Part shown: positions 1 to 31,818 of the stretch, piece after piece
How positions within the stretch are numbered: the stretch's first letter is position 1
Layout of the letters: every line of letters begins with the position of its first letter
DNA from: an uncultured Gammaproteobacteria bacterium
GTDB taxonomy: Bacteria > Patescibacteriota > Microgenomatia > Levybacterales > UBA12049
DNA: 31,818 nucleotides
Assembly: GCA_964611415.1 (NCBI GenBank)
Contig: CAZSXQ010000004.1
Span: forward strand, 1 to 31,818
Reading direction: 5' to 3'
Program-made: the position numbers and the translations under genes
Notes under the pieces: generated by a model
The model's input: only the letters and a program-made list of their open reading frames with translations
What the model was told of the DNA's origin: nothing
Databases searched by the model: none

Positions 1-347
1 AATCCCACTCTATTTTTAGTGATTATACCGTGAACCTCTTTAAGTGCTGGTTTTTCAAAAATAAAATCATCATCACCGTGCAGAAAGATATATTTTCCCT
101 TAGAAAGCTTAATCGCTCTTCTCACGTTTGGCATGACTTCCGTATTTTTTTTGGTTCGAAAATATTTTATCCTTGGGTCATTGAAGGAGCGAACTACTTC
201 TTTTGTTTTATCAGTCGATGCATTATCAGAAATTACTATTTCAAAGTCTTTGAATGTTTGAGCTAGAATAAATCGAATCGCAACACCTAAATCCTGTGCT
301 CTGTTATATGTTGGAAGAGCTATCGAAAAAAAAGGTTGTTTTGACAT
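1..347 (-). CDS. GT2 family glycosyltransferase, N-terminal part (runs off window edge; not in ORF track)
   Basis: Manual translation from ATG at 347: MSKQPFFSIALPTYNRAQDLGVAIRFILAQTFKDFEIVISDNASTDKTKEVVRSFNDPRIKYFRTKKN...KGKYIFLHGDDDF; GT-A motifs, clear paralog of 1385..2434. Confidence 0.92.
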   Translation of the reverse strand, partial: MSKQPFFSIALPTYNRAQDLGVAIRFILAQTFKDFEIVISDNASTDKTKEVVRSFNDPRIKYFRTKKNTEVMPNVRRAIKLSKGKYIFLHGDDDFIFEKPALKEVHGIITKNRVG

Positions 348-361
348 AGATGATTTGGGAG

Positions 362-391
362 AGTTTATCAGTTTTGAAACGAGTATTGCAA
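362..391 (-). promoter_or_regulatory. Candidate sigma70 promoter for the 1..347 GT2
   Basis: Minus strand TTGCAA-N18-TAAACT with TGn extension, -10 box 14 nt before the ATG. Confidence 0.4.
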
Positions 392-420
392 TAGAACTTA
401 AGAGTTGATAAATTCAAACA

Positions 421-1377
421 TCATCCGCTGGCAATCAACCCATACCCTCTTGCTAGACCCAGGAAGCGTCCTGGCTTTGCAAGCATTGCCTCAACTACCC
501 TTCTTCTTCCAGGGTTTTCGATAGTCATTATTGAAGTTGCTAGATATTTGTACGGAAGAGAAACCGGTAAAAATTCGCTTTCGCTGGGTTCCCGTTTGAA
601 AAGTGTTCTTATTAAGCTGTCTGATTTTTCTTGAGCGCTTGGCACTCCTTCAAAAAGTTTTCCTCTCAAATGTTCCAGAAAATTGCTTGGATCTATCCCA
701 ATGTGCCGTGAAAGATCTACGATCCTCGCTTTGCCCCATTTTTCATATCTTAAAAGTTCTTCTCTTGTTAGTTTTTTAGGACTATCCGGCTGACTTGCGT
801 GCCTCCTGATTAAATCTTCAAAGCGTCTGTCAATCGGCTGAATCGTTCCAGCAACACTCCAACTGGATATTTGATTCACAGCGTCGTTCCAATCTATCGT
901 CTGAGGCGAATAAGGATTATTTGGTCCTATTGTCCTTTCGGGGAAACCCTGACTGCCTCTAAGATGATCTATCTCTTGTACCACCGTCAGCGGAAGATTT
1001 TCCCCTGTAGCAAGTTTCTCTGCAAGATCAATGTCTGTATGATCCCGCATGTAGCTATTAACATCCTCGCTCGCTCGCCCCGCTACTCCATCATCAGCAA
1101 GAGGTCTTGCTGAATGGGTAGCGATTATGGTTTCAAAAATAAGGTCAGAATTAACGTCAAACTGCTGATCGCTTGGCATGCTACTATTTGCCTTATCTAT
1201 TTCGATTACTAATGCATTCGCGACAACTATAGTAGTTAAGGTATGAAGCGCTAGCCCCTTGAATCGTAGTAAATCATGCTCCTTAGCATAATTCAAAATT
1301 GATTGAGAAGGAATGGGAACATCCTCAATTACTCCTAGTCCTTTGTTCGGAGATAGCTTAAGCTCTCTCTTGCTCAT
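421..1377 (-). CDS. Hypothetical protein, probable degenerate HD-superfamily fold
   Basis: 318 aa ORF; LH..TIVVANAL, THSAR, DH..., H..GSQGFP and WNDAVNQISSWSV...IDRRFEDLIRRH follow HD/HDIG-type spacing but the HD dyad and last Asp are not intact; CDS is solid, fold call is tentative. Confidence 0.6.
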   Translation of the reverse strand: MSKRELKLSPNKGLGVIEDVPIPSQSILNYAKEHDLLRFKGLALHTLTTIVVANALVIEIDKANSSMPSDQQFDVNSDLIFETIIATHSARPLADDGVAGRASEDVNSYMRDHTDIDLAEKLATGENLPLTVVQEIDHLRGSQGFPERTIGPNNPYSPQTIDWNDAVNQISSWSVAGTIQPIDRRFEDLIRRHASQPDSPKKLTREELLRYEKWGKARIVDLSRHIGIDPSNFLEHLRGKLFEGVPSAQEKSDSLIRTLFKREPSESEFLPVSLPYKYLATSIMTIENPGRRRVVEAMLAKPGRFLGLARGYGLIASG

Positions 1378-1384
1378 AAATTAA

Positions 1385-2434
1385 TTATATATCTCCTGAA
1401 TCGTTTATACTATTTAGAATCTTTTTCTGATTATTTATTTTTGCTGTTTTAATGAGAAAGTATAGATATAAATTTCTAACAATTTCAAGAATCTTAGCCG
1501 GGGAAATCAATGCAATCCATAAGTAGACCCAAAATCTTACATCTTTTTCCATTTCTGGATCAATCTCTCGAATTCTTTTAGAAAGCCCCAAAAGATTTTC
1601 ATTTCCCATCCTCAGCTTAATTACTGGAAATAAATTTACGTAGATCTTCATTAGCTGAAAATGCAAAAATTCTCTATAATCTGCTTCATTCAATTTGTCT
1701 CTAACCACATTGAGAAATTTTTCTGCGGATAATCTACCATCCCTAAGCGAATATACAGGGTGAATTCCGTTTTGCTTGCTCCACAAAGACCATGAGGCAA
1801 TAATATGTGGTTCAGAAATATAATACGCCCCTAAATTCTTAGCAGAGTGGAATAGAATTTCAACCCATGGAAAAGGGTCTGTATTAATAATTTTTACATC
1901 TTTTGGTAAGCTGTTTTTAAATATAATGCCTGTGACGAAATACGGATCTGTTCTGACCAAAAAAGATATTATTCTTTTATTTTTTGCATGAGAAGGAAGA
2001 TGTTTGTTATTTGTAAAATATCCAATCGGTCTGAAATCAAAAAATGTTTCCTCGTCCGGAGTCCTACAAATATATTTGACACGTATATATCCTGGGTGAA
2101 ATTTTTTGATCTTTTCCTGTACTTTGATAAGCGAATCTCGATCAAAAAGAAAATCGTCATCGCCGTGTAAAAAAATATAATGACCTCGAGAGTTTTTAAA
2201 AGCTTTATCTAAGCTTTTGTAAAATCCTATATTTTTTCGATTTCTAACATATTTAATTCTTTTATCATTAAAACTTTCCATCAAGTTTTGGGTACCATCA
2301 GAGGAATGATTATCGATGACTAGAATTTCAATGTTAGTAAAGCTTTGCTTCTGCAAACAAAGAATCGCACGTTCTAAATCTTTTACCCTATTAAAAGTTG
2401 GGATTACAATAGAGAAGAATGGTTTATTTTTCAT
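1385..2434 (-). CDS. GT2 family glycosyltransferase
   Basis: FSIVIPTFNR, IDNHSSDGT, HGDDD (DxD) GT-A motifs. Confidence 0.93.
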   Translation of the reverse strand: MKNKPFFSIVIPTFNRVKDLERAILCLQKQSFTNIEILVIDNHSSDGTQNLMESFNDKRIKYVRNRKNIGFYKSLDKAFKNSRGHYIFLHGDDDFLFDRDSLIKVQEKIKKFHPGYIRVKYICRTPDEETFFDFRPIGYFTNNKHLPSHAKNKRIISFLVRTDPYFVTGIIFKNSLPKDVKIINTDPFPWVEILFHSAKNLGAYYISEPHIIASWSLWSKQNGIHPVYSLRDGRLSAEKFLNVVRDKLNEADYREFLHFQLMKIYVNLFPVIKLRMGNENLLGLSKRIREIDPEMEKDVRFWVYLWIALISPAKILEIVRNLYLYFLIKTAKINNQKKILNSINDSGDI

Positions 2435-2500
2435 TATAATATCTTAGTTTTCTGTGATATATTATCATAAGTAATATTGTTAAACTAAGCTATTTATAAT
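2434..2500. promoter_or_regulatory. Divergent promoter region with inverted repeat
   Basis: Between head-to-head genes; cttagttt (2443-2450) / aaactaag (2482-2489) inverted repeat; TATAAT at 2495-2500, 11 nt before ATG 2512. Confidence 0.45.
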
Positions 2501-2511
2501 ATACTTGTCGG

Positions 2512-3306
2512 ATGAAAATAAAAAATCTTCACGATCAGGAAGATTGGGAAAAATATTACAAACACCACCCGCCCCTTGAGGTAAAATTAAGCTCCGGAAT
2601 TTTTAATTCCTACGATATTTTCTTATGCGACTATCTAATTAAAAAACATATCCCGGAAAATAAAGACTTACTAAAAAATCTTCCTGTGATTTGTGAGATA
2701 GGAGGAGGAGACGGACTTCTAGTAAAAAAGTTTGCCCAAATGATAGGTTACAAGCCGTATAGTATCGAATACTCAAAAAAGGCAGCCGCAATCTCTGCAA
2801 GAAACGGTGTAGAAGTTTATGTCGCCGATGCTTTTGACAAAAAAGTAACAAGTAAATTCAAAAACAAATTTGATGCTGTTTTTTCTTACGGTTTTATTGA
2901 GCATATTATCCCCCCGGAAAAAGCGATCAGACTTCACTATGATTTAGTTAAACCTGGAGGATACGTCATTATTCAAATTCCGAGATTCAAAGCTTTTAAT
3001 TACTTAAGACTTCTGTTGTTTAGACCAGATTTAATCAAAAATCATAATCTTGAGATTATGAACGAAGATATTTTGGGAAAATTATGCAAAGATCCTGAAA
3101 TAAAAAAAATATTTTGCGGAAATTACGGAACATTTAAGCTTAGGCTTCCTATGGAAGAAAAAAATCTAAAATATTATACATTGAAAGTTATTTGCTATTT
3201 TGATTACATACTAAATCCTTTATTCAGAATTTTGTTTGGCTCTAAAGGGTTTGAGAGTTATCTTTTTAGTCCCTCTGTTCTGTTCATCGGACAAAAGAAG
3301 AAATAG
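2512..3306 (+). CDS. Class I SAM-dependent methyltransferase
   Basis: Motif I CEIGGGDG, FDAVFSYGFIEHI, LVKPGG. Confidence 0.9.
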   Translation: MKIKNLHDQEDWEKYYKHHPPLEVKLSSGIFNSYDIFLCDYLIKKHIPENKDLLKNLPVICEIGGGDGLLVKKFAQMIGYKPYSIEYSKKAAAISARNGVEVYVADAFDKKVTSKFKNKFDAVFSYGFIEHIIPPEKAIRLHYDLVKPGGYVIIQIPRFKAFNYLRLLLFRPDLIKNHNLEIMNEDILGKLCKDPEIKKIFCGNYGTFKLRLPMEEKNLKYYTLKVICYFDYILNPLFRILFGSKGFESYLFSPSVLFIGQKKK

Positions 3307-3317
3307 TTTTTTACGAT

Positions 3318-4511
3318 ATGTTAAGAGTTCCATATGCTCTGTCAGTTTATGATGAAAACGAAATTAACGCTGTAGTAAAAGTGCTTAAAGAGCATCGAAC
3401 AAACGCAGGAAAAGAAACAAGTAAATTCGAAGAAAGAATTGCAAAATTATTTGGAAAGAACTACGGAATAATGGTTAACTCCGGTTCGTCAGCAAATCTC
3501 TTAGCAGTTGAGCTATCAGATCTTCCTCCAAAATCAGAAGTTATTACTCCCGCATTAACTTTTTCAACTACTATTGCTCCTCTCATTCAAAAAGGACTTG
3601 TTCCGGTTTTTACGGATGTCCTTCCCGGAAAGTATGTAATAGATGTGGATCAAGTTGAAAAACTAATAACCCCGAAGACAAAGGCATTAATGGTTCCCCT
3701 TCTTTTAGGAAATGTTCCCGACATGGAAAAACTTCAGTCAATTGCAAAAAAACATAATCTTATATTTATTGAAGACTCCTGTGACACAGTAGGAGCAACG
3801 TATAAAGGAAAGGCCACAGGCTATTACTCAAACTTTACTACTACAAGTTTTTTCGGCTCACACATAATTACCACTGGAGGAAATGGAGGAATGGTTTTAG
3901 TAAACGGGTCAAAACATAGAGATCGCGCAAAAATATTACGAGGATGGGGAAGAAGCTCTTCAGTATTCAAAGAGTCTGAAAGCATAGAAAAAAGGTTCAA
4001 ACAAAAAATAGGCGACGTAGAATACGATGCAAAGTTCATTTTCGATGAAATAGGTTACAACTTTCTTCCTAACGAGATGTGTGCTGCTTTTGGAAATATC
4101 CAATTAAAAAAAATAAACATATTTAAAAGAACTAGAGAAAGAAACTTTAGTTATTTAAAAAACTTTTTTAAAAAATACGAAAACTTTTTTATTCTACCCC
4201 AAGAAGAAGAAAACGTATCAACTCAGTGGCTAGCATTTCCTCTTACTATAAAAAAAACAGCTCCTTTTACGAGGATTGAATTGGTAAAATATTTGGAAAG
4301 ATCTAACATTCAGACTCGTCCTATTTTTACCGGAAACATTTTAAAACAACCTGGATTTAAAAACATTCCGCGGATTGAGAGCAAAAATGGATATCCTGTT
4401 ACTGATGAAATCATGGAAAGAGGATTTGTGGTGGGGTGTCATCACGGGTTAGAAGAAAAACATATTGATAAATTAAAAGAGGTATTTGAAGATTTTATGA
4501 AGAGGTATTAG
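3318..4511 (+). CDS. DegT/DnrJ/EryC1/StrS family PLP/PMP enzyme, RfbH(E1)/ColD-type sugar 3-dehydratase-like
   Basis: VNSGSSANLLA, EDSCD, SFFGSHIITTGGNGG (His182 at the usual Lys position), RGWGR...KRF...YDAKFIFDEIGYN, QTRPIFTGNI. Confidence 0.85.
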   Translation: MLRVPYALSVYDENEINAVVKVLKEHRTNAGKETSKFEERIAKLFGKNYGIMVNSGSSANLLAVELSDLPPKSEVITPALTFSTTIAPLIQKGLVPVFTDVLPGKYVIDVDQVEKLITPKTKALMVPLLLGNVPDMEKLQSIAKKHNLIFIEDSCDTVGATYKGKATGYYSNFTTTSFFGSHIITTGGNGGMVLVNGSKHRDRAKILRGWGRSSSVFKESESIEKRFKQKIGDVEYDAKFIFDEIGYNFLPNEMCAAFGNIQLKKINIFKRTRERNFSYLKNFFKKYENFFILPQEEENVSTQWLAFPLTIKKTAPFTRIELVKYLERSNIQTRPIFTGNILKQPGFKNIPRIESKNGYPVTDEIMERGFVVGCHHGLEEKHIDKLKEVFEDFMKRY

Positions 4512-5532
4512 AATTCTGTCCCCTTTTAAGAGTTTTTTCAATAAACCACACCATCTCCGAAAGACTATATGAAGTAAGCATTACAACTGCAAGAACTGGA
4601 TGCAGAAACCATGCCCAATCGCGTATTTTAAGATAACCTTTGATACTTTCATAGGTAGGGTGAACAAAAGTTATGGTAAAAATAATAAATTTTATTAAAT
4701 TTCGCCTATCTCTTGCTGATTGCCAATTGAAAACTAAATATTTTCTTTTTCCTCTTCTCTCGTCATAAAACTCTCTTTTAACTTGGAATCTTCTTTTAGC
4801 ATAATAAAAGATATTTGGCGGAATAACGTGAATCACTGTATTCTTAACAACGCCACATGTGTTATAACCAAGTTCAAGCATGTCAACAAAAACGTCAGGA
4901 TGCACATATTCATTAGGATCCTTGTTAACCTTACTCATAGCGCTGTTTCTAAACATATGTCCGTTATCTCCCATTGTAGGAAGACTCTCCTTATCAAATT
5001 CTACTACCCAGTATCCAGGAGTATCTTTTATAATTCTTCCCTTATCGTATCTTTTTTGAGTCAAAGGGATCTTATCGCATCTTCCAAGATAATAAAGCGT
5101 AGGATCTGCTGCGCCAAAAAAAGCACCATAACGTGTTGTAGCCGACATCCCTTTTTCGTAATCATTGTAAGCGCTGAACGTACAAAAAACTTTTCTATTA
5201 TCTATAAAAGGCTGTACCATTTCTGCCAACCATGTTTTAGAAGTAGGAATATTATCTGTCTCGAGACAAAGAACTAATTCTCCTTTAGCTTTTTTAACTC
5301 CTTCGCTAAATCTGACCTGGTTTAGAAGCATCAAGTGAGGTCTAACATCTACGCTGCATCCGTATTTTTTTGCTAGTTCGATCGTACCGTTTGTAGATCC
5401 CCCATCCATAACGATGTGCTCAATCACATTTTTATACGTTTGCTTTTTTAGTGCTTCGAGTACTTTCTTAAATATCTTAAGATCAGGATTAAGTGAACCG
5501 GTATAAATACTAACAGTTGGATATTTGTTCAT
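4495..5532 (-). CDS. GT2 family glycosyltransferase with hydrophobic C-terminus
   Basis: VMDGGSTNGT, LETDN; paralog of 15984..17006. Confidence 0.88.
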   Translation of the reverse strand: MNKYPTVSIYTGSLNPDLKIFKKVLEALKKQTYKNVIEHIVMDGGSTNGTIELAKKYGCSVDVRPHLMLLNQVRFSEGVKKAKGELVLCLETDNIPTSKTWLAEMVQPFIDNRKVFCTFSAYNDYEKGMSATTRYGAFFGAADPTLYYLGRCDKIPLTQKRYDKGRIIKDTPGYWVVEFDKESLPTMGDNGHMFRNSAMSKVNKDPNEYVHPDVFVDMLELGYNTCGVVKNTVIHVIPPNIFYYAKRRFQVKREFYDERRGKRKYLVFNWQSARDRRNLIKFIIFTITFVHPTYESIKGYLKIRDWAWFLHPVLAVVMLTSYSLSEMVWFIEKTLKRGQNSNTSS

Positions 5533-5574
5533 AATACTTTATCTTGGTCATTTAATATGCTTTATATTCTTAGT

Positions 5575-5603
5575 ACTCTAATATAAAAAAAATATTGAGT
5601 CAA
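5575..5603 (-). promoter_or_regulatory. Candidate internal sigma70 promoter for the 4495..5532 GT2, with a palindrome over the -35
   Basis: Minus strand TTGACT-N17-TAGAGT; atattga-g-tcaatat palindrome at 5592-5606. Confidence 0.5.
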
Positions 5604-5626
5604 TATGGTTCAAAGAGATTCTTGTG

Positions 5627-6361
5627 TTATTTATTTTTTTTAGCCACTAATATAAGAATTGAAGCCAGGGAGTATTTATTAGAAAATAAACGATCCATAA
5701 TACGTATTATCCCAGGAAACATTGTGAACTCTAGCCCGGACTTTTTAACAATTTTAAAACCGTGAAGCTCTACTATGTCAGCAAGTGCTCCCCCTGTAAA
5801 AACACGCATGTGACCTAGTGGACTTTTGTAATTAGTAAATTTTCTTGTAAATTTAATTCCCAAGGTTTTATCGAGCGTGCTTACTTCGGTAAAAAAGGGC
5901 TGAAGTCCAATAAGCAAAAAAAATCTATTAAACCAAGCAGCAAGGTTAGGAGTGCTAATGATCATAACCCCCCCTTTTTTTAAAACTCTTTTTGCTTCTC
6001 GCATAAGATGATCCGGATTAACGACATGTTCGATAATATGAGAAATAATCACTATGTCAAATGAAGCATCTTTGTAATTCCATTTTTCCTCTGCATCCCC
6101 AAGTCTAACATTCATTCCGTTTTTTCTACATATCTCCAGAGCCTCTTCGTTTAAATCAAATCCATACACATTGTCGCTTAAAGTTTTACCAAGCGAACTG
6201 ACTCCACAAGCTACATCAAGAACTTTCTTTTTGGAAGAAAATGGAATCTCTGGAATCTTAGCCCTAGTAAGCTTAACCCCTTCTTCAGTTATTTTGATTT
6301 CAGCATCTCCAATGTTGGAATATGTTTCGTGGTAATATGAGGTCGATTTAGACGATTTCAT
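5627..6361 (-). CDS. Class I SAM-dependent methyltransferase
   Basis: VLDVACG, FDIVIISHIIEHV, RVLKKGG, STPN. Confidence 0.9.
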   Translation of the reverse strand: MKSSKSTSYYHETYSNIGDAEIKITEEGVKLTRAKIPEIPFSSKKKVLDVACGVSSLGKTLSDNVYGFDLNEEALEICRKNGMNVRLGDAEEKWNYKDASFDIVIISHIIEHVVNPDHLMREAKRVLKKGGVMIISTPNLAAWFNRFFLLIGLQPFFTEVSTLDKTLGIKFTRKFTNYKSPLGHMRVFTGGALADIVELHGFKIVKKSGLEFTMFPGIIRIMDRLFSNKYSLASILILVAKKNK

Positions 6362-7280
6362 TTTTTCTTCTAATCACCTTTTCAATTACTGAACAGATTT
6401 GTTCCGGAAGTAGACCATTCAGTCCTCTCATAAAATTCTGATTCCCCGTTTTTTTACTAAACTCGTTTGGAACTCCTATTCTTTTAAACATGACACCTGT
6501 TTTATTTTCAGCAAGAACTTCTGCCATCGCACTACCTAGACCTCCGGTAATAAAATGCTCTTCAAGGGAAAAAATACTTTTTCCTTTTCTCGCATATTCA
6601 AGAATTATTTTCTCATCTAATGGTTTTATAGAGGGCATGCTAATTACTCCTATGGAATATTTCTTTTTAAGCATTTCTGATACTTTTACTGCTGTAGGAA
6701 GCATTGTTCCCATAGTAAAGATCGTAACATCCATACCTTTCTTTACTACAATTCCTTTTCCTATACTAAATTTAGGTTTTTTAATATGAACCGTAGGCTC
6801 TCCGGCTTTTCCTAATCTTATATAAACAGGTCCATTAATTTTAAAAGCAGCTTTGGTAACAAGTTCTGTCTCAATGGGATCTCCCGGAGCAAAGATTGTA
6901 ATTCCGGGAATTGTCCTCATTACACCTAGATCTTCAAGTCCATAATGAGTATGACCGTAAGGACCATATGAAAATCCGGATCCGATTCCCACAATTTTTA
7001 CATTCAAATTTTGATAACAAATATCATTTCTGACTTGTTCGAAATTTCTCATAGTTACAAAAGGCATTATTGAATAAATAACTGGAATTCTCCCTCCCAT
7101 TGCCATTCCAGCTGCTGCTCCTGTCATGTTTTGCTCTGCAACTCCTGCATTAAGATATTGCTTTGGGAGCTTTTCAATAAATTCTTCAAAAACTGAAAAC
7201 CCAAGATCTCCCGTTAAAAGCATTATTCTTTCATCCTTCTTGGCAAGCTCAAAAAGTGTTTTCACAAATGCAATTCTCAC
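6348..7280 (-). CDS. Transketolase-like protein, C-terminal subunit (pyrimidine-binding + C-terminal domain)
   Basis: GVAEQNM, FEQVRND, GHTHYGLED, PVYIRLGK, EEHFITGGLGSA. Confidence 0.93.
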   Translation of the reverse strand: MRIAFVKTLFELAKKDERIMLLTGDLGFSVFEEFIEKLPKQYLNAGVAEQNMTGAAAGMAMGGRIPVIYSIMPFVTMRNFEQVRNDICYQNLNVKIVGIGSGFSYGPYGHTHYGLEDLGVMRTIPGITIFAPGDPIETELVTKAAFKINGPVYIRLGKAGEPTVHIKKPKFSIGKGIVVKKGMDVTIFTMGTMLPTAVKVSEMLKKKYSIGVISMPSIKPLDEKIILEYARKGKSIFSLEEHFITGGLGSAMAEVLAENKTGVMFKRIGVPNEFSKKTGNQNFMRGLNGLLPEQICSVIEKVIRRKNEIV

Positions 7281-8104
7281 TTTAAATCCTCCATTGCATT
7301 TTTATATTCTTCCTCGGTTGGAGGCTTATACTGTGAGGCTACCTGATCAACATATTTTGGAATTCCCTTATATCCTTTGATCGTATGAGCAATTAGTACT
7401 GAGGGTTTATTATTCTCAAATGGAATGTTAACTAGTGATTTAATAATTTTTTCAATATCATGACCATCGACCTCATTCACTCCCCATCCAAAATTTTTCC
7501 ATTTTTCAGCAAAGGGCTCTAGCGTAAGTATCTCATCTGTTCTTCCAAAGCCTTGAAGCTTATTGTAATCAACTATTGCTATTAAATTCTTTAACTTTTG
7601 ATGACCCGCAAAAAGCATAGCCTCCCAATTCGATCCCTCATCACACTCTCCATCAGAAAGCATTACAAATACTCTCTGTTTAGACTTATCTATTTTTTTA
7701 GCATATGCTAACCCAACTCCAATTGATAATCCGTGTCCAAGGGATCCAGCAGACGCCTCTACACCAGGAACTACATTTCTGGTAGTATGACCCGGTAAAC
7801 CATTATTAGCTTCATAACTGGAAAGAATCTCTTTATCAAAGTATCCCTTTTCCGCTAACACTGCATATAATGCCTTGCTATCATGGGCTTTACTGAAGAT
7901 CAAATAATCTCTTTTATCATCTTGTGGCTTTTTAGGATTAACTCTCATAATCTGAAAGTAAAGAACCGTAAGTAGCTCTACACAAGAAAGTGCACCTCCC
8001 ATGTGAGCACTTTTAGCATTATATGCCATAGTTATAATCATTCTTCTTATCTCGTCAGCATGCTGTTCTAGTAATTTACTATCGCTCTTCAACTTATTAT
8101 TCAT
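7277..8104 (-). CDS. Transketolase-like protein, N-terminal ThDP-binding subunit
   Basis: SAHMGG, SKAH, PGH, GSLGHG, SDGECDEG...N ThDP motif, VDGHD, HTIKG. Confidence 0.93.
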   Translation of the reverse strand: MNNKLKSDSKLLEQHADEIRRMIITMAYNAKSAHMGGALSCVELLTVLYFQIMRVNPKKPQDDKRDYLIFSKAHDSKALYAVLAEKGYFDKEILSSYEANNGLPGHTTRNVVPGVEASAGSLGHGLSIGVGLAYAKKIDKSKQRVFVMLSDGECDEGSNWEAMLFAGHQKLKNLIAIVDYNKLQGFGRTDEILTLEPFAEKWKNFGWGVNEVDGHDIEKIIKSLVNIPFENNKPSVLIAHTIKGYKGIPKYVDQVASQYKPPTEEEYKNAMEDLK

Positions 8105-9041
8105 ATAAATAATTGTTTTTACTAAACCATTCTATAGTTTTTAACAGTCCCTCGTCCAGCGAATGTTTTGCCCTCCATCGTAACATTTTTGAGGTTTTTC
8201 TCGTGTCTGCTTGCCATTTCCCAGATTCCACCTGCCTTTCTTGTATCGGCACTGCTCCCCACTCAACTTTTGATCTGCTTCCAGATAAATTCACTATCCT
8301 GTTAACTGTTTCCTCTAATGTGTGCTGACGTCCTGTACCAATATTAAAGATTTCACCGGGATTTATTTTTACCTTGCATGTGTTTAGATAAGCATCTACC
8401 ATGTCTTCTATGTAGATAAAGTCTCTTACATTTTTTTTATTACCTACCGAAATTGGATCATTTTTTATTGCTGCTCTGACAACGGTTGGGATAAAGCGGG
8501 GCTTATGCTCATAAGGACCGTACGCTGAAAATAAGCGGAATGTAATTATCGGGAGATTGTTCCGCACTGCTTCTTTATGTACATATAGCGTTACTGCAGT
8601 TTTAATTACCCCGTAATCATTTATGGGAAAAGATAGATCTGTTTCGATCATTTTTCCAAACTTTACTCCATATTCTGAAGAACTTCCCGTATTGATAAAT
8701 AGTTTAAATGGAACTTTCTTCGAAGCATTTATTAAATTAATTGTTCCTTTAAGATTAACATTTATTAAATCTTCAATCTTATCTTCTTTTGGCAATGATC
8801 CATAAGCGGCAAGATGAAATATGTAGGTGGGTTTAATTTTAGAAATGACTTTATCAAGTTTGTAATCAAGGAGATCGACTTCATGGGCTTTTATTTTTGT
8901 TTTAAGATCAGAAAGTCTCCAGTTGAGTATTTTATTTCTAGAAAGAACATGTACGTCTTTCCCTTCTTTAACCAGACGTCTAACAATATTTGCGCCTACA
9001 AAACCAGTTGCCCCAGTAACTAAATAAATATCTTTATTCAT
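8097..9041 (-). CDS. NAD(P)-dependent epimerase/reductase (extended SDR), candidate NDP-keto-sugar reductase
   Basis: TGATGFVG, SSSEYG, YGVIK (YxxxK), RDFIYIED. Confidence 0.88.
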   Translation of the reverse strand: MNKDIYLVTGATGFVGANIVRRLVKEGKDVHVLSRNKILNWRLSDLKTKIKAHEVDLLDYKLDKVISKIKPTYIFHLAAYGSLPKEDKIEDLINVNLKGTINLINASKKVPFKLFINTGSSSEYGVKFGKMIETDLSFPINDYGVIKTAVTLYVHKEAVRNNLPIITFRLFSAYGPYEHKPRFIPTVVRAAIKNDPISVGNKKNVRDFIYIEDMVDAYLNTCKVKINPGEIFNIGTGRQHTLEETVNRIVNLSGSRSKVEWGAVPIQERQVESGKWQADTRKTSKMLRWRAKHSLDEGLLKTIEWFSKNNYLYE

Positions 9042-10171
9042 TTCAAAAACATTGGCTCAGGAGCAATCACAGCTATTTGAGATTTTTTATAGCCATATTT
9101 ACCCATCAAGGTTTTAATTATTTCTTCTTTGTATGCCATAGCCGTGACGACGACAACATCTGCTTCTTTTTTTAAAAGCCTATCAACTGAAAAAACCGGT
9201 ATATGGCTTCCGGGAAGGTATGTACCTCTTTTATTGGGATCCGAATCAACACAAAATAAAATTTTGTTCTTTTCAATGTTTGAAAAAGATATTGAAGATA
9301 TCCCTTTTGCACCTGCCCCCCATAACACCACTTTCCTATTTTCTAACTTACCAAAGAAATCTTTGTATTGATCCCTATAATCGACAAATCGCTTTTGGAC
9401 ACTATTACTAAGTCCTGATTTTGAAGTGTATTGAAAGTAAGCTATTAAATAATTCTCATCTGGAGAATGTTTTATTGATAAAACATCGAATCCGTTTTGC
9501 TGAAGCATATATGATAATGAGGTTGGTGAGTAATAGGCAACGTGATCAGGGAAAAAATCATAATACCTATTGTCTCTTAAGGCTTTAACCAAAGATGGAA
9601 CTTCAACCAATCCGTATCCATCAACTTTCAGAAACTTTTTTACATTTGTAAGTAATTTTTCAGGATTTGAAATGTGTTCGAAAACCTCAAGGGTTACAAA
9701 TGCATCCGCTTTCTTACCTAATTTAAATCTATCATCGACATAATTTCTAAGAACTTTTACTCCTTTTTCCCTTGCAAGCTTAGTAGCTATATCACTTGGT
9801 TCTATTCCTATTGATTTTGCTTTTGCATTCATAAGAGCGTAAACAAAATATCCATCTCCGCATCCGACATCAATAACTAATTTATTTTTTAGATTGAAAG
9901 ACCCAACAAAATCACGAGCTAACCCCTTCAAATATTTACGAGCATGAGGCGAATAAGTACGGCTCATAATATAATCATCGTAGTAGTCGTCGACAACATA
10001 ATTTTTGTCTGAAAGCTGAACCAGCGTGCATCTCTCGCATTTTAAAATTTTTAGATTTATTTTTTTATCTTTTAGTAGATTTTTCTCAGAGATAACCTGA
10101 ACACGCATAGGAGCATTTGGGACTTCTAGGAATACGGTGAGTTTAATAAAACCACAGGAAATACATCTCAT
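9038..10171 (-). CDS. NDP-hexose C-methyltransferase-like protein (Zn-binding N-terminus, SAM domain, C-terminal Rossmann-like domain)
   Basis: CxxC (CISC) ... CxxC (CERC), DVGCGDG, EVFEHI, PDHVAYYS, LWGAGAKG, VDSDPNKRGTYLPGSHIPV: TylCIII/TcaB9-type architecture. Confidence 0.8.
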   Translation of the reverse strand: MRCISCGFIKLTVFLEVPNAPMRVQVISEKNLLKDKKINLKILKCERCTLVQLSDKNYVVDDYYDDYIMSRTYSPHARKYLKGLARDFVGSFNLKNKLVIDVGCGDGYFVYALMNAKAKSIGIEPSDIATKLAREKGVKVLRNYVDDRFKLGKKADAFVTLEVFEHISNPEKLLTNVKKFLKVDGYGLVEVPSLVKALRDNRYYDFFPDHVAYYSPTSLSYMLQQNGFDVLSIKHSPDENYLIAYFQYTSKSGLSNSVQKRFVDYRDQYKDFFGKLENRKVVLWGAGAKGISSISFSNIEKNKILFCVDSDPNKRGTYLPGSHIPVFSVDRLLKKEADVVVVTAMAYKEEIIKTLMGKYGYKKSQIAVIAPEPMFLK

Positions 10172-11124
10172 AAAATTTTACTATACCAATCTAGCACTCC
10201 AGGGAGTGCTTTTTCAAGTGTGTATTCATTTTTCCAACCTAAGCTTCTTATTTTCTGATCATTTAAATGTTGATAAGGAATTTCATTTTTAGCATTATTT
10301 TTAATTACATATTTTATTTTTTTACCAAATACTTTTTCTGCTAATTTAATTAATTCTAAAACAGACAGCTTGTCGCTAGATGAAAAATTATATGCTTCTC
10401 CAATTGTTTTCTCTAAAGAATTTGCAAGAAGCAAATATCCATCAACAACATCTTTTACATACAAATAATCGCGTACGTATTTGCCGTTACTTCTAATAAC
10501 AAACGTCTCATCCCTTATTAGTGCTTCACAAATGCCAGGAATTATCCTATCCATATGTAAATCGCCCTCCCCATATACGTTTCCGAAACGGGTTATAACG
10601 ACAGGAAGATTATATGTTTTAAAATATGTTTGAGAAATAAGATCTGCTGAGGATTTGGACACGTCATAGGGATGATCGCCCTTGAGAGGGGTTTCTTCAG
10701 TATAGGGTTTTTCCGTTTTTCCGTATGCCTTGTCTGAAGAAGCTACGATAACTCCTTTCACAAAACTCTTTCTTGATGTCTCTAAAACATTTACAGTTCC
10801 AAGAATATTTGTTTCAAATGTTAAAACAGGATTGGAATACCCCGCGCTTACAATCGGCTCTGCAGCAAGATGGAAAACGAGCTCAGGGTTAGATTCTTTA
10901 AAAACCCTGAAAACTTCGTTAATATCTCTGATATCTACCAGCTCAAACTTTGAGTTTTTATAAGATCCGTTGGATACATAATTTGAGAATCGAGAGATAA
11001 CTATGTCAATTACCGTAACGCTTGCACCCTCCGATATCAAAGAATAAACCAAATGGCTTCCTATAAATCCTGCCCCGCCGGTTACCAAAATCCTTTTACC
11101 CTTCAATCCTGCCATACTCTCCAT
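10168..11124 (-). CDS. rfbG: CDP-glucose 4,6-dehydratase-like SDR
   Basis: TGGAGFIGS, HLAAEPIV, SSDKAYG, PYDVSKS, RFGNVYGEGD; directly downstream of rfbF. Confidence 0.82.
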   Translation of the reverse strand: MESMAGLKGKRILVTGGAGFIGSHLVYSLISEGASVTVIDIVISRFSNYVSNGSYKNSKFELVDIRDINEVFRVFKESNPELVFHLAAEPIVSAGYSNPVLTFETNILGTVNVLETSRKSFVKGVIVASSDKAYGKTEKPYTEETPLKGDHPYDVSKSSADLISQTYFKTYNLPVVITRFGNVYGEGDLHMDRIIPGICEALIRDETFVIRSNGKYVRDYLYVKDVVDGYLLLANSLEKTIGEAYNFSSSDKLSVLELIKLAEKVFGKKIKYVIKNNAKNEIPYQHLNDQKIRSLGWKNEYTLEKALPGVLDWYSKIL

Positions 11125-11882
11125 TCCGGATTATCTATCCAGAGCTTGTTTAAACTATCAACATCAGGATAAGTGTCCATAGAATGCCAGAATCCCTCAT
11201 GTATGAAAATAGAAAGCTGGTCTTTTGAAATTAAACGCTTGAAGGCTTCATGTTCCATTTCTCCCTCTTTAATATAATCGAACACTTCACGCTTAAATAC
11301 CATAAATCCGCCATTTACCCACTCCTTCAGAACCGGCTTTTCTGTAAATTTCGAAGCGAGAAACTTATCATTTGCAGTAATTAAACCATACTTGCTTCTA
11401 GGATGAACTCCTATAATAGTGCCTATTGTTTTTTGTTTCTTGTGAAATTTTACGATTTGATTTATATCAACATTTGAAACTCCATCGCCATAAGTAACCA
11501 TAAAATTCTGATCTTCCTTAGGAATGTATCTCTTAATTCTTAAAATCCTTTCTCCGGGAAGAGTTTCCTCTCCCGTATCTACAAATGTGATTTTAAAGTT
11601 GTCACTATCTTTACCTGTCCTTTTATAAACCTTTGTATTTCCGGATTTTGTGTGAAGAGTAAAATTATAAGCGTAGAGCTGTTGATTAATAAAGTATTGC
11701 TTTATAAAGTCCCCTTTGTATCCAAGAGCTATTATAAAATCGTTATATCCGTAATGAGAATATATTTTCATTATGTGCCACAGGATTGGTTTTCCTCCAA
11801 TTTGAACCATAGGCTTTGGCTTAAATTCAGTCTCTTCTTTAAGTCTGTAGCCAATCCCTCCGCAGAGTATTACTGTTTTCAT
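11103..11882 (-). CDS. rfbF: Glucose-1-phosphate cytidylyltransferase
   Basis: ILCGGIGYRLKEETEFKPKPMVQIGGKPILWHIMKIYSHYG, VDTGEET, TYGDGVSNV, WVNGGF, GFWHSMDT. Confidence 0.93.
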   Translation of the reverse strand: MKTVILCGGIGYRLKEETEFKPKPMVQIGGKPILWHIMKIYSHYGYNDFIIALGYKGDFIKQYFINQQLYAYNFTLHTKSGNTKVYKRTGKDSDNFKITFVDTGEETLPGERILRIKRYIPKEDQNFMVTYGDGVSNVDINQIVKFHKKQKTIGTIIGVHPRSKYGLITANDKFLASKFTEKPVLKEWVNGGFMVFKREVFDYIKEGEMEHEAFKRLISKDQLSIFIHEGFWHSMDTYPDVDSLNKLWIDNPEWRVWQD

Positions 11883-11967
11883 ATATTTAAAGAGCAGAAA
11901 CGATGATGGGTTTTATTTAACAATTTCAGTGCTTATCAATTTGATCAAAGAAGATCGAATAAAGACC

Positions 11968-11996
11968 ATGTTAGCAATTTGATAATTTCCTGTCAA
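11968..11996 (-). promoter_or_regulatory. Sigma70 promoter for the rfbF operon
   Basis: Minus strand TTGACA-N17-TAACAT with TGn extension. Confidence 0.7.
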
Positions 11997-12010
11997 TAAG
12001 ATTCGGTCGA

Positions 12011-12039
12011 TTGACAGTCTAATCGGACAACCGTATAAT
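12011..12039 (+). promoter_or_regulatory. Perfect consensus sigma70 promoter for the STELLO-like gene
   Basis: TTGACA (12011-12016)-N17-TATAAT (12034-12039), 14 nt before ATG 12054. Confidence 0.85.
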
Positions 12040-12053
12040 ATTTTTTATCTAAA

Positions 12054-13025
12054 ATGCCTAATAAAGCAATCGTTATTACTTCTATTTATCCTCCCACAAA
12101 AGCTGTTTTATTATTTTCAAAGCTTAAGAGCTTTGCTATGTTTGTTTCTGGAGATAATAAAACTCCAAAAGGGTGGAGCCATAAAAATGTTCACTATCTA
12201 TCCATTAGCGATCAGCACAAGAAATTTCCCAAACTTTCAAAACTAGTTTCCCAAAATCATTATGCTAGGAAAAACTTTGCTTACTTAAGCGCAATTTTAT
12301 CAGGAATAGAATTCTTATACGAAACAGACGATGATAACCTTCCTTATAATTTTTTCCCAAATTTTATAGATTCAGAAAAAAACATGGAAGAAATCAATGC
12401 TCCATTAAGTTTTAATATATATTCTGAATTTACAAAAAAGAGAGTATGGCCTCGTGGTATACCCCTCAATCTTATTGATAATAAGATCTCTAAAAGGAAA
12501 AAAAATAAAGTTATACCATTAATTCAGCAATCGCTTGCAGACCTAGATCCTGATGTTGACGCGATATATCGCTTAACCAACGGCGATGTGATAACCTTCG
12601 CAAAAGGAAAGATACTTTGCTTAGCAACAGGTACCTTTGCACCATTTAATTCTCAAAATACTTATTGGAGTAAAAAAGTTTTCCCACTACTCTATCTCCC
12701 TTCAACGGTGGATAGCAGAGTATGCGATATTTGGAGGGGATATATCGCTCAAAGAATTCTGTGGGAGCTCAACTCAAGACTTATCTTTCTATCTCCTTCA
12801 GTTTATCAAAAGAGAAATGTTCATGATTACATGAAAGACTTCGTACAAGAACTTGAACTCTACACTAAAACCGAAGATTTATTAATTACCCTTAACAAAA
12901 TCAAGCTTAAGGGAAATATTGATGTTATGTTAATCGATATTTATTCACTACTAATTGAAAAGGGATTCTTTAAAAAAAAGGAATTATCAATACTTAGAGA
13001 ATGGCTGAGATTAGCCTCGCAGTAG
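12054..13025 (+). CDS. STELLO/DUF288-like glycosyltransferase-family protein
   Basis: IVITSI..PT, GDNKTP, YARKNFAYL, ETDDDN, WPRGIPL, QSLADLDPDVDAIYRL, PFNSQNT, RVCDIWRGYIAQRILW, RNVHDYMKDF. Confidence 0.82.
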   Translation: MPNKAIVITSIYPPTKAVLLFSKLKSFAMFVSGDNKTPKGWSHKNVHYLSISDQHKKFPKLSKLVSQNHYARKNFAYLSAILSGIEFLYETDDDNLPYNFFPNFIDSEKNMEEINAPLSFNIYSEFTKKRVWPRGIPLNLIDNKISKRKKNKVIPLIQQSLADLDPDVDAIYRLTNGDVITFAKGKILCLATGTFAPFNSQNTYWSKKVFPLLYLPSTVDSRVCDIWRGYIAQRILWELNSRLIFLSPSVYQKRNVHDYMKDFVQELELYTKTEDLLITLNKIKLKGNIDVMLIDIYSLLIEKGFFKKKELSILREWLRLASQ

Positions 13026-13033
13026 CATTTTTA

Positions 13034-13972
13034 TTATTTTATTTTTTGATCGGTATACCAATCAATAGTTCTTTTTATTCCTTCTTGAAAATCGACTTTA
13101 GCAACAAACCCGAACTCTCGCTTGGCTCTTGACACATCAAGGGACCTTCTTGGTTGTCCATCCGGCTTTGTCCTATCCCATCTTATTTCACCTTTATAAT
13201 TCATTAATTTACATATTAGTTTTATTAAATCTTTAATAGATATCTCCATTCCTGATCCCAAATTAACAGGTTCTGAACTTTCATATTTCTGAGTCGCTAG
13301 AACAATCCCCCTAGCTGCGTCTTCTACGTATAAAAATTCTCTGGTCGCTCTTCCGCTCCCCCATATCTCAACATAGGGATTTTTCTTAAGCTTCGCCTCA
13401 TATACTTTTTTAATCAGTGCTGGTATAACATGCGAAGATTTAGGGTCAAAATTATCACCAGGACCATATAGATTAACAGGCAGAAGATAAATACTTTTAA
13501 AGCCGTATTGCTGTCTATATGCTTGGGATTGTACAAGGAGCATTTTTTTAGCCAGTCCGTAAGGAGCATTTGTTTCTTCGGGATAGCCTTCCCATATATC
13601 CTCTTCTTTAAACGGAATTGGAGCAAACTTAGGATAAGCACATACTGTACCAATTGCAATGAATTTCTTGACCTCAGCAAGCCTAGATGCCTCAATAAGC
13701 TGTACGCCCATCATTAAGTTATCATAAAAAAAGCTTCCGGGATTTTCTCTATTTGCTCCGATTCCTCCTACGACAGCTGCAAGATGGATAATAATATCTT
13801 TTCCTTTAACAGCTTTTTTACAATCTTCCAACTTTCTGAGATCAATTTCTTTTGAAGATGGGGTGAATATTTGTTTTCTAGCAATCCCTTTACTTAATAA
13901 CTCATTAATTACATACGATCCCAAAAATCCATTTCCTCCTGTAACCAAAATTTTCTTATTTTTTAGCTGCAT
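13034..13972 (-). CDS. fcl: GDP-L-fucose synthase family (GDP-4-keto-6-deoxymannose 3,5-epimerase/4-reductase)
   Basis: [67 protein letters not shown]. Confidence 0.93.
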
Positions 13973-13986
13973 AATACTTAGTAATT

Positions 13987-15084
13987 TTATTGCTCCATAA
14001 ATTTAAGTAGCGAATTATAGAATTTATGATACTCATAACGATTAAGTATAACACTTACACCTTCTTTGTATTTTAAGTAATTGGATTTAATTTCATCGAT
14101 AGCTCTACCTAAATCATCTATCGTTTCATCGATTGCCACCCCCGCCTGTTCTTTCTCAAGCTCTTTATGGAAATATGTAGTTTTTGTAGTAATAACAGGA
14201 AGATTAAATTCGAGATAATTTTTAATCTTAGTCGGCTCACAATAAATAGAAACGTTCATTGTGTCATTCTCATAGAGCGCAATCCCTATGTCCCATTTTT
14301 CCGCTATCCTATCCATGTCATCTACATAGCCATAAAACTTCACTTTATTTTTGAGATTCATTTCTTTTGCTAAATCCTTATACTGTTTTAATTTGTACCC
14401 ATCTCCCACAATATCTAAAATAGCATTATTAAATTTTTGTAAATAATTGAATATTAGATCTAGTCCTTGCTGTTCACGTATAACGCCCACAAAACCTAAG
14501 CGTATTGGCGAATGAGGAGTTGTTGTAATTTTGTATTTTTTGCGTTTTGTACCAAGGGGAACAAGCATTCTTATTTTTCCATAATCTAAACTGCTTGTGC
14601 TAGAATAAACTTTTTTGAGAGGAGGACTTACATACCAAACTATTCCAAGGGACTTATTATAATAATTTGCCAACGAGTTATATATTCTCATAAATCCCTT
14701 ATTGCTCGGATAAAAATCGCCTATCCAATAAATAAATCTAACTTTTTTTATAAAACTCGGCACCCTGCTTAATATGCAAAAAATAGGAGTATCTACCACC
14801 ACAAAGCTTTTTCTTGGAACAAATCTTATTAGAATATAATAAAAATAAATATAGTAGACTAGAAGTTTTACAATATTGCTTTTCCCCTTATACATGGGAA
14901 ACTTATTTGTTCTTTTCATCCTGCCATTTTGATATATTTCCATATAACTTGGTGTTTTTGAATATCCATGCGGAAAGTGAAAACAAACGATAACCTCAGA
15001 ATTATCAATTAAATATTGCTTGAAACTTCCTATATTTTTGAGATTATCGTAGATTGCGTAGTAGACGCTTTTATATTTTTTCAT
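13987..15084 (-). CDS. GT4 family glycosyltransferase
   Basis: [41 protein letters not shown]; start moved to MKKYKS (ATG 15084), overlapping the upstream stop region. Confidence 0.8.
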
Positions 15085-16003
15085 TAAAATAATTTTTGTA
15101 CCATTCAAAAGTTTGCGATAAACCTTTATCTAGATTAGTTTTTGAATTCCAATTTAAAATTCTGTGTGCTTTTGCTGATGACACATATTGAATATCGATT
15201 TCATTTTCTCTTTCTTCTTTGTTTTTCTTTATAGAAAAGTCTTGTTCGGAAATACTTATTATCTTTCTTATCAACTCTTCGACAGAAATTGTATTTCCCG
15301 TTCCAAAGTTATATATCCTGTTCTTTTCCATCAACTTTTTGTTAAGCTCTCCAAGACTAATGTAAGCTTCTATTACATCAGCTATATAAATAAAATCTCT
15401 AACCGCACTTCCTCCCCACATCTTAGGACTATCGTTATTTAGAAGACTTTTCATTGTTTTTGGAATTAATCTCTGAAAATTAATATCCCCAGGCCCATAT
15501 ATATTAACAAAACGCGGAATAAGCACTGGCAAATCAAAGCTATCTGCATAAGACTGTGCAATTAAATCTGCACATGTTTTAGATGTTTCGTATGGACGAG
15601 ATGGACGAGGAAAGTACTCCTCTAAGTAGGGCGTTTTATTGTCTCCGTACACATGAGACGATGACGCAATGACAATCTTTTCTAAGTTATTTTTTCTTGC
15701 GCTCTCCAATACATTAAGGGTTCCTTCAGTATTGGCTTTAAAAGTGTTATAAGGGTCTTCCTGTCCTTTTTCAACAAGAGACTCTCCTGCAAGATGAAAA
15801 CAAATTTTTATTTTATTTTTTTTTATGAATGATTGAAGAGAACTAGGGTCAAGAACATCTAGTTTATAAATGTTTTTTTTAGGATGATTTCTGGTTACAC
15901 CATAAACTCTAGCCCCTAAATTATTAAGCTTATTGAAAAGGTGATTTCCTACAAACCCGTTTACACCGGTGACAAGTACCGCTTTATTTTCCCAGAATAA
16001 CAT
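15071..16003 (-). CDS. RfbG-like extended SDR lacking the dehydratase D-K pair (probable reductase/epimerase)
   Basis: TGVNGFVG, HLAGESLV, SSSHVYG, PYETSK, RFVNIYGPGD; preceded by AGGAGGA SD. Confidence 0.8.
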   Translation of the reverse strand: MLFWENKAVLVTGVNGFVGNHLFNKLNNLGARVYGVTRNHPKKNIYKLDVLDPSSLQSFIKKNKIKICFHLAGESLVEKGQEDPYNTFKANTEGTLNVLESARKNNLEKIVIASSSHVYGDNKTPYLEEYFPRPSRPYETSKTCADLIAQSYADSFDLPVLIPRFVNIYGPGDINFQRLIPKTMKSLLNNDSPKMWGGSAVRDFIYIADVIEAYISLGELNKKLMEKNRIYNFGTGNTISVEELIRKIISISEQDFSIKKNKEERENEIDIQYVSSAKAHRILNWNSKTNLDKGLSQTFEWYKNYFNEKI

Positions 16004-17006
16004 TTTTCATTCCTCCTTTAAATACGGGAATCGAATAAATTACTAAAAATGCTAAACACATAAACGGATGTAGAAACCAAGCTAAATCTCTAATTTTCAC
16101 AAATCCTTTTATTGAATCTTTTAATGGGATAACTATCGTTATCGATAAAATAATATATTTAAGTAACCTTAACCTGTCTTTTTTTGGATCATAAATATAA
16201 TATCTTCTTTTAAAGGCTTCCTCCAATTGATATTTTTCGATAAAATACTTTCTTCTCGATAAAAAAGGTAAAACCTTATTATCAGTAAGATGTATTATTG
16301 TGTCCTTAATAATACCATATTTATTGTGCCCTGCTTTAATTAAGTCTGCTACCACATCTGTATGAATAAAATTGTCAGGATCTGATTTAGCATATTTCAA
16401 AAGCAAACTTTTCTTAAGCGCCGCCCCATTACCACCCAATGCGGGAATATTTTTCTTAGAAAAAGTAATTTTATAATAAGATCCCATGTCTTTGCTTTTA
16501 CCAAAAAGGTTATATTTTGAATTAGCATAAGATAAGTGAGAAGCCTTTCCTAGATAATAGACTACCGGATCTGAACCGCCGAAAAGTGCAAAATATCGAT
16601 CGAGAGATGTCATTTTAGGATCATAATGGAATCTCAATGGCTCAACACCTATTATTTCCTTGTCTTTCATAAAAGGTTCGACGATATTATTAAGCCAATT
16701 AGAATGAGGTATTATATTATCATGATCAAGGAATAATACGATTTCATTCTTTGCATACTTTAATCCTATTCCCTTATTGTATTCCGCATTTTGTTTTTTT
16801 GGATTAACTTTAACTATTTTTGTATTATTATCCTTAGCAATTTTTAATGTAGAGTCCCTAGACCCACCATCTGCGATGATTGTCTCTATCTTTCTCTTAT
16901 CATAATTTTGCTCATTAACTTTCTCGAGACAAAGCCCTAAAGTCCTCCCAGAATTAAAAGTTGCAATTACTATCGAAATAGAAGGAGCTGCTTTTTTTAA
17001 ACTCAT
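15984..17006 (-). CDS. GT2 family glycosyltransferase with hydrophobic C-terminus
   Basis: SIVIATFNS, ADGGSRDST, LDHDN; paralog of 4495..5532. Confidence 0.9.
   Translation of the reverse strand: MSLKKAAPSISIVIATFNSGRTLGLCLEKVNEQNYDKRKIETIIADGGSRDSTLKIAKDNNTKIVKVNPKKQNAEYNKGIGLKYAKNEIVLFLDHDNIIPHSNWLNNIVEPFMKDKEIIGVEPLRFHYDPKMTSLDRYFALFGGSDPVVYYLGKASHLSYANSKYNLFGKSKDMGSYYKITFSKKNIPALGGNGAALKKSLLLKYAKSDPDNFIHTDVVADLIKAGHNKYGIIKDTIIHLTDNKVLPFLSRRKYFIEKYQLEEAFKRRYYIYDPKKDRLRLLKYIILSITIVIPLKDSIKGFVKIRDLAWFLHPFMCLAFLVIYSIPVFKGGMKNVILGK
16011..16017 (-). promoter_or_regulatory. Shine-Dalgarno sequence for the 15071..16003 SDR
   Basis: AGGAGGA 7 nt upstream of ATG 16003, inside the upstream CDS (could be coincidental Gly-Gly codons). 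Confidence 0.5.
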
Positions 17007-17839
17007 TTTGTTTTTTTTGCAAGAACTGCTATGCCTAGTCCTTCTTTATTTTTTACAAACAGATCTAAACGAGCCAATACATAAAGAGCTGGATAAATTG
17101 CTCCTGCAAAAATAAAACTTTTACTCAGAAGGAGATGATTCAGCTCCCACGCAAGTTTTCCAAAAAAACCAAATGTATGCTTAAACTCAATAATTCTCAA
17201 GCCATTACTTTCGAATTCCTTTTTTAGAATCATTCTAGTAAAACCTTCATGAACATGCTCTTCATGTTCCCAGTTATTTAAGCTTTTAAAAATTCTTCTC
17301 TGATCCGCTTGCGGAGTATGTAAATATAGATAACCACCTTTAACTAGGTACAGTGATAAATTCTTAATTACTTTCTTATAGTCTTTCACGTGCTCCAAAA
17401 CATCAATGCTCACCACTAAATCATAGTCTCTCTTTTTTGGAACCAATGTTACGTCTCCATAATCTAATTTAATTTCTCCCACGTTTAATTCCCTTGCCAA
17501 AGATTTTGACATTTTAAGTTTTTGCCGATCAACGTCAATTCCGGTAACATCTGAGCCTTTGTAGAATTTTTTAAGCCAGAACGTATAGATTCCAATCCCG
17601 CTTCCCGCATCAAGTATTTTCTTCTCTTCGTTATTTGGCACATTTGAAAAAAGTATATCCTTAAAATAAAGACATCTTATTTGAAACCCAACCTCGGGTA
17701 TTCCGAAGATAATGATATAGATTTTAAATAAATATCCTAGGACTTGCCCGAAATTTTTCTTACCGTCATACCCCTCGTTCATCTCCTTAAACGAGTTGAG
17801 AAGAATTTGCGGATATTTATAGTACTCTCTGCCAAACAT
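17003..17839 (-). CDS. Class I SAM-dependent methyltransferase
   Basis: ILDAGSGIG, YDLVVSIDVLEHV, LVKGG; start placed at MFGREYY (ATG 17839), 1 nt after the upstream stop, rather than 17911. Confidence 0.85.
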   Translation of the reverse strand: MFGREYYKYPQILLNSFKEMNEGYDGKKNFGQVLGYLFKIYIIIFGIPEVGFQIRCLYFKDILFSNVPNNEEKKILDAGSGIGIYTFWLKKFYKGSDVTGIDVDRQKLKMSKSLARELNVGEIKLDYGDVTLVPKKRDYDLVVSIDVLEHVKDYKKVIKNLSLYLVKGGYLYLHTPQADQRRIFKSLNNWEHEEHVHEGFTRMILKKEFESNGLRIIEFKHTFGFFGKLAWELNHLLLSKSFIFAGAIYPALYVLARLDLFVKNKEGLGIAVLAKKTK

Positions 17840-17840
17840 A

Positions 17841-19013
17841 TTATTTAGAACGTTTTCTATTATATGAGAAGAGGGGGACAGATTGGAATTTCTCAATAAA
17901 ACCCAGTTCATTATTTCCCATTTCTTCTGTCATCAATCTGTTGACGTCCACCGCAGCTTTATTCCAATCAAAAGAATCTGCATGTTTTTTTGCATTATTT
18001 CCTAATTCCCGTCGCGTCTTAGAATCCTCTAGGATTTCTACAACTTTTTCTATAAAATCTCCGTCGTTTTTAGCAAGTAAGCCAGTTTTTTTATTTTTTA
18101 TAGACTCTGATAATCCCGGCACATCAAATGCTACCGCTGGAACCCCATATTGATTAGCTTCTAGAACTGATATTCCCCATCCTTCTCCGATAGAAGGATT
18201 TACAAAAACCCACGCACGTGAGAGTAGTTTTCGTTTTTCTGAAACAGTAACAGGTCCTAATATTTTTACTTTCTTTCTAATTATGCTTCTCATAGACATA
18301 TCCGTTACTATTGATGCCTCCGTTCCCCAGCCAGCTATTATTAGCTGTGCGTTAGGTATCTTTTTCAAGATCTCTGGCATCATTTTGACAAGAAAATCAA
18401 CTCTTTTATACTTCTTTATCCTACCTAGGTAAAGGATAGTTGGAGCAGTAGATCTTTTTAATATTCTTCCGTTCTTTTTACTATTCATCCCACAGTAAAC
18501 AATGTGAATGTTCTTTTCTAAAAAACCAATTTTAACAAGCGCCTCTTTAGTGGTGCGGGATATGGCAACTATTTTAGTATTAAAATAAAACAATGGGAAA
18601 ACATATTTTTCAATTACGTATCCTACCAAACTTAAGGGGAATGGAAGTTCTATAAAAAATTGATTCCCATGAACATGATAAACAACGCTTAGCTTTGGCT
18701 TTCTTGAATACAGAACAGAGAAAAAGGGAATACCATTCTGCACATCTACTACGAAATCGCAATTCTTTCTAAACCTTCTGAGATAACTCAAAGCAGCCCA
18801 GAAATATAGTCCGTACCTTCCTCCCTTTCTGTATACATGGATTCCGTCAATTTTTTCATATTCCGGAAGATTTTTTTTGATATCCTGTCCGCAAAGAAGG
18901 GTAACCTCGTGTCCCATCTTAACCCATCTTTTTGCCAACTCAAAAACATACACCTCTCCACCCCCAGCCCATTCATTTTTTATATCTCTCCAGTTAAGGA
19001 TTACGATGTTCAT
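17841..19013 (-). CDS. GT4 family glycosyltransferase
   Basis: NWRDIKNEWAGGGE, YLGRIKKYKRVD, EGWGISVLEANQYGVPAV. Confidence 0.93.
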   Translation of the reverse strand: MNIVILNWRDIKNEWAGGGEVYVFELAKRWVKMGHEVTLLCGQDIKKNLPEYEKIDGIHVYRKGGRYGLYFWAALSYLRRFRKNCDFVVDVQNGIPFFSVLYSRKPKLSVVYHVHGNQFFIELPFPLSLVGYVIEKYVFPLFYFNTKIVAISRTTKEALVKIGFLEKNIHIVYCGMNSKKNGRILKRSTAPTILYLGRIKKYKRVDFLVKMMPEILKKIPNAQLIIAGWGTEASIVTDMSMRSIIRKKVKILGPVTVSEKRKLLSRAWVFVNPSIGEGWGISVLEANQYGVPAVAFDVPGLSESIKNKKTGLLAKNDGDFIEKVVEILEDSKTRRELGNNAKKHADSFDWNKAAVDVNRLMTEEMGNNELGFIEKFQSVPLFSYNRKRSK

Positions 19014-20311
19014 CTATTATTTTGAGATTTATCTTGCAGGATAAACTTTGCATAATATAACAAAAGCAAAATTATAAGTAAACCACAAACAATCATTGAC
19101 ATACCTATAACCTGGAAGAGGCTAGAGTGAAAGAAATAAATTAAGATTATTTGCGAAATGGCTCCAACCAAAAGAACATATGATATTTCTGTTTTTTTTA
19201 TTGACAGGAAAAATGAGATTAAAAGATTGAGCACGCTGAAAAGCGATATATACAAACCAAATAACCCCAGATACCCTGAAACTTTAAGGTATTCTCTTCC
19301 TCCCAAAAAAAACTGGATTATGAAGTTGGGAAACAAGAAATATAATAATGTAATTCCCAATGATAGCGTAAGCACTCCTAAAAGAGCGAGGTAGAAAATA
19401 TTATTAAAGCTTTCGCTCTTTACATGTCTTTTAACTAAAAGCGGAAACATTACGCTAGGAATGGGTGCCGTAAAAAAGAATATTACTTTGCCTACCACTG
19501 ACAGGCCTCCATACAAGCCTGCTACGTCTGCTGGAAAGAAATGTTTAACCAAAATTACATCTGAGGAAATTAATGAAAAAATTGAAATCACAGCAATCGA
19601 TGTTGGAAGTGCGTAAACAAACACTTCTTTATGAGGAAATTTTACTTTTTCGCTGTGCTTAACAATAATTCTTTTCAGAGGAAAGAAACCAAGAATGAGG
19701 GTTATAAAATACATAAAAAATATCGCCCACAACCCTCCAAATACCTTGTAACCCAGATAAACCAACCCGATACCACCGAATAGTTTTATTACTCCACTCG
19801 TGACTGAAATGAATGACATAAGCTTAAATCTAAGCAAACTCTGAAGAACTGAAGTATTAACAACGCTTATATAAGAAACTGCAACAATTAACCCTGTGAG
19901 AATAATAAGCCTAGTGTCGGAAATTTTAAGAAAATCTGATATAAAGCGGGACAGAAAGAAAAATAAAATAAAGACAGAAATACTTAAAATGCCTATATAG
20001 AAAAGTATTCTTTTATAAAAATAAGAAGCATGCTCGCTTTCGTTAAGTGCAAAATATTTACTAATAAATCTAAGTATTACAGTGTTAAAGGATAGGGTGG
20101 GTATTGTAAAAAGAGTAATAAGGGATAAAAGACTGGTAAAAATACCATAATCTGAATAAGTCAAACTTCTTGCTAAGAAAAGATTGAGTATGAAAGCAAG
20201 AAAGCTTGATGCGCTTGTTCCAAGAAAGATAAAAAAAGCTCCTCCGACAAGATCATGGCTAATGATTCTCTTTATTAAAGTTAGGGATTGTTTTAATTTA
20301 GATAAAAACAT
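19010..20311 (-). CDS. wzx: Wzx-type (MOP superfamily) oligosaccharide flippase
   Basis: About 12 hydrophobic segments, LARSL...YG, SDVILVKHFF...AGLYGGLSVVGK, MFPLL. Confidence 0.85.
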   Translation of the reverse strand: MFLSKLKQSLTLIKRIISHDLVGGAFFIFLGTSASSFLAFILNLFLARSLTYSDYGIFTSLLSLITLFTIPTLSFNTVILRFISKYFALNESEHASYFYKRILFYIGILSISVFILFFFLSRFISDFLKISDTRLIILTGLIVAVSYISVVNTSVLQSLLRFKLMSFISVTSGVIKLFGGIGLVYLGYKVFGGLWAIFFMYFITLILGFFPLKRIIVKHSEKVKFPHKEVFVYALPTSIAVISIFSLISSDVILVKHFFPADVAGLYGGLSVVGKVIFFFTAPIPSVMFPLLVKRHVKSESFNNIFYLALLGVLTLSLGITLLYFLFPNFIIQFFLGGREYLKVSGYLGLFGLYISLFSVLNLLISFFLSIKKTEISYVLLVGAISQIILIYFFHSSLFQVIGMSMIVCGLLIILLLLYYAKFILQDKSQNNR

Positions 20312-21347
20312 CTTCGTATACTTTTTCCATGCCGGTCACAAACTTTTCCCACGTAAATTGTTTTGCCTGTTTAAGTCCTTTTTCCGACATTTCTTCCAAA
20401 ACCCTTTTATTATCTAAAAGCTCTTCTATTCCTTTGGCAATTGAGCCGGAGTCATTTGCATCAATATAACAGGGGGCGTCTCCACCGACTTCTTCAAGTG
20501 AAGAAACTTTAGAAGTGATGACAGGGCAACCGGCCTGCATTGCCTCAAGAACCCCTAAACCAAAGCCTTCATAAAGAGATGGCATTAGAAATATGCTCGC
20601 ATGATTATATAAATCGTTTAGATCTTCATCCTCTACAAATCCAGGAAGAAAAAAATGGTTATCGTTTTTTATAATATCTTGGAAGCTTGCCAATTCCTTA
20701 TTCCAAGCATTTTTTTTGTCATAATTTTCGTTCCTAAGAGCTTTTCCTACCATTACTATATTAGTATTTGTTTTTTTTACAGCTTCAGCAATTCTTACAA
20801 GATTTTTGTTCCACGTAGCATCTCCTACGTAAAGTATGAAATCCTCTGGGAAATTATATTTCTTTAAAACTCTTTTTTCTTTAGTTTTTTTTCTAAAAAC
20901 TTTCGATGCTGCGAGAGGAACTACTCTTACTTTTTTAGGATTAACGCTTACTATTCTTAGTATATCTTTCCTCGACGATTCCGAATCTGTAACTATTAAA
21001 TTTTTATTCTTAAGCGCCTGCTTTTGGATTTCCCATTTTAGTCTTCCTTTCACTCCGACAGGAAACATTTTTGGGAAAACTAGAGGAATAAGATCGTGCA
21101 CTGTAACTATGGCCGGTATTTTTACTCTCAGAGGAAGAGATAGAAAAAAAGGTTCGAAGTATGGATAGTGAACTAAGTCAAAACCGCTTAGCGGTACGGA
21201 TTTATTTTCTATAATTGTATATGAATTTTTCCTATCATAGATAGACATATTGTTTATTAATTCTCTGATATATGTTCCTGAGCCTCTTACTTCATGTTGA
21301 GCTAGGTTATCTCGATTCAAGGGTGATTTATCAATTGCTATCCTCAT
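20298..21347 (-). CDS. GT4 family glycosyltransferase (mannosyltransferase-like)
   Basis: TVHDLIPL, TDSESSR, YVGDATWNKN, PSLYEGFGLGVLEAMQAGCPVITS. Confidence 0.92.
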   Translation of the reverse strand: MRIAIDKSPLNRDNLAQHEVRGSGTYIRELINNMSIYDRKNSYTIIENKSVPLSGFDLVHYPYFEPFFLSLPLRVKIPAIVTVHDLIPLVFPKMFPVGVKGRLKWEIQKQALKNKNLIVTDSESSRKDILRIVSVNPKKVRVVPLAASKVFRKKTKEKRVLKKYNFPEDFILYVGDATWNKNLVRIAEAVKKTNTNIVMVGKALRNENYDKKNAWNKELASFQDIIKNDNHFFLPGFVEDEDLNDLYNHASIFLMPSLYEGFGLGVLEAMQAGCPVITSKVSSLEEVGGDAPCYIDANDSGSIAKGIEELLDNKRVLEEMSEKGLKQAKQFTWEKFVTGMEKVYEDVFI

Positions 21348-22999
21348 TTTTTAATTATAACAGGAGTTTTAATCAAGAGTGTTGTTAACGTTAACACTGA
21401 AATTAAAAAGATTATGTAAGACGTTTTTTGGACTTTAGTACTTTTCAGAAAAACCCTAATCTCATGTTTACCTTTAGGAATTTCTATTCCTATCTTGCCT
21501 TTTTTGTTTAATAAGTTACCTTTTTTTTCATCAATTTCAACACTCCATCCAGGAAAATAAGCAGTGTTAACTAATATTTCCGATTTTTCATTTAAGCTAG
21601 CTTTAAGTTTATATTCATTAGATTTCATTTCTAAAAACTGTATGTCTCCTAAATTTTTATCAATCTCGATTATTTGGGGGGTCTTCTGGGGAACTGCTGG
21701 CAACCAAGCAGTGTTAAAAGCATCTCCAGGACTATTTGTACCATCCGTAAAATTAGACCTGGATAAATAATAATTATCTGTCCTTAGATGATGGAAAGGT
21801 GCTTTAGCATAACCGTAGCCTAAACCAAAAGAAAGAAGGATTAAGATGAGTGCAACAAAAACCCTTGCTCTATAGCGATTCTTATAAAACTTTTCTTGTA
21901 CTAACCCTCCTGCTAAGAAAGATGTAATCACTATTAATACGCTCAAAAGTCTCCAGGGAAACTGGACGAATGACGCTAACGGTACAATTTCCCAAAGCCA
22001 AGAGGAAAAAGGTGTAATAAGAAAAAGAAATAAAAAGAATAATCCGAGAAAGAAAATTATATTCTTTTTATTTTTTAGAAAAAATAATGATACTAGGGAA
22101 ATCAAAACTACCGACACATTTGCTATTCCTATCTGAAAGGACATCTGGTCAGCTCCTCCTACACCAGAAAAACCGTATCCCCAAGAAGAATAAATTAATT
22201 TATAAAGAACCGGATAATGATCGGCAGGTAAAGACGTTTGGAGCCCTACTACAAACATCTTCTCTATTAATGCTGGTAGCCAGAAAGGCGCTGCCAGGCC
22301 TAGACCAAGAATTGCTATCATTGCAAATTTTTTAACTTCATGTATTTTATTTTTAACATTCGATATAAGGAAAGCCGCATAAAGAAGAAAAAATGAGAAG
22401 AATACGAGCGCCAAAATGTTATGAGAATAAACTAAAAGAGTTAAAAATATGACTGATAATAAAACGTAAATACTTTTTTTTGTTTCGATAAGTGAGGAAT
22501 AAGACCATAGAAGTCCGGGAAACAAACCTAAACTCCAAACCTCTCCCACAGACCCTCTTACGTAGACATCAAGAAAATGGTACGGGGAAAAGGTATAAAA
22601 TACTGAAGAAACCACTCCTCCTAAGTCTCCCCAAAACCTCCTGGACCATAAATAAAAGAACACAGAACCAATTAGTGAGGCCATTATCATATTTAATTTA
22701 AAAGAATCAATAAAACTAAATCCTAAAATGTGTAAAAATGAGGCAAAGTAATTAGGCAAGGGGTAGACATAATTAAAAAGAGGTATCCCAAACCCGTTGT
22801 TAAAATCAGGAGCCCATCTCGGATATATAATTCCGTCACTTAAAGCCTTGTGAAACTGCTGAAACCTTAGCACGTGGTATTCTCCATCATGAGTAGGAGG
22901 AAGACCAGGGCTGAATAAGCCTAGGACCGATAGGAATCCAAAAGCCAGAACTACGAACCAATATTTATATTTCAAAAATAATTCCATTTTTATCTTCAT
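21344..22999 (-). CDS. GT-C-type integral membrane protein (PTPS-related/YfhO-like membrane family)
   Basis: THDGEYH..R......L..G..YPRWAPDFNNGFGIPLFNYVYPL, QFPWRLL, many TM segments; start may be 22987. Confidence 0.75.
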   Translation of the reverse strand: MKIKMELFLKYKYWFVVLAFGFLSVLGLFSPGLPPTHDGEYHVLRFQQFHKALSDGIIYPRWAPDFNNGFGIPLFNYVYPLPNYFASFLHILGFSFIDSFKLNMIMASLIGSVFFYLWSRRFWGDLGGVVSSVFYTFSPYHFLDVYVRGSVGEVWSLGLFPGLLWSYSSLIETKKSIYVLLSVIFLTLLVYSHNILALVFFSFFLLYAAFLISNVKNKIHEVKKFAMIAILGLGLAAPFWLPALIEKMFVVGLQTSLPADHYPVLYKLIYSSWGYGFSGVGGADQMSFQIGIANVSVVLISLVSLFFLKNKKNIIFFLGLFFLFLFLITPFSSWLWEIVPLASFVQFPWRLLSVLIVITSFLAGGLVQEKFYKNRYRARVFVALILILLSFGLGYGYAKAPFHHLRTDNYYLSRSNFTDGTNSPGDAFNTAWLPAVPQKTPQIIEIDKNLGDIQFLEMKSNEYKLKASLNEKSEILVNTAYFPGWSVEIDEKKGNLLNKKGKIGIEIPKGKHEIRVFLKSTKVQKTSYIIFLISVLTLTTLLIKTPVIIKK

Positions 23000-24788
23000 A
23001 TATTTTTTTAAATTGCTTAATAAGATCTTTATTGTAATTCATTTCATTTTTTGCAAAACCATCCTTGTATATAACAATATACTTTATATTGTACTTCTCT
23101 AAAATTTCTTTTCTCTGGGCTTCATCACTTCCGTTAATAATTTGCTCACGTTCGGATGTCCTCCGGGAGGGATCTTCTCCGTAAACAAAAAGATAGTGAG
23201 CACGTCCTAGGAAGGTTTTCTTTCCTATGAGAGACATGGGGTCATAAATTTCCCCATTAGTAATAATCATCTTTTCCGGGGATAGCCTATGGAGTGCGGT
23301 TTTCATTAAATCATTTTTACCGTAGTCAGGAATCCTAGTGTAAATGTCATTTTTTATTACCAAATTATTGACAACACCCGAAGATATGAAAACAAAAATA
23401 AGAAGTAGTGACAGGTATTTAATGGCGTTATTAATTTTCGAAACTCGGAAAATTGCATAAGCTGAAAACATATTCATAAATATTATCCAAAGATTAAAAA
23501 ACTTATGATTATCGTACTCAAACCTTGTACTAAACGTTAGGACATTAGGAATTAAAAAAAGCAGAGATGAAATTAAAAAAACTTTTTTTGCATTTCTGTT
23601 AGATAGAAAGAATCCAATTAAAATCAATAACGCACCTATTCCAAGGTTTAAAATCCAAAATTTCATAAACGTAATCGCTGTAAGGTTTTCAATTAGGAAT
23701 CCAATCCTTACTGCAATCAACCCGCTTGAGGAGATACCAACCAAAAACATTTGAATCAGAGAAAATACTGAAGCGATAATAATCACCATTAATAACTCTT
23801 TCTGTCTTTTTACAATAAACATACCTAATATTAGGATCATGATTGCTACAAACATCATTCCGTGCCATAGAAAAGATAGCCCAATCATTGCGCCAAAAAA
23901 AACGGCAGTTTTTAAACTTAAGGATTTTGAATCCCAAAAATAAAAAAAGACAAACAATACGAATGCTATACCAAAGATTAAATGCCTTTGGTTTAAAAAA
24001 GTATTCATATTGAAAAAACTAAATATAAGAGACTTGTCGAAAGGAGCGTTATTTATATAAGTCTGATTTCTCCATATTTCTAAAGGCAAACCAAGGCTAA
24101 CTCCTTTTTGAACAATAAAGTTTAAAAAAGAAAAATTACTTGGAAAAATAAAAAAAAGTGTTGATAGTATAGCTACTATTGCACTTTTAAAAATTCCCCT
24201 AGATATCGAGTAGACATAAAATAACAAGCTAGTAAGTGATAAAGCGCTTATGGTATTAATCGCATAATCAATTCTTAATCCCAGGTTCTCCAATATTCCG
24301 GCAAATAGATCAAACATAAAATAATATATTCCCCCACCATTAGCATAGAAGGGAATTTCGAAAGGAAAATTATTTCCTAGCGAGAATGATCTTATGAAAG
24401 GAATGTGAGCTCCGTAATCCAGATATATATTAGAAGCTATTAAAAATTCTGATGTTGATAAATCATAGCTAAAACTTTTTTTAAATACTAAAAATGAAAT
24501 GATAAAAACTAAAATAAAAATGAGCGGATGAAGAAAGTTTTTATTAGGAGGTTTGATTTTTCTGACATTGACTAAAATAGCGGTCATTACGAAGAATGCA
24601 TAAATAGCTATAGAAAAAGAAAGGCTGCCTATTAAATATGACGTACCTAGGTAAATAATTGGAATTGATACAATTGAACCTAATACAAAAGCGTCAGGAA
24701 TAATTAATTTTTTTTCTCTATCCGGAATAAAAAAACGGCTAAGAAGGAGTCCGGTTAAAAATATAAGAGCTAAAAAAACTATCCACAT
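22965..24788 (-). CDS. Multi-pass membrane protein, probable GT-C glycosyltransferase
   Basis: 607 aa, many TM segments, loop NIYLDYGAHIPFIRSF, YYFMFD, QRHLIFG, soluble C-terminal domain. Confidence 0.65.
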   Translation of the reverse strand: MWIVFLALIFLTGLLLSRFFIPDREKKLIIPDAFVLGSIVSIPIIYLGTSYLIGSLSFSIAIYAFFVMTAILVNVRKIKPPNKNFLHPLIFILVFIISFLVFKKSFSYDLSTSEFLIASNIYLDYGAHIPFIRSFSLGNNFPFEIPFYANGGGIYYFMFDLFAGILENLGLRIDYAINTISALSLTSLLFYVYSISRGIFKSAIVAILSTLFFIFPSNFSFLNFIVQKGVSLGLPLEIWRNQTYINNAPFDKSLIFSFFNMNTFLNQRHLIFGIAFVLFVFFYFWDSKSLSLKTAVFFGAMIGLSFLWHGMMFVAIMILILGMFIVKRQKELLMVIIIASVFSLIQMFLVGISSSGLIAVRIGFLIENLTAITFMKFWILNLGIGALLILIGFFLSNRNAKKVFLISSLLFLIPNVLTFSTRFEYDNHKFFNLWIIFMNMFSAYAIFRVSKINNAIKYLSLLLIFVFISSGVVNNLVIKNDIYTRIPDYGKNDLMKTALHRLSPEKMIITNGEIYDPMSLIGKKTFLGRAHYLFVYGEDPSRRTSEREQIINGSDEAQRKEILEKYNIKYIVIYKDGFAKNEMNYNKDLIKQFKKIYEDKNGIIFEI

Positions 24789-25921
24789 TATTTGATTAAT
24801 TTCCTACCAGAAGCAAGGGACAGATAGGTAAATAGACCGGCAAGTAAAAATAATGGCCCGAATGTTATTCCGATTTTTATATAAGGGGTTAAACCAAAAT
24901 GATTTCCCAAATACATATAGGGAACGTATCTCAGGAGCAGACAGAATGAAAAGATACCGGATAGAAGATAAAGCTTAGTATTTTTTGTAAGCGTTACAAA
25001 AATCAACACCCAGATAAAATACCATGGATAAATTTCTTCTCTAATCGGGGAAAGAAAGAATATTATTGACATAAGAATTGCAGAAAGTATATAAACTTTT
25101 TCCCATTTGATTGCTTTTTTTCTTATTTTTTGCCAAAGAATATAAATATAAACTGGAAAAAGAAACAATGTTGCAAACTTTATCAAAACCGACAAAACTA
25201 AAGAGCCCATTGAGAAAAACAGCTTTCTCTCTTTCAATAAAATTAGTGATAGGAGAGCAAAAAACACCATCACGATGTCATTATGCCCTCCCACAAAGGT
25301 TTCAAACAGAACTAAGGGGTTTAGCCCAAAGAATGCAACCGTGATCACGTCTTTTGATTCTTTCCAAAGGATATATAGAGTTAAAAGGTAAAACAATACG
25401 ACTAACAATTTAAATCCGAACATCATTAATATAAAATTCCAAGAAAGTAAAAAATAAGGTATTCCTGTAAGAACTAACCAAAAAGGTGCGTAAAGCGCAG
25501 TTTTATTTGCTGCGTGAGTGTAATTTAAGAATTCCTGTCCGCTAAATTCTATAGGCATAACTATATAAGGATTTTCCAAGAATCCAAATAGAACTTTGGC
25601 AGTTGTTGTATAGTTAAAAATATCATAAGAAACCATCGCAGGATAGGAAAAAAATAAAAGAGCTGCGGTTATAAATATGACTTTTTTAACAGTGCCCAAA
25701 TGTATATTTTTTTTGTGAGCTTCTCTAACGAACAAAAAATAAATTAAATAAAGAAATGACACAATAAATATAAAAATTAATGAAGCCGAAGGTCTATTGT
25801 GAAGTGAAAAACCTGTGTAAAGACTACTTAGATAACTTAAGTTGGGATCTACAAAAGCGTATGAAAAAATTGTCAAAAGAATCGACGTCAAAATAAAAGC
25901 TGCAAATAAAAACCTACTCAT
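24788..25921 (-). CDS. GT-C glycosyltransferase, MptA/MptB/GT87-like polyprenol-P-sugar-dependent transferase
   Basis: SYDIFNY...ENPY..P, YAPFW, NPLVLFE..GGHND, YPWYFIW. Confidence 0.75.
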   Translation of the reverse strand: MSRFLFAAFILTSILLTIFSYAFVDPNLSYLSSLYTGFSLHNRPSASLIFIFIVSFLYLIYFLFVREAHKKNIHLGTVKKVIFITAALLFFSYPAMVSYDIFNYTTTAKVLFGFLENPYIVMPIEFSGQEFLNYTHAANKTALYAPFWLVLTGIPYFLLSWNFILMMFGFKLLVVLFYLLTLYILWKESKDVITVAFFGLNPLVLFETFVGGHNDIVMVFFALLSLILLKERKLFFSMGSLVLSVLIKFATLFLFPVYIYILWQKIRKKAIKWEKVYILSAILMSIIFFLSPIREEIYPWYFIWVLIFVTLTKNTKLYLLSGIFSFCLLLRYVPYMYLGNHFGLTPYIKIGITFGPLFLLAGLFTYLSLASGRKLIK

Positions 25922-26469
25922 AGTTTCCTGATTCTAATGGATTCTTCTATTTCTTTTTGTATATAAATTTTTGTTGGCTTATCCTTCTCCGGCTGCCAAT
26001 CAAATTCTTCGGGTACAACTTGAAGGATTTGATTAAGCACTTCTTCGTGCTTAAGCGATGCGTTTTTTAGTATTTCTTCTTTTTCTTTTACCGGCTTTTT
26101 ATTCGAAGAGGCTTTGGCTAAACTTTCTCTGGTTTTCCGGAAATAAAGATTTGATTTTTCTAGCGCAACGTTCGCAAGTAAATACTGCTTATATTCAAAA
26201 AGTGTTTTTGATTCAACCAAATATTTATCTGAATATTTGAGATTGTAGTGATACCTAGCAAGATCTCCGAAATACCAATACGCTTCTGCTTTTTCATATA
26301 TTTGATGTATAAAATAAAACTTACTTCCTGGCATAGAAGAAGGATAAGGAAGAACATACTCCGAGGCGAAGGCATACTTTATGCCAGCGAAAAACAGAAA
26401 CAGGAACAATATTAAGAAAAGATAGAGCCGTATGTTATTAATTATGTTTTTTGTGAATGCCATTTCCAT
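25918..26469 (-). CDS. Exported/membrane-anchored hypothetical protein, DUF5667-like
   Basis: N-terminal hydrophobic helix then YVLPYPSSMPGSKFYF and a helical charged body; family call by recollection only. Confidence 0.6.
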   Translation of the reverse strand: MEMAFTKNIINNIRLYLFLILFLFLFFAGIKYAFASEYVLPYPSSMPGSKFYFIHQIYEKAEAYWYFGDLARYHYNLKYSDKYLVESKTLFEYKQYLLANVALEKSNLYFRKTRESLAKASSNKKPVKEKEEILKNASLKHEEVLNQILQVVPEEFDWQPEKDKPTKIYIQKEIEESIRIRKL

Positions 26470-27416
26470 GCGCTTTCGACAATATTTTTAAGATCTGAGT
26501 ATTTCGGGCTAAATCCGAGCTCGGCCTTAATTTTTGATGGGTCTGCAATTAGTCTATCTGAATCTCCCTCTCTTCTTTCCTTTTCTAGAATTTGGAGATC
26601 AAGCTTGGCCACTCTTTTTATCATTTCCAAAACTTCCCTATTTGATATTCCGTTCCCGGTTCCGACGTTATAGCTAAATCCGCCAGTCTCGTTTCTTATC
26701 TTCTCCAGTGCTAACAGATGAGACTCTACCAAATCAAGAACATGAATATAGTCACGGAGACAGGTTCCATCGGGTGTATTGTAATCCGTGCCGTAAAGGC
26801 TAAAAGCCTTCCCTTCCATAGCAGCTTTTATTGCTAATGGAATTATGTGTGTTTCCGGATCATGACTTTCCCCCATAGAGCCGTCTAATGCCCCACCGCA
26901 AGCGTTAAAATATCTTAAGGCAACATATGACATGTTGCTATTTTCCTTAGCTAAATTCTCTAGATTTTTCTCCGTATCAAGCTTGGTTTTACCATACGGA
27001 CTTGTTGGATTTTTATCGTGGTCTTCGGGTATAGGAATAGTCTTCGGATTACCATAAACAGCGGCAGTTGAAGAAAAAATAAATTTATTAGTGCCATTTT
27101 TAAGAGCATTTATAAATAGATTCTGAGACCCTTCTACATTATTTTCAAAATACATGTTCGGCTCTCTAACAGATTCCGCAACCGAAATATATCCTGCGAA
27201 ATGAAAAATGGCATCAAATCTATTTCCTTTAAAAAAATCGCCCATGAAAACTTTGTCTCTTATATCAGATTGTACAAAAAAAGCTCTCCCGTCAACATTT
27301 TTCCTGTCTCCCCTTTCTAAGCTATCTATAACTACTGCTTCATAGCCCCTATCCAAAAGAGCCTTAACCATAAAGCTGCCTATATATCCCGCTCCGCCAG
27401 TTACAAGTATTTTCAT
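26442..27416 (-). CDS. galE: UDP-glucose 4-epimerase
   Basis: MKILVTGGAGYIGS, HFAGYISVAES, FSSTAAVYG, PYGKTK, LRYFNACG, DGTCLRDYIHVLDL; true start 27416 gives an ATGA overlap with the upstream gene. Confidence 0.95.
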   Translation of the reverse strand: MKILVTGGAGYIGSFMVKALLDRGYEAVVIDSLERGDRKNVDGRAFFVQSDIRDKVFMGDFFKGNRFDAIFHFAGYISVAESVREPNMYFENNVEGSQNLFINALKNGTNKFIFSSTAAVYGNPKTIPIPEDHDKNPTSPYGKTKLDTEKNLENLAKENSNMSYVALRYFNACGGALDGSMGESHDPETHIIPLAIKAAMEGKAFSLYGTDYNTPDGTCLRDYIHVLDLVESHLLALEKIRNETGGFSYNVGTGNGISNREVLEMIKRVAKLDLQILEKERREGDSDRLIADPSKIKAELGFSPKYSDLKNIVESAWKWHSQKT

Positions 27417-28267
27417 CGACTTAAATATTTTATATAAGAAATAGGAAATCTTAAAGAAGAAAAAAATGAAAAGAGAAACCCTTGCCATGAGTCTTTAAAA
27501 CCTTTATGTCTTAGGAAAGTAAGCAAAAACCAATAAACAGGCTTTATAATTATGTAATTAATTCCAACAATTGGATTTTTAGAAAGTTTTTCGCTTTTAT
27601 ATTGAGAAGCGATAAAAGATGTATACCTATTATTTCTTTTTATGTATTTTCTAAAAGTAGGAGAATCGTAATGCAGGAGATCATTCCTTAACCAGCCAAC
27701 TCTTCCATCCACTACATATTGCTCATGCACATCTTTACAGGGAAGAAATGCTTTATCTTTTTTAAATAACCTTATAACTCCATCCGGATAAACTCCGCCA
27801 TACTTAAGATATCTTCCTAAGAAATAATTTGCTCTTGGAAAAAAGAATGCGGAATAAGGCTTATCCTCTTGACCGAGGGGCCCATCTCTCTTTTCTAAAA
27901 TAGCTTGATGCCTTCTAAAAAGCTTTGGGGTTTTCTCCTCATATTCCAAAATATCTTCGTCATTCATATTTATTATTTTTTTAACTTCTTCTCCCAAACT
28001 TTTACTTACGTACTCGTCTGCATCAAGTTGCAGCACCCAATCTTTCGTAGCTAAATCAATCGCTTTTTGTTTATTAATATGGAACATCTCCGGGTTTTCT
28101 CTTATTAAAACTTCTGCGCCAAATTCTCTCGCAATTTCAACTGTTCTGTCTGTTGATGAACCGTCCACCACAATTATTTCATCAGCAATATCTTTAACAG
28201 AATCTAGGCATCTTTTTATATTTCCCTCTTCATTGAAGGTAGCTAGCGCTACTGAAAGTTTTTTCAT
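27413..28267 (-). CDS. GT2 family glycosyltransferase (WaaE/KdtX-like beta-glycosyltransferase group)
   Basis: LSVALATFNEE, VVDGSSTDRT, LQLDADE, YPDGVIRLF, VHE. Confidence 0.9.
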   Translation of the reverse strand: MKKLSVALATFNEEGNIKRCLDSVKDIADEIIVVDGSSTDRTVEIAREFGAEVLIRENPEMFHINKQKAIDLATKDWVLQLDADEYVSKSLGEEVKKIINMNDEDILEYEEKTPKLFRRHQAILEKRDGPLGQEDKPYSAFFFPRANYFLGRYLKYGGVYPDGVIRLFKKDKAFLPCKDVHEQYVVDGRVGWLRNDLLHYDSPTFRKYIKRNNRYTSFIASQYKSEKLSKNPIVGINYIIIKPVYWFLLTFLRHKGFKDSWQGFLFSFFSSLRFPISYIKYLSR

Positions 28268-29964
28268 TTAGTTTCAACTATTACCAAACTGGTTTTACCG
28301 TTTAGGTAATTTATCTTAGATAGCACATTTAATTTTATAATTGGTACTTTTTTCCCATCAGCCAAGGCATAATAACGTTTGATATCTTCAAACTCGCTTA
28401 AGTTCATAATATATAACCGGTTTTTGGAGATTTTATCTCCTATATTTCCAAAGGTATACTTTCCTATTGTGTGCTCTACGTCATATCCTCCTGATATGGT
28501 GCCCCCGTTATCCTGGTATATTCCAGGATCATATTTATTAGAAAAAAGGTAGAACATATAGCTCTCAAAAAGTGCGTCTTTATTTGATACAACAATTTGT
28601 TTGTAATCCCCTTCCATGGTGCGTATTTGATTTAAGGCATTAATAACACCAAACTGAAATTGTTGAGACAGCTCTCTGGGGAGAAGGTAAAAATATGAGT
28701 GGAAAAACCATAAAACTGAAATTGTAGCTACCAGTAAAGAGGATGAAGCGAAAAGAAACTGCAATCTCTTTTCTTTTAGAAAAATTAGAATGGAGAGAAA
28801 TCCTATGGCAGCGAGTATTTGAGGAATTGGCAATAATGCATACGCTCTCATAGCGTGGGGATATCCTGTTGTAACGCTTCCCGGTAAAACTGCGATTAAT
28901 GCCCAAGAAGCGAGAAATAAAATACTCTTTATACTTATTCCGCTTCTTAACAAGAATAATAATGAAACAAAAATTAGAGGTAGCTCAAACAAATAAAGAA
29001 GTCCCAACGTTGGAGTTTTAAATGGATCTTCTCCTTCGTTGAAGAATAGCCAATTAGGGCTGAAATGAGAAAGGTGCGCGTTGGACAGAAGAAGAATTGA
29101 TGCCGCTTTTCTGTTATCAAAAACGTAGCCTAATAAATTGCCATCAGTTTTATCTTTAAAATATCTCTCCGAAACTTTTTCAAAGTATGCCGGAGAATTT
29201 CCCATCAAACTCGTTCCCTTAAACCTAATTAAAGCGTTATCATCAAAACTGCTGATGATAACAGGGATTATAATTAATACTCCAAGAAAACCTGCAATAA
29301 CAACATGCATCTTTGTCCTTAGGAGTTTTCTAAAATAAAGCAGAAAAAGAACTAATAATAAAATAGGAATGATTATCTTGCTACTCTGATATGCTGCAAA
29401 TGATAGAGCAAAAAAGATAGAAGACAGATAAATATTCCAATTCTTTTTATCTAAAAACCTAAAGAAAAAAAGGATTCCAAATATCAGGAAAGAAAATGAA
29501 GCATTTACCTCATGGCCTAAACGCGACAGATAGATATGCCAAGGAGAGATCGCAAACAAAAAAGTAGCAATAACCGGAATATCTAAATTAAGCTCTTTTA
29601 ACCTTATAGCTTTTGCTCCTTTAGTCAGCTCTTTAACAAGAAAATAAACTGCACCTACGGTTAATATCGACATAAGCACAGAAGGTAGTCTTACTGACAA
29701 AACATCTAAGCCGAATATGCTTATAAAGGGAATGACTAAATAGACGTAAAGCGCCGGTCTCCAATCGTCATAGGCGCGGAGCAATACTGGAATTCTTGTT
29801 CCGTATTCATCCGCTCCGGTATTAAGAATCGAATATGCATTATAACCTATAGACACCTCATCAAGCGTTGGCTGAGGCGGAACACCGGTTATATTATATA
29901 ATCTTAAAAAAGCCGCTAGCGCAATTATTAAAACCAAAAATATTTTATTTACACTTATTTTCAT
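28264..29964 (-). CDS. ArnT/PMT-like GT-C glycosyltransferase
   Basis: FLRLYNI...PTLDEVSIGYNAYSIL.TG.DEYG, DWRPALYVY, SPWHIYLSR..HE; many TM segments. Confidence 0.85.
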   Translation of the reverse strand: MKISVNKIFLVLIIALAAFLRLYNITGVPPQPTLDEVSIGYNAYSILNTGADEYGTRIPVLLRAYDDWRPALYVYLVIPFISIFGLDVLSVRLPSVLMSILTVGAVYFLVKELTKGAKAIRLKELNLDIPVIATFLFAISPWHIYLSRLGHEVNASFSFLIFGILFFFRFLDKKNWNIYLSSIFFALSFAAYQSSKIIIPILLLVLFLLYFRKLLRTKMHVVIAGFLGVLIIIPVIISSFDDNALIRFKGTSLMGNSPAYFEKVSERYFKDKTDGNLLGYVFDNRKAASILLLSNAHLSHFSPNWLFFNEGEDPFKTPTLGLLYLFELPLIFVSLLFLLRSGISIKSILFLASWALIAVLPGSVTTGYPHAMRAYALLPIPQILAAIGFLSILIFLKEKRLQFLFASSSLLVATISVLWFFHSYFYLLPRELSQQFQFGVINALNQIRTMEGDYKQIVVSNKDALFESYMFYLFSNKYDPGIYQDNGGTISGGYDVEHTIGKYTFGNIGDKISKNRLYIMNLSEFEDIKRYYALADGKKVPIIKLNVLSKINYLNGKTSLVIVETK

Positions 29965-31613
29965 TTTTCTATAATAATTATCGCAGGTTTTCCATTTAAA
30001 TAGTTAATTTTCTTTAGAATCTTTGCGCCCGCAGGAAAATCTCCGGGTCTTCCAATCAAAAGAGTCCCTTTCTCTTCATTTTGCCAATCTATATGACGGA
30101 AGCTGAATTTGCCATATCCTTTGTGCTCCTCCGCAAATCCTCCGCTAATAGTTCCCCCAGATTCTTGGTAAAGAACAGGGTCAAACTTCGTATAAAATAA
30201 GAAAAACATATACGATTGGTCTAGTGGCGCTTCGCTTGATACAATAATTTTTGAATATCTATCCTCAATTGGACTCATGTATTCTACTGCTTCTTTATAA
30301 CCATACTGCCAACTTTCAGAAAAATATTTATTCTGCTGAACAAAATATTGATTTAAATAGTAAATAAAATTAAAAGAGAAAACCAAAATAAAGATCAATA
30401 AAAGAAAATATTCTATGGGGATATTTAATAAGCGTCGTTTATTTTTCGATACATAATCCCAGGAATAAAAAATTCCAAGAGCGACAAATATTTGAAATAT
30501 TGGCAAGAAATTAATAGTCCTAACAGCATGAGGCACTCCGCTTGTAACAGATGCTGGGATTGGCGCGATAAGAAATATGATAAGAACAGTTAATTTTGAT
30601 TTAAGTGAAAAAGGCCAAAAAATAAGAATATAAATTCCAATTAAAAGAAATGGCAATTCAAACAAATACATAAGCCCCATAAAAGGCGCGTGATGTCTTT
30701 CTATGTCAGCTGTTATAAAAAGCCAATTAAAATTGTAGTGAGAGATATAGCCCGAAACGATTGCTTTTGCATACTCTAATCTTCTGTTATCAAGCACTAG
30801 GCCTAAATAATCATTGTTATTCTTGTCGTCTGCATATTTTAATGAATTATTCTTGAGGAATTGTGTCTGATCAGAAAAAACACTAACTCCTTTAGCGCGT
30901 AGTAATGAATTGCTGTCCGTAAATAAACCATAAACCATAGGAAGACAGATTAATGCCCCTGTTATGATAGAGACTCCAAGCCAGATTTTTGATACTCTTA
31001 ATAACTCTTTTCCGTAAATCAGGACGAGGAAAAAGAAAAGAATAGGGAGATAAACCTTTTCGCTTTGATAAATATAGACGCTGGCAGCTGCAAAAATTGC
31101 TGAGAGTACAAAAAAAACGTTTCTCCTAAGTCCTTTTAGAAAAAAGAGTAATGACAAAAGATTAAGCGAAAGACCTACCTGGGCTTCAAAAGCAATTCTT
31201 GAAAACTGGAGATGCCAAGGAGAAATAGCAAGTAAAAAAGCTGACAAAAGAGATATATGATCCTTATACTTATCCTGTCTGAAAAGCTCCTTTACTAAAA
31301 AATAGGTAGCAATGACCGCAATTACTCCAAATAAGGCACCCGGAAATCTAACAGCAAAAGTATTGAGTCCAAAAATACTTATAAACGGAATAATCAAATA
31401 AGCGTACAAAGCAGGTTTATAGTCATCGAAGGACCTGAGGATTAACGGGAAGGCTTTCCCGTACTCATCTTTTCCTGTTTGAATTAAAGAATAAGCATTA
31501 TATCCTAAAGAGGCTTCATCCCAAGTAAGGGAGGGGGGTAAAGAAGAAAGCAGATAAATTCGAAGGAATGCCCCTATAACGAGAATGAGGATAAGAGCTG
31601 TTATTCTTTTCAC
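29961..31613 (-). CDS. ArnT/PMT-like GT-C glycosyltransferase (tandem paralog)
   Basis: GTG start; FLRIY...LTWDEASLGYNAYSL.QTGKDEYG, DYKPALYAY, SPWHLQFSRIAFE. Confidence 0.85.
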   Translation of the reverse strand: MKRITALILILVIGAFLRIYLLSSLPPSLTWDEASLGYNAYSLIQTGKDEYGKAFPLILRSFDDYKPALYAYLIIPFISIFGLNTFAVRFPGALFGVIAVIATYFLVKELFRQDKYKDHISLLSAFLLAISPWHLQFSRIAFEAQVGLSLNLLSLLFFLKGLRRNVFFVLSAIFAAASVYIYQSEKVYLPILFFFLVLIYGKELLRVSKIWLGVSIITGALICLPMVYGLFTDSNSLLRAKGVSVFSDQTQFLKNNSLKYADDKNNNDYLGLVLDNRRLEYAKAIVSGYISHYNFNWLFITADIERHHAPFMGLMYLFELPFLLIGIYILIFWPFSLKSKLTVLIIFLIAPIPASVTSGVPHAVRTINFLPIFQIFVALGIFYSWDYVSKNKRRLLNIPIEYFLLLIFILVFSFNFIYYLNQYFVQQNKYFSESWQYGYKEAVEYMSPIEDRYSKIIVSSEAPLDQSYMFFLFYTKFDPVLYQESGGTISGGFAEEHKGYGKFSFRHIDWQNEEKGTLLIGRPGDFPAGAKILKKINYLNGKPAIIIIEK

Positions 31614-31623
31614 TTCTTTGGCA

Positions 31624-31646
31624 GTATAATGATATTATACATTATA
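31624..31646. promoter_or_regulatory. Compact bidirectional promoter region with three TATAAT hexamers
   Basis: TATAAT plus 31625-31630; minus 31634-31639 and 31641-31646; gtataat-gat-attatac inverted repeat; 47 bp gap between divergent genes. Confidence 0.55.
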
Positions 31647-31660
31647 GCCTGCAATTGAGA

Positions 31661-31818
31661 ATGTCATTTATCAAAAAGAATTTCCTATTGCTTTTGGTAA
31701 TCATTTTGGCCTCCCTTTTTAGATTAACAAACTTAGATCTTATCGAATTCAAAGCTGACGAGGGAATAAATTTATTCCTAGCTTCACGACCGGTTTTCGG
31801 CCACCCATTCCCTCCGGG
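31661..31818 (+). CDS. ArnT-like GT-C glycosyltransferase, N-terminal fragment (runs off window edge; not in ORF track)
   Basis: Manual translation MSFIKKNFLLLLVIILASLFRLTNLDLIEFKADEGINLFLASRPVFGHPFPP: TM helix, FRL, DE dyad as in the two neighbouring GT-Cs. Confidence 0.75.
   Translation, partial: MSFIKKNFLLLLVIILASLFRLTNLDLIEFKADEGINLFLASRPVFGHPFPP

Follow-up and report, generated by a model that had tools for sequence, protein, structure and literature searches.

The 31,818-nt stretch of DNA analysed here (the window) comes from a tiny uncultured CPR-like bacterium and carries, inside a surface-glycan locus, the following cassette:

11103-11882, minus strand: rfbF-like glucose-1-phosphate cytidylyltransferase, 259 aa, opens the run (TIGR02623, PF00483)
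10168-11124, minus strand: CDP-glucose 4,6-dehydratase-like extended SDR, 318 aa (TIGR02622)
9038-10171, minus strand: TylC3/TcaB9-type NDP-hexose C-methyltransferase, 377 aa (PF13489, PF08484)
8097-9041, minus strand: extended SDR, 314 aa, candidate YerF-like branch-ketone reductase (PF01370)
7277-8104, minus strand: transketolase-like subunit A (TK-N; ThDP/PP domain), 275 aa (PF00456)
6348-7280, minus strand: transketolase-like subunit B (TK-C; Pyr and C-terminal domains), 310 aa (PF02779, PF02780)
5627-6361, minus strand: class I SAM methyltransferase, 244 aa, closes the overlapped run (PF13847, PF08241, PF13489)
4495-5532, minus strand: GT2 glycosyltransferase, 345 aa, candidate transferase of the product (PF00535)
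3318-4511, plus strand: E1/ColD-type PMP-dependent NDP-4-keto-6-deoxyhexose 3-dehydratase (DegT/RfbH-like), 397 aa (PF01041)
2512-3306, plus strand: second class I methyltransferase, 264 aa (PF13489, PF08241)

The seven minus-strand genes from the rfbF-like gene to the methyltransferase at 5627-6361 overlap successively by 22, 4, 4, 8, 4, and 14 nt, the 8 nt being shared by the SDR (8097-9041) and TK-N genes and the following 4 nt by TK-N and TK-C. A gap of 94 nt separates this methyltransferase from the GT2 gene, which converges with the RfbH-like gene in a 17-nt overlap; the second methyltransferase lies 11 nt upstream of the latter. Open reading frames and domains agree with the first-pass annotation, which had described an overlapped run of rfbF, rfbG, C-methyltransferase, SDR, both transketolase subunits, and a methyltransferase, followed by a GT2, and the 3-dehydratase homologue it had placed on the opposite strand is the DegT/RfbH-like gene. 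Since gene order is unchanged in a relative locus (L003; TK-N 81% identical) and the transketolase pair recurs beside NDP-sugar genes in many phyla, this arrangement does not reflect chance. We slightly favour the view that these genes form an operon devoted to making a nucleotide-activated, carbon-branched deoxysugar for the surface glycan.

Which activated sugar could the cassette provide? The rfbF-like protein scores 275 bits against TIGR02623 (positions 1-255 of 255; cut-off 300.25), and homologues of 40-76% identity accompany the transketolase pair in 16 of 62 loci. The 4,6-dehydratase-like SDR reaches 205 bits against TIGR02622 (cut-off 278), has its best PDB matches among dTDP-/CDP-glucose 4,6-dehydratases (6bi4, 1rkx), and contains the YxxxK and Ser-Asp-Lys motifs, the latter with the Asp-Lys acid/base pair, as found in the Yersinia CDP-glucose 4,6-dehydratase 1rkx. 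The RfbH-like protein scores under the cut-off of the RfbH model NF011936 (358 vs 423 bits) and is closest in sequence to E1 (250 bits), next to ColD (174 bits). When aligned to E1 (3bcx), its His182 occupies the position of E1 His220, the catalytic site marked by the H220K mutant entry 3bb8. The proposed 3-dehydratase identity is therefore right: as in ColD and E1, a histidine replaces the PLP-binding lysine of aminotransferases. The [2Fe-2S] ligands of E1 (Cys251, Cys253, and Cys261) are replaced by Ser, Val, and Ile, while most other transketolase-linked dehydratase homologues keep these cysteines. Lacking the ligands, the enzyme is expected to act in the style of ColD, without an E3 reductase—ColD-like in mechanism, but E1-like in sequence.

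The transketolase-like subunits together comprise the PP, Pyr, and C-terminal domains of the transketolase superfamily, with Asp155, Asn185, and Glu411 present (all residues in E. coli transketolase numbering). TK-N passes the PF00456 cut-off with 129.8 bits and TK-C passes those of PF02779 and PF02780; scores against the NCBIfam transketolase equivalog models stay under the cut-offs, and TK-C matches the DXS model as well as the transketolase models. The nearest solved structure is the split transketolase of Carboxydothermus hydrogenoformans (~219 and 218 bits), whose N-terminal chain 6yak is the best match of TK-N and 6yaj that of TK-C; it shares the two-chain architecture as well as the ThDP-binding and catalytic residues. 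An AviB1/AviB2-type, E1-dehydrogenase-like pair was considered and rejected (PF00676, 21.7 bits, below the cut-off of 22, versus 129.8 for PF00456). So was a YerE-like ThDP lyase: the pair has transketolase domains only, and none of the single-chain TPP_enzyme N/M/C type. It may work like YerE, yet is not a member of that family.

In canonical transketolases, His461 contacts the phosphate and Asp469 the C2-OH of the aldose acceptor, His100 and His473 hold the C1-OH of dihydroxyethyl-ThDP, and His261 helps cleave ketose donors. TK-N keeps His26, His66, His100, Asp155, and Asn185, and TK-C keeps Arg358, Ser385, Glu411, and His473. The acceptor pocket of TK-C is changed, with Gly for His461, Tyr for Asp469, and Lys for Arg520, whereas the C. 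hydrogenoformans enzyme has the canonical His/Asp at 461/469. Among 34 canonical transketolases compared, Asp469 is universal and His461 present in 33, the other having Tyr. Across the clade of the pair, His26, His66, His100, Asp155, Asn185, Glu411, and His473 are invariant, and a Gln at the His261 equivalent is confined to the window's subclade. At 461, 60 pairs of the surveyed loci have Gly, and L007's divergent second pair has Asn; none has Asp at 469. Of the nearest 150 cluster representatives (at 50% identity), approximately 145 carry the same Gly461/non-Asp469 pattern; the papers we found make no mention of this clade. Residue 469 follows genomic context: CDP-type loci have Tyr, Gln, Ala, or Leu there, and 15 of the 16 PglF/Bac_transf loci have Leu. 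From these alignments, Gly461 and a variable residue 469 (Tyr here) can be read as an aldose-phosphate site remodelled for an NDP-keto-sugar.

Phylogeny places the pair outside the pentose-phosphate transketolases. In a 101-row tree, a branch with an SH-aLRT of 100 separates 67 Gly461/non-Asp469 pairs from glycan loci from the 34 canonical enzymes, 18 of them CPR housekeeping split transketolases (trees were quick searches without a mixture model). Nor is the split pair the only transketolase of its genome, as a separate fused enzyme of 608 aa is encoded on contig C40. The pair is accessory, because only the fused type occurs in the 15 genomes of the same genus; the genomes of five other loci with such a pair each also retain a canonical transketolase. 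Assignment as a canonical pentose-phosphate transketolase (EC 2.2.1.1) was rejected given Gly/Tyr at 461/469, the separate branch, and the fused copy elsewhere. All computational checks set out in the first-pass annotation thus turned out in favour of its interpretation, and none of its refuting conditions held.

Relatives of the pair number at least 583 and span bacterial and archaeal phyla; our neighbourhood sample consists of the best 80 of these matches and is therefore biased towards the query. NDP-sugar genes lie within 9 kb in 53 of the 62 relatives having at least 6 kb of flank. The supposition that similar gene sets occur in other glycan loci held up, with pairs lying within CDP-4-keto-(3,)6-deoxyhexose modules across phyla and the clade being found in surface-glycan loci of CPR, Acidobacteriota, Chloroflexota, Bacillota, Cyanobacteriota, and archaea. 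Most often the order is RfbF, 4,6-dehydratase, E1-type 3-dehydratase (DegT with His), SDR, TK-N, TK-C; this layout is seen in Nostoc, Paenibacillus chibensis, and Acidobacteriota, and a minimal conserved set of RfbF, dehydratase, SDR, and the pair in L007, L072, and L073. DegT-family genes of either type are present in 49 of 73 loci; neighbouring DegT proteins include 26 3-dehydratases of the His type, the majority carrying the E1 Fe-S motif, and 33 proteins of the Lys type. What sets the window apart is its Fe-S-free dehydratase, its Tyr469/Gln261 subclade, and the C-methyltransferase. In line with the first-pass annotation, the searchable literature yielded no characterised product for this gene combination.

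The remaining genes are compatible with tailoring and transfer of a sugar. The C-methyltransferase passes PF13489 (75 bits) and PF08484 (61.5 bits) and falls below the cut-off of PF08421 (23.5 bits); its PDB matches are TcaB9 (2e-24, both domains), D-mycarose 3-C-methyltransferase (TylC3), and a sugar 3-C-methyltransferase. By homology it qualifies as a predicted TylC3/TcaB9-type NDP-hexose C-methyltransferase, PF08421 being only weak, and similar proteins adjoin transketolase pairs in L076, L012, L041, L042, and others. The SDR at 8097-9041 has epimerase/reductase-type SDRs (MoeE5, GalE-like) as nearest structures, contains YxxxK, and lacks the dehydratase acid/base pair; in many loci the gene immediately upstream of TK-N is an SDR. 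The methyltransferase at 5627-6361 probably O-methylates the sugar and has a counterpart at the same position in L003 (75% identity). The second one (2512-3306) likely belongs to the same tailoring set; its L003 counterpart (72% identity) also lies beside the dehydratase. The GT2 has one C-terminal hydrophobic segment (residues 313-331). In L009, L011, L013, and L014, transketolase pairs of the window's subclade have a GT2 homologue of 43-51% identity next to them.

Together, we lean modestly towards a C2 ketol transfer onto C-4 of CDP-4-keto-3,6-dideoxyglucose, then reduction and methylation. Judged at the family level, CDP-glucose would be made by the RfbF-like enzyme and converted by the 4,6-dehydratase to CDP-4-keto-6-deoxyglucose, from which the His-type, Fe-S-free dehydratase would remove the 3-OH in a ColD-like manner to give CDP-4-keto-3,6-dideoxyglucose. 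The transketolase subunits, acting as one ThDP enzyme, would take a dihydroxyethyl unit (a C2 ketol) from a ketose phosphate or hydroxypyruvate and place it onto the C-4 carbonyl, generating a 4-C-hydroxyacetyl tertiary alcohol; being a transketolase, the enzyme implies a C2 unit, not the 'two-carbon or longer' branch suggested earlier. The adjacent SDR would then reduce the branch ketone (the role of YerF), the TylC3-type enzyme could place a C-methyl next to the keto group, one or two methyltransferases may O-methylate the sugar, and the membrane-anchored GT2 would transfer it. The branching reaction, its acceptor and donor, the attacked carbon, and the SDR and GT2 roles are what we infer here.

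This scheme is reminiscent of the yersiniose A pathway of Yersinia pseudotuberculosis (DdhA/RfbF, DdhB/RfbG, E1/E3, YerE, YerF), which follows the same logic of CDP-glucose formation, 4,6-dehydration, 3-deoxygenation, ThDP-dependent C2 addition at C-4, and branch reduction by an SDR (PMC12247030); the commonest layout in our survey is the yersiniose layout with the transketolase pair in YerE's place. YerE, however, is acetolactate-synthase-like and adds an acetyl unit, whereas the window has a two-subunit transketolase fold and an expected hydroxyacetyl unit. Unlike in yersiniose synthesis, the window dehydratase has no Fe-S cluster and no E3 nearby, and a C-methyltransferase plus extra methyltransferases are added. 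For the ketol transfer itself, the split transketolase Rif15 of rifamycin biosynthesis has been shown in vitro to move a C2 unit onto a ketone, with Xu5P or F6P as donor (PMC6002545). Like the window pair, Rif15a/Rif15b are encoded by two overlapping genes, a likeness by description. The Rif15 acceptor is the ketone of a non-phosphorylated metabolite (PMC6002545), a naphthoquinone, and rearrangement of the product gives an ester. Split-gene transketolases are also found in the miharamycin and amipurimycin systems, with 13 Streptomyces homologues, albeit in actinomycete antibiotic clusters; for these, transfer of hydroxyacetyl onto a keto sugar is described as proposed and unproven (Krug et al., as cited in PMC12247030).

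Some features count against this reading. Phosphate-site residues (Arg358, Ser385, Lys/Arg520) are retained, so that a sugar-phosphate substrate is possible. The C-methyltransferase and the transketolase both require the keto sugar, and either might act on it first. In many loci a Lys-type DegT gene lies beside the pair, sometimes together with a GNAT/hexapeptide acyltransferase; such aminotransferases would compete for the 4-keto group unless their substrate is the branch ketone or a second sugar.

That the pair serves an NDP-sugar pathway through chemistry other than C2 addition at C-4 appears fairly unlikely. A pyruvate-type 2-oxoacid donor, resulting in an acetyl branch, is one option, and the Gln at the His261 equivalent would fit a decarboxylating donor. 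The enzyme might otherwise catalyse a Rif15-like rearrangement, Rif15 being a precedent for unexpected outcomes (PMC6002545), or yield a different branched or chain-extended sugar by attack at a keto or aldehyde carbon other than C-4, such as C-3 or a carbonyl that the adjacent SDR has made. The proposed miharamycin route first makes a keto group by an oxidoreductase (PMC12247030), and the DXS score of TK-C also counts in favour of other chemistry. The invariant His100 and His473 and the missing DXS-type Asp at 469 speak against it, and the constant company of 4,6- and 3-dehydratases, the suppliers of a C-4 ketone, points to C-4.

It is improbable that the pair leaves the sugar ring unbranched and instead supplies a ketol or acyl building block, small and non-nucleotide, for later attachment as a substituent to an amino sugar or the glycan. 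Such a role would suit the partly retained phosphate site, the prominence of Lys-type DegT aminotransferases as the commonest neighbour, the GNAT/hexapeptide acyltransferases or class I/II aminotransferases of several loci, and a second architecture (Bac_transf, TK-N, TK-C, DegT, PglF) that resembles a bacillosamine-type amino-sugar route. Yet the window operon has neither a Lys-type aminotransferase nor an acyltransferase, the residue at 469 changes with the kind of nucleotide-sugar module, and the minimal set leaves no enzyme for attaching such a unit. Highly improbable, finally, is that chance has placed the ordinary transketolase of the pentose-phosphate pathway, or a redundant copy of it, in the glycan locus. 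A split transketolase is the housekeeping form in many CPR relatives, the catalytic ThDP residues are all intact, and among solved structures the closest is a true split transketolase; opposed to this are the fused housekeeping copy, the fully supported branch, the replacement of His461 and Asp469, and translational coupling to sugar-nucleotide genes in a neighbourhood conserved across phyla.

To our knowledge, YerE-like enzymes and E1-dehydrogenase-like pairs are the only ones for which ThDP-dependent branching of NDP-sugars has been demonstrated. According to a 2025 review, transketolase-type branching is still unproven, with only 13 Streptomyces candidates (PMC12247030). The chances seem evenly balanced that Gly461/non-Asp469 split transketolases constitute a large unnamed family of NDP-sugar C-branching enzymes across bacteria and archaea, and that the window pair acts on CDP-4-keto-3,6-dideoxyglucose in the making of an undescribed surface sugar, a 4-C-(1,2-dihydroxyethyl), C-/O-methylated dideoxyhexose. 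With hundreds of clade members, cultured Paenibacillus species included, the branching question is directly testable. If true, tertiary-alcohol formation on a sugar nucleotide would be demonstrated for a transketolase-fold enzyme for the first time. New monosaccharides and new biocatalysts for hydroxy-functionalised tertiary alcohols are predicted, and CPR bacteria would be seen to invest in elaborate surface sugars despite their very small genomes.

What is a transketolase doing in a glycan locus? The window, 31.8 kb of glycan genes, belongs to contig C4; the assembly totals 891 kb in 119 contigs and is ~89% complete. The window's closest protein relatives are in MAGs of Gottesmanbacteria, Levybacteria and Woesebacteria, consistent with a CPR/Microgenomates-like organism. 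An ORF listing together with Pfam and NCBIfam scans confirmed the gene set and order that the first-pass annotation had read in the CDP-glucose deoxysugar run. The run and the genes facing it are:

11882-11103, minus strand: rfbF-like gene
11124-10168, minus strand: 4,6-dehydratase-like SDR
10171-9038, minus strand: TylC3/TcaB9-type C-methyltransferase
9041-8097, minus strand: second SDR
8104-7277, minus strand: transketolase N subunit (TK-N)
7280-6348, minus strand: transketolase C subunit (TK-C)
6361-5627, minus strand: class I methyltransferase
5532-4495, minus strand: GT2, after a gap of 94 nt
2512-3306, plus strand: methyltransferase, converging on the GT2
3318-4511, plus strand: DegT/RfbH-like gene, converging on the GT2

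From the rfbF-like gene to the class I methyltransferase, successive genes overlap by 22, 4, 4, 8, 4 and 14 nt. Elsewhere, the window encodes glycosyltransferases of the GT2, GT4 and GT-C types, more SDRs and a flippase resembling Wzx. The same module is kept in L003, a metagenomic relative whose TK-N is 81% identical; there (L003:6829-9047), the C-methyltransferase differs, being just 29% identical to that of the window, and an additional SDR of 355 aa separates the dehydratase from the SDR/TK genes. Judged from these sequences, the C-methylation slot varies even among close relatives. Between rfbF and the next SDR, in opposite orientation, 12054-13025 (plus strand) encodes a 323-aa protein whose sole match, at 36.6 bits to the STELLO glycosyltransferases (PF03385), is C-terminal, and which has a homologue of 33% identity in L003. 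A 318-aa ORF at 421-1377 (minus strand), upstream of a GT2, lacks a Pfam match at 1e-5 and has a GC content of ~39%, above that of its neighbours. At 21344-31613 (minus strand), large membrane proteins are encoded in series: two are PMT_2/ArnT-like GT-C proteins, one is PTPS_related/YfhO-like, and two (607 and 377 aa) lack a Pfam match. Together with the C-terminally anchored GT2s, this series suggests polyprenyl-phosphate-sugar-dependent glycosylation outside the membrane.

Could the pair simply be the cell's pentose-phosphate transketolase? The first-pass annotation had allowed for this should the pair be the only copy; it is not, as a second transketolase, fused and 608 aa long, is encoded on contig C40. 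Among 40 relatives surveyed, same-genus genomes had at most one transketolase match (15/15), of the fused type where the open frame was complete, most same-order genomes carried one canonical split pair, and only two other genomes had a second copy. On these grounds, the window's pair is an accessory gene. Each of five genomes with a homologous pair (Paenibacillus chibensis, P. tyrfis, and one MAG each of Nostoc, Clostridium and Levybacteria) retains a canonical transketolase besides. The phylogeny that had been proposed as a check likewise set the pair apart from housekeeping enzymes. The TK alignment comprised 616 columns, including two labelling columns, and both trees, from quick maximum-likelihood searches under LG+G4, are unrooted. 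In the 68-row tree, a branch with an SH-aLRT of 100 splits 7 canonical TKs from 61 glycan-locus pairs; in the 101-row tree, 67 pairs with Gly461 and no Asp469 (E. coli TktA numbering) lie on one side of a branch of length 0.53 and support 100, away from 34 canonical TKs that include 9 short fused forms and, from CPR, 18 housekeeping pairs of the split type. The window falls in a fully supported 11-row subclade, Tyr469 throughout, whose members are MAGs either from CPR or labelled 'uncultured Gammaproteobacteria'. For four loci from records so titled (L006, L008, L009 and L014), TK pairs, RfbF and GT2 group tightly with Gottesmanbacteria/Levybacteria (CPR) sequences, and the taxonomy given in those records seems questionable.

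For canonical transketolases, structures from yeast and E. coli show the substrate phosphate bound by His461, and the C2-OH of an aldose acceptor by Asp469. Read from an alignment to E. coli TktA (L005), the window's pair has His26, His66, His100, Asp155, Asn185, Arg358, Ser385, Glu411 and His473 unchanged, while His461 is replaced by Gly, Asp469 by Tyr and Arg520 by Lys. A small residue at 461 and the absence of Asp469 recur in ~145 of the 150 closest cluster representatives (clustered at 50% identity), in which Glu411 and His473 are invariant; the canonical His461 and Asp469 are present in 20/20 CPR housekeeping split pairs and 7/7 fused CPR TKs compared. Two further candidate traits were dropped: a ThDP motif reading Ser-Asp-Gly as a clade signature, because CPR housekeeping split TKs have it too, and the missing His261 equivalent as a mark of the family, because 51/61 members retain His, Gln being found only in the window's subclade. 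The pair is a member of the transketolase superfamily that departs from the canonical enzyme in both substrate residues and phylogeny, and its two subunits are predicted to pair together by homology to the 6yak heterotetramer. We reject the housekeeping reading and consider the pair, with considerable confidence, a ThDP enzyme dedicated to the glycan pathway and not the pentose-phosphate enzyme.

A scan of species-representative genomes with a 12-sequence TK-C alignment (a 43-sequence version was too diverse) returned at least 583 relatives of the pair. The best 80 of these at least 583 come from CPR, Acidobacteriota, Chloroflexota, Planctomycetota, Verrucomicrobiota, Bacillota, Cyanobacteriota, Myxococcota, Nitrospirota and Elusimicrobiota among bacteria, and from methanogens and DPANN archaea among archaea. 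The neighbourhood survey envisaged by the first-pass annotation covered 62 loci flanked by 6 kb or more, whose neighbouring ORFs were clustered and then Pfam-annotated. Within 9 kb of the pair, 53/62 loci had some NDP-sugar-modifying gene, with the DegT family in 45/62, an extended SDR in 32/62, RfbF in 16/62, and a PglF-like dehydratase and Bac_transf in 14/62 each. Among the DegT neighbours there are 26 dehydratases of the His type, the majority carrying the Fe-S motif of E1, and 33 Lys-type proteins. One recurrent architecture, that of the window, runs RfbF, 4,6-dehydratase, (DegT), SDR, TK-N, TK-C and is found besides in Paenibacillus, Clostridium, Nostoc and methanogens. Another, also recurrent, runs Bac_transf, (methyltransferase), TK-N, TK-C, Lys-type DegT, (class I/II aminotransferase), (methyltransferase), PglF. 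Its carriers belong to Chloroflexota, Acidobacteriota, Aminicenantota, Binatota and Parcubacteria (L045, L048, L061, L062, L067, L069, L070, L026, L049, L051 and L059, locus positions ~8000-14000), with a PglC-like Bac_transf, a TylF or class I methyltransferase as the optional gene before TK-N, and TK pairs bearing Gly385 and Leu469; this layout suggests a further role for the enzyme, in a bacillosamine-like route by way of UDP-4-keto-6-deoxy-GlcNAc. Residue 469 is Leu in 15/16 PglF/Bac_transf loci; in CDP-type loci it is Tyr, Gln, Ala or Leu. Such tracking of locus type would be expected if the residue contacts the nucleotide-sugar acceptor. A Levybacteria MAG (L007:9168-12700; also L090) has two tandem TK pairs inside one sugar operon; the second pair of L007 is very divergent (His66 to Trp, His100 to Cys, Asn at 461, Leu at 469) and may be degenerate or differently specialised.

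On which sugar would the window's pair act? The 4,6-dehydratase-like SDR has the Asp-Lys pair of the Yersinia CDP-glucose 4,6-dehydratase 1rkx together with YxxxK, the C-methyltransferase matches TcaB9, mycarose 3-C-methyltransferase and another sugar 3-C-methyltransferase, and the SDR overlapping TK-N is of the epimerase/reductase type. The claim of a 3-dehydratase homologue on the opposite strand held: the DegT/RfbH-like protein matches E1 best among solved structures (3bcx; H220K mutant 3bb8), then ColD, and its His182 aligns with E1 His220, which marks it as a dehydratase, not an aminotransferase. In the alignment, the [2Fe-2S]-binding cysteines of E1 are Ser, Val and Ile; the enzyme, E1-like in sequence, is thus expected to be ColD-like in mechanism, and lacking Fe-S ligands it should make an E3 reductase unnecessary. 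No E3-type reductase was found within the window, and elsewhere in the genome there are two unrelated NAD_binding_1 proteins. The window's feature set is an Fe-S-free dehydratase, a TK pair of the Tyr469/Gln261 subclade, a TylC3-type C-methyltransferase alongside, and three methyltransferases in total.

The first-pass annotation proposed that the pair adds a branch of two or more carbons to a CDP-keto-deoxysugar. As the best explanation, the pair would transfer a C2 unit onto C-4 of CDP-4-keto-3,6-dideoxyglucose, the SDR would reduce the product, C-methylation beside the keto group (before or after the branching) and O-methylation would be further steps, and the GT2 would transfer the sugar; we lean, by a little, towards this route as a whole. 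A ketol (hydroxyacetyl) unit is favoured over acetyl, since the His residues holding dihydroxyethyl-ThDP are retained. Against the route, the phosphate site is partly retained, and the Lys-type DegT and acyltransferase enzymes often encoded nearby would vie for the 4-keto group, unless they serve a second sugar or their target for amination is the branch ketone. In L008, L010 and L018, loci of the window's subclade, a Lys-type DegT and a GNAT acetyltransferase replace the C-methyltransferase and SDR beside the TK pair, an E1-type dehydratase still being encoded; the branch ketone may be tailored by an SDR in some loci and by an aminotransferase in others.

Among the papers that could be searched, none described transketolase pairs in cell-surface glycan loci, and nothing relevant linked transketolase to CDP-glucose, C-methyltransferases, polysaccharides, O-antigen clusters or yersiniose. 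Split transketolases have been proposed, but not proven, for the miharamycin/amipurimycin branch, with only 13 Streptomyces candidates listed (PMC12247030), and in vitro the split TK Rif15 moves C2 to a ketone, with Xu5P or F6P as the donor (PMC6002545). For YerE, the acceptor of the activated acetaldehyde is CDP-3,6-dideoxy-4-keto-glucose (PMC12247030). The recurrent set of RfbF, dehydratase, E1-type 3-dehydratase, SDR and TK pair reproduces the yersiniose A layout, the TK pair standing at the place of YerE and the SDR at that of YerF. While a member of neither the YerE nor the AviB1/B2 family, the pair probably works like them, and we read the cassette as a variant of known ThDP-dependent sugar branching.

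Follow-up and report, generated by a model that had tools for sequence, protein, structure and literature searches.

A gene in a bacterial surface-glycan cluster encodes a relative of the 3-dehydrase E1 in which the catalytic histidine is kept and, to judge from its sequence, the iron-sulfur site is gone. We propose that this enzyme (hereafter, the dehydratase) carries out a ColD-type, glutamate-recycled 3-deoxygenation that would convert CDP-4-keto-6-deoxyglucose to CDP-4-keto-3,6-dideoxyglucose, a reading to which we assign a probability of roughly 0.6. With the histidine present, no cluster, no E3 reductase, and a CDP-glucose module in the same region, ColD-type chemistry is the most economical reading. 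The window, by which we mean the whole 31,818-nucleotide stretch of DNA analyzed, was recognized as a surface-glycan cluster from the domain content of its open reading frames (ORFs). The features discussed here are collected in Table 1.

Table 1. Positions of the dehydratase gene, its diagnostic residues, and its neighbors in the window
Feature	Coordinates	Strand	Basis
Class I SAM methyltransferase, same strand as and 11 bp upstream of the dehydratase gene	2512..3306	+	ORF, Pfam
Dehydratase gene, Fe-S-free E1-like sugar 3-dehydratase	3318..4511	+	Intact ORF, 397 aa
Cys155, counterpart of E1 Cys193, sole E1 motif member kept (EDSCD)	3780..3782	+	Alignment
Ser181-His182, catalytic His in place of the Schiff-base Lys	3858..3863	+	Alignments; His182 codon 3861-3863
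Loop matching the E1 [2Fe-2S] loop, RGWGR...EYDAKF, residues 208-240	3939..4037	+	Alignments, column counts
Methyltransferase of the minus-strand run	5627-6361	-	Pfam, NCBIfam
Split transketolase-like pair	7277-8104 and 6348-7280	-	Pfam, NCBIfam
SDR reductase	8097-9041	-	Pfam, NCBIfam
C-methyltransferase	9038-10171	-	Pfam, NCBIfam
NDP-glucose 4,6-dehydratase, rfbG-like, CDP-glucose type best	10168..11124	-	TIGR02622, 205 bits; dTDP type, 186 bits; both under cutoffs
Glucose-1-phosphate cytidylyltransferase-like gene (rfbF)	11103..11882	-	TIGR02623, 275 bits (cutoff 300); next family, 84 bits
GDP-fucose-synthase-like SDR	13034-13972		Family profile match

The dehydratase belongs to the DegT/DnrJ/EryC1/StrS family of fold-type I enzymes, as indicated by a profile match to PF01041 (273.5 bits, residues 12 to 386). 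Residues D153, S177, and S55-G56-S57, which include the PLP-binding Asp and the phosphate-binding Ser, are invariant in 98 aligned homologs. A sequence-only reading of this DNA had proposed an E1-like scaffold, and this was borne out: RfbH (NF011936) was the best curated family (358.4 bits, short of its cutoff of 423), the loop framework of E1 is retained (see below), and E1 was the closest solved relative both by sequence (phmmer; 3bcx, 250 bits, 34% identity; ColD 2gms, 174 bits, 31% identity) and by fold (TM 0.91, followed by ColD at 0.88). The fold comparison used an AlphaFold model of high confidence (pLDDT 96, pTM 0.93). PDB entry 9wvy, a "putative NDP-4-keto-6-deoxyglucose-3-dehydratase," is a remoter relative (135 bits).

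The catalytic histidine is unambiguous. The motif SFFGSH terminates at His182, which aligned by phmmer opposite His220 of E1 (replaced by Lys in 3bb8, the entry for the H220K mutant) and His188 of ColD. The dehydratase thus has His where the Schiff-base Lys would stand, as the sequence-only reading had noted, and this replacement characterizes the NDP-sugar 3-dehydratases. Across 150 representatives at 50% identity, His was the sole residue found in this column, apart from a gap in one partial sequence; an ordinary aminotransferase paralog on contig C26 of the host genome has Lys there. The preceding residue is Ser in the dehydratase (S181), as in ColD (S187-H188), and Ala in E1 (Ala219-His220). 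Position 181 is Ser in 26/31 proteins of the query clade and 12/12 ColD-like proteins, and Ala in 47/55 proteins with the E1-type Cys loop.

The reported E1 [2Fe-2S] motif is said to consist of C193, C251, C253, and C261, with the spacing C-X57-C-X1-C-X7-C, and this numbering agrees with our alignment to 3bcx. In that phmmer alignment, C251, C253, C257, and C261 of E1 correspond to S214, V216, S220, and I223 of the dehydratase, and His278 of the E1 motif GYDHKY lies opposite Ala238. The equivalent of C193 is therefore all that remains of the motif, with S, V, and I at C251, C253, and C261. The claim that all cysteines and the His ligand position had been replaced thus holds for the four loop cysteines and for His278, a putative ligand, and fails for C193, which is kept as Cys155. 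A counterpart of Cys155 also occurs in ColD; of the 31 query-clade members, 22 have Cys and 9 have Ala in this column, compared with 54 and 1, respectively, of the 55 Cys-loop proteins. The cluster site of E1 consists of four cysteines (2022 review). Binding of an Fe-S cluster through other cysteines was ruled out: the dehydratase has three cysteines, many close homologs have two, and no Cys column within the query clade exceeds 71%, which excludes a conserved Cys-ligated cluster.

The framework of the E1 loop, WGR...RF...YD.KF, is retained in the dehydratase. It is common to the query clade and the Cys-loop proteins (W210, 31/31 and 50/55, respectively; R212, 31/31 and 53/55; R226, 27/31 and 51/55; Y236, 28/31 and 43/55; D237, 31/31 and 54/55) and absent from ColD. 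The His of YDHKY, in contrast, tracks the Cys loop, being present in 47/61 Cys-loop representatives versus 3/89 Cys-free ones. In the AlphaFold model, the former cluster loop is ordered without metal (pLDDT about 80 to 82) and forms two short helices and a hairpin. Among the close homologs listed, 120/120 combined the catalytic His with a Cys-free loop (33 of them with just two cysteines in total), so the pattern is a family trait and not chance. About half of the 150 representatives lack the loop cysteines. The correlations of the Ser-His pair and of the YDHKY His with loop type are suggestive only; as mechanistic switches, the residues at positions 181 and 238 gave striking raw counts but only three supported independent contrasts in a relatedness-aware test, and thus no statistical support. 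As a separate observation, six Cys-loop E1-type proteins (P0178, P0195, P0216, P0232, P0242, and P0249) are interrupted exactly within the Fe-S loop, past the first loop cysteine, by an intein-like sequence of about 380 aa (...C|F...HN|C...).

Phylogenetic analysis placed the dehydratase in a clade of its own. A tree was computed by maximum likelihood from 105 full-length proteins, with the Lys-type paralog from the host genome as root. The query fell within a 31-row clade that lacks the Cys loop and in which just one row has one loop cysteine (SH-aLRT 100); a ColD-like clade, comprising 13 rows, stood apart (SH-aLRT 97). A 45-row subset, on which approximately unbiased (AU) tests were run, recovered the same two clades (support 98 and 99). 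Forcing the query alone into the ColD clade was rejected (ΔlnL 95.8, p-AU 0.016). The tree that had been proposed as a check against E1/RfbH and ColD therefore sets the query outside ColD, in its own Cys-free clade (SH-aLRT 98 to 100). Constraining the whole Cys-free clade together with ColD was not rejected (p-AU 0.53). Nesting of the Cys-free clade within the Cys-loop E1 group received quick-tree support of 89 to 90, but placing that clade with ColD gave an equally likely tree. Either order of the deep branches among the Cys-loop lineages, ColD, and the Cys-free clade would fit these alignments, and we claim neither loss nor gain of the cluster. We regard the Cys-free clade as a putative Fe-S-free sister lineage of E1, and the dehydratase as an apparent mosaic of the E1 loop framework and the ColD Ser-His pair.

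Thousands of proteins are 66 to 81% identical to the dehydratase, with source names that include Patescibacteria. Hosts of the Cys-free clade include Ensifer, Sinorhizobium, Ruegeria, Kaistia, Legionella relatives, Flavobacteriales, Gemmatimonadota, and some archaea. Several members are long fused forms with about 200 to 400 extra residues at the C or N terminus (P0121, 728 aa; P0122, 795 aa; P0128; and P0132), which could hint at a functional partner. Outside the clade, the host genome encodes a second His-type DegT paralog on contig C2 (about 12120-13292, +; locus L002; 8019-9293 in locus L208). It has a ColD-like loop (RAHGWDRNL) and falls in the ColD-like clade; its neighbors are GT2, GT4, hexapeptide acyltransferase, and PMT_2 genes, and no nucleotidyltransferase was seen in the 18 kb inspected. 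On the same contig (L208, 9373-11470), a GT4 N-terminal fragment, an ORF of the 23S rRNA intervening-sequence-protein family, and a GT1-domain gene stand in succession, and may represent a glycosyltransferase gene broken by an inserted ORF. A further group with an xNHGRD loop and the catalytic His was found at loci L191-L196 and L198 of Patescibacteria genomes G327, G295, G229, G279, G322, G206, and G367. Its best solved relative is a Lys enzyme, perosamine synthase (221 bits versus 174 for E1), and it may be an independent Lys-to-His lineage.

The gene neighborhood points to a CDP-linked substrate. The minus strand from 5627 to 11882 is one overlapping run comprising rfbF, rfbG, and the C-methyltransferase, SDR, split transketolase-like, and methyltransferase genes, a combination that suggests a C-branched deoxysugar; the genes between 5627 and 10171 are likely downstream tailoring genes. 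The dehydratase gene lies on the strand opposite to the rfbF-rfbG run, about 5.6 kb away, and forms a two-gene plus-strand unit with the upstream methyltransferase gene, with which it is probably cotranscribed. We compared the 10 kb around each gene at 80 Cys-free-clade loci and 80 Cys-loop loci. An rfbF-like gene was present within 10 kb at 55/80 Cys-free and 61/80 Cys-loop loci, and split transketolase pairs occurred near 8/80 and 11/80, respectively. Roseibium algicola, a cultured species, has a homolog of 52% identity in the order rfbF, rfbG, homolog, methyltransferase, oxidoreductase, with no E3. This operon order and the rfbF neighbors support a CDP-sugar substrate; the sequence-only suggestion of a CDP sugar is also supported by the rfbF-like and rfbG-like genes of the window. 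The product of the dehydratase is probably a CDP-linked 3,6-dideoxy sugar, formed with no reductase involved. Elsewhere in the glycan cluster, DUF5667 and PTPS-related membrane proteins are encoded at 25918-26469 (-) and 21344-22999 (-), and the adjacent large ORFs at 22965-24788 and 24788-25921 had no Pfam match.

No reductase partner was detected. None of the window ORFs of at least 100 aa contained a Fer2 or FNR-type domain, in agreement with the earlier observation that the window lacks an E3, and no E3-type reductase (Fer2, FAD, and NAD domains) was found among those ORFs or in the host genome (G000; 891 kb, 88.9% complete). Across the compared loci, an E3-like Fer2-plus-FNR gene lay within 10 kb of 10/80 Cys-loop genes and 1/80 Cys-free genes, the single match near the latter being a 236-aa flavin-reductase-like ORF that is too short for a full E3. 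With E3 at just 10 of the 80 Cys-loop loci, adjacency to E3 is a weak discriminator of loop types. Profile searches for SufBD, NifU_N, Fer2, and Fer4 also returned no match in the 88.9%-complete host genome, where the two NAD_binding_1 proteins are an FNR-like protein lacking Fer2 and an RnfD-like membrane protein. SufBD and NifU_N were likewise absent from two genomes of the same family (G106 and G328, 99 to 100% complete). The host lineage may lack Fe-S cluster biogenesis altogether.

We scored 401 genomes of the phylum for Cys-loop genes, Cys-free genes, and Fe-S scaffolds. A Cys-loop E1-type gene was present in 16 genomes, all of which encode NifU_N and 11 of which also encode SufBD. The Cys-free type was present in eight, and four of these had neither scaffold (Fisher p = 0.007 for scaffold absence in Cys-free versus Cys-loop genomes, uncorrected for relatedness). 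These four scaffold-free genomes represent two lineages only, the host family and three genomes of one other family, and the association is a consistent pattern, not statistical proof. It fits a Cys loop that is a real Fe-S site needing assembly machinery and a Cys-free enzyme working without one. The sequence-only reading had further suggested that such an enzyme would suit a host poor in Fe-S machinery. This is upheld in part: the host genome shows no SufBD, NifU_N, Fer2, or Fer4, but Ensifer, Ruegeria, Flavobacteriales, and others carry members of the clade too, so the clade is not an adaptation special to the host organism. Within the phylum sample, moreover, Cys-loop genes were present in twice as many genomes as Cys-free genes (16 versus 8).

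Just three types of 3-dehydratase, namely, E1, ColD, and SpnQ, are listed as characterized in the 2022 review. E1 (AscC, DdhC, or RfbH; CDP-6-deoxy-L-threo-D-glycero-4-hexulose 3-dehydrase of Yersinia pseudotuberculosis and Salmonella; PDB 3BCX) is CDP linked, contains Fe-S, and needs E3. SpnQ (dTDP-4-keto-2,6-dideoxyglucose 3-dehydratases of actinomycete antibiotic clusters) is dTDP linked and contains Fe-S but uses general reductases. ColD (WbdK; GDP-4-keto-6-deoxy-D-mannose 3-dehydratase of E. coli O55:H7) is GDP linked and has no Fe-S. The dehydratase resembles E1 in its His for Lys, in the W-G-R...R-F...Y-D-x-K loop framework, and in its association with rfbF and rfbG, but differs from it in lacking C251, C253, C261, and His278, in having Ser-His instead of Ala-His, in the absence of E3 from window and genome, in an N terminus about 40 residues shorter, and in a score under the RfbH family cutoff. 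With ColD it shares the histidine, the Ser-His pair, and the lack of an Fe-S site. However, ColD forms a separate clade, has a RAHGW-type loop without WGR...RF...YD.K, and occurs in a GDP-mannose or GDP-heptose context, whereas the context of the dehydratase is CDP-glucose. The characterized ColD-type enzymes are all GDP linked and 62 to 67% identical to one another, including the C. jejuni HS:5 and HS:11 C3-dehydratases (Raushel laboratory paper). SpnQ shares the His-type DegT fold and the lack of a dedicated E3 gene but has a Cys loop and a [2Fe-2S] cluster that receives electrons from general ferredoxin/flavodoxin systems. Its context is dTDP, as in a Streptomyces rfbH locus (L007); the loop of the dehydratase is Cys-free, and its gene cluster has no RmlA-type gene.

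These enzymes differ in the fate of the PMP-glucoseen intermediate. E1 and SpnQ reduce it through their own [2Fe-2S] cluster (2022 review). In ColD and its GDP-heptose relatives, it is hydrolyzed with release of ammonia, PMP is regenerated from L-glutamate, and no reductase is needed (2022 review; Raushel laboratory paper). We propose the latter chemistry for the dehydratase. The RfbF-like enzyme would form CDP-glucose, which the RfbG-like enzyme would convert to CDP-4-keto-6-deoxy-D-glucose. The PMP of the dehydratase would then form a ketimine with C4 of this substrate, and His182 would take the C4' proton as the 3-OH departs, giving PMP-3,4-glucoseen. Hydrolysis as in ColD, instead of the reduction by [2Fe-2S] and E3 used by E1, would follow; the enamine would tautomerize and lose ammonia, yielding CDP-4-keto-3,6-dideoxyglucose, and L-glutamate would return PLP to PMP. 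The keto product could then pass to the neighboring C-methyltransferase, transketolase-like pair, and reductase.

Because SpnQ, itself a His enzyme, transaminates in vitro without a reductase (2022 review), the dehydratase might instead be a sugar 4-aminotransferase. PMP would arise from PLP and glutamate, and the ketimine would be reprotonated, with the 3-OH retained, to give CDP-4-amino-4,6-dideoxyglucose, perhaps then N-methylated by the methyltransferase whose gene, on the same strand, precedes the dehydratase gene by 11 bp. Under such conditions, however, E1 and ColD show no transferase activity (2022 review), and the Lys-to-His replacement is a strictly conserved hallmark of dehydratases. 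The surrounding genes also argue against an amino product. The neighboring C-methyltransferase and transketolase-like enzymes require a keto sugar, no N-acyltransferase was found among the window ORFs, and the upstream methyltransferase has only generic PDB matches and a homolog at 1/80 related loci; with no specific similarity to solved methyltransferases, we rejected it as an amino-sugar N-methyltransferase. We consider an aminotransferase unlikely.

It is improbable, too, that the dehydratase is a ColD-type enzyme acting on a GDP-sugar or other nucleotide sugar, with the nearby CDP genes serving another sugar. The acceptable sisterhood of the Cys-free and ColD clades (p-AU 0.53), the GDP-fucose-synthase-like gene, and the lack of contiguity between the dehydratase gene and rfbF-rfbG would all accommodate such a substrate. 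They are offset by the rfbF-like genes near 55/80 clade loci and the Roseibium homolog directly after rfbF-rfbG, by the separate ColD-like paralog on another contig of the host genome, and by the window itself, in which no mannose-1-phosphate guanylyltransferase (ManC) or GMD was recognized. For an E1-like reductive route, in which an external donor reduces the PMP-glucoseen with no cluster in the dehydratase, we know of no precedent. Although the E1-like scaffold and loop framework, the one FNR-like flavoprotein of the host genome, and the proximity of E3 to just 10/80 Cys-loop loci (so that partners can be encoded elsewhere) leave room for it, this route is very unlikely, given that E1 and SpnQ each need their own cluster as electron conduit (2022 review), that Fer2, Fer4, and Fe-S assembly genes were undetected in the host genome, and that the redox-neutral ColD route requires nothing extra.

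The Cys-free dehydratase lineage is real and widespread; it is not a new category. It is very large, with thousands of metagenomic members in candidate phyla, Proteobacteria, Bacteroidota, and some archaea. Our full-text literature searches found neither an assay of a CDP-linked, Fe-S-free 3-dehydratase nor a published characterization of any member of the Cys-free clade. New here are the ColD-like paralog in the same genome, the contrast between Ser-His and Ala-His, the AU tests, and the comparison of Fe-S scaffolds. Automatic labels for the clade, either "CDP-6-deoxy-D-xylo-4-hexulose-3-dehydrase" or aminotransferase, mask the fact that the usual E1/E3 pathway cannot run there.

If ColD-type deoxygenation by the dehydratase is true, a cluster-free enzyme of the CDP pathway built on the E1 scaffold would be a fourth mechanistic type. 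It would show whether a few residues, namely, the loop cysteines and the Ser or Ala before the catalytic His, can switch glucoseen release between a reductive and a hydrolytic mode, and it would make CDP-3,6-dideoxyhexoses accessible without metal or reductase, which would be useful for the enzymatic synthesis of rare sugars. More tentatively, the Cys-free clade as a whole may constitute a fourth class of 3-dehydratases, specific for CDP-hexoses, redox neutral, and metal free, that joins the E1 scaffold to ColD chemistry. Independence from Fe-S would then let bacteria without Fe-S biogenesis genes, such as this CPR lineage, still produce the 3,6-dideoxy and branched sugars of their surface glycans.
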